A DNA stretch of 63,742 nt, filler included, from Craspedostauros australis (taxonomy: Eukaryota): NCBI GenBank assembly GCA_030167865.1. It is 9 parts of 9 records of this genome, joined end to end, with 100 filler letters (N's around TTAATTAATTAA, not from the genome) between each part and the next. Parts side by side here need not be neighbours in the genome. Positions count along the whole stretch, not along the records: positions 17,906 to 33,962 come from JALAGF010005323.1; 8 more parts are not named here. One strand, given 5' to 3'. The first letter of the stretch is position 1, and every line of letters starts with the position of its first letter. The position numbers and the translations under genes are program-made. The notes under the pieces were generated by a model. It was not told where the DNA came from and made no database searches. It saw only the letters and a program-made list of their open reading frames with translations. Shown here one piece after another: positions 1-63,742 of the stretch.

Positions 1-2668
1 GTCACATCAATATGTTGAATCTGCGACGTGCCAGATCACATCAACACAGGGTCACTGATTGTTGATTGACAGGAAGAGCCTTGATGGATGGCTTCAAGAC
101 AGCGGCAAGTTGGGTGAAGGACTCCCTAGTCATACCAACGAAGTTGTAGAACTCCATAGCATCACCATGTTTGAGAATGCTTGCCAGAAGGTACTAGTGT
201 CACAAGAGAAATTCCAAGCTCTAGTAGTGGCCTCTGTGCAAAGCAGTAGGCAAGCCGCTGTGGAGGTAGTCAGCGACAGCAAACATGAGAAGATGCTGCT
301 GTGCCATAATTAACTCATCTATTTTGATATCACAATGGTTATAACTGTTAAATCATGCACCGACGGTGCTTTGATTCCACCTCGTTTATTCAACGTGATA
401 GCATGCTGCAGGAACGGAGTGAAGCCAAGTGATGGCTAGTGTGTGCAAGGTGATATTGTGAGACTGTTGGCTGCCGTTGCAGACAGGTGGTTCGATCACG
501 AGCTGGGGTCAGCGTCCTTTCGCCGATGCAACTGGAGCATCCAATTGACGAGCACTTTCGGATCTTGGGGGGGGGGGCAGCGTCTCCGAGGCCTGATCTC
601 ATAGCTTGGGTCCAGTCAGACAGTGCCGCCATTTGATGCGAAGGGGGAGGCCGCTCCCAAAGGGTTCGGAGCACCGCTGGGACGTCCGCAGGCGGTAGTG
701 CTTGGGGCTGTAGGGTCTGTTCCTGGAGGAGCACAATCATGTCATCAGCCATCTGCTCTGCCTTTGCTGAGTTGCGATCTTGCCATTGCTCCAGGGCTGT
801 GTGCCAGAGTAGATTGGTAACACTGGCCTGCCAGTCACATAGAAGGCAGAGTGCTCATCGGTGCGCTTGCTGGCCCATGGGAGGCGCATGCTCACGCCAA
901 AGGGAGGCCCATCTGCCCCATACTATGGCCGTCCATCCTACTGCTGCCTGCTGTAGCTGAATATGTTTGGTGGGCGAATCACGGATGCCGGAAGGGGGGA
1001 TGCCACCTGTGGAAACGCGGACGAGCGCTGTGCACAGAAGCTGGGCAACTGGAGAAGGAGTGGTGGGCGGTCGCACATGTCATGAGTTGCTCAGCAATGA
1101 TGATGAGGATGGTAGAGGTGGCTACCTCGTGGCGGCGTTGGAGGAAAGAGGAACAATCCATTATGATAAAGCAGATGACACTACTATAAAAGGAAACGCT
1201 AATCATACTACAATTCTTGGAACAAGCTATATGACAGAAGGGCAAAGCGTGCATGAAAGGAGATGGACAAATGACACATGTCAATGGTATAAACAAGGGA
1301 GGAAGTAGAGGGTAGCACGACGATACATGCACAACAGAGGTTATGAAAACTGATGCCAACGCATGCGAGGGAGGAAATCACAAAAANNNNNNNNNNNNNN
1401 NNNNNNNNNNNNNNNNNNNNNNNNNNNNNNNNNNNNNNNNNNNNNNNNNNNNNNNNNNNNNNNNNNNNNNNNNTCTTTTTGGGGCGTTCATAACTCAACT
1501 CCAGGATTTCATAATTTTTTCGATTGACGTTATACGCTCGTTTCGGTCCTGGTCACCCCCTGTTCGGAAGGTATCTTGTGTTCATAATGGAGTGATCTGA
1601 TTGGCNNNNNNNNNNNNNNNNNNNNNNNNNNNNNNNNNNNNNNNNNNNNNNNNNNAAGTAGAGGGTAGCACGACGATACATGCACAACAGAGGTTATGAA
1701 AACTGATGCCAACGCATGCGAGGGAGGAAATCACAAAAACTCCCAAATTGCCGTTGGAGGAGCGATTTGAGAGGAAGACGCGAGATGAGATCTCGACGAA
1801 AAGTGGGAGTTGAGTTATGAACGCTCTTTTTGGGGCGTTCATAACTCAACTCCAGGATTTCATAATTTTTTCGATTGACGTTATANNNNNNNNNNNNNNN
1901 NNNNNNNNNNNNNNNNNNAAGGTATCTTGTGTTCATAATGGAGTGATCTGATTGGCTTAGAAGCCGATATTATGAAATTATGAGCCACGCAAACACCTCC
2001 AATGACCTCTGTCCGTCTTGTGGCGAAACGAAGACCCCCGTATCCATTTGGTGCGTGTGTGTCTCGTAAACAGGACAGACAGCGATCTTGTTTGTTGTCA
2101 GATTTGGTCTTGGGTGCTCGGGCCGGCGAGGATGTGGTGGTCTTGTCCCAAGCACAGGGGGCACGGGCAAGTGCAAAGCGAGCATAAGTGCCACCATGGC
2201 CACGACGAAGAGATCGATGGCGATGATACGGATGTCATGGGCGCAAGGGCACGAGTACGACCAAGAGTAGCATACAAGTGGTCGTACACGCAGAGCAGAC
2301 AGCCATTGCGGATAGACAAGGCGGTGTCCAATCCCGGTGAATGCGACAGGAGTGTCCAACGGTTGACTCTCTTGGGCCGTTTGTGCCGAGGGAGATGATG
2401 TGAGACGAGGAAGGGAATCACAACAGTATCAAACACGGTATCAGACCACACAAGATCTAATCGACAGCAAGAACGGAACGCACAGGACCAAACGCAAAAG
2501 CAGAGGACAGAACGGGATAGTTTGATGCCCGCGTCGCTGCAGCAAGATACTTGCACCACCAACATCAACAAGGAGGAAGCAAAGTGACAGCCGCGCGAGA
2601 GCAACGATACCGCAGCACTTGGTCGCTCTGAACCCCATCCTTGTTGGGTAGCTGAGACGATTGACACC

Positions 2669-5081
2669 ATGCGATCATCGCATCGAGACGTTGCAGGCCG
2701 CGATCAACACACGGAGAGCGGCGGCAAGCGACGCGACGCTGGTCGATCGCTGGGAGGACGCGAGACGCGGCGCATCTTCAGGTGCCGTCTCTTCTTTGCT
2801 TTCCTATTCGTGGCATTGACGATCGGCACGGCGTCCACGGTGTTTCGCGTGACCAAGTCGGACGATGAAGATGACTTCCAACAACGGGTACGTATGTCGA
2901 AGTTGTGTGTCATTCCTTCCCCTTTGAACAATGCACGCCCACCATCCCACCAGGCTCCTCACTCGAATTCATTGTCCGTTGGTCATCGCTACTTACTGAA
3001 TGTTGTCGCGCACATTTGGACCTGAAAACTCGTACTCTGCCAACAAACAGTTCGAAGACATTGCCGACCAAGTGCTAATGACGTCGCAGATCAAAGCCAA
3101 GATGATCTTCCGATCAGTTGAAAGCTTGAGCCGGCGGATCAGCATCTACGCCAAGGCAAATGGGCAGGAGTGGCCGATGGTCATCGTTCCCAAGTTCGAA
3201 GCCGTGTTTGATCAACTGCGCCGGCAGACGGGGGCGACGGCCGTATCGATGGCTGTCACTGTGACGGAGCAATCCAAGGCGGCCTACGAGAACTTCCAGA
3301 TGCTCAACGGTCAGAAGTGGATCGCTGACACATACGAGTACCTTGGAATGGACGCGACTGGTAGTCCATTCATTCCACTGATCTACGCGCTTGATTTTAC
3401 CACGGGCAGCATCAGCTTCCAGCAGGGTCAGGGAGTGTACGCCCCCTTGGCGCAAACAGCTCCGCTGGCAGGATCGACGGGGTTCGTCAACTACGATCTG
3501 CTCTCCAACCCGCTCATCAAACTCGGCTACGACGTTGTCCATCTCTTCAACTCTTCCGTCCTGTCGCAGTTCATAAATCTCGGAAACGCAACCGACGATC
3601 CGGAGCAGTGGCCGCAGAGTTCGTTGATTGCCCCCATCTTCAAAGACGTGCCGAACAGCGCGAAGAACGTGGACGACAAAGCGGACAGCGTCAACATCGT
3701 GGCGCTCCTCATGCCCAACCTCCCGTGGCACATGCATTTTACGGATACCTTGCCGGTTGGCATCGACGCGGTGGATCTGGTGATTGAAAACACCTGCAAT
3801 CAGTCCTGCACCTTCCAGATCGAAGGTCCCGAAGTTTCTTACATTGGGCCTGGCGATCATCACGATCGTACATTCAGCCACCTCGTGCGATGGGCACCAT
3901 TTGCTCCATTCCAAAATCGCACGCAATGCAAGTACACATTCCACGTCTACCCAACCCAAGACTTCAAGGACGCGTACATGACCAACCACCCACGCGACAG
4001 CGTCATCGTTGTGGTGGCAGTCTTCGTCACTGCCGCCGTGTTCTTCGTCGTCTACGACAACCTGGTGGCGAGACGGCAACACAAGGTGCTGGACTCCGCT
4101 GCGAGATCCGGTGCCATCGTCAGCTCCCTGTTCCCGGACACTGTGCTGGATCGTGTCTTGAGCAGCGCAGAAGAAGTCGAGAACGAAAAGACCGTCAGCA
4201 ATCATGGCAACGCCCGCAAGTCGACCACAGGCTGGCGGCGCAAGTCGATGGACAAGGGTCCTCGTGCCGAAGAAACGCTGGATAAAACGCCGCAGAAGCA
4301 AACGCACCAGTCGTCAAACGATATCGAAGACACTGCTGGTCCGGAGACAGCGCCTACAGGAGCAGCAGCGCCAGCAACAAAGAGCACATCCCATGCGCAC
4401 ATATCCCAATCATCTCGGCTTGGCCACTCCCTGACGTCCCTTGCGAATGTCGGGCCATATATGATCGAGTCCAAATCAAGGCCCATTGCGGACTCATTCG
4501 AAAACGTCACCATCCTGTTCGCGAACATCTCAGGATTCAAGAAATGGTCCAGCACGCGAAGTCCGACGGACGTCTTCACCCTGTTGGAGACGTTGTACAC
4601 AGAATTCGACAAGCTCGCGGATGAAGTTGGGATTTTCAAGGTGGAGACCATCGGGGAATGCTACGTGGCGGCGTGCGGTTTGCCCGAGGAGCGCGATGAT
4701 CACGCCGTGTTGCTCTACCGGTTCTGCCGGCTGTGCGTACGACGTTCGCGCGGGCTGCTACTGGATCTGTCAACGCAGCTGGGGGGCAACACGCGGATAC
4801 TACGATTGCGATGCGGCATGCATTCCGGGTCGATCACCGCGGGCGTGCTGCGCGGAGCCAAGTCCAGGTTTCAGCTGTTCGGTGACACCATGAACACGGC
4901 GGCGCGGATGGAATCGTCAGGACTGCCGGGGAGGATACACCTGTCGGAGGCCACGGCGGATGAATTGATCCGCAAAGGGAAGGGAAAATGGCTTACGCCT
5001 CGAGAAGATGAGGTGGTGGCGAAGGGCAAGGGCAGGATGAAGACGTTCTGGGGGAGCGATGACATATCCTGCGAACTCTGA
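2669..5081 (+). CDS. Receptor-type class III adenylate/guanylate cyclase-like protein (TM - extracellular domain - TM - cyclase), 2 exons: 2669-2887 and 3051-5081, ~749 aa
   Basis: Cyclase motifs VTILFANISGF, FKVETIGECYVA, GMHSG, RFQLFGDTMNTAARMES, KGKG. Hydrophobic segments LFFAFLFVALTIGTASTVF and VIVVVAVFVTAAVFFVVY. A phase-0 intron GTACGT(2888)...AAACAG(3050) joins ORF 2669 to ORF 3000 in frame. Confidence 0.88.
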
Positions 5082-5328
5082 GCATAGCTTTAGTAATTTG
5101 GAAGTGCTAGCTACGAGGCGCGTAGCACCGCTGTACCCAAAGCAGAAAGATCTTGTGTGCATGGATGCATGCATGCATACTACTACTAGTGGAATATGGT
5201 GGCCCTATCATCATTGTGCTCAACCAACGAGTAGAGAGTTCATTCATTGTATCCACTCTAGATTATGCCAATACGGCTGTGCCATGCGGATAGACACAGG
5301 TACCGCATCATGTAGATCACACTCTCCG

Positions 5329-7113
5329 TCACATAGGGTCGACATGCGTGCCTTGCTTGGATGCGCTTGGTGGATCGTCAATGACGAAAGTCCCAAAAAG
5401 TGCCTGCTGTCCTTCCGAGCTTTGAAACATGAGAGTATGATCGTGCGGGACGCCCTTGACGACCAACCGATGATGAACCTGGCCGCCGTAAAGTTCCTTG
5501 AGCGATTCGAAGAAGTGCAGGCTGCGTGATCGGCGGTTGGGTCCCTCGTCGAGGGTCTGACATTTATCCCCGCTGCTGGGAACCACATCGAACTCGCCAG
5601 CGAGGTAGACGATGTCGCGGTTCGGATACCTCCGTACGATTGCGTCAACTCCACCGGCCTGCTGAATGGATCGGTCCTTGTACGGTGTGACGAGTGCGTC
5701 GCCGGAACCCAGCCCCCATTCCCATTGATTGTACCACGGGCAGTCTGTGGCGTTCGCCGGGATGCCGAAGGATCCATCGGGCAGGATGCGTCTCGCATCC
5801 AGGAAGCACAAACTTCGTGGATTGGCAACAACGACGCGAATCGTTGGCATGTCGGTTCGCGGTCGTTGCAAATGTCGCAGCTGCGAAGTGCGTTGCGCCT
5901 GCAAGTTTGGAAGGCCGTGAAGATGGTGGGTTTTTGATGAAGCATGATCAGCACCGTCATCAAAGACGCGGCTGTTGGTTAGAAGCGCCCACCGCTGCGT
6001 GTACTGACCTCCCGCGGAATGCCCCGCAACGACGATCCGTCTCAAACTGGGGAACTGCTGTGCCTGGCGCTGTAGAATATGCTCAATCATATTATCCAAC
6101 ACTTCGTAGGAGCTCACTTCTGACGTTGAGACTGGGACGGATCCAGTATCGTATGAATCGTGCGCCGACGTATGGAGGGTGTTGCTGGCAATGTTGATGG
6201 AATCCGCACCGTACTTTCAAGTATGGTTGATCGGACCGGGCTCGGACCATCGGATTGCGATGTCGCTGCTGTTGTAGTTGACGTCTTGGGGATGGTTCTG
6301 ATGCTGCGATGCAAGGTCCTGGTTGTGCGGATTCGCGCTGGCGGACTCCCACGACATGATGGGATCCAGCTGCGTCAGGAACCACGGCGCGATCACCATG
6401 ATCTTCGAGCCTTCATCGTCGTTGGGATCGCGATGGATCGATGCAGCGGCCGAGCACAGGTAATCCTCCACGTTGCGACGTGAACCGTGCACCATGATCA
6501 GGATGGTGTCGGCGGCTGCCTGTTCCTCGCGGTTGCGATCGCTGATGGGAAAGAGGTCTTCCGTGAGCGGCCCCATCGTTGACATGTACGTGAAGCGGAA
6601 GGTTGTGGAAGGAGAAGAGCCGCTGAATTCGGCTGCTGCTGATGATGTTGAGTATGATTCCGCTGACGTCGCAGCCACCGTTCGAATTGGAAGTCCGTAA
6701 ACGTGCTTCAGCGAGTCTTCGTTGCCGGCGAAAGAGCAGAGGTTGTACCGCGGCAGGATGCCCGGGTCGGTCGGAGTGGTGGTGTTGACCTTGAGACAGA
6801 ACGAATCGCTGCCATCGTAGATGCATTCGTAGCCCTTTCGGCAACCCGTGTTTGGCGATTCGTCTTCGCAGCACACTCCTGGATTGTACTTGCCTGCTGG
6901 GATGCAGACGGAAGATGACGGCGATGCTGCGGAGGTGGCCGCATCCATCCACGACGAAGACGAAGGTGAAGCACCGTGGTTGCTGGCTTGCGGCACGCAG
7001 CATGTGTTGTTGTTCGGGCAGATCCCGTGGCTGTCAGCACACTGCTGCCAAGCGAGTGTGGTTGGGTTCAGACCCAGCAACGCAAGTACTGACGCAATCG
7101 ATCTCATTGTCAT
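5329..7113 (-). pseudogene. Secreted alpha/beta hydrolase with Cys-rich (granulin-like) N-terminus, interrupted by one in-frame TGA at 6217-6219
   Basis: ORFs 6217..7113 and 5329..6117 share a frame, and the sequence between them is open (INHT*KYGADS...). Signal peptide MRSIASVLALLGLNPTTLA, CPxxxTCC/VCC/GYEC Cys cluster, oxyanion motif MVHGS, nucleophile elbow GHSAGGQ, then GEFD and PHDH. Confidence 0.72.
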
Positions 7114-9891
7114 TCTCGGTTGCGGGTGGGTGCACGTGAATTAGAGTAGATTTGATTAGAGTAGAGCAGGGCGGAGTTGATGAGTTATACTCTCCAGAGG
7201 GCAACTGATGTTGGTGCTTTGTGGCACAAGTGCAAGCCATCAACATGTTCCTGTTCTGTGACGGATCTTCGCGGAAATGGTCCCTGATTCCGTATCTTTG
7301 GATGATGCGAGAGAAGAGTTTAGTTGTGTGATTTTATATATTCAACGCAACTTTCACAAATCCGTGTTCTCGACACGAAGAACACATTGAGTCACGTTGC
7401 TCATTCGTTCAGGGACTGAGAGGTGGTTTATTCCCCAACAGCACGTTTCGCGCGCAACCAGTCACGGATGACAGGTCGCAGGCTGTGAATGCGTTGTGCG
7501 GACTTTGTCAAATCGGCAAAGATGGCGCGTTGGTGGGAAACATCGAGAATGGTGCTGATGACAAGCTCAACACAAGTTCGGCACAAAAAGGGATGAGGAC
7601 GACCACTTATTATTCTACTCAATCGCTGTGATACGCGTATGTGCAACATCAAACCCCGAAGGAAATGCAATCAGGACGATCTCGTGATGAGGTGGTGGCA
7701 CGAAGTTGGCGATGAGTGTGAAATTGCGTTGTTCGGTGCGAGAAAGTCTGAGTTTTCTTCTTCTTTGACATGGAGAAGTTTGGTGTGCGCAAACACGCGG
7801 GAAGAGCAGAGAGAGCAGAGCTTGAGCTTCGGAGAACGCGTACTTCGTGTGCAGAGCGAGCTTTCCGCACACAAATCCAACAAGACAGGACGCGTGCAAT
7901 TGCGAATTTGTCTCCGCGTTCGTCTCGCCCTGTTGCGAAATTCCCAGGAAGCGCACGTCGCAACAGAATCAGCCTTGCGCGCACCAGCGCAAAACAACGA
8001 TTTTGGTTTGTGCTCATCTCGCGTTCCTCCCTCCGACCTCAACTCGCGCCACATTTTCAATGATTTGTTGTTGGTGTCAGCTGGAGTGCAGCACGTAGAA
8101 CCAGGTGGAATCTGTACTGCGAGGAGGAAGGCGTTGGCATCCATTCTGGTCAGTTACGCCCGTGTCGCTCTTGCGCACTGGCGAGTGACTCACTTAGCAC
8201 ATGAAGTGGCGGGAGTTTATAAACTGTATTCATGTATTAATTGAATAATACAGGCCAAAGAAATCGACTTTTTGCAGGCTCAACGGCTGTTGCAACCATC
8301 CTTTCAAATGGTACTGATCCTGCGTGACAATTTACGTAGAATAAATGCAAACAAACAAACAAGCGCACGCACGGGCGAGTTCCCAAATGTGTGTGGATTT
8401 GTGCGCCACACGCAGATGTGATTGTGTTCGTACATGTCCTACTGTATTCTACGTAAGGTGCAGCGCCGGCAGCAACGGGAACGCCATGGTGTGCTTGCCT
8501 GCGGCGCTCCGCGCCATGCTGCAGCGCGTCGGGGAGGTGGTACAAATAAGTAAATGGAAAAAGAAGACAGACAGCACGTCGAGAGAGCAGCAAGCACCGC
8601 ACCAGCCGTCGCAGCAGTGCATTGTACACGCCGTCCTCGTTTTGTACCGTGGAGGGCCCGCCGAGCAGAACAGAGCAGTCCCAGTCCCAATCAAGTTGAG
8701 ACACCGGAGAGATTCACCCTTGACGACCCAGCCACCGACAGACTGAGAAGTGTCCGCAGCAACCAACAAAGAGAAGAGCCGAACAGGAACAGGCTAGGAG
8801 CGAGCAAGAAAGCAGAAAGACGCATCGTTCGTTGAGAGAGTGAGCAGGTGTGTGAATGCCCACTCATTCCCTCCACCCCGCAAGCCACCTTCCTGCTTGC
8901 ATCTCCGCAAAGTCTCGACCGCATTGACCAGCAACGGAGTCTCGACGATTGGATCGACGAGATTGACGTTGCCTGAGTCTTTGCAGTAGGAACAGTACCT
9001 CGCGCGTAGCAGCTGGATCAACCGTTGGCCGACCGAGCGTCCAAGGGACGGGATCCATCCGGCGAGCAAGAAGAGAGTGTTACCAATACTCGTAGCACAC
9101 TCGTAGCACACCCGTAGCATACACCAAAGAAGACCCTGGTTGGAAGAGCCAAGTCGACAGAGGAGTGATCATCAGCATCATCATACCCGTGCTCTGCCAG
9201 TGCTCGTACTGAGCGCACGGATCACGACCTCCTCCAATTCAACCCAGTCCAGTCCTTGCCGCCACCTTCGCCACCAAGAAAAAAAGAAGCGGACGACCAA
9301 GAAAAACGCTCAAAAAACGCAGCGCCAACGCCAGTCGCACGCAAGCACACACAACTGCCAGCTGAGGTGATCGACACGCGAGGCGACGCCTGTTGCGGAA
9401 ACAAATCAGATAATACTCCAAACCGAAGCGAATTGGACCGAAGTGAATTGAATTGAACCAATTCACTTGATTTGATTTGGATTCAACCAACAGCAAGTGG
9501 CACTGATAGCGATAGCGATAGCCCATCACACATCCATCACACGCCCATCCACAGCAAGGCAACAAGACAAGACAACAAGAAGAGTCGATTTCAGGCGCGC
9601 CAAACAAGCAGCGCGCCTGAAATGCAACTGCGCCGACTTTCAGATTGCGATACTATCACAAGAGTATTATAGCACTCTGATACGAGGAGAGAGCAAGACG
9701 ACCACCACAGCTGGCAGCACCATAGTCGCAACTGACGCAATTGGGCAGACATCACTCTGTTTTGGAAACAGATGAAGCAAGGGGTCATCGGAGAGCACAG
9801 CCAAAGTACGAGCGCAGCTATAGATACAGCCACTGCTACAGCCACGAGTATTCTCATTGCCACTGTTGGAGCCGTGTGAAACAACCACAAC

Positions 9892-11700
9892 ATGGATCAC
9901 CAGCAGCCAACGCAACAGCCTCAGCCTCCTCCACAGCAACAGCCAACGCAGCACGCTTCTCCGCCAGGCGGTCTTCAGCATGCTGTGCAGCACGTCGTGC
10001 AGCAGTCTCCCACAGGCATCAACAACCAACGCTATGCGCCGCCTCAGCAGGCCATCATGCCAGCCGTGCGCCCTCCCGATGGATCGCAACAGCCGGGAGG
10101 GCCGATTCCCAACGGCGGCGTGCCACCACCCGGAGGCTACTACCCGCCCATGTACCCAGGAGCCGGTGCGCCGCCGGATCCTGTGGCGGGCTACAGAGGA
10201 TACGACCCAGCCTACGGCATGCCGCCGCACGCGATGGGTTATCCGCCTCCGCCCATGTACGCCTACCAACCACACCTCTACGGCGGCTATCCGCCCTACG
10301 GACACGCCCCACCTCATCCGCACCATGCCATGGGAGGCTACGGCTACGCACCAGCACACGCCCCGCCGCCGCAGCAGATGCCGCAGGTCGGACACCAGAT
10401 GTCACCGGCGGACTCGTCGCCGCAACGCTACGACACCAACGCGCCCCAGGCCGCAGACGGGATGCCAGATCCAGGAGGGACCGGTTTGGGTCCCGCACCG
10501 TACCACACTGGCACGACGGCAGACGTCGGCTACATGAAGTACAAGGAGAAGGAGCAGACGCAGCAGGGCGCAAACGTCCTGCCAGCATCTGCCAAAGACG
10601 GCGGCGGCGGCGAGCAGAAGGATGATCCGGACGTGCCCATAATACCGGAGGAGATCGTGCCGGGCGCCATCACGGCACGTTTGAAGACCTACATTAAGCC
10701 GCGCAACCCCATGACGCAGGACAACCGCGACCGCAGGGCCCGCAAGAATGCGCAGTCCAGAGCACGAGCATCGAAGATGCGCGATCGCATCAAGATCATC
10801 GAGACCAAGCCGCCGGAGGAACGCACCGAAGAGGAGCGACAGATATGGCTGCAGTACGAATCGCGCCGCCAGAAGAAGAACGACCGATCGCGCGAGCGGG
10901 CTCTCGAGAGGAAGGAGGAGATCGACCGCATCCTGGCCAAACCGGAATCCAAGCGCTCCAAATTCGAAACGAGATTCCTGGGGACGGCCTTGGGTGCCAA
11001 GAAAAGAAAGAACGCGGGCGATCGCATGCGCCGCCAGCGCATGAAGGAGCTCGGCCTGTCGGCGAAGAACGTGCTGGGCTTGCGACCCGGCATCCCCGCA
11101 CGTGGACCGTTGCCGGCTCAGTTCTCGCATGCGCCGCCGCACCACATGGCTCCGCACGGCATGCCACCGCACCACCCTCATCCCTACAGCCACATCGGCG
11201 AGATCCCGCTGTCCCCCATGCCCACCATGACGCACGCGTACCACCAGCAGCAATCGCCGGGCGCCTACGGTTCGCCGGGCATGATGGTCGGCTTCCCCAG
11301 CCCACAGAATCGGTCCAGATCGGCAGCGGCACCGGGAGTCATGGAGACCCCGGTCGGAGCACGCGCCGACGCAGGGCACATGGTCGGCATGAACGGCGGC
11401 GGCGGTCAGCTCCCCTTCATCCCACCACCCGGTGCCTACGACCCGACCTCGCCACGGGGTCATCCCAACCGTGTGGAACAACGACGCAACCCCGACGGAT
11501 CCATGAGCATCTCCATCGGCGGTCCCAACGGTGGCCCGCCGCCGACGGGTGCGGAACCTGCCCCCTACGGAGGCGAGGCGGGTATCAATGACGTCTCCGG
11601 TCTCTATTACGGGGAGAATGGCGACATGTCCGACGCCCAACGTCAGCAGGGACAGGTGCAGCAGCACGATGAGCACATGAATGGCAAGGTGGATGGTTAG
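9892..11700 (+). CDS. 602-aa protein with P/Q/G/Y-rich low-complexity termini and a central basic helical region, possible nucleic-acid-binding regulator
   Basis: Long GC3-rich ORF with ATG after an ACAAC-rich leader. Three basic motifs: RRARKNAQSRAR, RRQKKNDRSRER, KKRKNAGDRMRR. Confidence 0.8.
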   Translation: MDHQQPTQQPQPPPQQQPTQHASPPGGLQHAVQHVVQQSPTGINNQRYAPPQQAIMPAVRPPDGSQQPGGPIPNGGVPPPGGYYPPMYPGAGAPPDPVAGYRGYDPAYGMPPHAMGYPPPPMYAYQPHLYGGYPPYGHAPPHPHHAMGGYGYAPAHAPPPQQMPQVGHQMSPADSSPQRYDTNAPQAADGMPDPGGTGLGPAPYHTGTTADVGYMKYKEKEQTQQGANVLPASAKDGGGGEQKDDPDVPIIPEEIVPGAITARLKTYIKPRNPMTQDNRDRRARKNAQSRARASKMRDRIKIIETKPPEERTEEERQIWLQYESRRQKKNDRSRERALERKEEIDRILAKPESKRSKFETRFLGTALGAKKRKNAGDRMRRQRMKELGLSAKNVLGLRPGIPARGPLPAQFSHAPPHHMAPHGMPPHHPHPYSHIGEIPLSPMPTMTHAYHQQQSPGAYGSPGMMVGFPSPQNRSRSAAAPGVMETPVGARADAGHMVGMNGGGGQLPFIPPPGAYDPTSPRGHPNRVEQRRNPDGSMSISIGGPNGGPPPTGAEPAPYGGEAGINDVSGLYYGENGDMSDAQRQQGQVQQHDEHMNGKVDG

Positions 11701-12520
11701 ATGAAATTCTGATCATGCATCCACGGCTGTATCAGCGATTCGTGCGCACAATGCTTGTCATTTGGCATTCGCACGGTATGAAACGCGACAGTGCGACTGG
11801 AACTTTGAACTTCCAGTCCTCTGCGCAAAAATTGGATGCTTCACCACAGTGAGTGGCGAACGCATCGGCCAAATACTGATGCTCCCCAAAAATATAGCGA
11901 GAATGTGGAGTGGAGTGGAGCGGCCCGATGTCACTCATTTCATCGGACCTTAGCGCTACAGAACAAGAGGGAACCCGCCTTTCGCGTGGCGATGGTCGCT
12001 CCGCGATGTATCAATGGAAATGGAAACTGCAAGTAACAAGAAGATTTGTGTACAAGTATCATACACACGTGGGTACGATAGCAGAGTACTTAGTTGAGCA
12101 CTCTGATCTATCACATGTGTGTGGTACGCGTTGCTCTGTCCCTCTCTGGAGGGAGGGAGAGAAATGCTGTATTGTGTAGGTGTCGCGATCTTGGCGCAAC
12201 ATCGATGCAGACCCTGAAGTCTACTTTCGATCATGTAGAGGCAGAATGCCAATAATTTTGCGACAACTGACAGACGTCGACACGTGGAATAGTGATTCTG
12301 TGCTCACTTTTTTGGCACGCAGATCCACTCCAGCACATCCAGCGGGTCTCTTCTCACTGCGTTTGCATCATCTGACTTCATGACAACACAAATCGATTGG
12401 AGGACACAGACAGAAGCAGACGTGATACAGGAAAGGGCAACGCACAGCAACCAATAGCATCCAATACTTGTATACGAGCAGCACAGGAGATACCATAGAG
12501 GACTACACTCTAGCAATACA

Positions 12521-13924
12521 ATGGAAAGAAGCAGAATGACGCAAATGACGAGAAAGGCGCTGTGCCTGCTGCTGCTGACGATGGCGGTGCTGCCGATCGC
12601 AACCCACGGCGCCGTGGAGTCCTACGCACAGACGTTCGGCAGCGGGGGCCAGAAGCAGGAGGTAGTGCGACGCGAACGCAACGTCGATCATTGGGATTCC
12701 GACACTCTGGCCTACTTCCTCGACACGCATCCTGGCTACGATGCCGCCGTCCTCTTTTACGCCCCATGGGACGAGAATTCGCGTCTGCTGGGCAAGATGT
12801 GGGGCCAGATCGCGGGTCTCCTCAACGCCGGGACGTCGGACAGCGGCATCGTCCTGTCCGTCTTCGACTGCGAGCGCGATCACTCACACGTCACGCTGTG
12901 TCAGCAGCTCTCCGTGGCCTACTATCCCACCATCATGTTCATCGGTTCGGGCACGTACCACGACACGGATCCCATCTCGCGCTTCGTCTTCGGCAAGTCC
13001 AAAAGCGCCGGACCCATGGGCGATGCGCCCGTCCCCAACACGGTCAAGTTCCAAGGCAACTGGAATTACGGCGATCCCATCCTCGATTGGATCCGCACCA
13101 TGCAAGGCTTGAGCACGTGGCATCAATGGTCCACGAAAGGTGCCGGCAGGCGTCTGCGCAATCTCTTTTCGCGAAAACAGAAGGAGAATCCGGCACTGCC
13201 CGTGGGCGTCCCGCCCGGTGGTGCAAGCCAGGTGACGACGACGATGTCCGGGAAGGACAGCGCCGAGCTCAAGAACATGCGAAACGAATTGGATACGGCC
13301 AACGCGAAGAAGGAGGCGTTGGAAGGCACGGTCCTGCGTGCCAGCGTCATCCTCGATACCATGCTCAACACGAAGGAACCGCTGGTGGATGTCTTTGCCA
13401 TCCTGCACGAGAACGACGGCTGGAAGGAGCTCGTCGACAAGCGCAACGACGTCCTGCGCTTCTGCGTCCTCGAGACGGCCATGGATTACTGCAAGCGCAT
13501 CACGAATCAGGTCGCCAACGATCTCGTGGAGGAGTTGGAAGGTCAGGATCCGGAGGTGCTGAAAGGTTTGGATATCGAGGCGCTGGAGGCCGATATCTTG
13601 CAACGCATTCAAGATCGCGAAGCGTACTGCAAGGTGCTGGAGGATTGCGTTGCAGCGGATATGCAACCGGCCGAGCAGTGCCAGCCGCAGACGAATCCCT
13701 TCCAGAATCCTGTGGCGTGGCGTTACATGGAAGCCTGTTTGGATTCGGATGTGCAGAAGCAGTACGCGGAGGCGCTCGGCATTGATCCAAGCGACATCGC
13801 TGGTCCGGCGGCGGAGGCGGCCGATGCGGAGGCAGCTGATGCGGAAGCACCAACAGCTACGGAGGCAGAAGCAGAGGCGGCCTCTTCCGAAGCGGGCACA
13901 GCCAAGAAGGGATGGGGCATGTAA
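12521..13924 (+). CDS. Secretory-pathway thioredoxin/PDI-fold protein without CxxC (start may be a downstream Met)
   Basis: Signal peptide ALCLLLLTMAVLPIATHG. VLFYAPWDENS stands where WCxxC would be, followed by FDCE...LCQQLSVAYYPTI. Helical Cys-containing C-terminal half. Confidence 0.82.
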   Translation: MERSRMTQMTRKALCLLLLTMAVLPIATHGAVESYAQTFGSGGQKQEVVRRERNVDHWDSDTLAYFLDTHPGYDAAVLFYAPWDENSRLLGKMWGQIAGLLNAGTSDSGIVLSVFDCERDHSHVTLCQQLSVAYYPTIMFIGSGTYHDTDPISRFVFGKSKSAGPMGDAPVPNTVKFQGNWNYGDPILDWIRTMQGLSTWHQWSTKGAGRRLRNLFSRKQKENPALPVGVPPGGASQVTTTMSGKDSAELKNMRNELDTANAKKEALEGTVLRASVILDTMLNTKEPLVDVFAILHENDGWKELVDKRNDVLRFCVLETAMDYCKRITNQVANDLVEELEGQDPEVLKGLDIEALEADILQRIQDREAYCKVLEDCVAADMQPAEQCQPQTNPFQNPVAWRYMEACLDSDVQKQYAEALGIDPSDIAGPAAEAADAEAADAEAPTATEAEAEAASSEAGTAKKGWGM

Positions 13925-14375
13925 GGCGGTTCTGTCCGCTGCCTCTTCTTGCGTCGGCCTTCCATTGTGCAGTAATCTCGCTGGCGACTATTGCTCCGAG
14001 AAGCGTACAGTAGAGTAGAATACCGCAGTTGTTCAGTTGAAGTGGAGCAAAGGATTCTACTCTATTCTTAATGATAGCTATCAGGAACAAAGCTGACGGA
14101 GATGTTCCCCTGACAACACAGCATTATCATAGTACGAGCTATGCGCACTGTTCGTGCTTGCATGTCTCAATTAGGAGAGGCGAACGCCATCCAGCTGATC
14201 CGATCCGTTCTCTATTATTTGTTCATGTGTCAGGTCTACGGAGCATCTGCAATTGTCCATTTCTGCGCACGTCCACCCCGTCTGCTTGCGTAGTCTCCGC
14301 AATCATCACCACCGATACACCCGTACTCGTATGCATACTCGTATTTACATTCGTATTCATACTCGCACTCGCACC

Positions 14376-14936
14376 CTACTCGTCCTTGTAATCATCTCCA
14401 GCACCGGCCGCAACGACCTGCTTGAGGTCCACCCGAATCTCATGCACATCATCACCACGCAGCGGCGACTTGACGAAGGTGCAGTCCACCTTGTAGTTGA
14501 GCATCTCCAGCGCGCCGCGGATGACGCCGCAGTACAGGATGTTGTACTCCAGATCCTTGTACTGCTCCGGCAGCTCCACGAAGAGCGCCAGCGGGTTGTC
14601 CTGGAAGGTTAATCGGAAGCCATCGCCCGCGTGCTGCACGTCCACCACGATGCCCAGGAACATGCGAAAGGCCGTGCGGCCCAGCACTTCGGCCGTGTCC
14701 TGGAAGCTGCGGCACGAAGCGTTGGACTTGGCCAGGAACTCGTCGATGCAGCGGATGCCGATCGAGTACCCGATGCCCTCCAGCGTCTCGTTGATCTTGG
14801 CGACGTCCTCGTCCGAGTCGCGGATGACCTCCGTCACCAGAGCGCCGTACGTCAGGGCGAACAGCTCCGCGTTGGCCTTCGGCGTCTTGTTCCACAGCGC
14901 TTGGCCCTGGCTTGCCGGGGTGGATGCTTTCGACAT
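14376..14936 (-). CDS. BET3: TRAPP complex subunit Bet3 / TRAPPC3
   Basis: NAELFALTYGALV, GYSIGIRCIDEFLAKS, CRSFQDTAEV, AFRMFLG, NPLALFVELP, CGVIRGALEM. 186 aa is a typical length. Confidence 0.95.
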   Translation of the reverse strand: MSKASTPASQGQALWNKTPKANAELFALTYGALVTEVIRDSDEDVAKINETLEGIGYSIGIRCIDEFLAKSNASCRSFQDTAEVLGRTAFRMFLGIVVDVQHAGDGFRLTFQDNPLALFVELPEQYKDLEYNILYCGVIRGALEMLNYKVDCTFVKSPLRGDDVHEIRVDLKQVVAAGAGDDYKDE

Positions 14937-15099
14937 GTTCTCCTATTGCGAGTATAAGATGATATGATAAAACGTCCTATAATAGTTGTATCCGAATAGC
15001 AGATGTAGACAGGCGCAGAGATGCTCGCGGAGGAGCAAGAAGGTGGGACAACTCCCACCAACAGCGGCCGTCTTTGTTGCGAACAGCATCCCATGCTCA

Positions 15100-15760
15100 T
15101 GGTCGCTTCGTTTCGTCATGTTTCGTGTTGCCCAGATTTTGGATTTGATTTTCATGTGGCGATTACTTCGACCAATTCCATGTCCGACTTGATCGACTTC
15201 CAAATCGCATTGGCATTCGATTTCGTCGACTGAAATATGCACGACTTGGGGAAAGAAGGTCGAATCGTGCACCAGATGGACACGAGAAATGGAGCATTTG
15301 GCATTGAGCAAATGACGATGCCCATGATGCCCATACCGTACATCCACACACAAGTTACAACTCCATAGAGAAATGCACATGGGGCGGCAATAAATCATGC
15401 ATGACGAATTATGGATATTGCTTCCTGCGAGACGTATCGCTGCCATGCTGCGGAGAGTAATGGATTCTCCGTCAATTTCCAGATGTTGGGAACACGACGT
15501 CGACGACGACGACGATGGAAGCAGCGACGGTGACTCCAAGTGATGGTGGACAGCGGTGTGGGAATTGCGTGCGTAAATCCACCATGCCGCATCGCCAACA
15601 ACCTCCCCTTCTTTCTCCATGTCACTTTCCTCGCGAATCATTTGCATCGGAAATTGATCACCATGCTTCTTCATCAATTCCTTTCGTCGTTGACGATGCC
15701 AGGACTGTGCATATTTTCGGTTCGTCATGTTGCGGTCAGCGCCAATCACGCCATTCATAA
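15100..15760 (-). pseudogene. Possible decayed membrane fatty-acid/sphingolipid desaturase fragment
   Basis: KYAQSWHRQRRKELMKKHG resembles the HxxRRKx(I/L)xxK N-terminal motif of DES-type desaturases. FVMHDL (partial His box) lies in another frame near 15400. No continuous frame. Confidence 0.22.
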
Positions 15761-17037
15761 TCGTCCGATTCCTCGAATTTTTATGCATCCAGTGCAGCCT
15801 TCAGATGCAGGATCGGGCATTTGAAAATGCTTCATTCGAAATTCGTGCGTGCCGCGGTCGGCCGTCGGAAATTCTCGCCGATGGCGCAGAGCACGAAGAG
15901 TAGTTGCGGAGTGACGAGATCGTTCCAAAAGGATCGGTATGAGCCTTCCATCTCAGCCTTCATGCGCGCGTGATTCTCACATGTTCGTGCGGTTGTTGCA
16001 GATGCAATTGACCGCAGTTCCAGCGTTTCGTCGCCATTTTGCTTGTCGTAATTCACGTGGTCCGATGCCGTTGTTCGGCATCGTCAACCAAGCAACACTC
16101 GCCCTCACTTGCGCACTCTCATCCATCTTTCATCATGGCAAGATCGACCACAATCGGGATATCGTCAAAGGCGGCCATTCATAGTGTTTGACAATCCGCA
16201 TAATTTGCAATGCTACGAGTAAAAATGATCTGAACTGCTCTGCGCATGTATGGCGGGATCCTGGGCTCAATCCTGGCATTGTGAATTTTCGCGGATTTTC
16301 GTTGTAAAGGCGCCGCTGGCCGCAAGTTGGTGACACGCTTTTGAGAATCAGTCGGGTGGTGTCAACAACGTCAGCAACTGCCATGTGGCACATTCTCTTG
16401 GATTTCGGCAATACGAAAGCAGAGCAGAGTACTCGAACAACTCACCGTATTGGCCAATAGAAGCGCATCATGACTTTGCCATCACTGAGAATCAACGTCA
16501 CCGACATCTTCTCGAAGCGAGAGTGCGGTGGGCGGAAAGATACCCCCGCATCTCGCCCATTTGCAAGACATAAATGAAGCCTCCCATGAATCCGAGATGG
16601 AATGTATTAATTGGCGTCGTCGTCTGTACACATGGCTTACAATGAAGGAGACGGCGCAATGCGTGACCATGTTGGTCGTCGATCGTGACATGGGGGCAGT
16701 TTGATGTGTGGTAATGCACGGGAAGATGTGGCCAGAGCGCTAGCAGACTCTCTTCACGACACTATCGCCGCTTCCTGCAACTCTCAAAATACAAAACAAT
16801 TCGATTTCTTACTTGTGGTTATGTATGGAGGTGATGTCGAGTTCTGACCCAGGCTTGTTGTTTTGTAAGAGCAGAGCGATCGATGTGGTACGTAGGGAAA
16901 CATCCCTGCGCACCCGACCGCTGTCTCAGGTGTGAACTCTGTTCTTGATGTGATCTTCGCCGTGTCGTTGGATGGAAGTGGTGGCGCTGTTTGGGTATGA
17001 CATGGGTGGGGTGGTGTTGGCGTCGGTGTTGGGCCGT

Positions 17038-17805
17038 TTAGAAGACGACCTCTCTCTTGACATGGACATTGGCTCCGGTGATGTCAGTACCAGAGATTGG
17101 CATGTTCACGTTCGCGGTCCAGTCTCCGTCGTTCCACTCAACATCCAAACTGTCATTCGGCTTCAAGGTGGCCGTCAGCTTGCTCTCATCCTCCAAGGTG
17201 CGCTCCCACTCAACAGAAAGATCGCCGTTGCTCGTCAGTGTTGGAGACACACGATCGCGATCGTTGATCTGCTGGGACACGGTGACCTCCTGGTTGTCAG
17301 CGGATGCTGTGAGCTTGATGCCAGTGTTGTCGATCTGGTGATCGATCTCGACCTCCTGGCTCTCGGCAGAAGCGGTGAGCTTGATGCCGGTGCTCTCCAG
17401 CTTGTGGGACACGACGACCTCCTGGCTGTCAGCAGATGCTGTGAGCTTGACATCGGTGGCATCGTTGTTGTATCCGAGCACGACGTCGGCTTGTTCATCG
17501 GCCACGTTGTATCGTGGGTTGATGGTGACACGAGCTCCATCCAGGTCGAGGCCCTTGGTGGCTTCGATGGTCTTGACGGCGTTTCCGCTGCCTCCAGCGG
17601 ATGCTGTGAGGCGGATGGCGAGATCGGCCTCTGAGTTGTCGGCATCGACCTCGAAGTCAGCCGAGTTCATGTCCTGTGCATCGACATCGGCTCTGGCGGA
17701 GACGCCCCATCCAGAGACATCGGTCTTGACCTTTCCCCAGACGGATCGTGGGAGGGATGCGATGTCGCTGGTTGGTCTGACATCGGACTCGAGTCCGTAG
17801 CTGAT
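17038..17805 (-). CDS. Beta-strand-rich, probable beta-barrel/pore-like protein, 5' end cut off by the scaffold end
   Basis: Frame is open from the contig edge (ISYGLESDVRPTSDIASLPRSVWGKVK...) to the stop at 17038. Alternating hydrophobic/polar strands, C-terminal ...VHVKREVVF, three 22-aa internal repeats. Confidence 0.75.
   Translation of the reverse strand: MSYGLESDVRPTSDIASLPRSVWGKVKTDVSGWGVSARADVDAQDMNSADFEVDADNSEADLAIRLTASAGGSGNAVKTIEATKGLDLDGARVTINPRYNVADEQADVVLGYNNDATDVKLTASADSQEVVVSHKLESTGIKLTASAESQEVEIDHQIDNTGIKLTASADNQEVTVSQQINDRDRVSPTLTSNGDLSVEWERTLEDESKLTATLKPNDSLDVEWNDGDWTANVNMPISGTDITGANVHVKREVVF
17265..17455 (-). repeat. Three 66-bp in-frame tandem repeats (KLTASAxxQEV) inside the beta-barrel-like gene
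   Basis: GAGCTTGA(T/C) recurs at 17311, 17377 and 17443, a 66-bp period. Confidence 0.9.
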
Positions 17806-17905
17806 NNNNNNNNNNNNNNNNNNNNNNNNNNNNNNNNNNNNNNNNNNNNTTAATTAATTAANNNNNNNNNNNNNNNNNNNNNNNNNNNNNNNNNNNNNNN
17901 NNNNN
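17806..17905. other. Artificial scaffold linker N44-TTAATTAATTAA-N44 (linker cores also at 34007, 39922, 43999, 45813, 58055, 60261, 62546)
   Basis: The same six-frame-stop 12-mer sits in N runs eight times. Confidence 0.97.
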
Positions 17906-20900
17906 TAGCACAACGCTTTATTCACCTGATTCGTTTTCTGATTAGTCTGTCCTTGTATGTGCTGAAACGATGCTTTACTCCGACACATGCTTTTTGGCAT
18001 AAGAGGGACACACTAGAGAGAACATCAGAGATTCGGTCTGGCCACCACCCGGCAAACATATGATGCCCAATTCGACCTGATATACTTCCCAACTAAACCT
18101 GAAATGACAACACACCCGACGACCTCAAGCATCATCAATGGAATGTGGAATCGACAGAGCCATGGAACGGTGATGAGTGACGTCGACACAGAAGACATCA
18201 TCGCCACATCATGGGTCATCTCCACATCAGAACAAGATCGGATTCGAGGTGCAATGACTGAGAGCTGACCTTGAAGACAACAACACGAGATACAACTCAA
18301 TGAAGATAACATAGAACCAGAAGTCACTCAACCCAAACAGTGTCTTCACTCAACAGCTCGTCACCCTCGTCCTGAAAGACTTGATCTCTCTTGAAGGACT
18401 CGTGTGATTTCGCTGTGTACGATAACGAGATAACAAAAGGTAACATCCGGCAAACACCAACACACATGCTAATCACTGGCACCACACAGAATGCAGAGTG
18501 CAGACGGCTTCCTGAAACAACCAACTGATGAGAAGGCTGCATTCAGCAAGATCCGGGAATACTGTTATTGATCAACAAGTAGTAGGCAGTTTCCAGAAGA
18601 AGCAAAAGGGCTTCCAACCACAGCCAATGAATTCATACATGGCTCAATATCAAGAAGAGTATCTGGCTTCAACCAGGTACTAGTGGACTAGTAGTGAGCT
18701 CCACCACATGACATTTGGCAACCAGTAGTGAAGCAATGAAGAACATTCAGAACAAGGAGCATCCAACCACAACCAGATCCACAGAGAAGATCCAACAGGA
18801 AGCAACCAGCAGCAGAAAAGGATCAAGCATCGAATATACTGCAAAGTAATTGGCAACAATCAAGAAACTACAAATCCCCAACACCAGAGTACCCAACAAA
18901 GACCATAGTACATGCAGCAAAGTATCTCAAATCAATCAACAGATCACTCTGCATCATTTGGCAGAGAGCAGAGCCCACAGGTCACAGCTGCAGAGCCTGC
19001 AGAGCCCGCAGGGCACATAACAGAGAACACCCGACTGAGTTCTGTTGGCTGCAACCAACGAATCAGCAGAGTATTTGGCAACAATCGCTTGTTCTGGTTT
19101 GATTTGTCATCACCTACATCAATGCCACTCATTGATCATTGTGCTCTAATTGATGTTGCTCCTCTGGCATCCCACGGAATNNNNNNNNNNNNNNNNNNNN
19201 NNNNNNNNNNNNNNNNNNNNNNNNNNNNNNCATCACCTACATCAATGCCACTCATTGATCATTGTGCTCTAATTGATGTTGCTCCTCTGGCATCCCACGG
19301 AATGCTGTCTGATGTGGATGCGCACCCGCACACACTACAGATTCTGCGTGGCTCAAATGTCAAACAGCATGAGCATCGTACGATCAACAATTCCATCCAC
19401 AAAATCCATTCCAAACTGTCGCCGCTCGACGCTCCCAAACGCACGAACAAACCAACACAAACGAACACAAATGAATGGGCAGACAAGTGATCACTCCGCA
19501 CAACAAACAAAATCCACAATTCAGCAGCGCAAATCAACCAACAGACAAGCGACCGAATCCACGAATGGCAGAACACACGGAATGGACAAACTGCTGCACC
19601 AATAGATGCCAACCAAACATACGATACCGCTCTTTGCATCCAAAGATCTTTTGCAGCAATGGTCAACTACTGTGCTCATTGGCTAGTCCCCCACAGTCGT
19701 CAATGCCATCAATACCATCAACAACCAACCAAATCCTCCTGCATGTCCAGCGAGAAATGGTGGAATGCATGGTACCATCAATGCGCCAAAGCCATCATGT
19801 CATACCAAAGGATGCCCACCGTGGCTAAATCACAAAGATCATCTGTGCCTGTGTTGTCCCTGAGAGTCCGTACCATTCCTTTCACGCCACTGCCACTGTC
19901 GCACACATGAAAGGATTATCTGAGAACATGATCGTGGGATGCGTGGAGTGCGCAGGGTACCTCCTCGAGGAGCTCTGCAATGGCCATGTCGACAAGCAGT
20001 TCATGAAAAATGTTGCCAAGGACCAAGGCATCCTTGTCTGCATCATCAGGTTGATTTGCGCCAACCTGGATGCAGTTCTTGTCTTCTCATCCATCCAATC
20101 GTGGAGGTTATGCGCTTCCAGTACATGCGCTGGCTTGGAGGTAAGTGTTGACGCACAACCACAGTCGCAGCAACCCATCACCATCACTGTAACAATTGCC
20201 CATCATGCGTTTGTGTGCTGCACTTAAAAAACTTGCACACCAACACAATCACACCCATTCTCTCCTTCTCCTGTTCTCTTCATCCATACTATTCATTCAC
20301 TCCACATCATCCTGATGGGACCAAATGCAATGCAATACACAATCGCAGGGCTTCCAGACAACCTCCAGTTCCTTGTCGCCACAGCCATGCAGCACACAAC
20401 ACACCGCACTCTTCATGCAGCACACAGTACACAGGCCTACTCGTAAGAACTACTTCGCCTCAATCAACACCAACTTCTGTCCATATGCTGGCATCGACCC
20501 AACTGTCGCTACAATCATGCGCAAGCTAGGCGTTGATACCACCATGAACCTCATCAATTTTGCCCACTTTGCAGGAGCATCCTTTCAGAACATGGAAGAG
20601 TCACCAGATGCAGCTTTCCACATGCTGAGAGCAGCATGAAGTGAGCCACTCCCGAGTGCAAAGAGAATCAGCAGAAGAAGATTGCCATCGCCGCCTTCTC
20701 CTTCCCATCCTGCAAGATCAACGTTGATACACAAAAAAAATCATACTCGTTCCCATTCAGCAGCGCAGGTGAATGTGTGTGCTACGTTGGTACGGCAAGA
20801 TATCAGTTGGCAAACAATTCAGATCTATTCTACACAGAAAATCAAAATCATGCAGAGTAGAATAGTAGGGTGCGAGTCGAGCATGCAGCGCACATGATGT

Positions 20901-23900
20901 TGTGACGAATGTAGAAGAGTATGATACGAGATCGCTCAGCAAAAACGTGCGGTGCAAAAAAGGAAGAGTAAGCGAAAATCGAACCGAAGCAAAATCTTAT
21001 CGCAATTGTGTTTTCAGAGTGCCCACAATACATTGCTGCGGCAGAGCATACAAACTTCAAATACCGTCGATTGCATTCGCACCCCAACAACCAGCGTCGC
21101 AAACACACACTTCGAAATGGATTGGCAAACGCTACGCTTCTGAAACCAAAACACACGCGAAAATCAGGTCTGATCTGAACAACGTGGAATGAAGACGTCA
21201 ATTCGAACGTCTGTCCAACCACACGCAACTTTGGCGATGTCACGCACCACGGAACATGTGACATCACACGGTACTTAACGAAAACAAGCACGACGCCATC
21301 GCAGGCTCGACTCCGATTAACGTCCGTAACGTTCAAATGAGCACGAATGATTGTTCTCTACCAAGCTTCCCACCAAGCAAAACACAAAGAAAGCGAAAAT
21401 CAGATAGAAATGGGTTCCACGTGTCGTGACATGAGCCCCCACAATTCAAAGTCTGTCCGCTTGCACCGTATTTTGCCTCTAAAACAGTAAACTGCCACCC
21501 TCATAACTTTATAACTAAGGGCTGGACTCACCATTTACCACCTGCATCATGTTGCCAGAATGATAAAGTATTTAAATGTAGGTTTTGATTTTTATGAGGG
21601 GCCGTACAAGCTTGGGCCAAAATGCATTCTGGATGGACCGCACCGCTTTTCGCTCACACGGGTCATATGGCAGCGATGCGATGGGCCTCAACATGTCGCG
21701 AAACGGAAGCAGGGAGGAAGAAAAGAATGCAAACATGATACCGGAGACTGGCCCCGTACAGCACTCCATCACAATACGACTGCACGCCGTATAGAACCAC
21801 ATCGCTGTCGTCTGATAGCAAGCCAAGTACTAATAGCGATGCAATCTCCGAAGGAACAAACGATCACATCTTGCGCATAGGGTCCCCCAAAACATTGGAA
21901 ACCCCACCAACGCGACGGCAACACGCAAACCTCACGGTCGGAACCCTAGCAAAACTATCCGTCTGCGCGTGCGTACGCCTCTACCCCGTAGATGCCATCC
22001 GAGGTTTAAGCATCCATATCTTTGCAACCACCCCGATCTGGAAGCCCAGACTGACACCATAGTTAGTTTCTCACTTTATTCTATAGGGGTGGGTGGTTTA
22101 TACGCTAAAACGTCATTTAACGTCTTTAACGGCTCTCGATGGCTACTTATGGGTTTATCTGCATCAGGGTCATATAGGATTGGCATGCACTATATCTGCT
22201 TGTGCAATAGAACGCTGTGATGAAGTCACCAGATGTGTCAAGAGATTGAAGGGCTGGATACTGCTCCCACGCTGCCTCCACCTTGTCTACGACTACTCTG
22301 GTCCGCTCTCTACAGTACATACGCACACAGGGATGTTGCCGATGTCATTTATGAGCAGATTAGACGTCCGTGGTTCCATCCACGCTCCGCCATCAACATC
22401 GTTGTTGGTTCATTGCGCAGACAAAGGACGCAAGGCAGCACCATTTTCACAAGCCGTGCGGTCGTCACAGGGCGGTCGTCACCATGCCGCCGGATTCGCA
22501 CACATAGCACTCTACTCCAAGTCACACTGCCAAGCAGATGCAAAGCGACAGTGCCGATGCCAGCCGATCCAAGTTTCTGGAAGAGGCGATCTACGAAGAG
22601 CACATGGCGACCAAGGCAGAGGGAAATGATGGGAAGCCGCGAGGGGCATGGTTGTTGCACGGTTCCATCGACCGTCCTGTGTCGCGCTATCGACCTCATC
22701 TCTCCATGAGTTGCATTCCCACCATTGTGCCAAAACTGCAGTCAAGACCCTTACCAATCCCCAGGAGGAGTGATCACTCATTGTTGGAGTAACAAATGCA
22801 GGGGTCACCATCCATTCCAATCTTCGAAGCGACCAGTGCCAGTGTGGCGGAAACACAAGAACCGACGAGCTAGCGCAGTCCAAACATCCAGAGAGCTTGA
22901 CGAGCAAAAGAAGAAACCAACGAATCAACCAACCAACCAACGATCAACCCCATGCAGAGTGCGAGTGCCGTATTGCGGATCATGGTTGACACAGAGTTCC
23001 ATACAGCACAAGAATCATGCGGTCAGCAATCCATGGCCCATGCGCACAATATACCCACATGTCCTCCTTCGTGGTGCTCCCAACTTCGTTGATGAGGCGA
23101 ATGTTCCTGTCGATCGCCTCGGTTGAGCATCGATGCTCTGGAAGTCACGATCCAAGACAGTGGCGCTCATGCCTCTGGATAGAACTCGCACGGTATCGCA
23201 TGTTGGTGGTCCGTGCGGCAGGAACAGTGGAGGCGGCACAGTATCACTCAGCTTGTTGATTGCTGAACCTTTCAACCCATCCCAATACGCCATGTGATGT
23301 TGGTTGGATGTTGAGGACTCTTGTTGCCTGCGCGGATGATGGTGGTTGCAATGTGGTGGGATGGCAACCAGCCAAATCCAAATGAGGTGGGTTGCAACGA
23401 ACAAAGGCAGTCGCATCGGTGGCTTCATCGGTGGTTTCATCGCTGTTCAAGGCATTGGTTCACATCTCAAGTTGGTGCTTGCGATGGCAGGCGGACAAGG
23501 GTCAGCGGTCTTGCAGATGCCACGATGACGCAAGCAAGCGTGGGTCATGGTGTACATGGTGGTGGTGGTGGCAGCTCCCTCTGTCTCTCTGTATCTCTGT
23601 ATCTCTGCCTCCGAAGACTTCCACGTTGTTTGCTTCGAATTGAAGTGGCGTTGATTGTGACTGAAGTTGGGTTGTTGGAGGCAGCCCCAAACCACAACAC
23701 TGTTCAGACTGATGGAAACACTCAACGATCATTTCGAACCATTGGCGTGTCACCATCAACGATCTCTCGCATTCGTTGTGCTTCGACAGATGTCCAAACA
23801 ATCGTTGATCTTCTGCGATGTGTTGGTACAGCTGTCACGAAAGTGCCGACAGATGGCGCGGAACCACAGAAAGCCAATGACGTCAGTCGCAGGTGCAACA

Positions 23901-24607
23901 CAACGGCTGGCAGCCACCAGCACCAAGCCAGCAAACCACAACAAGACAGCAAACCACACCAAGACAGCAAAACAGACCAAAACAGCCGAACACAACACCC
24001 GGTCATAATTCCTGTTTAATTTATCTGGTTACAACCCCATCAACAACCGTACTGCTGTTCATCTGGATCGACCTTCGGCTCATCGCCGAGTAGCGACCGG
24101 TGACACAGCTCTTGCTTCAACACGATGATCTTACTCATAGTCGTATCAGTCGAAGATTCTCGTTTTCGACAATGCCACACAACAGAACCCTGTTGTTGTC
24201 AGAACCCTCTGTTGTCTTCCTTCTTGTTGTTGTTCTTGTAGTCGTAGAAGTACATACTCGTGATGGATGGGAACAGGAGGATCCAAGCCGCACGAACCAG
24301 AGAGGGGTGCGATCAAGAGAAGGAGGCAAACACGATGATGCTTGTGTGCAAAGAGAGAAAGAGAGGACATGTGCGAACAAGACAACAACACACACCACTC
24401 AACCCCATACTCGAGCACATCAACAACAGACATCGAATTGCCACTCATACTACTATTCATCACGCAGTGTATGACACACGTACTACTACAATCTATTGAA
24501 GACACACCATCGATATCTCTGCCAAAGGTATAATAGCTCAGACTGCACACTTCCTCGACAGCCAATCCAACGCCAATCATCCAGCAACCATTGACCATCC
24601 TCTCAAA

Positions 24608-26699
24608 ATGCCGAATGTTACGAACGACCAACTCCTTGATGCAGCCAAGACAGGTGACTTGTCGGTGTTGAAGGAATGGAAGGAGCAGAACAAGAAGACA
24701 CAAGTTGATGTCAACAAGGTTACAAACCGATTTGGTTACACTCCCCTTCATGTGGCATGCATGAACGGCCAGCTGGAGTGTGTGAGGTACCTCATCGAAT
24801 CATGTGGGGCGAACATCAACTGCGGAAACAGCGATGATTGGACTCCCCTTCATTGGGCATGCTACAACGGCCACCTGGAGTGTGTCAAGTACCTCATCCA
24901 ATCATGTGAGGCGAACATCAACTGCAAAGACGTCTATGGTCAGACTCCCCTTCATCTGGCATGCTACAACGGCCACCTGGAGTGTGTCAAGTACCTCATC
25001 CAATCATGTGAGGCGAACATCAACTGCAAAGACGACTATGGTCAGACTCCCCTTCATCTGGCATGCTACAACAACCACCTGGAGTGTGTCAAGTACCTCA
25101 TCCAATCATGTGAGGCGGACATCAACTGCAAAGACGACGATGGTCAGACTCCCCTTCATCTGGCATGCTACAGCGGCGAGCTGGAGTGTGTCAAGTACCT
25201 CATCGAATCATGTGAGGCGGACATCAACTGCAAAAACAACATTGGTTTCACTCCCCTTCATCGGGCATGCTACAACGGCCACCTGGAGTGTGCCAAGTAC
25301 CTCATCGAATCATGTGAGGCGGACATCAACTGCAAAACCAACAATGGTCAGACTCCCCTTCATCTGGCATGCTCCAACGGCCAGCTGGAGTGTGCCAAGT
25401 ACCTCATCGAATCATGTGAGGCGGACATCAACTGCAAAAACAACGATGGTCAGACTCCCCTTCATCTGGCATGCTCCAATGGCCACCTGGAGTGTGTGAA
25501 GTACCTCATCGAATCATGTGGGGCGAATGCCAACTGCCAAAACAACAATGGTTCCACTCCCCTTCATGCGGCATGCTACAACGGCTACCTGGAGTGTGTC
25601 ATGTACCTCATCGAATCAGGTGGGGCGAACATCAACTGCCAAAACAACCAAGGTGAAACTCCCCTTCGTTGGGCATGCATGCGTGGCGACCTGGAGTGTA
25701 TGGAGTCCCTCATCAGAGGACTTTCGCCTTCAGCTCACACACAACTGCAACAACTGCAGCAGCGCTTACAACAAAACGAACAAGCAAATGAACAGCCACA
25801 AGAACAGTTGGGACAACAGTTGAAGCGAAAGAAGCAAGAGAATGAACACAAACACAGCAGCAACAAGAGGACCAACATCAACATTGGAGAAGATCGGCCA
25901 TATCCTTCCAAACTGGGAACAGGACAGACACAATCTTCTTGTGTGGACAGGGCGACCGACAAGCAATCAAGGCAAACGTCGAAGCCCTTATGATCGCTGT
26001 CCCATCCATTGAGACACTGATGGACAAAGGAATCCAACATCACCACGCGAATGATGGCACCGAAGACTACGTGGCCCCATCCAAACAACCATCCCTCTTC
26101 CCAACCTCCAACCAAACCATGTCCGATACGTCCTCCAATGCATCTACACAGCCAAGATATCCTTTCATGACAACGTTCGTGAAAACACTGCTGCTCGCGT
26201 CGGCGCTCATATCGGCGCTCACCACGATACAGATGCCTCTCACCAGCCAACTCCCATCCTCACTGGACAGGATGATCTGCAACAGCTGATCCTTGTGGCC
26301 AACAAGTTCGGCTTCTGGCGACTCAAGCTTGTTCTTGAAGCAGAGTTGGCCCGCACTCATCTCACAGAGGACACCATGGTAGATGCGTTGATATTCGCCC
26401 ATCAATACAACTGCGTGGTGTTGAAGGATGCAGCAATGAGAATGGCAGCAGAGAGAGAGAAAGATATGTTCACTCATCCAGATTTAAGCAAGCTGATTCC
26501 ACACCATCAACTGATGGGAGGCATTCATGTCCTCTGCAGTGAAGGAGCGGAGAGTGATGGAGTTGATGATGAGTACAGCCAGATGTCCATGATGGAGCTG
26601 TACAAGGTCATAGATGAGGATGAGGGTACAGCACAAGTGGATTCATACATGGATCGGGCGACACTGGTGGACCTCGCCCGCTCTATGAGAACCAATTGA
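24608..26699 (+). pseudogene. Ankyrin-repeat + BTB/POZ (+BACK-like) protein, BTB part split by two apparent frameshifts
   Basis: Ten TPLHxAC ankyrin repeats, then a Q-rich linker. BTB-like pieces lie in successive frames: TDTIFLCG..IKANVEALMIAVPSIETLM (~25930), TIPLPNLQPNHVRYVLQCIYT (~26085), LQQLILVANKFGFWRLK..DALIFAHQYNCVVLKDAAM. Confidence 0.75.
24725..25720 (+). repeat. Tandem array of ~10 x 102-bp ankyrin-coding units with very high DNA identity
   Basis: ACTCCCCTTCAT..GGCATGC and CTGGAGTGT recur every 102 bp. Unit 1 starts at 24725 and unit 10 at 25643. Confidence 0.97.
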
Positions 26700-28207
26700 C
26701 CCGAAGTGATCGAGGTGGACGGCACTACCAAGGAAGAGAAGCGAAGTGGTTCACTCCAGCAACGGCGCTTGAGGAGCGAACGCATCATGCAGTAGAGTAG
26801 CGCAGATGACAGAATCTGAGCAATTAGATGTCAATTCGATATCAATCAGATATTCTTTACATTACTTCTCAAGAGAGCCTTCAGACTCGTATGTAGTGAG
26901 ACCTGTACGGACCTGTACGAGCAGTCGCGGCGCAATCATCATGCAAGGAGATGGCGAGGTATCAAGTCAATGCCGCATCGCACATGCCGAGTCATGGCTC
27001 AGTTCAACGCCAACGCTCCTGTTGAGTGAAAAAGACGAAAGTGGGTTTGCACGTGCCGAAGAGAGTGCCGCAAGCGGAACTACCACGACATCAAATAATC
27101 ACCCGATCATTGTGAAGTCCAGTTGCGCGGCGTTATTATGTGACGGAGAGACGAGATGGTTGTGAATATGAGTGTGAATGTGAGTGTGAATGTCGGTAGG
27201 CGAGGAGCATGGAATATGAGCGCGGTGGAGCCTCCACTGCATTCACACTCATACTACTATTCGTCGCCTTCACCATTGGTGTCTTGTGATACGCCAGTGT
27301 TTGTTCTGTTGTTCGGGCCAGCCATTGGGGCAGCGGATGGGCCAAATAACGAAGCAAGAACCATGCGCTTCGCCAATTGCGCTTTGGTCATGTTTGATGC
27401 GATCGCTTGCCGCCGGCGGAGTCCTTGAGGCTTGATGCGGTCCAACCACTTGGCTGGGTTGGCGGCTGCTCCGGCGTCCAACGCGATGCGGCTCGTGCCC
27501 AGTGCATTAGTGCGATGTGATGCTTCGCTGCCAAGCCGTTGCTTTCCACACCTCAGGACGAATTCACCGCAGAGTGAGAGTCTTGCTCAGCGCTCCAGCT
27601 TGACGACTTGGGGATTGGAATCATCGGACGAAAGATACGCGGAACCGAAGTCGAAGCCAAGAGATCGCGCGCATCTTGCACATGATGCATGGTCCGACCT
27701 CAGCTCTCTCGTCCATCACCTGCACTTGTCCGCGCAACGCGTGTGTCTGGCTTGTTCAGGTGGCGGGATTGAAGCAGCGAGGACCGCGCTCATCATCCCG
27801 GAGGCGTTTGTACCAATAGTCGTACGAGTAGAGGGAAGCGTGCTCGCACGAGTATCGTGGTGGTCGGAGACCATGGTACACATAGCATGCTGTGTTGTGC
27901 TGAGCGTGTCTCTTGGTTGTCGAACGTGAACCATCGAGTCACGAGTGATCTCAACAACAACAAAGAGAACTCGAGTTGGATTTTGAAACGATGTCAATGA
28001 CCCATGCCTCCTCCACCAGTCATTGGTGCAGATCCGTTGCTGTCCGCTTCGGATGCAGAACTGTCATGGATGGCCAGAGGAAGCGGCTGCCATGAATGAA
28101 AGAGATGCCTGACGAATCAACCATTATACTAAATGATGCATTCTATGCTCTACATGACAATATGTTACCTCGACTATGAAGACGCTTGCTCTGCTGCAAT
28201 GCTTGTT

Positions 28208-31200
28208 TCAGGCCAGACGCGAAGGCGGCATGTTCTCCGACTGAGCTGTTAGTTCAACATCCGTGATGCCATCCCCAACGCCCATCAACAGATGCTGGGG
28301 TCCGTGCTCCACAAACCGCGCAGCATCATCCAGGACAGGCTCCCTCACCGCTCCCATCACGCAGCATTTCTGGTGCAGCACACCGCTCACATACGAGCGC
28401 ACCAAGGTCAAGTGCGCAAACGTCTCGCGATGACCCGAGATGACGCACTCGTCAATGACGCATCCATCCGCGATGGTGATGTGCGTCGGCTCGTAGGCGC
28501 GGCAGGCGAAGTAGAGCAGGCGTCCCTCCACCTTGATACCCTGAAAGCGCAGGACGCCGTTCATCATGGGCGTTCCGGATAGCACCCAGGTGAACGACCA
28601 GACAGAGACTGACCAGCAGAACGACTGGTACACCATGTACAGAGCGAGGCACCACGGCGTCGTCCGCTTGTCGGTTCCAAGGAACGTGATGCATTCCAGG
28701 ATGCGCAGCAGCACGGTCCACACCGCGGACTGGACGATGATGCATGCCACGACGGCTGGAACTGCATCGGAGGGCGTCTGCGGCTTGATCAGTCTCATCC
28801 ATAGTTCGTAGGCTGGGATGAAGCTGCCTGCTACCACCACGAGCATGATGCCGTACAGCAGCGTATTCGTCGCCATGNNNNNNNNNNNNNNNNNNNNNNN
28901 NNNNNNNNNNNNNNNNNNNNNNNNNNNACCTTGATACCCTGAAAGCGCAGGACGCCGTTCATCATGGGCGTTCCGGATAGCACCCAGGTGAACGACCAGA
29001 CAGAGACTGACCAGCAGAACGACTGGTACACCATGTACAGAGCGAGGCACCACGGCGTCGTCCGCTTGTCGGTTCCAAGGAACGTGATGCATTCCAGGAT
29101 GCGCAGCAGCACGGTCCACACCGCGGACTGNACGATGATGCATGCCACGACGGCTGGAACTGCATCGGANGGCGTCTGCGGCTTGATCAGNCTCATCCAT
29201 AGTTCGTAGGCTGGGATGAAGCTGCCTGCTACCACCACGAGCATGATGCCGTACAGCAGCGTATTCGTCGCCATGAGCAGCACATGCTCACAAAGTGGCA
29301 AGGGCACGTTGCGCGGATGGCGCTCCGACCGCACTAGATTCTCCATGACGTGCGTTTGTGGTGGCACCACCGAGTTTCGGATCTCCACACCTGGTTCGGC
29401 AACGGTCATGATGCCGATGCTGCTGTCTTCGACGGTGATCTTGGCATACTCGTTGCCATCCTTCACGCACGGGTTGAAGACGGAGATGAAGGACCGTCTC
29501 ACGGAGACGAGGTCCACCTTGGACGGGAAGAATTTCTCTGCGAACACCTTGGATGTCAAATCAATGTCCATGCCAAGAGCCATAAGGATGAGATTCCAGA
29601 TGATGCAGTTGAACGTCAGTCCGTAGAGGATGAAGCACCCAAGCTTGAAGTGAAAGTCACATGCCCAGTCTGCAAACTGCGAAATGACGCTCGTGCTTGC
29701 TTTTCCGGGTCGCTTCTTCCCGATGAGCACCCATTTGAAGAGGATACTTGACACGATGAGGAACACATATGTAAGACCCAGCAATACGATCCAGTATTGC
29801 AACTTGGAGTATCGCCAGATTGGGAGCTCATCGCGGATAAGAATGTCGATGGTCAGAAAGCAAGTGAATGTAAGGTACAGCTCGATGAGCAGCCAGGAAG
29901 TCTTCATGGCGCCCAGCGCGATCCATTGGGAGTCGTTGTTCGGTCCTGCGGCATCCATGGTGCTGCTGTCCTCACTCTGCGGGTTGTCGGCATTGTTCTG
30001 CGGACCCGTCACAGGAACGTTGACATCGACGAACCCAGGATTCCCTTTGATCACAGTGTTGGGAGGTGCTTGGGCACCTTCGACCAGCACTGTGAGGTTG
30101 TGCACATGGCAGGAGGATCCAACCTTCGCGCCGGGGCACAGAGTGCCGTCGACCGTCGCATTGGCTCCGATTTGGATCTTGCGGAACCTCATGCTGGGGC
30201 CCAGCGCGTCGTCTTGCCAAGCGCCGAACATGCGGCATCGGATGGATTGGGTCACTTTGGCATGGGCGCCCATCGTCACGAGATCAAACTCTCGGATGAA
30301 TGAGTCGATACGCGATGATCGATGAACGTTTGCGCCCATGAGGTAGCAAAATACCGTCATCAGTGGCGTTCCCACAACGAAACGGCCAACGAAAATTTCC
30401 CACAAGTGCATCAGCCGATCGACGAACCACCATCGAAGGAAATAGATGCTCGTTTGGTGGATACGTCCCTCTCGATATCTGCCGATGACAATCCATTTTG
30501 CGAGAATGATCTCGATGGTGAGTGTGAGGGACCAGAATGGGATGACGAGTGGGTACCACACCCAAATGTACGGGGAGAAATCGATGAAGAAGAGCACATG
30601 GGTGCGGTTGTCGTTGACCAGCACCCTGCCGATCTCAAATGCAGGAATGATGGGCAACGCGAAGATGAATAGGACGGCAAGCGCGCCGATGGCCTGGATG
30701 AAAGCGATGGTCGGTTGTGACAGAGGCTTCTCGTTTCGTACTGTCTGGGTCCTTTTGAGCGTCGGGAGGTTGGTCGGAAGTGGCTGCCCGATGGATGCTT
30801 CGAGGTAGGTCTTGAGATCAAGAACCGACGGAAACATCTCGAAGCAGTTGGGGGGAATGACGGTGTTGTATCGCCGTGCGAGCGACTGCCAAAGCTCGAG
30901 CTCCATCATGGAGGAAAGTCCGACATCTTTCCATTTGTCTTCGGTCTTGACTTGTGACCCAGTGACATCCTTCACGATCTCGTTGAAGTCCATATGTTTG
31001 ATGTCGAGGTCTTGGATACAGGACTTTCGCAACGAAAGACGCTTCGATTGAGATGTCAGGTCGCCATCGCGTATGCTGAAGAAATTAGACATTCCGATCA
31101 CGTCCAGCACCATCTTCTGCGTTCCATCATGAAGGCGTTCGCGATTGCGTCTTCGTTGAATCTTCCCGCTCGTCGTCTTGGAGATGGTGCGCTCTTCCAC

Positions 31201-33177
31201 AGCCGCTACGGTTGCCGGTGTCAACCCAATCCCTCCCATTACAGCACGCTTGATCTCGTTGCAGACCGCTGCTGCTTCCTCGGCATGAGACGATCGAATC
31301 TCGAACACGATTTCCAACCGCCCATCGTTTCCCGAATCGTCGGACGAGAATGCCGCGACGCAACCTGGACGGACAGCGGGTGATGCATCTTCGACAGCAT
31401 GTTCAATGTCCTGTGGGTAGTAGTTGACGCCGTTGACGATGATGATGTCCTTCTTACGTCCACAGATATAGAGGTAGTCATCTTGGTAGAAACCGTAGTC
31501 ACCGGTACGGAGGTATGTTTTGGCTGGAGCGCCGCTGTTGTCGCTGCCGTTGCTGTTGCTCGTGTTTCCGTCTGTGCTGCTGCCGCTTAACGCTACGATG
31601 TCACCAGCCGTGTCGCCCTGCGACAACACTGCTTGGAATGTTTCCGAAGTGAGGCCAGGTTGGTTGTAGTAACCAGCTGCCACTGACGACCCTGCAATCC
31701 AAACCTCCCCTGTTGAATTGTCTGGCACTGGCTCCCGTGTCTCTGGGTGCACGATGATCACATCGATGGAGTGGTGCAGAGTGTCACGATGGGCGATGGC
31801 CACGAATGGATGGAGATCTTCGTCTTCACGGATGGATGACAGTTGGAATCCTTGCTGATGGCTCACGCCAACCACGTTCTCCGCCAGGCCGTATCCGGTC
31901 ATGAACCAGTCCTTGCGCAAGCCATATGGGCTGAATGCTGTGGAGAACAGTTCAGTCGTATCCAAGCGGATAGACTCTGCAGCGTTTTGGAAACGGAACA
32001 AGCTTGATAGATCGAGGTTGAGGATAGGATCCGAGCGATCGCCTCCTCGTGCCTTGGCCTCGTTGAACTTACGAGTAACCAGTCTGTAGCCAAAGTCGGG
32101 AGCAACCGTGAAATGGCACTTGTGCTTGGAGATGAGATCCATCCAAAGCAATGGATTGCGGATGAAGGAGACCGGTGACATCACGTGTGCACGGAAAGCG
32201 CCCGCCAATGGGACGATGGTCTGCTGGATCAAGCCCAGGTCGTGGTACTGCGGCAACCATGAAAATGTGGTGATGCGCTCGGGCAGCTTACTCATGTCAC
32301 CCAAATCATGTTCAAGGCATTCCAGCCAGCCAATGTGCAACATTTCAACGTTTGCTCTCAATGCATCGTGGGTGACCATCACACCCTTCGGGTTTCCCGT
32401 GCTTCCAGATGTGTACTGGAGGAAAGCAATGTCGGAACCTTCAATGATAGGTTCATCAAAGGATTGCATTGACGAAGAAGCCCGCGAACGACCAGAGATG
32501 GCACGGGACAGAAAGCTCCTGTGCAATCGTTTCGCACTGTTCTTGTGGCTGGCAAACGCATCATGGCGAATGATGCGATCGGTGACTTGAAACTTCACTC
32601 CGCTTGGCCACATGGCGCGGCTCTTCGATACTGGGTTGGCTCGATCGGCGGCACGGAACAGGTTGATGGTTGTCTGGGTGAGAATGAGGACTGGTGAGCA
32701 ATCCTCGACCACCTTGTTCATCTTGGCCAGTGACTTGACGAGTGGAGGTCCCGGAGGATAGACCAGCACGGCAGTCACGCCTGCGCGGAGACATCCCAGA
32801 AAGATGGCGAAGAAATGGAGTCCGAAGTCGTAGCAGAGAACGACGCGGTCGCCCTTGTTGACGCCCCACTTGTTGCGAAGGAGGTGGGCGCACTGTCCCG
32901 CTTCATCCCAGATCTGTTGGAAGGTGTAGTTATTGACTGGCTTTCCCTTCTCATCGTACCAAGTGGAGAAGACGAGGTCGGACTTGAGCTCGACGATGAA
33001 CTTGATGTGGTTGATGAAGGATTTGTTTTGGATGGACTTGTGGATGATCTCATGCTTGGTGGTGATGACGTTGGCCTTGGCGGTGCCAGCTTCGATGTCG
33101 TCGACAGAGACGACACTGTGCTGTGCTTGCACGGCCGTGGAGCTCTTCGGGTCCAAACAATGGGGTTTGTTATCCAT
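28208..33177 (-). CDS. NRPS-like membrane synthetase: fatty acyl-AMP ligase (FAAL) + carrier (ACP/PCP) domain + Pls/PosA-like C-terminal region with three TM-pair/beta-helix modules, ~1523 aa after removing an assembly duplication
   Basis: AFLQYTSGSTGNPKGV, SWLPQYHDLGLI, GYGLAEN, YLRTGD, GRKKDIIIVNGVNYYPQDIE, KTTSGKIQR. Carrier-like DVGLSSM at ~30910. KWIVIGRYREG/YFLRWWFVDRL/LMGANV, KWVLIGK/LGMDI and LSGTP/GIKV/ITIADGCVID..SGH mark the three modules. 28530-28877 duplicates 28928-29275 across a gap, and collapsing it gives one 4572-nt ORF. Confidence 0.88.
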
Positions 33178-33205
33178 GGTGGCGAAATTCTTTCTGTGGG
33201 AGGAA

Positions 33206-33222
33206 GGTTAGGGTTAGGGTTT
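33206..33222 (-). promoter_or_regulatory. Short telomere-like / telo-box motif (AAACCCTAACCCTAACC) ~30 bp upstream of the FAAL start
   Basis: Plus strand reads GGTTAGGGTTAGGGTTT. Function is only inferred from plant telo-boxes. Confidence 0.3.
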
Positions 33223-36196
33223 GTTTGTTCGTCGGTTGGTTGGTTTGTGAGTTTCTGTTCACATGCATTTGCTTTGTGTTTCGTTGCGCTTTTGGGACGC
33301 CTCTCCGGCCAAGCTTTGTGGGCAACGTCGAAACAACTGCGGAGGCAACAGGAGCAGCAAGCGCGAAGAGCTCAATTCGGAGACCCTGTCACGTTCGGAT
33401 GGAGGGCAATACTCGGCTCTTCCCCAGCAACCACGAATGGATTTCGGTGTGGTTGGTGCCTGTGTGCTGAATCTGCCCATGGGACACTCTGCAAATGTCG
33501 AGTGTGACCAACAAACTCATTCCCTAAATAAGAACGACATTTTCAGTGGTGTTTGATATTGAAGTGGTCATCAAGGCCACATTGATAATATCATGATGTC
33601 TTGTGTCATTGTCGAGAGTTTTGTCGGGAATGTCGGGAGTCCGTTCAAGCAAGTTACGACACACGTGAAACCCATTTAGAGTGAAAAAGAGTAAAGATGC
33701 AGATTACTACTCCGACCGGAAAGGATTCAGCCCGAACACAGGCACGGCACGCTCTGTTTTTGTCGTTCAGCCACCCTCAGAAGCTGCGGGGGAAATATAA
33801 AACCACACAATGAAGTGCTGGTCGAATAAAAAGAAGCACACCCGACGGACCCTGATAATATGCGCTTAGAGATTGTCGAGTTAATGCGAGACCATCGTAG
33901 TTGGCACCATGGTTGTGTCCAACCCTCATTTCGTCGCTGTCTGTGTCATCTCCTGGCATATTNNNNNNNNNNNNNNNNNNNNNNNNNNNNNNNNNNNNNN
34001 NNNNNNTTAATTAATTAANNNNNNNNNNNNNNNNNNNNNNNNNNNNNNNNNNNNNNNNNNNNCAGCGCCAGGCTGCCTTGATTGCCATCATCCTTGTCGT
34101 TCTTGAGCATCTTGCTGCACAGCAACACCTCCTCATGTGTGCTGTGGCACACTGCATCCTCGACACCATGCCTACAAGTGTGCGAAGGGGTTGGTACCTC
34201 AGCTCCGGCATCTTCCATCATCAAGTGCTATCTTTCTGGTCTTTGATTTGAGAGCATGGCGACTTCATGGAGTTCTACAACTTCATCGGACTCACCAGGC
34301 CATCGTTCGATNNNNNNNNNNNNNNNNNNNNNNNNNNNNNNNNNNNNNNNNNNNNNNNNNNNNNNNNNNNNNNNNNNNNNNNNNNNNNNNNNNNNNNNNN
34401 NNNNNNNNNNNNNNNNNNNNNNNNNGAGGGCTCGAGTGAGTCATGAACAGCAGCGAGCAACAACAGCCACAGAAACGAGCACGAAAGGTGCAACACAGAG
34501 AAAAGGACATCGGAGCGAAGCAACATGAAACAGACACAATCCGTCAAACATTGCATTAGATACGAACTTTTACCCAACTATCGTCTCCGTTTCAATAGTT
34601 GTAAGTTCGACTACATCGATGTCACTGCCATTGCAACGAAGTATCTGACTTTCAAGTCAGCATTGAAGAACCATTTCTGGTAGGATCTGCCTTTGTTGGA
34701 AGGTCGGAAGAGATCTTGGAGGATGTGGAGAGCAATGGACATGGCAGAGGCTGAAGTTGAGGCAATGGAAGAGCACTCTTGCAAAACAGGGTCTATGGAT
34801 GACAATTGCAACCTGACATACAAAGTGATGGCTCTTGAGAAGAAAGCAAAGGAAGATGTGGAATGCATCAACGATACCCAGAAGCAAAGAAGGCGCGAGT
34901 GGGAAGCTACAATGGCCATTTGTATCATCAAAGCATTGACAATGAGATGATTGGCAAGCAAACGATTGCAGTGAATGCTGCGATAGTTGGGATAGGTACG
35001 TTGAGCATTCAATGAATGAAGGAATGGACACCAGCAGCACAGCCAATGGAGAAAGGAAGACGGGGGAAGCAGGAAAGTGGCAACGCAAAGTGAATAGTAT
35101 GGAGATGANNNNNNNNNNNNNNNNNNNNNNNNNNNNNNNNNNNNNNNNNNNNNNNNNNAAAGGAAGACGGGGGAAGCAGGAAAGTGGCAACGCAAAGTGA
35201 ATAGTATGGAGATGAACTGCGGATGGTGAGGAGCAACACATACGTACAAACATACACATCCATCTGGTATATGGCAGTTGAAAACTGCACTTGGGCAAGA
35301 CACATGTATTTGTGAATGTGTGAAGCAGCAAGAGATGTGCGAAACTGAAGCTGTGGATGTGTAAGCATACAGCCCCATTCAGCGAGGTCAAGTATCATCC
35401 TGCCAATTGTGAATCGGACAACATGACATTTTAGCAAGCTATGTGGCATGTTGTCCATTAGGGTTAGATATATTTAGATAGCTCTTACAACACAAGTACA
35501 TGGCTTGTGCTCACTGTGGACAGACATGGTGCCGTCGCTTTTGGTCGATATCAGACTGCGATGGTATCCAACAGTGTGGGTCGTGATGTTGTGACGGCTT
35601 CGGTGGTGCGTTGATTCCTCACATTGTAGACGATTGGGCTCTGTTGTGTGCTTCCTCCCTTATGTGTGTTGTGTCAAGTAGCACAGGGTTGTTTGTGGCA
35701 TCCCTACACGTTCACATCCACATTCACGGCAACAGCAACACTTGCGAATACTATGCAGCATAATATTATATAATACAATAGAGCACAGTGACTCATCCTA
35801 TGGTATGAGAAGTATACTATACTCTCCACAATATAATAGGATGCACATAATGCTTATCTTAACAATCCGCAAATGACGACATGACAACCCTGGACGGGGT
35901 GATACGAGGAAAATGGTCGTGGAGAGAAATGGTGATGTATGGAAGGAATCAATGGATTGACGGGCACTGATTTAGTCTTGGGGGCAGATTTGGATACGGG
36001 ACTGATGGTCGTGACTTGAAATCGGGGTGAACGAGGCTGACCAGTTATGAAATTATGACCCTTACAACCACCTCCAGTTATCACCGTTGACAACTTCCCC
36101 TAGAGCACTTGTGAAGGGGTCTATTGTCGATTCGGTTTCGGTTAGTCGTGAAGTCTTGATGCGCATATCCCTAATGATTTTGGCCTGGTACTGGCC

Positions 36197-36877
36197 TACG
36201 TACCTTGCGTCCGGACGCAAATTGGAGGTGCAGTTTGCGTCCCCACGCAAATTGGGCCAATTTGCGTCCGGACGCAANNNNNNNNNNNNNNNNNNNGCCC
36301 AAATACGCTTTACGAGAAGCCGTTTTTTTTTCAAACCCTTTTTCGCTGGCCATCTCGACTCACGACATGACTCATGTCTTACATCGATAATAATCGCTGT
36401 GGTTGTGGTAATTGAACAAACAAAAATCATGATTCGTGCCCAACCCTCCTTGTTGTGTTGCACCGTTGCCAGGATTTTGGTGTTGTTGGCAGGATCGTGG
36501 TGGATGACATCGAAATCAAAAAGTAAAAGCTCATTACCTTAGATCCCATGACGTCAGAAAAGCAAGACAGGCGCACGGANNNNNNNNNNNNNNNNNNNNN
36601 NNNNNNNNNNNNNNNNNNNNNNNNNNNNNTTTTTTTTTGAAATCGCCAAATAAATGCGTTACTCGAAGGAGTCAGAAAAAAAAACAGCCCATTTTCGGGT
36701 TTCGGAGCGAAATGGGTTTTTTTTTCTGCAACACGGGACATCGTGGAGGAACATGGGACTTAAGTAGTACAAGTGGTATTTTCGGCGACCTTACATTTGC
36801 GTCCGGACGCAAATTGGCCCAATTTGCGTCCGGACGCAAACTGAGCGTTCAATTTGCGTCCGGACGCATGCTACGTA
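36197..36877. mobile_element. Non-autonomous MITE/foldback-like element with ~80-bp terminal inverted repeats made of palindromic TTTGCGTCCGGACGCAAA units, possible TA target duplication
   Basis: 36197-36277 is the near reverse complement of 36797-36877. Both ends carry TACGTA, consistent with TA|CGTA...TACG|TA. No credible internal ORF, and two internal gaps. Confidence 0.7.
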
Positions 36878-37434
36878 GAGAAAGTGTCCGGACGCAAGCA
36901 AAACGTCATTAGGGATATTTGTAAAGCTCCAGCGGAGAAATACAGTCGATCATCTCTTGCGCCATGCTTGTTGGTGTTGTTTGCCTGGCTGATGAAGTTC
37001 TGCCTTTGTCGAACACCAGCAAGTGCATGTGAGAGAGAAAAGAAACTTTATCATGGCGGGGGTAACCATCCCGGCCGATTGCTCTGTATGATCTTGAACG
37101 TGAGGGAACGGTTGCCATCCAGCATCACCGAACGACGAACACCACGGCGGACGTGGGAAGCTGCGATGAAAACGGGGGTGACCGTATCCGTAGGTACGGT
37201 GAAAGGAAAGTGCTGCAATGTAACGCTGTGCTACTGACGGAGCAGCAAAACAGAGCACAGTGGATGGCCCTATTTGAAGTCTATTCCAGCACATGACAGA
37301 ATACTCGTAGTACTGTACATACGGTATTGCACGGTGTCGTTTGAGGAGTTGTGTATTATGCAACAGATTACTTTACGGTTTTAGCACATGGTTCATGAGT
37401 GTTGGTACAGTTCCCCGCAAGAGCAGTTGAGTTC

Positions 37435-38118
37435 CTACTGTCTTCGGGCCTGGGAGTGGCCAAGCATCTGCTGCAGGCCGCCTCGCGTCCGTCTCATCTG
37501 CTCTGCCTGCTTCTTAGGCGACTGCAACGGGCTGCTGTTGATGACAACCGACTCGGCGATCGTCTTCGTGATCACTTCCTCTTGCAGCTTCGCCATCTTC
37601 TCCTTCTTCGCCGCGGCGCGTAGCCGCTTCCTCTCCGCCTCTCTTTCCGCTGCTTCCGGCACGCAGGCCGCATCTTGCTTGCCGATCTTCCTCGCCTTCT
37701 TCCGGCTTGCGCTTGAGAGCTCAGAGCTGATTTCCGCGATCTTTTGAATGTTGTCTTCCATCTTCTGCTGCGTTGGTTGGCTTTGCTGGACGAGCTGGCG
37801 TTGTTGCTCTTCCAGCACAGCGCGCACGACGTCCAAAGTGATCGTCATGCGCTCCATGTCGGCCTCCGGTGATTGCCATTCCAGCCCTCGGATGTCAAGG
37901 TCTTGATCCTCCTCTGTGGCTGACATGTTCATGACATCTCTCCTTGCCTGCTTTAGCAGTTCCTGGTCTGCTGCCTGCTGCTCTGCCAGCTCGTCCCTGG
38001 TGTACCACAGTTGCTGCGTCTCTCTTTTGTGAAGTCCTCGCCGCGCTTCGATGTGCACGATTGTGTCGAGCTGGCTATCGACCTCGTCGGCAAACTTTAC
38101 TGATCTGTTGTTCGTCAT
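37435..38118 (-). CDS. 227-aa helical hypothetical protein of the diatom VxF...WY...RGLE...VLxEQxxQ type
   Basis: RSVKF, LWYTRDEL, IRGLE, AVLEEQQRQ, ARKIGKQDA motif order. ATG at 38118 follows an ACAAC-rich leader. Confidence 0.75.
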   Translation of the reverse strand: MTNNRSVKFADEVDSQLDTIVHIEARRGLHKRETQQLWYTRDELAEQQAADQELLKQARRDVMNMSATEEDQDLDIRGLEWQSPEADMERMTITLDVVRAVLEEQQRQLVQQSQPTQQKMEDNIQKIAEISSELSSASRKKARKIGKQDAACVPEAAEREAERKRLRAAAKKEKMAKLQEEVITKTIAESVVINSSPLQSPKKQAEQMRRTRGGLQQMLGHSQARRQ

Positions 38119-39821
38119 GATGCGTTGTTGATGTTGTTTCTGTTGTTGCTTGTGTTTGTGGTGGTTGCAATTTGTGTGCAGATCGAAAAAAAAAACAAGC
38201 ACAAGCAAAGAACAAGAAGCGGCGAGGACGCGACACTGCCCAGCAAAACGCCATCTTCCGTCTCGCTTGGTTGTCGATCGTCAGTTGCCAAATGTCTCAC
38301 GTTCCTCATGTCCCATGTGCTGGCCCTGTGTCTTGCAATGTCCTCCGACAACTCGACTCGTATCTCATTCTCTGTCTGCAAAACCGGACGGATTTGTCCT
38401 GTCCCTTGTTCTCCTCAGAGACATCGTCATGACGGCGGCAATTCGTCTGTTCCATGACCCCGACTACGCGAGTGGGCTATGCTCTGTCCATAAGTACTTC
38501 CTCTTCCTCTTCCTCTTGTTGTTGGCGTGGATGCGCCTCCGTCTCTTCCCACAAGTACCCGTCGATCGTACATGATCCTGACGTTTTGGGTTGCCGTGTG
38601 CGTGAAAACGTGCCCTCCTGCTCAGAAAAAGACAAAATCTCTCGCGTCTCTCGGCAACACATGGCACATGTGCATGACACGGCATCGCATGGGATACGTA
38701 CGAGCGACGACCTACGACCAACACCTTCGAACCATGACGGGTTTGTCCAATGTCCTTCCCCGTATCACATCAGATCTCTGTGCACAGACACGACGTGTGC
38801 GTGGATCGTTGCCGCTGTGCCATGGTGTGAATCCGCCCCCATGTTGCGATGTGTGCAGTTGTCTGGGCGCGGTTCGGGTGATGTTTTCGTGGAAGCACCA
38901 ATCGTGGTTTCGGCACCGCGACAGGTGCAAAAATATCAAGAGTGCATATTGCTTCGTGGCGGCTATTTCGTCTCATGCCCTTCACTGGGAGGTAGTGTTG
39001 TATGATATTATCAGTATTTTCAGGTCAGCAGTCGTCCGAATCGCACTCCAGACCAACACAAACAGAACATTCGATGAATGTGCGTCGTTCCAATCAAACT
39101 GACAAGTCCACACTGACACAACAGCAAACGTTGACATACACTGCGAATCCAACTGTTGCAGACAGTCAATCACGCGACTGTTTTACTTGTTGGAGGGAGG
39201 AGTGACACGAAGGATCATTGTCGCGCTTCTGGAATCCAAGTCTGAAGGATTCAAACAGGATTCATTGGACTTCTTTGGAAGGAACCATAAGTAAGTCACG
39301 CCAGCACCACCTTGAAGGTCCAATCCTTGAATGGATTTATTCAACTACGAGGACCAACATACCGATTGCCAACGTCTTGCGCGCCGGTCGTACCGAAACA
39401 GTTCACGGACTGCATTTCGCTCATCTTTTCGTGAACAAACCAACAACCATCACATCACGCCAATGACAAAGCCAATGTGTTCAACGATAGATTGGTGTGG
39501 AAAATTACTCTTGTTGCTGAATGCAACTCCCAGACCAGGCGCAAAGGGGCAAACACGGCGTACCAATAATCAGCAACTTGATGCAACGAAGGGAAGGTCG
39601 AGGAAGGTCAAGTGAAAGCACCCAAGAAGTCGTCATGCGAGGACTCGTGACGAATACACAACCTCGTACAACAACACGCAAATCCTCATCATCTATCACA
39701 CCACCAGTCTCCAACTCTCCTACATCTCACAATCTCAGATCTTGCAATCTCTGCAACGCTCAATCACAGCAACAACCAGAGTATCAACAGACAATCCAAC
39801 AACAAACAACAAGCAAACAAG

Positions 39822-39877
39822 ATGGATCCCATTCAGCTCATCAAGTCGGTGTACTCCACCGGACTCCTCATCTTCTC
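39822..39877 (+). CDS. SIT: Probable first ~19 codons of a silicon transporter, cut by the scaffold end
   Basis: MDPIQLIKSVYSTGLLIFS matches the recalled K..YSxxLLIFS start of TM1 in diatom SITs. The ATG follows a CAA-rich 5' UTR-like tract. Very short. Confidence 0.55.
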
Positions 39878-40121
39878 NNNNNNNNNNNNNNNNNNNNNNN
39901 NNNNNNNNNNNNNNNNNNNNNTTAATTAATTAANNNNNNNNNNNNNNNNNNNNNNNNNNNNNNNNNNNNNNNNNNNNAGTCAATAACCGTTCGCGCCATC
40001 TCTAGGGTATCTAATTTAGACATGTTCGCTTTCACTTCTCCCGAAGAGCGTCACATTTTGGCCAAGAGTGTGACAACACATCATCGGTTCCTTTTTTGTT
40101 GTTGCATGATGTGTTCCCTCC

Positions 40122-41441
40122 ATGCTATATGTCATGCTATACTCGCTGCTCCTTCAATTCGTCTGTGTTCATCGCACCTTCGCACACACAGCTCCTCTGC
40201 GCGTTCGATCACTACATACCATCGTTGTCATGGTCAATCGTAATTGGAGTACTGTTCCCGAGCGGCAGGCATTGGAAGAAGCCAGCGCTCGATTCGAGGC
40301 TGCCATCGCTCAGCTTGCAGACATCGACGTCCAACGTCTGGATTATGCAGGAGTCGTCATTTTGGTTCAGCACTATAGCAACATTGTTGCATTGGGCCGT
40401 CATGTGCTACAAATGCAGCAACTCTACCTCACTCCATTGGGACCTCCTCCCATGTTCACCAACAGGAACATTGCCATTGCGGAACTGGACGAACGCGAAA
40501 GTGTTCGTCACTTTCGTTTCCGTGTGCGTGATCTTCAACGTCTGGCTGACCGTCTCTGGCCCAAGTTTCAGGCAGTGTCCGGTGAGGCAGATCCTGCATG
40601 CATTCAAGTGAAGAGTCGATACACGGTATCATACGAAATGGGATTGCTTGTCATGTTGTTCCGTCTGGCACATCGCGGACGGCTGTGTGACATGGAACAG
40701 AGATTCAGCATGGACAGCAACCGCATTTCCAGTATTGCCTCCACTTTCTACTCCTACTTCTATGCCGTTGGCATGCCCTACCTGAGCGACATCGGTTTGT
40801 TTCATACTCGATTCCCCGACTATGCGGAGAACAATCACCGTCTCACCCACGGCTTGGTGGACGATGTGTTCGCTTACGTCGACGGCACGTTTTGGGAAAC
40901 CTGTCGTCCCTCAGAGAATCAAGAGGACCTCTACTCTGGCTATAAACGCGGTCATGGGCTGCACTATCAAGGAATCGTTGCGCCAGATGGGTTGCTCATT
41001 CACTACTTTGGGCCGATTGCAGGTGCTCGCAGTGACGGGTACATGTTCCAGCAAAGCAAAATCGAACAGCGACTGGAGGCTCTCATGCCGTTGGATGAGA
41101 ACAATCCTCCATATCGTCTCTACGGTGATGCAGCATATCCTANNNNNNNNNNNNNNNNNNNNNNNNNNNNNNNNNNNNNNNNNNNNNNNNNNNNNNNNNN
41201 NNNNNNNNNNNNNNNGTCGGGACGCATCTGTGTTGAGTGGGCATTCAAGGAGATCACGAAGAATTTCCCCCTCGTCAGCGTTCGCAACGCCAACAAAACG
41301 CTACAGAATCCTCTCACACTCATTCATTTTGTTGCTGCGTTCCTCGCCAACATCCATTGCACCATGAATGGCAATCAGCAGTCTGCACGGTACCAATCGC
41401 ACAAGCTGACATTCGAAGAATACATCGACCTGATCCCATGA
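40122..41441 (+). CDS. PIF/Harbinger (HARBI1-like) DDE transposase, start uncertain, internal gap
   Basis: FAYVDGT, YSGYKRGHGLHYQGIVAPDG, GARSD, LYGDAAYP, RICVEWAF, plus an HTH-like region LLVMLFRLA..LCDMEQRF. Confidence 0.9.
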   Translation: MLYVMLYSLLLQFVCVHRTFAHTAPLRVRSLHTIVVMVNRNWSTVPERQALEEASARFEAAIAQLADIDVQRLDYAGVVILVQHYSNIVALGRHVLQMQQLYLTPLGPPPMFTNRNIAIAELDERESVRHFRFRVRDLQRLADRLWPKFQAVSGEADPACIQVKSRYTVSYEMGLLVMLFRLAHRGRLCDMEQRFSMDSNRISSIASTFYSYFYAVGMPYLSDIGLFHTRFPDYAENNHRLTHGLVDDVFAYVDGTFWETCRPSENQEDLYSGYKRGHGLHYQGIVAPDGLLIHYFGPIAGARSDGYMFQQSKIEQRLEALMPLDENNPPYRLYGDAAYPXXXXXXXXXXXXXXXXXXXXXXXXXSGRICVEWAFKEITKNFPLVSVRNANKTLQNPLTLIHFVAAFLANIHCTMNGNQQSARYQSHKLTFEEYIDLIP

Positions 41442-41871
41442 TCATGCAAACAGTTAGAATTAATGAGGTACATATACATGTAATACGTATTGGACTAACT
41501 ATTATGTAGTACTCATGGCGCGCGGGCACTTGTGTTGTGTGTGCTGTGCTGCGTACAATGAGCAAATGCTGGGGAATGGTTTTCTGATGGAATGGGTGTG
41601 GACGCGGAAGGAAGCATGCGGCTGTGCGCACAAGGGCTTCAGCGCGTCGGCTTCTCCACTTGGTTTTGCTCTGTATGCTGCTGTGGGGTGCTTGTGCCAT
41701 GAAGAGAGGAACGAATGAATGGATGCATGCATGCATTGAAGAATGGATCGTTGAGTTGGATCGACGAATGTAACGACAAATGGGTGGGTTGATGTGGTAC
41801 GGAATGTGAGGGATTGCGGGAAAGAAGGTATGAAATGTGGAAATACGCAGAGAGGAAAGAATGGGTGAGTA

Positions 41872-43416
41872 TCATTTTCCCGCGTCGTCGTCGTCGTCGC
41901 CGTCGCCGTTGCGGCTGCTGCTGCTGTTCTCGTTGTCGTTGTTGTGTTGAGCTTTGGACATGACGTGGACGAGAGACCTGACGTCGGACGAGAGTTTCAT
42001 TTGTGACTCGCGCAACTGCGAGGTCTCGTGCTGCACCCGGTTCCTATCCTCCTCCAGACGGCGGTTCATGTGGAGTATCAGTTGCTGCTGATTCATCACG
42101 AGCTGGAGGAGGTTGTTGTTGTTGTTGGTGGTGGTGGTGTTGACATCGTTGGAAGCCGCTGCCCCCACAGTTGGAGCGATTGGAGAAGCGGCGAGCGATG
42201 ATGCAATCGGAGAATTTTCTCCGCGTTCCACGCGAATCGGAGGCGTGGCCGTAGCGAGCCATGCTTGAAACTGACGCTGAGTTTCGTCCAGCTTCTCCAG
42301 GAGACTGACTGTGCACTGGAGCTGCTGCTTGGCGTTTCGTGCTTGCTTCGGAGCAGTCACCACTTCCGCAGAAGACAAACTCGAGGTCGCGTCGTCGCTG
42401 TTGCTCGCCACCACATTCTGTTGCCGCGCCGTTGCTGCTGCTCTGCGCACAGCCACATTCTGTTTCCGCGCCGTTGCTGCTGCTCCAGCTTGTGTCTGCG
42501 TTTGAGGAGGGCGCAGTCCTAGCATGCGATGCTGCTGCCTTGCAGTGATCCTCTTGCGCCCAGCGATTCTTGTTTGCGATGCGATGGCATCATCAATGTA
42601 CTCCTGACGCTCCTGCTGCAGGGCAGTGAGGTCGTCCAGCCACAATTTGACACTCTCAGCCATGNCGCTCCTGCGAGGATGGGTGTGGTTGTACAGACCT
42701 GTGTACTTCATGAGATTTTCGAATCTCCCCTTCAGCCCTTTCTCTTGTGGGACAGTGGGGAAGACTGTCGAATTCTCAACATGCACCGCGTTGCGGATCG
42801 CACTCCATGCAACTCCAATTGGCGGTATCCAAGGCTTTTTGAGAGTCCTGCTGACGACGTCGATGAGGATTCGGTCGCATGGCTGGGGGTTCACGAGCCA
42901 TGGGAAGTGGTCCACCTTCCCCTTGAGAATGTAGTACATGGGAGGGAAGAATCTTGGTCTGGATTTGCGGACGATGGGAGGGGTTGGCATGTTGCCATCA
43001 CTGGCTGTCGCCACCGCAGATGATACGGAAGGTGCAGGCGCCTTCTTGCGACGGTACGCCCGCTTCTTGTTGTTCCTGCTGCTGCTGTTGCTGTTGCTTG
43101 GTGGCAATGGTTCCGCCGGAGGCTGATGGGTGACAGATGGCGAAGCGCGAGGCTTGCCAGACTTGGCCATCGCGTCGACGTCGTCGCCGTTGCTCGCGTC
43201 GAAGGGAGCACCAACGTTGGCTTGAGGCTGCGCCAGTGTGAACCTGTAAGTGCAGCGTTCGAAACCAGGTGGGAGTTTCTCATCCTTGCCCAACACTGAT
43301 GGTGGGAAGACGAAGGTCGCCGGTGCGCCAGTCCTTCCACTCGGCGTGACCTCGCTGTCGCTGCTGGTCTCCGACGGAGCAATGGGCGGAGCCGCGGGAG
43401 GAGGGGAACCGTCCAT
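41872..43416 (-). CDS. Harbinger ORF2-like accessory protein (possible Myb/SANT-like DNA-binding region, coiled coils)
   Basis: Long ORF convergent with the transposase. AWSAIRNAV...GLKGRFENLMKY resembles a trihelix/Myb-like motif. NLS-like KKRAYRRKK. Confidence 0.6.
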   Translation of the reverse strand: MDGSPPPAAPPIAPSETSSDSEVTPSGRTGAPATFVFPPSVLGKDEKLPPGFERCTYRFTLAQPQANVGAPFDASNGDDVDAMAKSGKPRASPSVTHQPPAEPLPPSNSNSSSRNNKKRAYRRKKAPAPSVSSAVATASDGNMPTPPIVRKSRPRFFPPMYYILKGKVDHFPWLVNPQPCDRILIDVVSRTLKKPWIPPIGVAWSAIRNAVHVENSTVFPTVPQEKGLKGRFENLMKYTGLYNHTHPRRSXMAESVKLWLDDLTALQQERQEYIDDAIASQTRIAGRKRITARQQHRMLGLRPPQTQTQAGAAATARKQNVAVRRAAATARQQNVVASNSDDATSSLSSAEVVTAPKQARNAKQQLQCTVSLLEKLDETQRQFQAWLATATPPIRVERGENSPIASSLAASPIAPTVGAAASNDVNTTTTNNNNNLLQLVMNQQQLILHMNRRLEEDRNRVQHETSQLRESQMKLSSDVRSLVHVMSKAQHNNDNENSSSSRNGDGDDDDDAGK

Positions 43417-43794
43417 GACGAATAGAGGGAAGAGACTATGCGTCAGAAACGACACGTGTTGTGGTCTGTGGCAGTGATCAGAATGTCTCGTGCAAGATGT
43501 TGGTCGAAGTGGAGCATCGAGGTGTGATCATGAGGTGGGTTGTGACAGATGATTGTCTTGGAATGAGAGAATCGAGATGAGAGAATCGAGCGATGGCGAT
43601 GTGATGGTGATGTGATGGCGATGTGATGGATGATGTTTTTCTCTTTGTTGTTCCAAAACGAACGCAAAAGTCTACGATGGCGGCCAATGTAGACAGATGT
43701 GGAGGACAAGAAGGACTAAACTAGAACGAAATAACACAACATGATTGGCCAAAGTCTATTATCCATGTGGAAGTGATACATTTTCCGGGACTCT

Positions 43795-43849
43795 CTGAGT
43801 GGAAATGATTTCCATTTCTGGTGCAGAAATGGAAATCATTTCCACTCAG
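43795..43849. repeat. Perfect 26-bp inverted repeat with a 3-nt loop
   Basis: CTGAGTGGAAATGATTTCCATTTCTG-GTG-CAGAAATGGAAATCATTTCCACTCAG. Confidence 0.95.
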
Positions 43850-44113
43850 CGAGGGGGTGATTTCTTGCCACCCCCCGGGAAAGTGTCTCTATCAGGTTAT
43901 GACTCCCTCGTGGGACTGGTCGTGACTGGGTGAGTGGAATGCAGAACTTCTCTANNNNNNNNNNNNNNNNNNNNNNNNNNNNNNNNNNNNNNNNNNNNTT
44001 AATTAATTAANNNNNNNNNNNNNNNNNNNNNNNNNNNNNNNNNNNNNNNNNNNNCGGATCGCTTGCCAGTCAAGCCTCTGCCTACAGCTAAAGAACAGCC
44101 AACAAGACAACAG

Positions 44114-45341
44114 CCATTACGTTTGGGCTCTATTAACCGCCGCGAACGCGTCGTGCTGGTATCCCAACCCTACTTCCTCTACATGATCTGCAGCGGCACC
44201 TGCGTCATGGGCATCTCCATCTTCTTCTTTGGTTTCGATCGCGACTTCCACCTGCTTTCCGGAGCCGTGGCATGCAACGCCTCCATCTGGCTCTACACCT
44301 TCGGTTTCTCGATCGCCTTCTCCGCGCTCTTCTCCAAAACATGGAGAATCAACCAGATCTTCCGTAGCAGCCACTACTTCCAGCGCATCAAGGTGGAGCT
44401 GCAGGATGTCCTGATCCCCTTCATCTTCATCCTCTCCATGAACCTCGCCACCCTGCTCATTTGGATGATCATGGAACCGCTGGAATTCGTGTGGGAAACA
44501 GAAGACGGCGACGACTTCAGCAGCGACTTCTACTACTATTTCTACGTGGAAGCGAACGGAGGCAGCTCGGAAGCCTTTGCGCGGCACGAGGACAACATCT
44601 TCCTCACTGTGGAACCAGATGTGATCGGACGCTGCACCTCGCAACACGTCATCCTGTACCTCTGCATCCTGCTGGGTCTGAATCTGGTGTTTGCATTCGT
44701 CGCGCTGATCCAGGCCTACGAATGCAGACGCATCACCACGGAGTATTCCGAAAGCCTGTGGATCGCAGGCACCCTGCTGTACGGCGTGGTGCGCAAAGAA
44801 ATCAACGCGCGGTTCATCGTCATCGCTTCGATCATCTTCATCACCATCATGACGACGCTGGGTTTCATCTTCATACCCAAAATGAAGCACGTATCGGCAC
44901 TGTCATCGTCCGCGGCCGGCACGGCCCTGTCATCTTCCACAGGCAAGAACGGAAAACAGCTCGACCCGGACGGTTCCGACGATCAAGACACCCTCCTGAA
45001 TGAAGCCGAGAACTTGGGCATCGAAGTGCGCCGCAGTCTACCTGGCAACCGCGGTGCCNNNNNNNNNNNNNNNNNNNNNNNNNNNNNNNNNNNNNNNNNN
45101 NNNNNNNNTTTCCAAGGCTGTGCTACATCGCAAATCGTCGACACGACGTGGATTGCGCCTATTCACATCGCAAGGCAAGCACAACACCGAAGCGCGGCAG
45201 CTCAAGGAGGATCTCGGACGCACCGTCAGCCTGAACCGCACACTTCAAGGGTGGTTGGACAAGCTGCAGGAGAAATATCATTCGCATCAGCTGCGCAATA
45301 CGAAGAACAAGATCAGCGGCAAGGTTGTGGTGGTCGATTGA
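44114..45341 (+). CDS. Class C (GABA-B-like) GPCR, 7TM region and C-tail, 5' part missing
   Basis: SQPYFLYMIC, ACNASIWL..GFSIAFSALFSKTWRINQIF, GRC, QAYECR....EYSES, FIFIPK. A coiled-coil-like tail follows the gap in the frame ending at 45341. Confidence 0.82.
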
Positions 45342-45986
45342 TGGGGTAGATAATTGTTGCAAGTATGGAAAGTGGAGGAGATAGAGAACACAGTCAACTC
45401 TTGCTACATCTTGCTTTGGGGGTTACATTTTGTATAATACCATACATATAATATGTTCTATTACTAATTGAGCACTGATGGATGCTGTATGTCCTACGAG
45501 TTGATGAGGCTGCGCAGAATAGGATCAAGCAGCTCATAATATATATACATTGTACAGCGCAGCCTCCAGTATAAGTATGTCACTACCACCCAACACACTG
45601 CTGCGCAGTGCAACGCAGTTGTTATACCAGTAGATCAGAAACGGATGATGTACAGCTCAGCGTCTCCCAGGCTGCCAGCATCATCACGTTTGGCACCGAA
45701 GAACGTGACCTCGTTGCCTTCGTCAAGCTCGTTCGAGGCATCAACAGTACTGCTGGTTGCATTCGATGNNNNNNNNNNNNNNNNNNNNNNNNNNNNNNNN
45801 NNNNNNNNNNNNTTAATTAATTAANNNNNNNNNNNNNNNNNNNNNNNNNNNNNNNNNNNNNNNNNNNNGAAAGAGCATGTTGTGTTCTTTGTAAGCGCCG
45901 CGGTATAGGCATAGAGCATGCGTGGTGGGCCTGAAACCCATGCGCTGCAGCTGTGCATTGATGTGCACTGCCCACTGCCATAGTGC

Positions 45987-46290
45987 TCAGGAATGACCCT
46001 GAGGATTCTTGCTGATGAGAGTCATGCAGCCNCACGGAATGGGTGNGNGTCCCNANNACTGCCACCAGTCAGCAAAGGGGCTGTCAACATGCATGTAGTA
46101 CTTCTGTGCACCACAAGAAGCCTCAGCAAATGCATTGTAAATGTCAGTGCCATAGATGGTCTTGTTCTCCATGGTTGTGACAGCAAAGAACAGCCAGAAA
46201 TCCATAGCAGCCAGAGTAGCCGTGAATGTGTGCCCTGTGATTTCTGCCTTGCCTGTTGGAATGTACATATGTGTATGCGCATCGCTTACC
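45987..46290 (-). mobile_element. Decayed Ty1/copia reverse transcriptase N-terminal fragment
   Basis: HTF...LFFAV..ENKTIYGTDIYNAFAEA...YMHVD..FADWW...PIP.G...QGH follows the copia RT D(V/I)xNAF motif region. Confidence 0.65.
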
Positions 46291-46336
46291 CATTGTTCTT
46301 GTATGATCTACGCACAAGCGGCGCAAACATGTGTGT

Positions 46337-46530
46337 CATGAGTGATCTGTGATTGATCTGTGAGCGATCTGTGAGTGATCTGTGATTGATCTGTGAATGA
46401 TCTGTGGTTGATCGANNNNNNNNNNNNNNNNNNNNNNNNNNNNNNNNNNNNNNNNNNNNNNNNNNGATTGATCTGTGAGCGATCTGTGAGTGATCTGTGA
46501 TTGATCTGTGAATGATCTGTGGTTGATCGA
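46337..46530. repeat. ~11-12-bp minisatellite (GATCTGTGA core), spanning a gap
   Basis: Repeated GATCTGTGA(G/T/A) units on both sides of the N run. Confidence 0.85.
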
Positions 46531-47289
46531 AATCACATCACAAAATCGGGCACACACAAAAAATCAGAATTTCGGAAGGACATTTGTGAACACTCATTTC
46601 TGAGAGCATCAGGAATGCAGTCTGTCCATCAACTGACAGAAATGCATGACATCGAGCAAGGATCAATGTATTTCACAACTTAACCTCAAATGACAATATC
46701 CTTGCCATACCACTGCATCATCGATGGAATATGGAATCTGAAGGATCATGGAAGACAACAGCTGACATCAACAGGATGTCATCATGTCACCACATCAACA
46801 TCTGTCTCCACATCAGATCAAGAAGGCGAAGATTCAATGACCAAGTGACATCAAGATCGTGGATATGCAAGGAGGAGTTCAGATGAGACATTGGTGAATA
46901 CTCACAGAGTAGTGCACCAGTAGAGGACGAAATGATGGAGTATGTATCGAATACAGAGTATGTATCTAACACTGATTCTTGCGCAGTACCAACACACGAG
47001 AGAGAGAGAGAGAGAAAGAGAGAAAGAGCGAGAGAATACAAGAAAGAGCAAGAGAGCATCTCACATGCCAACTCATAGTCGGACGATAGTTGAGAGACAC
47101 CAAGAGTATTGGGAGACTCCAAGAGGCATCGGAACAACGCAATGAAATAGCAAGAAAAATAGTAACAACCACCACCACCACCACCACCACCACCACCACC
47201 GTCAACAGTCGCAAGAGTATCCGTGAGCAGAACTTGCCAATATGCCACATTGCCCAGGGTCCACACCTCATGTTTGCTGCTATCCATGA

Positions 47290-48603
47290 GATATGAATGC
47301 CGCAGTCTGAATTGCCACTACGGAATGCGACGAGCACGATGTCCAGGGGCGATGTTGAAGACATGTAGCTGCTCTTGGTTGTTCATGCTGTTCCAGGTGA
47401 TGTCAGCAGGTGGATGATTGCCCGATGACGACATGTCGATGTCAAATGCCATATTGTTGAGATGGCTTGGTATTTTGAGCATCATGACATGCCATATGGA
47501 CACAGACGGCGACCCACTGCAGCCAATGCCACAGGGTGCATGCTGGCACTCTCGTGCAGCGTCAGCGGAAGCATAATGACATCATTCATGTGGCCGATTG
47601 GCTTCTTGAGGTCCAACAGTGGCTGTGGATCAGGCGTTATCACAGTATCTGCTGCAAGCCTGCCTGCAGCAAATACATTGCAACTGCATTGGATAAGTTG
47701 GAACAACAACAGGGATCAATACACAACCAACATGGTCCCACGCAGAACAAGAATCATCTGGAAACGGATGACTCCAAACTACTAACACCTGACTAACAAC
47801 ACCAGTTCCAGCAGTTCATCGGGATGATGAACTGAGTTGTTCAACTTGGACGTTTTGATTTTGCATTTGCAACCTCTTCACTTTCACGTTTCGCTGCATC
47901 ATCTCGCAAAGGACGCCTTGAGAGAGCCATCAAAGTATGGGGATATCTGGAGCACAAGTCCACATTGCAAACACAGATTGACTCTTGCCCGATGATATTT
48001 GACAACTTCAATGCAACACCATCCAATCCAGAAATTGCTTCGCAGATGAAGGAGGAATACCCGGAAGCATCAGAGGAAATCGACAACAGATCACCAAAGA
48101 TGATCTACCTACAACTGCCAATGTATGCATATGTCAATGGCGATCATGCACACAATTGAGTCACATGAAGATCCAATGCTGGCATCATTCTATGCCTTGG
48201 AAGAACACCAGTATACTTCTCAAGCAAGAGGCAATCATCAGCTGCAACTTCAACATACAGTGCCGAATTCAATGTCATGGGATCCGTGGCAGAAGAGACC
48301 ATTGTGCTACAATGTGCACTCCAATTGCTGAGGGTGCAAGTCAAGTTGCCAGTAATTGCATCATGTGACAACAATGCTGCGATCTTGAACACGACGATCA
48401 CAGAGAGCCTGCTACAAAAGAAGCATGCAGCGATATCATTTCGCAAAGTCCGCGAATCTGTGTGAGCCGGTATGCAAGTGCCAGTATATGATCCACCAGC
48501 ACAAAAATTTGCGGGTATGCTCACAAAAGCACTGGCGAGACCAGCACTCGCCACTTTCATCACTGCTCTGTTCGACGGGAGTCATCCTCAAGATGAAGGG
48601 GCG
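47290..48603 (+). mobile_element. Decayed CoDi-type Ty1/copia RT C-terminus and RNase H, ending in a polypurine tract
   Basis: One frame from 47821 reads LGRFDFAFATSSLSRF...YVNGDHAHN*VT*RS..SSKRQ..TSTYSAEF..CDN..LQKKHAAISFRKVRE..MLTKAL, with in-frame stops. AAGATGAAGGGG at ~48590 is followed by TG. Confidence 0.8.
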
Positions 48604-49391
48604 TGCCAGCTTTCACTGTAAACTATACCACTTACAAATCGAATTGGTGTGCGCTTGGGCACTTTGTTTGGCTGGCTTTCTGCGTTGGCGACTTTGCTTG
48701 TTGTGCAAAACTCCTCTGTCGGCCACCGTGATCACCCGACCGGACTGAAAAAACACCCGAAGCAAAAACGACTCTTTCGCACCAACAACAGTAAAAAGCG
48801 CAAAGTATATGTCTGTCCGTCAACACGACCACCAGCAATCGCGAAGGTTCAGGTAGCGACGGCTCGGATGTGTGATAAAAACATCCAGTACGAAATCTAC
48901 GGGCGATGGTGATGGTTCTCGCCAAAACGAGCATGCCCGCTTGCACAACACAACTCCGCGATGTGCCGAACGAGAACAACAAAAACATGGCCCAAATTGG
49001 GTGGAAATGTTGGGTGGACCCTCAACACGAAGTCTTGCTGCAACCCGTTTTTGTTGAACCGGNATTGANGGAAGATTGACGGTTCTCGTCAAAAAGTCGG
49101 ACCGACGGAGCATTGCTACAACACGGCGCACTGCGAGAGCCTCGGAAGGACGGACCAACTCGCCACAAAATGTCTCCCCCCGCGACTCGTTGGTTTGTGA
49201 CTGAATGGGCTCATAACCGTAGATTGAATGCTTCATCCTATCCGTACTATTCTTTATCGCTTGGCTCCGTTGCGCCATTTGCTGGATTCGACCCGAAATG
49301 AAGGCACATTGATGACAGCCTCAAGACAAAGAATGAAAGCAGCCTCTGCTCTGGTGCCAAGTCGAAAAGAGGATAGCGAGCACTGGCGTCA

Positions 49392-50210
49392 TTAGATCGG
49401 CGGAGGCCGGCGCATCAAGGTACAGGGGAAGTTGAGACCGCCAACAGGGATGTTCTTGCGTTCTTCGACTTCGAATCCAAGCGACTGGTAGAAGCCTTCC
49501 GCCGAGATGGTCGAGAAGACTTCCAGCGTGGTGTCCGCTCCGCACTGCTCGATGATGTCGTTCTGACATCTGCTCCAAATGGCGCTCGCGACACCCATGC
49601 GTGTTGCGGATGGGGAGGTTGCAAAGTGCCTCAGGTGCGGTGGCGGAAGGGCGGGAGGACCTTCCGGAGAGCTGTTGTTGGCACCGCTGCTGACTGGTTT
49701 GCTTGGATTCGGATTGGTCTTCGTCCATCCACCACAGCCGACCAACTGGTTGGTTTGCGGATGCTGAGCGACGTACCATGTTCCACAAGTCAGAAGCTCT
49801 GGACGAGGTTTGGAGATCATGGGAACCGCCTTCTCCAAGAAGTCATCGTTGTAATCCGCGGCCAAGAGCTTGGAATAGGACTCGAGCATGAGCTTGCTGA
49901 GCTCCTCATCGTCTTCGATGGTTGACGGACGGATGATCCATTCGATGCGTTGCTTGGTTTCCTGGGCCTTGTCTTGCCCGTGCGTCTTGGCCGGGACTCC
50001 CTCGTTGGATCCCGACATCCTGAGGCCCCGATGCTGCGTTCGCAGACTTCGTGAGTTGATCAGGCCGTTGGCTTGATTGATGCAGTGGCCGAAACTGAGA
50101 CCGTGACTGGAGATGAGACTGAAGCTGTGGCCGAGACGGATGTTGAAGAAAGTTGCGACAAGAGCGGTCCCGATAATGATCCGACTGCTGCAATTGCCAA
50201 TCCGCTTCAT
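49392..50210 (-). CDS. GNAT-family N-acetyltransferase with a possible bipartite (plastid) presequence
   Basis: IRPST..D, LVGCGGW, HLRHFATSPSATRMGVASAI, STISAEGFYQSLGF. N-terminal hydrophobic stretch ends in GHS-FSL. Confidence 0.85.
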   Translation of the reverse strand: MKRIGNCSSRIIIGTALVATFFNIRLGHSFSLISSHGLSFGHCINQANGLINSRSLRTQHRGLRMSGSNEGVPAKTHGQDKAQETKQRIEWIIRPSTIEDDEELSKLMLESYSKLLAADYNDDFLEKAVPMISKPRPELLTCGTWYVAQHPQTNQLVGCGGWTKTNPNPSKPVSSGANNSSPEGPPALPPPHLRHFATSPSATRMGVASAIWSRCQNDIIEQCGADTTLEVFSTISAEGFYQSLGFEVEERKNIPVGGLNFPCTLMRRPPPI

Positions 50211-51129
50211 AGCAGATGCCAGAGCTTGGCGGCAGGCGAGACGATGAACCTTCAACGCTTGCGAGTACGGAGCCAAGTCTGCAGTAGAACCCTTCCTGCA
50301 ATGTTCTGTCTTCGATCACTTGTGAGCACGTCAAAGATCGGGAACGTAGAGTCAGTTTGAACTGTGCGATGGAGCAATCTGCCCTCCCATTTCAGTATCA
50401 TACGCTGGTTCACATGATGTCGCCAGTGGTGGAGGTATTCAACGATGGTGTCGGCATCAGCACCGACATCACCAACATGCCTGTGTTGTTCGGAGTTCCA
50501 GTTCGTTCTTTTTGTGTGACCCAAACGTGCGTTCGGGTTTGGCGCCAACCAACTCGCATCTCAGTCGATTGAGTCAATCAATTCTGTTCGTTTTGTGGTC
50601 ACACGAATCGGTGGCAGAGGTTCGGTTTAGAAGTTCGGTTCGCTTTCAGAGGCGGCAAAACGACTTCTTTGTCGGGACTTTCTCGGTGCTTCTCTCTTTG
50701 TCAACAGGCAGACTAAACGGGGCCTACGGTTTAATAGGTATTATACATAAATATTCAATTGTGTCCTGTAAATCAGATTGTTCGATTTGGTTTCTGTTCG
50801 ATATCAGAGGAATATGTTCGTCTATGTAACTTGAGGAATATCTATTAATAAATATAGTTGTGCTATATGTTCAGAATGCTGCAAAGGAAGCTAGATATGC
50901 ATCAATGTGTTTCACTCCGTCGACAACACAAGGACGAGGCACCGGAGGCGAACTCCTCAACAGGACTAATGCGTACTCCGTAGAGATCAATGCTGTTCGT
51001 TGGACAACACCGAACTACTATCTGCAGAAATTCGACAGAAGAGCAGATCCAGGCGTGACATGCTTGTTCTCCATCAAAATGATGGGAGAGTACCAATACA
51101 ATGTATAACAGTCTCATACTTTGATTTAC

Positions 51130-52215
51130 TCACAAGTCGTCACATGATCGATGGTCCAAGTAGTCATTGATGACACCCTCGAGTAGTTGCTGGTCTTCCA
51201 AAGGCAACCCAGCCGCCAGCCGGATCTTTCGCATTCGTAACTTCTTTGTGTGCAAATGCAGAGAGCAGCTTTTTACATTCGAGTGTTTGCCGTGATGCAG
51301 CGTAAGACTTGCTCGGACCAGCTGGTTGGTGCTGCCTTCCATGAAGCTAATCCTCTTGCCGAAATACTTCCGTGTCAAAGACCACGTGTGCTTACCGATC
51401 GTGATGTGGGTCGATACGAAGGGATTGACAAACATGAATTGGCCCATGAAGCCGCTATACACCGCTAGAACGAGGGGACGCGAAATCGGTCCCACCACAG
51501 CAAACCGCCCCGCGTGCAAGTATACACCAATCAGCATCGAACGCACTACCTTTCCTCTTGGCGGAATGTCCAGTACCAGCGTCCCAGCGTTTGTGAAACG
51601 AATGTCCGAGATGGATCTGGTCATTTTGACACGTTCGATGGTCGACCCGTGAGTCTCTGGAGTTTGTGGATGCACCGTCTCGGCGTGCGGTACGTACGGT
51701 GCAGCATCATCGTCTGATTCTCCCTTAGGCTTCAACAGCCCCCATCCTGCAAGTTCATCACGAACCGCGGGATCGGGAGACATCGGATGAAGATCTTCCC
51801 GCGAGAATAACGGAGCCGGAGAATACGTGGAGGCAAAAGGCTCGCTCCGAAGATGGTCTCGTCTTTCTTCCTGCGTGGGAAGTTGCCATGAAGGCTGGAT
51901 GTCACCAAAAGTGCTGCTGCTCTCGTCATCGTAGTCACAGTCGATAGCGTTGTTGATGTTGTGAATTTCATCAACAGTGATACTGTTGTCCTCACCAGAG
52001 CGTTCACCAAAGAAATCGTAAGCCGCCATTTCATCCTTCTCTCTTTTGAGAGCGAAACGGGAGCTGTTGCCGCCGCCACTGCGACGCACACGATCGAGAC
52101 GATGCCATGTCACCCGCTGTCGCCCAAATCTGTCACGGAGAGGTGACAGAGGCGAGAAGGCCACGGTGGAATGCAGCACAGCGGCGGTCGAAGTCAGCAC
52201 AACTGTGACTCTCAT
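51130..52215 (-). CDS. Putative plastid-targeted membrane-associated hypothetical protein, paralog 1 (361 aa)
   Basis: Signal peptide MRVTVVLTSTAAVLHSTVA-FSP (ASAFAP-like), Arg-rich transit-like segment, C-terminal GTLVLDIPPRG...VNPFVSTHITIG.HTWSL domain. Confidence 0.72.
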   Translation of the reverse strand: MRVTVVLTSTAAVLHSTVAFSPLSPLRDRFGRQRVTWHRLDRVRRSGGGNSSRFALKREKDEMAAYDFFGERSGEDNSITVDEIHNINNAIDCDYDDESSSTFGDIQPSWQLPTQEERRDHLRSEPFASTYSPAPLFSREDLHPMSPDPAVRDELAGWGLLKPKGESDDDAAPYVPHAETVHPQTPETHGSTIERVKMTRSISDIRFTNAGTLVLDIPPRGKVVRSMLIGVYLHAGRFAVVGPISRPLVLAVYSGFMGQFMFVNPFVSTHITIGKHTWSLTRKYFGKRISFMEGSTNQLVRASLTLHHGKHSNVKSCSLHLHTKKLRMRKIRLAAGLPLEDQQLLEGVINDYLDHRSCDDL

Positions 52216-52669
52216 CTTGATCGTTCCTTTTGGCAGTTTCGCACGAGCTCTCTCTCTCTCTCTCTGCCCGAATACAGCTGATTGCAACTGACTATGACCA
52301 CACAGCCTCCTTCGGTACAACCACACCCGTGAAATGACAACACAGAATGCAAGAACACAGCCAACAAAGCCACACAAAGAGGCTTCTTGACCCCTGGAGC
52401 ACGGGAAAATCCCAGTTGAGGTCGTATCGATGCGATCGGTTCATTTCGGAACTTCCACGACACAAACCGAAAAGGCGAAGACAGAATTCGCACGAAATCG
52501 TATCTTGGACAAATCGGACTACTCCAAATTCATTTTTCCTCCTTTTGCATCGTTAGCTGTTGCTGCGAATGATGTGGAGGAAGGAGATTGTATGAGGGGT
52601 GCTTGTCATCGCTGGTACTAATTGGACCGAACTTCGCCTCCCGCCTCCATTTACCATGATGATGATGCT

Positions 52670-53020
52670 TCACGACGGCGCAATGCACAGAGTTGTGGAA
52701 GTCTGGCTGGCATTGTATGTTGCGCTTGGAATCTCGCCTGCGTAGCCAGTTCCCAGAAGCAGCTGCTGCGCCATCATGAGTATGTCGGGACATTGCGAAA
52801 AGCTCCCCATTGCTCTCTTCGCAGTGATGTGGAGACCACAGTTGACTGCATGGTTGCGGACCTTCCAGTAATCGATCTTAATATCACCATTCTGATTCTG
52901 ACCTGGCGCAGTCTCTCGCAAGATGTCGAAGAGGATGCCCAAGCCATGGTGGTGGATGTCCAGGCATTCGGGGAAGTTGTGCAACAACCGGCAGATCATG
53001 CCGACGCCACCAAGCTGAAT
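52670..53020 (-). pseudogene. 5'-truncated duplicate of the 3' end of the ARM-repeat gene
   Basis: GGVGMICR.LHNFPECLDIH.HGLGILFDILRE...LC.APS is nearly identical to the C-terminus of 56462..57991. Similarity stops at ~53020. Confidence 0.85.
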
Positions 53021-54961
53021 CTACTAGGTGCAAAATTGCCTGTTTGAGTTTCTCCGTCGCCATCCAGAAGTAGCTCTCAAAGGAAGAAAGCCCCATCTTG
53101 ATCTTGCTTTTGTGTGTGAGTAGGTGAGTCATGGTGGTGAAAGCAGGCCTTCCCACTGGGTTGTTGGTCGTAGATAAGTACATGTTGAATAATTGTTTGA
53201 TGGTTGTGCTTCCACAATCGAACACCAGAATATTTTCAAATTTGACACCACCATACTGTACTGTGTGACTCAAACCTGCCTTGTATGTTGCAGTGGTCAT
53301 GAGGAAAGATGTCACACCAGACAGGTCACAGGCAGGCACACAATACTGGAGAACTCTTGGCAAGATGATCTTGCCATGGCTGAACATGTCAAAGGCATGC
53401 TGTAAGGTCATTAGTTGACTCCGGGTCATATTAGCGCGTGCGGGCTTGACATGAATACGTTGTTCCTCTGGAAGAGTCTCCACATGGCAAGACAGGATTG
53501 CGGAGCTGTTAGTGAATGACGCAGACGCAGCAAGCACAGCTCTGGATGCGTTAGCCACTGTCTTTTCTCCCCTCACACATAGGGTGTATAGATTTGGACT
53601 GAGTGTAGTTGGTGGAAGGTCCACGCAAGTGCGGAAAAACGCCACCACCTGTTGCATCTGGCGAGTTGGCAATTCCTCGTGAGGGAGCAAGACACCCCAG
53701 AGTGCAGTTGCAACAGTAACCCACACACGTGTTACATTCCACTATGTGCGCCTGTCGCACTGGTCGCCAAGCACGAATCCCATGGCAGGCATGGAATTAA
53801 ACATGGTCACGTTGAAGTGATCCGTGAGATCCTCCATCATGCGGATCACAGCACCACATCTCCAGCTTCCCTCCTTGGTTGTATCACACCCAAACTTGCT
53901 GTCCCTCCTGTCCCTGCCAGCGCGCATCTGTTCCTCCTTGTCGTCCATGTAGGTGCTGTCACTGTCATTGGAGGGATCCGTGTATCCCCTAGCAACAACA
54001 GTGTTGCAACGCCAGGGAAGTCTCGCTGGTGGGGTTGGCTCCACAGGTGGTGCAATGTCAGGTGCAGCAGGCCAGGGTGGCACATTCACGGCAACACTCA
54101 CCAACTCACCATCACTGATGCCTCGTCCTTCCGAGCGCACCCTGACATTGGAGTTTTTGTAGGCGCCTCCGTTGTTGTCGAGGACGTGAACGTACACATG
54201 CAGCTCGCAAGTGTGCGCATGCGTACTGTTCTGGATGAGGCTGCCGTCCGCTGCAAGCATCAGCTTCACATCGATCACTTGCATGATGGTGCTTGGCTTC
54301 CCCAATGCAGCAGACAGCTTGTCAGGCAACAGCTGTTCAGCAGCAGGCAGCAAGTTCCTCTTCAAATCAAAGGGAGGAGCAGGCGCATGGAGAGTAGAAC
54401 ACGGTTTCTTATGGGGGAGGGGCTGGCATCCTTGGAGAGGGCCTTGGCAGCAGCAAAGGTAAACATGATGTGGTTGTTGGTGTAGAGTAGTGTTGTTTGC
54501 AAGTTGGATGTGATGAACTGCTCTGGTCTGAGACAGGGTGAGGAAGGAGACGATGCGATGAACAGTGAACCATTCAGGACAACAAACATCAACTACTACT
54601 GCTACCACTATACTACTAGGGCGAGCACAAGCATGGAACACAACAGCGAGTGCGTATGGCATTGGCGAGGAAAGTTGTGAAATGGAGCGAAAGTGTGGCG
54701 ATGATGTGTGAATTTGTGACAGGATGTCGATGATGTTGGATGTGTGATGTGTTGTGTGTGACGTGTTCCGACGATTTGTGTGTTGTTGTTACGCACAAAA
54801 TGTGAGATCGTGTGGCACATGCTAACGTGTAATTAACGCGTACCAAACGACCGACGCCTTCGGAAGCAAGTCCGTGACTGAGTACCATAGGATAAATAAT
54901 CCGGAACATCATAAAACTTTCTGAGAAACAGCAACTATAACAGTCTCGTACTTTGATCTAC

Positions 54962-55969
54962 TCACAAGTCGTCACATGATCGATGGTCCAAGTAGTCATT
55001 GATGATACCCTCGAGTAGTTGCTGCTCTTCCAAAGGCAATCCAGCTGCCAGCCGGATCTTTCGCATTCGTAGGTTCTTTGTGTATAAGTGCAGATGGCCT
55101 TCCACATCACCTGAGAACATCGGGGACGTTGTCTCAAGACTTGCTCGGACCAACTGGTCGGTGCTGCTTTCTGTGAAGCTAACCGTATTCCCGGAATACT
55201 TCCGTGCCAAAGACCACGTGTGCTGACCGATCGTGATGTGGGTCGATACGAAGGGATTCACAACCATGAATTTGGCCATGAGACCACCGCATATCGTAGG
55301 AAGGAGGTAACGCGGAAGCGACCCCACCACAAAAATCCCCGCCATGCTCAAGCTTCCACCAATCATCACCGAACGCACTGTCATTCCTCTTGGCGGAATG
55401 TCCAGCACCAGCGTCCCAGCGTTTGTGAAACGAATGTCCGAGATGGATCTGGTCATTTTGACACGTTCGATGATCGCCGCGATGCGCGGTGGGAACAATG
55501 GATCATTGTCATCAACGTCGTCATCAACATCGTCACCAACACCGTTATCAACATCATCATCAACGCCGTTACCAACATCGTTACCAACGTATACGCTGTC
55601 GTGGTTGTTGCCGACGTCGACTTTGACCTTGTTGAAGACGTCGCGGATGTCATCAAAGACGTCGCGGGTGCCCATGATAACGGCGTTGCAGGCGCAGAGG
55701 GAGAAGAGGATGCATACGAAGACAGCGGCAGCCAGGAACTCGGGGACGTCTTCAAAAGTGAGCCTGTCGTATTCCCCGGGACCTTCATCATTGTCTTCTT
55801 CGAGAGCGAAACGGGAGCCGCCGCCACCACCACTGCAGCGTGCACGATCGAGACGATGCCATGTCACTCGCTGTTGCCGAAATCCGTCATGGAGAGGCAA
55901 CAGAGGCGAGAACGCCACAGTGGAATGCAGCACAGCGGCGATCGAAGTCAGCACAACTGTGACTCTCAT
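54962..55969 (-). CDS. Putative plastid-targeted membrane-associated hypothetical protein, paralog 2 (335 aa)
   Basis: Same N- and C-terminal blocks as paralog 1, with a different central segment. Confidence 0.72.
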   Translation of the reverse strand: MRVTVVLTSIAAVLHSTVAFSPLLPLHDGFRQQRVTWHRLDRARCSGGGGGSRFALEEDNDEGPGEYDRLTFEDVPEFLAAAVFVCILFSLCACNAVIMGTRDVFDDIRDVFNKVKVDVGNNHDSVYVGNDVGNGVDDDVDNGVGDDVDDDVDDNDPLFPPRIAAIIERVKMTRSISDIRFTNAGTLVLDIPPRGMTVRSVMIGGSLSMAGIFVVGSLPRYLLPTICGGLMAKFMVVNPFVSTHITIGQHTWSLARKYSGNTVSFTESSTDQLVRASLETTSPMFSGDVEGHLHLYTKNLRMRKIRLAAGLPLEEQQLLEGIINDYLDHRSCDDL

Positions 55970-56461
55970 CTTGATCGTTCCTTTTGGCAGTTTCGCGCGT
56001 GCTCTCTCTCTCTCTCTCCGTTGATGGAAGCCACGTCCCTTCCTCTCTCTCTCTCTCTCGCCGAATGCGGCTGATGGCAGCTGACTATGACCACACAGCC
56101 TCCTTCGATACAACCACACCCGTGAAATGACAACACAGAATGCAAGAACACAACCAACAAAGCCACACAAAGAGGCTTCTTGACCCCTGGGGCACGGGAA
56201 AACCCCAGTTGAGGTCGTATCGATGCGATCAGTTCATTTTGGAATTTCCACGATGCGAACCAAAAAGGCGAAGACAGAATTCGCACGAAATCGTATCTTG
56301 GACAAATCGGACTACTCCAAATTCAGTTTTCCTCCTTTTGCATCGTTAGCTGTTGCTGCGAATGATGTGGAGGAAGGAGATTGTATGAGGGGTGCTTGTC
56401 ATCGCTGGTACCAATTGGACCGAGCTTCGCCTCCCCCTCCATTTACCATGATGATGATGCT

Positions 56462-57991
56462 TCACGACGGCGCAAGGCACAGAGTTGTGGAAGTCTGGCT
56501 GCCATTGTATGTTGCGCTTGGAATCTCGCCTGCGTAGCCAGTTCCCAGAAGCAGCTGCTGCGCCATCATGAGTATGTCAGGGCATCGCGGAAAGCTCTTC
56601 ATTGCTTTCTGCGCAGTGACGTGGAGACCACAGTTGACCGCATGGTTGCGGACCTTCCAGTAATCGATCTTGATGTCACCATTCTGATTCTGACCCGGCG
56701 CAGTCTCTCGCAAGATGTCGAAGAGGATGCCCAAACCATGGCGGTGGATATCCAGGCATTCGGGGAAGTTGTGCAACGACCGGCAGATCATTCCGACGCC
56801 ACCAAACTGGATGAGTATGGCCTTGTGCTGGGCGTTGTCGTAGCACAGCGTGAAGATGGACCACAGAGACCACTTGACGATGCCTCGATGCAACCTGTAC
56901 CAGTTGGCGGTGTCGATGATGACGCCCATCCCACCAGCCTCGCAGACATGTCGTGACAGCGTCGTAGCCAACGAACGATCGCCCGATCCGTCGCCGTCGT
57001 CGTCCGCCAGCACGCCCAGCAGCAGCGCCCCCTTGCGCAATGATTCTGCAAGAATCTCCTCCTGGCTCTCATCGCGCTCGTTCCTGGCCTTGTCCAACAA
57101 CCGTCTCATGCTCTGGATGATCCCCTTCACCCCGAATTGCCGGGGGTTCGAGATGCACCTTGTCCGAACGGCGGTGTTCTTTGCGATCAGAGAAAGGAGG
57201 AACAGCGCAGTTCTGATCACGTTGACGTCTTCGGGGTACTTCCGAATGGAACTGCAGCATGCTTCCTGTGCAACCAGGGCAAGACCGTCTTCCATCTGCG
57301 GCATGCTGCCGTGGTTGTTTCGTATGGAATCGGCGACCCTTGCGCTCAATTCGTGCATGATGGCCAGGCACTTCATTGTGTTGCTGCGCGCGTGGGTTGC
57401 ATCGGTTGCTTCGTTCGTCACATCCGTACTCGCGATCTTGTCCGCATCAGCGCTCTCCAGTTGATCGTCTTGAAGCTTCTCAAGTTGTTCGATGAACTGC
57501 GAGGGCTGCTGCAGCTGAGACAGCTTCATTTCGCGTCTCATGTCCAGCACCGACGCATCATCTTGTCCCGCTGACATGGCAGCATGCTGCATCCATGCAT
57601 CCTCTCCCACGTCCTTCCCTGCATCGTCAGAGATGTCATGAATGAGATAGTCACCATCATCGTCCAGCAACAAGGATGCGACGAGCATGAAAAGACCAAA
57701 GATGAAGGACACGGAGCCGGACCAAACCCAACCTCTGGTCACCATCATGGATCCTCCCACCACAACGAGTGTCGGGAATGCGACCTTCTCAACGAGAGAG
57801 GGTGGTGATGGTGATTGTGATGGTGGAGGAGATTCGCCCTCCAATCGAAGCTTGGGATCGTTGTTCTGGAGGCCACGAAGACCTGCCTTCGCTCTGGATT
57901 GCGCCATCGCTTCCATGGCCTCTATCGTCTCCAGCATCTCCATCGTCTGCTTCCTTTCTTCGCCGTTGGTCTTCTTTCCGTGTCCTCTCAT
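56462..57991 (-). CDS. Membrane-anchored armadillo-like helical repeat protein (5' end may be incomplete)
   Basis: Two N-terminal hydrophobic segments, then ARM-like units (KYPEDVNVIRTALFLLSLIA, EAGGMGVII, QFGGVGMICRSLHNFP). Confidence 0.72.
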   Translation of the reverse strand: MRGHGKKTNGEERKQTMEMLETIEAMEAMAQSRAKAGLRGLQNNDPKLRLEGESPPPSQSPSPPSLVEKVAFPTLVVVGGSMMVTRGWVWSGSVSFIFGLFMLVASLLLDDDGDYLIHDISDDAGKDVGEDAWMQHAAMSAGQDDASVLDMRREMKLSQLQQPSQFIEQLEKLQDDQLESADADKIASTDVTNEATDATHARSNTMKCLAIMHELSARVADSIRNNHGSMPQMEDGLALVAQEACCSSIRKYPEDVNVIRTALFLLSLIAKNTAVRTRCISNPRQFGVKGIIQSMRRLLDKARNERDESQEEILAESLRKGALLLGVLADDDGDGSGDRSLATTLSRHVCEAGGMGVIIDTANWYRLHRGIVKWSLWSIFTLCYDNAQHKAILIQFGGVGMICRSLHNFPECLDIHRHGLGILFDILRETAPGQNQNGDIKIDYWKVRNHAVNCGLHVTAQKAMKSFPRCPDILMMAQQLLLGTGYAGEIPSATYNGSQTSTTLCLAPS

Positions 57992-58110
57992 CTCAACATG
58001 ATCGCTCTAGNNNNNNNNNNNNNNNNNNNNNNNNNNNNNNNNNNNNNNNNNNNNTTAATTAATTAANNNNNNNNNNNNNNNNNNNNNNNNNNNNNNNNNN
58101 NNNNNNNNNN

Positions 58111-60216
58111 TTCCTCGATGCTTGGGAAACCAAGCTCGACGACATCGAGGAGCTCGATGATGCATGCGTTGACGAGGCAGTCAAGCAGCAATGGTTGCGC
58201 ACCGCCATCGGTCCCGATGTCGACCTGACTCGGGCCTACACCAACGTCAAGTCCAACTCTCGCCAACGTCACAAGCAATCTCGTGGCTTCATCAAGGTTG
58301 GTGTCTCCTTCGAAGACCTCCTTGAGTTCGTCCGTGATGAGGCACAATCCCTCGACGCCAACCAGCCTCGCACCACATCTCGGCGCAAGGTCAACAANGC
58401 CAAGACCGGCGGCTCNGCTGGCAAAGGCANTGGCAAGGACTANGCCAAGGACGACCGTCGTTCCATCCCCAATGATGAATGGCGTGAGATGTCCAAGGAC
58501 CAACGCAAGGCATTCCTTGAAGCAAAGGGAAAGTGGCGCAAGAACAAAGTCAAGGGCAAGGCTGACTCCCACCGAGCTGCCAACAACGCTGCCACATCTT
58601 CGGGCACCACCGACACTCCTTCCGCAACTCCACCCGCTGGCAACACGGACTCTTCCAAGGCTGGTGACCAGTCCACTGCCATCGATCGCNNNNNNNNNNN
58701 NNNNNNNNNNNNNNNNNNNNNNNNNNNNNNNNNNNNNNNTCGGCGCATCATCCGTGCCTACAAGAAGTCTTGCGATGGCCGTGCGGCCTACGCCGATCTC
58801 GTCGATAGCTACACCAGTGGCGTTGTCGGCGAGACTCTGTCCATCAAGTACAGAGATGCCATCGTCGCCTTCCGATTGGACCAATCTTGGACCAAGACCC
58901 GCGAGCAATTCCTCGATGCNNNNNNNNNNNNNNNNNNNNNNNNNNNNNNNNNNNNNNNNNNNNNNNNNNNNNNNNNNNNNNNNNNNNNNNNNNNNNNNNN
59001 NNNNNNNNNNNNNNNNNNNNNNNNNNNNNNNNNNNNNNNNNNNNNNNNNNNNNNNNNNNNNNNNNNNNNNNNNNNNNNNNNNGGCTTCATCAAGGTTGGT
59101 GTCTCCTTCGAAGACCTCCTTGAGTTCGTCCGTGATGAGGCACAATCCCTCGACGCCAACCAGCCTCGCACCACATCTCGGCGCAAGGTCAACAATGCCA
59201 AGACCGGCGGCTCGGCTGGCAAAGGCACTGGCAAGGACTACGCCAAGGACGACCGTCGTTCCATCCCCAATGATGAATGGCGTGAGATGTCCAAGGACCA
59301 ACGCAAGGCATTCCTTGAAGCAAAGGGAAAGTGGCGCAAGAACAAAGTCAAGGGCAAGGCTGACTCCCACCGAGCTGCCAACAACGCTGCCACATCTTCG
59401 GGCACCACCGACACTCCTTCCGCAACTCCACCCGCTGGCAACACGGACTCTTCCAAGGCTGGTGACCAGTCCACTGCCATCGATCGCCTTCTCGCNNNNN
59501 NNNNNNNNNNNNNNNNGTCTGACGATACTCCTCAACTGGTCTACAAGGGCCAGACCTGGCGCCTTGCCAACTCCACGGTGGTCCGATACAGCTTCAACAA
59601 GCTTGTCAAGGACCGCTCTGGCTCTCTTGTCGACAGCGGTGCCAATGGTGGCCTGGCTGGCAATGACGTCCTCGTTCTCTGCAAGACAGGACACACCGCT
59701 GACGTCAGTGGCATTGGTGACTCTGCCATCGCCAACCTCGACATCGGTACGGTTGCTGGTCTCATCCAGACCACCGAAGGGCCCATCATTGGTAAGTTCC
59801 ACCAATATGCGCTCTACGGAAAGGGCAAGACCATCCATTCATCCAACCAGCTTGGTGCCTTCGGAATGGATGTCAACGAACGCCCACGGAATCTCCCTGG
59901 AGGTCGCCAGACCATCATCACACCAGGAGGCCACATCATCCCACTGGCTGTCCGGCAGGGCCTGTCCTACATGGATATGGCCAAGCCCACCCGCTCCGAG
60001 CTCGACAAGTATCCACATGTCGACTTCACCGCGGACGACGAATGGGACCCTTCTTCCCTCGACCAAGAGATGAACCTCGACGACATCGACGATGATGACG
60101 CCGCAGCACTCCAGCGCCGCGAGAACAACTCCACCGTTCTCACAGCCTACACTGGTGCTCGCCAAGCCGACATCGCTGACAATCCGGGCAGCATCATTGC
60201 CACTCGCAAGCCTGCT
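58111..60216 (+). mobile_element. CoDi-type Ty1/copia gag-protease fragments (collapsed, scrambled assembly)
   Basis: IPNDEWREMSKDQR, LVDSGANGGLAG (aspartic protease), TIHS, GGRQTIITPGGHIIPL, PT..EL...PHV..T....WDPS. 58285-58689 recurs at 59083-59487. Confidence 0.85.
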
Positions 60217-60317
60217 NNNNNNNNNNNNNNNNNNNNNNNNNNNNNNNNNNNNNNNNNNNNTTAATTAATTAANNNNNNNNNNNNNNNNNNNNNNNNNNNN
60301 NNNNNNNNNNNNNNNNA

Positions 60318-62501
60318 TTCGAATTGGTATGGGACAGTGGAGCTTCTATTTCTGTCACCAACGACCTCGATGACTTCTGCACCACCCCAAGTCTTCCACC
60401 GAAACCAACCTTTCTGAGTGGATTCCTCAAGAAAATCCAAGTGAATGCGTTGGGAACGGTAGAATGGCATGTGCTCGACGTGCGTGGAAGCCCACGCAAA
60501 CTACGATTGCCCGCCTTCTATGTACCCTTGTCCAAAGTGAAGCTCATCAGCACTTCGAGTCTCCTCGAAGAATACCCTGGAGAAACAATCGTCTTTGACA
60601 ATTCTTCATGCAAATTGAGCGGATTGGACGGGCACGAGGGTCGCAGCGCTGTTGTCGCCAACTACAAGAAATCAACGAAACTACCAACTTCAGTTGGTTA
60701 CAACTCGGACAACATCCACGACCTACCCAAAGCGCTCTCGTCAATTGTGTCAACTGTGTCAGACCACAACGTCAATCTCACTCAGCCGCAAAAGGAACTT
60801 CTCCGCTGGCACTACCGCCTCGGGCACTTATCCTTCAACAGAGTGAAATTCCTTCTACGTTCAGGTGTTCTCACAGGATCTGAAGCATCCCGAAAAATGC
60901 ATACCGCAGCCGCCAAAGTCACTGACCTCCCTCTTTGTGCCGCATGTCAGTTTGGAAAGTTGCACCGGCGCCCTTCGCCAGGTATAACTCAACATGTCGT
61001 GCGTGACAAACAAGGTGTGCTGCGGACCGACCACCTGTTCCCAGGCCAACAAGTATCAGTAGACCACTTCGTCGGACGAACACCAGGCCGCCTCTTTACA
61101 GGAAGAGGAAAAGGAGACCCAATTGACATGTATAGGGGCGGAGCTATCTTCGTTGACCACGCATCNAGNTACATTCACGTGGAACCAGTAGCAGCNCTGA
61201 CTACACACGCTACTCTAGAAGCCAAGGAACGATTTGAACTAATGTGTCGCGACGTCGGCGTGCCCGTACGCTCCTACCTATCAGACAACGCAACTACCTT
61301 CACTTCACCAGAGTACACTCGACACCTCGAAGCCTTCCATCAAGTCCATCGATTCGCCGGAGTCGGAGCCCACCATCACAATGGCATAGCAGAGCGAAGC
61401 ATCCGCACCATCGTGTCAATGGCTCGAACAATGATGATGCACCAAAGTATTCATTGGCCTGACATGTTTGATGCACAGCTATGGCCAATGGCAGTGGTAC
61501 ACGCAGCTTACATTTACAACCGTGTGCCCAATCCAGCAACAGGACTAACACCATACGATGTTCTCTCTCGTGTCCGACTTCCACTCAAACAGCTCCACAA
61601 TCTACATGTATGGGGCAGCCCTGTGTATGTGCTCAACAAAGCACTCGCAGATGGACGCAAGATACCTCGATGGGAACCAAGAGGAGAGCGATACGTCAAC
61701 GTGGGTCTTTCTACGAAGCACGCTTCGACAGTGCCTTTGGTACTCTCACCACGTACTGGATCCATCACACCTCAATTCCATGTGGTGTTCGACGATTGGT
61801 TCGCTACTACAGCAACTGACCCCAAACACCTGCCGAACTACCAATCAGAAGAGTGGACACGTATGTTTGGTGATACAACCTTTCAGTATCCATTTGATGA
61901 CGACGACGTAGAGGCAATGGAACAGGAAGAAACCCTCAACTCCGACCTCAAAGACCATAGTCGATTGAAGCGAAACGATGCGATCGAACCAAACATCCCA
62001 GCTTCGCCTCACATCCCCTTTCCATCCGCTGACAATCAAGGCGCAGAGGTACCATCGCTACCTGCTCCAAAGCNGAAACCAATGATGCAAACGGACGCAG
62101 GTTTCATCAATGATGACCTCGCCCCTCCAATGTCAGCTTCAGAGGGAGTGAATCAACCACTGTCTTCGACAGAGGGAGACTTCAGCTATCCTCCTGCAGC
62201 TAGTGAAGGCGAGGAACTCCAAGAGGGCCCCGCTTCACAAGAACCGCAATGGGAACCTTCTGACCAGCTCCCTGATCCGCTGAAGAAAGATCAGTCAGCT
62301 CAACCACCACTTCAACCCGTGTCCTCTATGCCAACATCAAATGTACCAGAGACCACGACCTCATCACCAATTCCACCAACATCCACGATTACGCCCAAGC
62401 GAGAACGGAGCACCAGAATTCGCAAAGAACCACAGCGATTCACCTATGGACGCCTTGGAGGCAAGGCAGCGTGGCTTGAAGACGACGATTGCGATGAGTA
62501 C
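60318..62501 (+). mobile_element. Ty1/copia pol fragment: protease, GAG-pre-integrase, integrase core, open frame
   Basis: WDSGAS, LLRWHYRLGH, CAACQFGK, VSVDHF, SDN, HHHNGIAERSIRT, WGSPVYVL, TPQFHVVFDDWF. Confidence 0.93.
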
Positions 62502-62715
62502 NNNNNNNNNNNNNNNNNNNNNNNNNNNNNNNNNNNNNNNNNNNNTTAATTAATTAANNNNNNNNNNNNNNNNNNNNNNNNNNNNNNNNNNNNNNNNNNN
62601 NGAATGGCATAGACTCACCTCAATCGCGGCAATCGTGCATGACACTGACGATGCCCTCCAGAAGGTGCATGACGACGGAGAGGAACTTGCATGGGTATGG
62701 ATTTGGTCGGATAGA

Positions 62716-62970
62716 CATAGCACCAGACGGAATTGCGAAATAACAATTGGACGACTACAAAGTAAACAATGAGGCGGAGGGGAAGAGAGTGGTTCGTCCC
62801 TCCAGACGTCGAAACTGATAGAATGCGTGATGGAAACGTTCAGGTGAGGGCGCAAAAATTCTATTGCGAGGAATAACACGGGATCCCCGACATAGGTATG
62901 CTTTTGTTGGCATAGGAATAGCACCAGGCGGAATTGCGAAATANAAATTGGACGACTACAAAGTAGACGA
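62716..62970. repeat. Two ~50-bp direct repeats about 200 bp apart
   Basis: ATAGCACCAG.CGGAATTGCGAAATA..AATTGGACGACTACAAAGTA at ~62717 and ~62918. Confidence 0.8.
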
Positions 62971-63742
62971 CAANGCGAANAAGANGACGCCAGTCCNGGC
63001 ATGTGGCTGTCGAAACCGATGGAGTCCGTGAACGCAGCGGAAAGGGGAAGATGTTGCAACTTTATCGTGAGAAATAAGACGAGAGAAAACGAGAATCCGG
63101 CAACACAACGTGCCGAAACAAAAACAGCACAGGGTGAATCGCATGCATTGTATTGGTGGGTGGGTATGTCGGCAGCGTTGAAATCAAGGTATGGAGTTCA
63201 TCCAACGGANNNNNNNNNNNNNNNNNNNNNNNNNNNNNNNNNNNNNNNNNNNNNNNNNNGATCGTGCAAAGGATGAATGCAGTAATGTTTGCAAATGTGC
63301 TACCCACGCAACAACATCGTATACCACTATTGAAAAATTCAGTCGATTGATTTGGGAGAAAATCGGGGAACCAGAAATTGGACACAGAGGGCCCAAGGCA
63401 AACAAGGAGCCGGCACGGCACAACCCCAGGTTGCGGCTCTCACACTCCTGCGCAAGCCAGAGTGGGTATGATGGTGCTGTCGTACACTGTCTAGTGTATG
63501 AACATACCTATCGTTCAATGATAAGAATCTAATCAGTGGATTGCTAGAGTCGGCACAAGGTGGGCACCTGCAGCATAGACACAGAATGCTACCTGGACAC
63601 CATCGCCGCCGACACCAAGCGCCATGCCGAATGGAATAAGGTTCTTGAATGATCGATTCCAAATGCTCTGCTCCAAGTACAATGCAATCTCCATGATGCT
63701 GGTAACATTGTCTGGTACAACTGGACTGACTCCAAGAGCAAA

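What the first reader, a model, noticed from the sequence alone, without database searches (positions are those of the whole stretch)
24725..25720. Natural DARPin-like array: near-identical 102-bp ankyrin repeats varying mainly at binding-surface codons, fused to BTB
Seen: framework codons (ACT CCC CTT CAT, GCA TGC, CTG GAG TGT, TAC CTC ATC, AAC TGC) are nearly invariant, including silent sites. Differences cluster at the beta-turn (NRF/NSD/DVY/DDY/DDD/NNI/TNN/NND/NNN/NNQ), the residue before TPLH (Y,W,Q,F,S,E), the residue after it (V,W,L,R,A) and the end of helix 1. Established: these largely match the positions randomised in DARPins. High internal repeat identity with hypervariable surface sites is the signature of fungal NLR/HET sensor repeats. 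BTB proteins are Cullin-3 substrate adaptors. Inference: a rapidly re-shuffled recognition module that sends targets (viral or parasite proteins?) to ubiquitination, i.e. a candidate innate-immune receptor family in an alga.
Basis: partly seen in the sequence, partly recalled or inferred. Interest (0 to 1): 0.72.

Follow-up and report, generated by a model that had tools for sequence, protein, structure and literature searches.

The report
Fast-evolving diatom ankyrin binder family
A diatom carries over a hundred related genes that build protein-gripping surfaces from shuffled, fast-changing ankyrin repeats, many joined to a part that normally tags proteins for destruction; this copy has lost that part, and the family looks like a repertoire for recognising foreign proteins, though its targets are unknown.

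Summary
The array is real: ten 102-bp ankyrin units with a framework invariant even at silent sites. It is not fused to BTB here: the ORF (24608-25993, 461 aa) stops before it; the BTB lies behind two frameshifts shared with 13 and 4 other copies. The gene belongs to a large family: 123 distinct arrays of 3-60 units fetched, partly in ~7.7-kb tandem units. Subfamily A keeps an in-frame BTB-BACK (40 of 46) that folds like SPOP and is related to MATH-BTB proteins. The window's subfamily B has broken it (48 of 49) while 68 of 69 arrays stay open. Unit positions 3, 5, 10, 13, 16 show dN>dS in both subfamilies separately; units are duplicated and recombined between genes. Best reading: a diversifying binder repertoire, Cullin-3 adaptors plus BTB-less binders, in an arms race with unknown proteins. 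Immune role, Cullin-3 binding and expression of this copy are not shown. No earlier scan note on this family; no paper found. New variant of a known kind.

The parts
22183..24607 (+). Upstream part of the ~7.7-kb tandem duplication unit that carries many copies of the gene; the window's match to other copies begins sharply at 22183
   Evidence: 84-88% matches in at least 39 other places (40 of 110 candidates scored); common boundary at 22183-22189 in seven contigs, unit repeat on C6721
24608..24724 (+). Start codon and N-terminal capping repeat (two helices)
   Evidence: ORF; helices 6-15 and 18-27 in the model; same head in most paralogs
24725..25714 (+). Array of ten 34-codon ankyrin units; unit positions 3, 5, 10, 13, 16 hypervariable and under diversifying selection in the family; last unit ends after helix 2
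   Evidence: (10 Ank stretches)
25715..25898 (+). Gln-rich helical linker (likely coiled coil) with a KRKK basic motif (possible nuclear signal, inferred); subfamily-B junction
   Evidence: helices 374-393 and 397-413, pLDDT 50-70; basic motif kept in 49 of 69 B ORFs
25899..25993 (+). First -1 frameshift (~25899) and out-of-frame run to the stop TGA 25991-25993 that ends the 461-aa protein
   Evidence: alignment to intact copies; same local sequence in 14 copies
25900..26078 (+). N-terminal half of the BTB domain, in a second frame, ending at the second -1 frameshift (~26070-26078)
   Evidence: second frameshift context in 5 copies
26079..26699 (+). C-terminal half of BTB, BACK-like helices and a final two-helix element, in a third frame; not joined to the ankyrin ORF
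   Evidence: Pfam BTB 19.8 bits (cut-off 20.5), weak BACK; intact paralog passes BTB at 26.3 bits and folds like SPOP BTB-BACK

Best explanation
A lineage-specific repertoire of intracellular binders. Step 1 (shown by homology): ankyrin repeats sit where MATH sits in diatom MATH-BTB-BACK (SPOP-like) proteins; older paralogs with divergent repeats remain. Step 2 (shown): one branch has homogenised 102-bp units and spread by tandem and segmental duplication. Step 3 (shown): units are duplicated, lost and recombined within and between genes, and selection favours amino-acid change at five codons of the beta-turn and first helix, so each gene shows a different binding surface on a fixed frame. Step 4 (inferred from SPOP biology): copies with intact BTB-BACK dimerise, bind Cullin-3 and send what the array grips for ubiquitination. 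Step 5 (inferred): the window's subfamily dropped the BTB repeatedly but keeps the array, giving free ankyrin binders that block or sequester targets, or tune the full-length adaptors. Step 6 (inferred): the targets are fast-changing non-self or selfish proteins (virus, parasite, transposon).
For: dN>dS at unit positions 3, 5, 10, 13, 16 after Bonferroni in 266 A units and, separately, 324 B units; 4-5 framework positions under purifying selection in each. Close unit pairs: 166 non-synonymous vs 11 synonymous changes at six positions fixed beforehand (ratio 2.9, p 1e-4), 257 vs 93 elsewhere (0.84). 18-20 residues seen at positions 3, 5, 10, 13; 528 different five-site combinations in 590 units. 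Nearest unit in the same array for 32% against 1.8% expected; 37 A-B unit pairs within 5 nt; block insertions and chimeric units in L008/L037 and L153/L155. B arrays: 1 stop in 46,485 bp; B tails: 91 stops, 26 alleles, 16 private, in 50,560 bp (p 3e-4). BTB model pLDDT 88, best match SPOP BTB 4j8z, E 6e-8. MATH-BTB relatives. A Cullin-3 gene is in the genome. Same regime described for fungal NLR ankyrins (PMC4986451).
Against: No target, infection data or strain polymorphism. Close-pair excess is not significant in subfamily A alone (1.4-1.8, p 0.2-0.6) and fell from 7.9 to 2.3-4.1 with more data. Pooled piN/piS at the six positions is 0.86 when multi-step codons take the most synonymous path. 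Position 10 loses significance on a framework-only tree. Codon tests are my own grid implementation on trees that ignore recombination. Framework ratios of 0.55-0.9 show weak constraint. Private changes in the B head give 1.04 (7 synonymous, 24 non-synonymous), no sign of constraint. The BTB relaxation in B against A is not significant (0.91 vs 0.60, p 0.18). BTB/POZ families in Seminavis robusta respond to sexual reproduction (PMC7335047).
Confidence: 0.55

Rival explanations
1. Subfamily B, this copy included, is a set of dying genes that serves as a donor pool: arrays stay open only because unit-level gene conversion from working genes overwrites damage, and the working products are the BTB-fused A proteins.
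For: 48 of 49 B tails broken; head singletons near neutral; about a dozen B ORFs already end inside the linker; units are exchanged between A and B; copies ride in a duplicated unit.
Against: Start codon and head are in frame in all B copies whose 5' end was fetched except L050; B shows the clearer purifying signal in the framework (0.55, p 9e-4) and the clearer diversifying signal; 90% of B units have their nearest outside neighbour in B, so A is not their main template.
Confidence: 0.22
2. The family acts in sex or genetic conflict inside the species (mate or gamete recognition, self/non-self between clones, antidote to a selfish element) rather than against pathogens.
For: BTB/POZ families are reproduction-responsive and diversified in Seminavis robusta (PMC7335047 passages); fungal arrays of this kind act in allorecognition (PMC4986451). 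The same sequence signature is expected.
Against: No signal peptide or membrane segment is evident in the sequences (read directly, no predictor run); over a hundred loci with many specificities fits many external targets better than one partner (inference).
Confidence: 0.15
3. Neutral or nearly neutral expansion: a repeat-prone duplication unit spread, concerted evolution froze the framework, and surface positions vary only because they tolerate change.
For: Tandem 7.7-kb units; modest framework constraint; surface positions of any ankyrin are tolerant (established).
Against: Tolerance gives dN/dS up to 1, not 4-40-fold excess at the same five codons in two subfamilies; synonymous diversity at those codons is close to the framework's (0.14 vs 0.10); the convex face is not hypervariable.
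Confidence: 0.08

Closest known systems
Fungal NLR ankyrin arrays with high internal conservation (Podospora Pa_3_8560, Pa_2_8180; Dyrka et al. 2014, PMC4986451, abstract, passages and section 17 read)
   Same: Internally conserved ankyrin repeats, variable repeat number, about five positively selected positions on the inner helix and beta-hairpin, concerted evolution.
   Different: No NACHT or NB-ARC domain or death effector here; the array is N-terminal and the output is a BTB-BACK module or nothing; diatom host; over a hundred paralogs of one repeat type.
SPOP/BPM MATH-BTB Cullin-3 adaptors and the unstable F-box and MATH-BTB families of nematodes and plants (Thomas 2006: not held; known from passages of PMC8665587, and recall)
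   Same: SPOP-like BTB-BACK fold; lineage-specific birth-and-death expansion; selection on the substrate-binding part; foreign-protein degradation proposed.
   Different: The substrate module is a recombining tandem array, not a single MATH or FBA domain; a large subfamily has lost the cullin-binding part but keeps the binder.
Brown-algal ROCO LRR candidate immune receptors (PMC11378527, abstract and outline seen)
   Same: Stramenopile repeat proteins with shuffled units and diversifying selection, proposed as immune receptors.
   Different: There each repeat is an exon, shuffled and alternatively spliced, joined to a ROC-COR GTPase; here the array is one intron-free ORF with a ubiquitin-ligase adaptor.
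DARPins (PMC8229355, passages seen)
   Same: Fixed consensus ankyrin frame with a varied concave surface; DARPins lead the fold matches of the window protein.
   Different: Natural, 34- not 33-residue units, 3-60 units, variation also at positions 10 and 16.
Other ankyrin plus BTB proteins: plant NPR1, animal ABTB1, ABTB2, BTBD11 (recalled; NPR1 is a weaker fold hit)
   Same: Both domains in one chain.
   Different: Single-copy or small conserved families with divergent repeats; NPR1 has the reverse order; no sign of kinship beyond the domains.

Membership tests
Ankyrin repeat protein | TPLH helix-turn-helix repeats stacking into a solenoid | tested here: met
   10 Pfam Ank stretches; model and fold matches
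Fungal-type NLR (STAND) | Central NACHT or NB-ARC domain | tested here: not met
   No such Pfam hit in the window protein or in 4 fused family proteins scanned
High-internal-conservation repeat arrays (Dyrka 2014) | At least 85% internal identity over 100 aa | tested here: inconclusive
   Identity to own consensus 84% for the window; medians 81-82%; 23 of 88 arrays reach 85%; my measure is not T-reks
High-internal-conservation repeat arrays (Dyrka 2014) | Positive selection at concave-face positions | tested here: met
   Positions 3, 5, 10, 13, 16 in both subfamilies; placement on the face follows the standard ankyrin register, not a surface calculation
High-internal-conservation repeat arrays (Dyrka 2014) | Repeat-number polymorphism between strains at one locus | not testable with these tools
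   One genome only; close copies differ (13 vs 20 units at 97.5% tail identity) but alleles and paralogs cannot be told apart
SPOP-type Cullin-3 adaptor (family, subfamily A) | BTB followed by BACK-like helices in frame with a substrate-binding domain | tested here: met
   40 of 46 A copies fused; Pfam BTB over cut-off; SPOP fold
SPOP-type Cullin-3 adaptor (window gene) | BTB in the same reading frame as the substrate-binding domain | tested here: not met
   Two frameshifts, stop at 25993
SPOP-type Cullin-3 adaptor | Physical binding to Cullin-3 and ubiquitination of a substrate | not testable with these tools
   Needs biochemistry
MATH-BTB | MATH domain | tested here: not met
   MATH found in relatives P0015, P0017, P0021 but not in the family protein L116
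Diversity-generating retroelement target | Variation confined to adenines | tested here: not met
   Silent adenines are stable (GCA in 551, TCA in 528 of 590 units) and non-A bases vary at positions 5, 10, 13

The most novel reading that the evidence does not exclude
A two-tier intracellular recognition system in a diatom: BTB-fused degraders and free, BTB-less natural DARPins draw on one shared pool of repeat units that is recombined between loci, perhaps during clonal growth, giving a unicellular alga an antibody-like repertoire coupled to Cullin-3 against viruses or parasites.
Probability: 0.2. Interest if true: 0.88.

Novelty: new variant of a known kind. Interest (0 to 1): 0.62.

Why it matters
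Little is known of how diatoms recognise viruses and parasites. This family joins two strategies known from separate kingdoms, recombining hypervariable repeat sensors (fungal NLRs) and expanded cullin adaptors (nematodes, plants), in one gene family, in a diatom that can be grown and, by my recall, transformed. It gives concrete baits for finding targets, and a natural library of several hundred ankyrin modules that shows which positions evolution varies, including two that the classic DARPin design keeps fixed.

Tried and rejected
Complex prediction of an intact BTB-BACK (L116) with the N-terminal part of a Cullin-3 from another diatom (P0103, 66-75% identical there): no verdict, score 0.00, alignments not used; no evidence either way. 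Sequencing runs: no RNA holder listed; one run X1, guessed to be RNA, holds 0.23 of the words. Its contigs cover 27 of 30 bins, mostly as paralog-like pieces; none of the 15 joints shown (of 20) has GT..AG ends, and the only exact pieces among 8 shown lie at 26847-27200; it cannot show expression of this copy. Splicing as a rescue of the fusion: 11 GT..AG pairs would open the frame, none with a consensus-like donor, and all remove sequence that intact paralogs translate as BTB; unlikely, not excluded. My first sample (67 copies, chosen by likeness to the window and by a linker 11-mer; 37 of those 80 regions held no array) suggested the BTB was dead family-wide (2 of 48 fused); a search with P0001 showed this was sampling bias. 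Linkage decay inside units: r2 0.044 at 1-6 nt to about 0.01 beyond 15 nt, permutation p 0.24, not significant. DGR-type mutagenesis rejected. No telomere-like triple repeat in the fetched loci. Earlier scan notes: none on this genome, one unrelated note. Six literature searches found no description of this family (listings only); subscription papers and supplements were not seen, and a genome paper may list it.

Full report
Observation. The window holds a tandem array at 24733-25714, period 102, 9.6 copies, 88% matches, no indels. In register from 24725 there are ten 34-codon ankyrin units; 10 codons are identical in all ten, silent sites included, and 16 of 34 in the eight internal units, which are 88% alike in DNA and 75% in protein. 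The array lies in one ORF, ATG 24608 to TGA 25993, 461 aa, with 10 Pfam ankyrin stretches and no BTB. A single-sequence model gives a cap, ten helix pairs, two further helices and a disordered end (mean pLDDT 73); DARPins and ankyrins lead the fold matches.

The BTB is not in frame. Its N-terminal half is in a second frame and its C-terminal half, with BACK-like helices, in a third. Alignment to intact paralogs places single-base losses near 25899 and 26070-26078. The exact local sequences occur in 14 and 5 fetched copies, the window included, and only the window has both: they are inherited alleles, and the window's tail is a mosaic. Splicing is an unlikely rescue.

Family. Searches of the own genome gave 314 first-look candidates for the gene (40 scored), 201 for the BTB end (40 scored) and 136 hits of a linker 11-mer against 31 for its control. 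From loci L001-L166 I recovered 135 arrays, 123 distinct: 7 older paralogs with divergent repeats (43-72% internal identity), 47 of type A and 69 of type B, told apart by the junction after the array. The sample was picked by similarity, so the A:B ratio is not a genome ratio, and some copies may be alleles. Unit number runs from 3 to 60. Of copies whose fetched tail reaches the BTB core, 40 of 46 A, 1 of 49 B and 7 of 7 old copies read through in frame. 122 of 123 arrays are open; two are interrupted at the 5' end. A tree of the tails puts intact A copies at the base and most B copies, with the window, in a recent crown mixed with a few A copies. Many crown copies sit in a tandem unit of about 7.7 kb, about 85% alike; the window shares it from 22183 to about 26750.

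Origin. Searches with an intact BTB region found close relatives only in this family: 1 of 628, 2 of 196 candidates and 18 proteins at E 1e-10 or better among 1.84 billion representatives. P0001, P0004 and P0005 are encoded letter for letter in G000, and UniRef names P0003, P0004, P0006 and P0012 as Craspedostauros australis, so the host is most likely that raphid diatom. Several older paralogs carry transcript-derived names. The next relatives are MATH-BTB proteins (3 of 4 scanned). An intact BTB region folds with pLDDT 88 and matches SPOP BTB-BACK best (4j8z, E 6e-8, TM 0.81 on the target). The genome has a Cullin-3 gene whose N-terminal exons are 66-75% identical to another diatom's. I found no ankyrin-BTB gene of this kind in other species, but the word-based searches are weak for long proteins.

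Selection. On 271 distinct units, nearly all B, a codon model with separate synonymous and non-synonymous rates per site gave dN>dS at positions 1, 3, 5, 10, 13, 16, 34, more weakly 25 and 31; on a framework-only tree position 10 was not significant. Repeated on 266 A and 324 B units separately, positions 3, 5, 10, 13, 16 passed Bonferroni in both, with purifying selection at 7, 12, 23, 24, 29 (A) and 4, 22, 24, 29 (B). Positions 2 and 14 vary but do not pass. Among disjoint close pairs, the six DARPin-randomised positions (numbering recalled) carried 41 non-synonymous and 1 synonymous change in 39 pairs; in the larger set 166 and 11 in 123 pairs (ratio 2.9, p 1e-4) against 257 and 93 elsewhere (0.84); A alone was not significant. 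A deliberately conservative pooled ratio was 0.86. Synonymous diversity at the hypervariable codons is near the framework's (0.14 vs 0.10), which argues against mutation hot spots. These tests ignore recombination, which can inflate them.

Reshuffling. The nearest unit lies in the same array for 32% of 606 units (1.8% expected); 20 of 45 pairs within 2 nt are in one array; 37 A-B pairs lie within 5 nt. L008 and L037 (97.5% alike in the tail) have 13 and 20 units with inserted blocks; L153 and L155 differ by half-unit swaps; L144 repeats a three-unit block also found in L115. Short-read misassembly could make some of these, but not the family-wide pattern.

What the window gene is. B arrays carry 1 stop in 46,485 bp, B tails 91 stops of 26 kinds in 50,560 bp, most often just before or at the start of the BTB. 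B arrays also show the clearer selection. So the array is kept and the adaptor is dropped, repeatedly. Against function: head singletons look neutral on small counts, some ORFs end inside the linker, and expression of this copy is not shown.

Mechanism. Shown: architecture, expansion, reshuffling, site-specific selection, loss of BTB in B. From established SPOP biology: intact copies should act as Cullin-3 substrate adaptors. Inferred: B proteins are free binders that block targets or compete with the adaptors, and the targets are fast-changing foreign or selfish proteins (0.55 overall). Rivals: donor pool of dying genes (0.22), sex or intra-species conflict (0.15), neutral expansion (0.08).

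Comparison. It evolves like fungal NLR ankyrin arrays (PMC4986451; abstract, passages, section 17) but is no NLR. It resembles the unstable cullin-adaptor families of nematodes (PMC8665587 passages; Thomas 2006 not held) but uses a recombining array. Brown-algal ROCO genes are the nearest stramenopile parallel (PMC11378527 abstract). Seminavis BTB families respond to reproduction (PMC7335047 passages); Bathycoccus ankyrin expansions were linked to cold (PMC11409870 passages); DARPin surface placement is from PMC8229355 passages. Six searches showed no paper on this family (listings only; subscription papers and supplements not seen).

Verdict. Observation partly confirmed, interpretation supported for the family and not for this copy. 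New variant of a known kind; interest 0.62.

Noticed in passing
L115:1426-8757 (G000 C3870): One intact family member has 60 ankyrin units and an in-frame BTB, 2444 aa, with units repeated at intervals such as 2/12/32 and 3/21/47.
   Followed up: partly
window 28208-33207, minus strand: Large fatty acyl-AMP ligase-like gene with a carrier domain and hydrophobic C-terminal part. About 350 bases are duplicated on both sides of the N gap at 28878-28927, probably an assembly overlap.
   Followed up: partly
window 17806-17905: N gap holding a short palindromic all-frame-stop spacer; the window changes contig here (C5318 to C5323), so neighbourhood across it is not secure.
   Followed up: no
window 40110-43527: DDE_Tnp_4 transposase facing a second ORF of about 550 aa; looks like a PIF/Harbinger element (recalled).
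   Followed up: partly
window 58063-62549: Fragmented LTR retrotransposon with a GAG-pre-integrase domain, with internal duplications across gaps.
   Followed up: partly
window 36205-36277 and 36795-36868: Two short arrays of a 27-bp unit with a palindromic core, about 500 bases apart; possibly ends of a small mobile element.
   Followed up: no
window 51130-52440 and 54962-56233, minus strand: Two diverged tandem copies of an unknown gene with a hydrophobic N-terminus.
   Followed up: no
L172:5067-7181 (G000 C6721): The 7.7-kb unit also carries a long Ser/Arg-rich ORF in pieces, duplicated with the ankyrin gene; function unknown.
   Followed up: no
window 3000-5081: Receptor-type adenylate/guanylate cyclase; ordinary for diatoms.
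   Followed up: partly
window 26850-27950: The downstream flank is itself multi-copy (45 matches), often next to family genes.
   Followed up: partly

Follow-up and report, generated by a model that had tools for sequence, protein, structure and literature searches.

Polymerases of the Pls and PosA type close with a membrane-bound terminal domain, and for that of PosA a likeness to the hexapeptide acetyltransferases has been proposed (PMC10522769). The catalytic histidine of the β-helix acyltransferases sits at a loop that protrudes from the helix (PMC3046976). With regard to the FAALs, passages of PMC8460268 describe W224, M231, and F279 of the Escherichia coli enzyme as blocking the CoA pocket and T252-P259 as the FAAL-specific helix. 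Eukaryotic FAAL-like fusions have also appeared in print, and include plant HemY-FAAL-catalase proteins, 16 FAALs of Seminavis robusta, and DIP2 (searched passages of PMC8460268 and PMC12820801). Described here is a gene of Craspedostauros australis (GCA_030167865.1) that joins a FAAL-type head, a carrier, and a Pls/PosA-type tail in one chain. It lies in a window of 63,742 nucleotides, the whole stretch of DNA analyzed. A literature search yielded no published description of a diatom gene with this layout.

Gene structure and family

The gene occupies positions 28208..33177 of the window on the minus strand, as do all protein features given below. From the start ATG at 33177, 1416 codons are open up to a scaffold gap of 50 N (28878..28927). 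The flanking stretches, 28530..28877 and 28928..29275, are 348 identical bases except for three single Ns in the latter. As assembled, the second overlap copy is out of frame. Overlaps with zero mismatches are also present at the 50-N gaps at 19181, 35109, and 46416, which, together with that of the gene itself, makes four of the nine gaps of exactly 50 N in the window. The 348-bp repeat is thus ascribed to a habit of the assembler, and a real tandem duplication was rejected. With the overlap counted once, the protein contains 1523 amino acids, the sole stop is terminal, at 28208, and residues 53-1523 align with homolog P0003 as a single piece. The first-pass annotation had given an intronless frame of about 1523 residues with a 398-bp overlap; the length stands, and the 398 bp is in fact the 348-bp overlap plus the 50 N. 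The gene is likely intronless. An insert of ~30 residues rich in Ser, Asn, and Gly, at 518-552, is missing from most of 17 homologs. Reads of one RNA run, which shares 0.31 of the sequence words, cover over 27600-29130 only the repeat at 27600-27922 and nothing in the gene. In two relatives, L009 and L005, intron-like breaks admit 15 and 31 GT-AG pairs, respectively, which is a hint only.

On the basis of sequence comparisons, the gene is not a singleton: algae and other protists have a large, unstudied family to which it belongs. It falls within a diatom clade of 73 sequences, 30 of which are from S. robusta, and the same layout is encountered in brown algae, pelagophytes, one choanoflagellate, and one chlorarachniophyte. 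The FAAL domain falls inside an ochrophyte clade that also contains brown-algal and Nannochloropsis proteins, and the tail lies on a branch separate from that of bacterial Pls/PosA. None of the bacterial relatives found has a FAAL-headed version of the tail. Recent transfer from bacteria, for which a phylogeny had been suggested, is therefore not supported, and of the expectation that similar layouts exist in bacteria and in plants or algae only the part concerning other algae was borne out. A search from P0208 for land-plant relatives returned seven proteins, none named as plant. Inspection by eye of lists of open reading frames turned up no conserved neighboring gene for the longer loci.

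FAAL-type head and carrier

The head, extending from about residue 60 to 690 (31108..33000), is a FAAL-type adenylation domain. Every motif quoted earlier is present, including WLPQYHDLGL at 307-316 (32230..32259), and the P-loop is formed by residues 255-265 (32383..32415). Among PDB sequences, the top four matches are all FAAL domains, with E values of 1e-67 to 1e-69, and the best NCBIfam models are FAALs as well, each scoring below its cut-off. An ordinary acyl-CoA synthetase was rejected; the head gives FACL matches of E 1e-36 or worse versus 1e-80 for the FAAL models. The pocket residues W307, P309, P335, F338, P342, F362, and P142 are kept in 62-63 of the 64 diatom-clade adenylation domains. 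When matched to the numbering of the E. coli enzyme by a constant offset of 83, the CoA-blocking set is present as W307, L314, and F362, and the FAAL-specific helix as P335-P342.

In E. coli FAAL, the alternative pocket has an entry lined by proline and threonine residues, namely T83, P107, P226, and T252, and the T83F substitution all but stops the transfer of the acyl group to ACP. In the window protein, P142, P309, and P335 are kept, and the equivalent of T83 is, judging from spacing, apparently Phe118 (32824..32826), at the mouth of the carrier-arm pocket. Phe is the residue there in 56 of the 64 diatom-clade proteins, whereas 42 of the 53 FAALs from elsewhere carry Pro. The FAAL insertion segment is 46-47 residues in length, as compared to about 32 in the Pls adenylation domains and a median of 59 in other FAALs. 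Of 20 bacterial-type FAAL rows, 18 have glycine at position 318, versus 7 of 64 diatom rows; the residue is bulky and variable here, and this single comparison suggests a shorter acyl pocket.

The carrier domain, which is ACP-like, is delineated by residues 733-792 (30802..30981). Its match to the PP-binding model PF00550 is weak (E 0.019, 15.6 bits, below the cut-off of 20.8), and some paralogues, P0150 and P0154, pass that cut-off. At E≤10, the 76-residue carrier segment has 15 PDB matches, every one an ACP or a FAS/PKS protein, the best at E 0.066 and none significant alone. In the model of homolog P0024, the carrier matches the DEBS ACP with a Z score of 9.5 and an rmsd of 2.2 over 73 residues. 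Ser756 (30910..30912), the predicted phosphopantetheine site, is positioned at the start of helix 2 and is invariant in all 73 proteins of the diatom clade. The residue preceding it is S in 38, T in 30, A in three, V in one, and D in one; the canonical G-x-D/H-S motif is absent from the window protein. The first-pass annotation had noted a carrier-like segment with the serine and without the aspartate, and this is, indeed, a real carrier fold. The same motif stands before a type III PKS in sister protein P0161, and the N-terminal ACP of Pks13, which is loaded by a FAAL, probably lacks the aspartate as well.

Membrane tail and His1450

The tail is composed of three repeats (30028..30729, 29308..29925, and 28355..29295), the first a helix pair followed by a β-helix and the last spanning the assembly overlap. 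The 597-residue part upstream of the gap matches TIGR02353 with an E value of 5.7e-20 and 71.2 bits, not reaching the cut-off of 423.1, and the last 223 residues score 12 bits. Against a profile built from 90 Pls-like sequences, the tail scores 152 bits. The earlier assignment to the Pls type is thus upheld by homology, although the score is far under the cut-off. A hydropathy scan revealed five of the six expected helices, the missing one being the second of the first pair, which was under threshold; it also gave an additional segment at 1179-1201.

The structural model employed was that of homolog P0024, which is 30% identical; a single-sequence fold of the window's own tail was of low confidence (pLDDT 40.6) and was unused. 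The P0024 model (pLDDT 90.7, pTM 0.89) displays three helix-pair/β-helix repeats, so that the proposed architecture is seen in a homolog rather than in the window's own protein. Its top fold matches are hexapeptide acetyltransferases (Z 10.1, rmsd 3.4 over 146), with middling scores of Z 8-10, and γ-carbonic anhydrases also match. Sequence searches with the window's tail, a bacterial relative, and a repeat-3 profile located no full-length Pls structure in the PDB, and the profile search found no relative there. Given that the helices are paired, the three β-helix modules are all expected on the side occupied by the FAAL and the carrier, and the "export-coupled" part of the original proposal is thereby optional.

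Within the third repeat lies His1450 (28430..28432), a candidate catalytic base common to the Pls-like proteins; the first repeat has Arg982 at this position. The histidine is kept in 70 of 73 diatom-clade proteins, 89 of 90 Pls-like proteins, and 40 of 44 distant eukaryotic relatives. Its equivalent in the P0024 model, H785, opens a hairpin that leaves the β-helix, and its location is likened to that of the acyltransferase histidine by this hairpin position in a homolog model. Around the histidine and elsewhere, most Pls-specific residues are lost, for example the Q, E, D, R, and K beside it in Pls, and the family has conserved residues of its own that include R962, E963, R982, and H1176. Comparison of the FAAL-headed and bacterial branches leaves this one histidine as the obvious common candidate for catalysis. 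Note that in Stygiella P0301 the tail domain stands at the end of a PKS with a fully reducing last module, DH-ER-KR, and in Mastigamoeba P0358 at the end of a multi-module NRPS, and hence occupies the place of a release enzyme.

Proposed function and comparison with known systems

The family probably either acylates an acceptor located at a membrane or strings acyl groups into a polyester. The enzyme may be regarded as a machine like a one-module NRPS anchored in the membrane. The carboxylic acid adenylated by its FAAL would probably be a fatty acid of short or medium length or a modified one, and the acyl group would then move to a phosphopantetheine arm on Ser756. The three β-helices would pack as a pseudo-trimer at the cytosolic face, like a β-helix acyltransferase in a single chain, and the helix bundle would hold a separate acceptor, whose hydroxyl or amine His1450 would activate to yield an ester or an amide. 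Paralogues with differing pockets and extra oxidase domains could then provide a set of acylated products.

We see an even chance that the gene product is such a carrier-dependent membrane acyltransferase. In its favor, besides the head, carrier, fold, histidine, and release-enzyme placement described above, polymerization would require a second group that a plain fatty acid lacks, and a domain search found no tailoring or hydroxylating domain in the window gene. Against it, the tail's only characterized relatives are polymerases, Phe118 apparently corresponds to the crippling T83F, the usual carrier aspartate is missing, and the FAAL insertion is shortened. In addition, fold likeness shows no function, and here the scores are middling and the model is that of a 30%-identical homolog.

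A possible though doubtful alternative is that protists turned a polylysine machine into a membrane-bound, carrier-dependent polyester or estolide synthase, in which a FAAL would load hydroxy fatty acids that fused oxidases or PKS modules tailor; the β-helix pseudo-trimer would join them head to tail, as Pls joins lysine, and feed the chain into the membrane or across it. Over all three repeats the tail is a homolog of that in Pls, with the common histidine kept, and relatives carry possible suppliers of a hydroxyl: P0345 has FAAL-ACP-KS-AT-KR before the tail, P0297 a P450, P0328 a DOMON/copper monooxygenase, and P0019, P0025, P0141, P0150, P0241, and P0294 an FAD oxidoreductase. The window gene itself carries no hydroxylating domain, however, most Pls-specific residues near the histidine and elsewhere are lost, the last module of P0301 is fully reducing, and the longer loci show no conserved neighbor by eye. 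If a polyester is indeed made, an unrecognized surface or adhesive lipid polymer would be built by the 30 members found in benthic Seminavis and by the copies of brown algae and, in a wider sense, the Pls tail would serve NRPS and PKS lines as a general release domain with one catalytic histidine.

It is unlikely that the carrier arm is not used normally, with the acyl-adenylate passed directly or rerouted and the carrier merely structural. Two independent departures do coincide, the Phe at the inferred Thr83 site and the lost aspartate, but Ser756 is invariant, the same Phe is found in brown-algal relatives whose carriers have the canonical GxDS, and GxSS/GxTS carriers stand before KS domains in several pelagophyte-type PKSs. 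The Phe also occurs in the FAAL-ACP-KS-AT-KR loading module of Nannochloropsis, which must load its ACP. Similarly improbable is an amino or aryl acid monomer giving a polyamide or small amide, a chemistry nearer to that of true Pls. FAAL-like domains can adenylate phenylalanine, as in McyG, which matches the head at E 4e-38 and whose structure is titled as a phenylalanyl-adenylate complex, and the rarity of Gly318 suggests a shorter pocket; the head is, nevertheless, far from the Pls adenylation domains in the tree and scores much higher on fatty-acid FAALs (E 1e-68). Finally, a gene broken by tandem duplication and frameshift, or on a bacterial contaminant, is highly improbable: the RNA run lacks reads over the join and the assembled second copy is out of frame, but the copies and the three other gaps behave as described above, the 3' part of the gene shares an N-free 9.6-kb piece with ankyrin and BTB genes, its GC3 of 0.69 falls within the 0.62-0.77 of nine neighbors, and the closest named relatives are diatom proteins, in keeping with the presumed diatom host.

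Returning to the acyltransferase reading and the family at large, a function to pursue is now offered for many unexplained diatom FAALs, and the family points to an unrecognized class of acylated products or polymers in algae. Biopolymer engineers would also take an interest in a Pls that handles fatty acyl groups. The plant HemY-FAAL-catalase proteins probably have β-helix/Pls-like parts, too; the searches made here did not retrieve these proteins. Like the eukaryotic FAAL-like proteins in print, the window protein has a FAAL in an unusual fusion of unexplained function, and the searched passages and supplements on those proteins make no mention of a Pls-type tail (PMC8460268, PMC12820801).

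As modeled in the homolog, the tail resembles the left-handed β-helix acyltransferases (maltose/galactoside O-acetyltransferase, CysE, and NeuO) in its fold, its protruding loop, and the histidine at the loop start. It differs in having three dissimilar copies per chain with one histidine, in its membrane anchor, and in an acyl donor presumably held on the carrier rather than on CoA. The head belongs to the same family as the bacterial FAALs and FAAL-ACP loading modules (the olefin synthase 7R7E, Legionella pneumophila 3KXW, FadD32, and E. coli 3PBK) and has the CoA-blocking residues, the FAAL-specific helix, and a fused carrier in common with them. Unlike them, it precedes a putative membrane transferase where they have a KS or C domain, and it has a shorter insertion, Phe at the inferred Thr83 site, and a bulky, variable residue 318. 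With Pls/PosA, the protein shares the order A-T-terminal domain, a tail that is homologous throughout and comprises three β-helices and as many helix pairs, and the histidine of repeat 3. The Pls head, in contrast, is an amino-acid adenylation domain, its carrier motif is GGHS versus GxS/T-S, and the window's tail reaches 71 bits against a TIGR02353 cut-off of 423, lies on a separate branch, and has its own conserved residues. The protein would work like Pls without being Pls.

The Pls-type tail and its predicted reaction

The C-terminal portion of the 1523-residue protein encoded at 28208..33177 (minus strand) matches the TIGR02353 model with an E-value of 5.7e-20. The Pls homology suggested by the first-pass annotation thus stands, but the score of 71 bits does not reach the cut-off of 423. 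The tail was modeled by way of homolog P0024, which shares 30% identity and has its tail complete; an alignment of 90 rows gave a fold with a pLDDT of 90.7 and a pTM of 0.89. This model displays three repeats of a helix pair, two core helices and a β-helix, and would bear out the three units of a transmembrane helix pair and β-helix proposed earlier. The same three-repeat layout has been modeled for PosA (PMC10522769). Because the helices come in pairs, all of the β-helices should lie on the head's side of the membrane, and export is not implied. Fold searches with the tail model returned, at middling scores, hexapeptide acetyltransferases, CysE and gamma-carbonic anhydrases.

His 1450 is retained in 70 of 73 diatom-clade proteins (two gaps, one Thr), in 89 of 90 Pls-like matches and in 7 of 14 other FAAL-headed proteins (four gaps). 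Of 44 distant relatives hand-picked from 121 further matches, 40 likewise have the His in their last repeat. In P0345, a FAAL-ACP-KS-AT-KR protein with this tail, the conserved His lies in repeat 1 rather than repeat 3, as expected for a pseudo-symmetric site. The modeled counterpart of His 1450 is positioned at the start of a hairpin leaving the β-helix, and β-helix acyltransferases carry their catalytic His on a comparable loop (PMC3046976).

The partners of the tail vary. Relatives have an inserted FAD oxidoreductase, acyl-CoA dehydrogenase, P450 or KS domain, or an added DOMON/copper monooxygenase or reductase. Among the FAAL-Pls proteins with extra enzyme domains (P0297, P0328, P0141, P0189, P0288, P0184), the extras include a P450, a DOMON/copper monooxygenase, an acyl-CoA dehydrogenase and a terminal reductase, with FAD oxidoreductase plus hydrolase as a further combination. 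A Stygiella PKS (P0301) and a Mastigamoeba NRPS (P0358) have this tail at their end as well, and PKS/NRPS assembly lines P0345, P0296 and P0322 terminate in the same manner. Because it follows varied inserted domains and ends such lines, the tail appears to serve generally in the release of acyl groups bound to a carrier.

The domain types, the invariant Ser and His, and the range of the family are direct observations. The reading we favor, with roughly even confidence, is carrier-dependent transfer of an acyl group onto a separate acceptor, with the substrate, carrier modification, catalysis and acceptor all putative. A polyester synthase is a distinctly less probable alternative: the hydroxylases and the KR-only module of relatives would fit it, but the fully reducing last module in one relative fits the single transfer instead. 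An amino or aryl acid as the monomer is unlikely. The cell-wall or adhesive role suggested at first is speculative.

The FAAL head and its carrier

Among PDB matches of the head, the olefin-synthase FAAL (E 8e-69) and the L. pneumophila FAAL rank first, followed by FadD32, FadD23 and the E. coli FAAL; ordinary NRPS domains and acyl-CoA ligases match far more weakly. NCBIfam likewise points to FAAL, with every model under its cut-off, and the FAAL-type adenylation head originally proposed is upheld. FAAL hallmarks include W224, M231, F279, a helix from T252 to P259, and a Pro/Thr-lined pocket entrance (PMC8460268). At a constant offset of 83 from that numbering, the head contains W307, P309, L314, P335, P342 and F362, which, position 314 excepted, are retained in 62-63 of 64 diatom-clade domains. 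The insertion region spans 46-47 residues (median 59 among 53 other FAALs). Gly occupies position 318 in 18 of 20 bacterial-type rows versus 7 of 64 diatom rows, where the residue varies (Tyr, Phe, others), a pattern that hints, no more, at shorter and varied substrates. In loci of relatives, an intron-sized frame break lies in the FAAL domain at 2800-2925 of L009, and a frameshift or short intron near 3735 of L005 (also L006/L008).

The Pfam match of the carrier lies under the cut-off. Each of the 15 PDB proteins matched by the segment is an ACP or a FAS/PKS protein, with no single match significant, and the carrier domain in a homolog model resembles carrier proteins at Z 8-9.5. Across 73 diatom-clade carriers the Trp and Ser are invariant, and the residue preceding the Ser is S in 38, T in 30, A in 3, V in 1 and D in 1. 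Since Asp is so rare beside an invariant Ser, its loss is, judging from the alignment, a family trait and not decay.

Phe 118 probably corresponds to Thr 83 of the E. coli FAAL because the Pro142/Pro107 spacing is equal and the offset fits the range aligned to 3PBK. The T83F substitution nearly abolishes transfer to ACP (PMC8460268), and Phe occupies the site in 56 of 64 diatom rows, which might suggest that the carrier arm is not used in the normal way. We give this little credence. The same Phe accompanies canonical carriers in brown-algal relatives and occurs in one Nannochloropsis PKS loading module, so the pocket entrance may instead have been reshaped in the lineage. In addition, sister protein P0161, in which a FAAL of the same diatom-type clade and the same carrier motif are fused to a type III PKS, supports the prediction of a functional carrier.

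Gene integrity, host and family

From the ATG at 33177 (minus strand), the frame is open for 1416 codons up to an N gap. The 348 bases at 28530-28877 and 28928-29275, separated by 50 N, are identical save three Ns. Because zero-mismatch overlaps flank four of the nine 50-N gaps of the window, the gene's own included, this repeat is best read as a contig overlap left unmerged. When it is counted once by script, the protein has 1523 residues with the sole stop at its end, and residues 53-1523 align to homolog P0003 as one piece, in agreement with the single ORF first described. The His 1450 codon lies 3' of the gap, and automatic annotation of the scaffold would therefore lose it.

The closest named relatives among the matches listed are Seminavis robusta and Chaetoceros tenuissimus proteins, and members with known phylum in the three top Atlas clusters belong mostly to Bacillariophyta. 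The gene has a GC3 of 0.69 (0.62-0.77 in nine neighbors). Its 3' part lies on an N-free piece of 9.6 kb that also carries the neighboring ankyrin and BTB genes; other neighbors include a class III cyclase, a family C GPCR, a DDE transposase and Copia-like remnants. These features are most simply explained by a nuclear gene of a diatom, and a broken gene or a contaminant is very improbable.

Other features of the window were noted. A repeat downstream of the gene (27600-27922) is represented by four diverged contigs, with depth to about 300 in one read run. The site at 33963-34062 (44 N, 12 bases forming a TTAA-type palindrome, 44 N) has seven similar counterparts and is probably a scaffolding linker. 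At 40110-43527, a DDE_Tnp_4 (Harbinger-type) transposase faces a 551-codon ORF on the opposite strand that is possibly its partner gene. A duplicated gene with no family assigned occupies 51104-53017 and 54936-56809 (segments 84-95% identical). Copia-like retrotransposon pieces (gag-pre-integrase, SH3, protease-like) span 58063-62549, where a 405-bp repeat at 58285/59083 may be an assembly overlap too.

In the tail tree (FastTree, 122 rows, 35 of 90 Pls-like matches kept), a 73-row diatom clade has support of 100. It clusters with further FAAL-headed proteins, separate from those with NRPS heads, except that two FAAL-headed rows fall on the other side; several branches are long. S. robusta contributes 30 of the 73 rows, each of them with the tail; 16 FAALs have been counted in that species (PMC12820801). 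The clade that holds the window's gene in the 137-row head tree has brown-algal proteins as its sister group and lies within a larger clade including Nannochloropsis and pelagophyte PKS heads. Fifteen diatom-type rows fall elsewhere, and heads have therefore been swapped. As anticipated for algae, the FAAL-carrier-Pls layout recurs in Ectocarpus, Scytosiphon, Ostreobium, Aureoumbra and Chrysophaeum, and also in Salpingoeca and Amorphochlora. The FAAL motif occurs in none of the 90 lower-scoring matches listed (NRPS motif in 85), and a FAAL-type head in none of 29 bacterial genome loci among the best matches listed (26 with the NRPS motif, 3 incomplete). Because the protein and bacterial-locus searches used diatom-derived words and list best matches only, a bacterial FAAL-tail fusion may still exist.

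Relation to Pls

In the titles and abstract openings of mostly open literature on TIGR02353 and Seminavis/diatom FAALs, no description of a FAAL-carrier-Pls protein was found; the supplements of PMC12820801 and PMC8460268 may list this domain order. The FAAL-carrier-Pls gene is real. Its product would work like Pls but departs from it in two defining respects, the TIGR02353 cut-off and the type of head.
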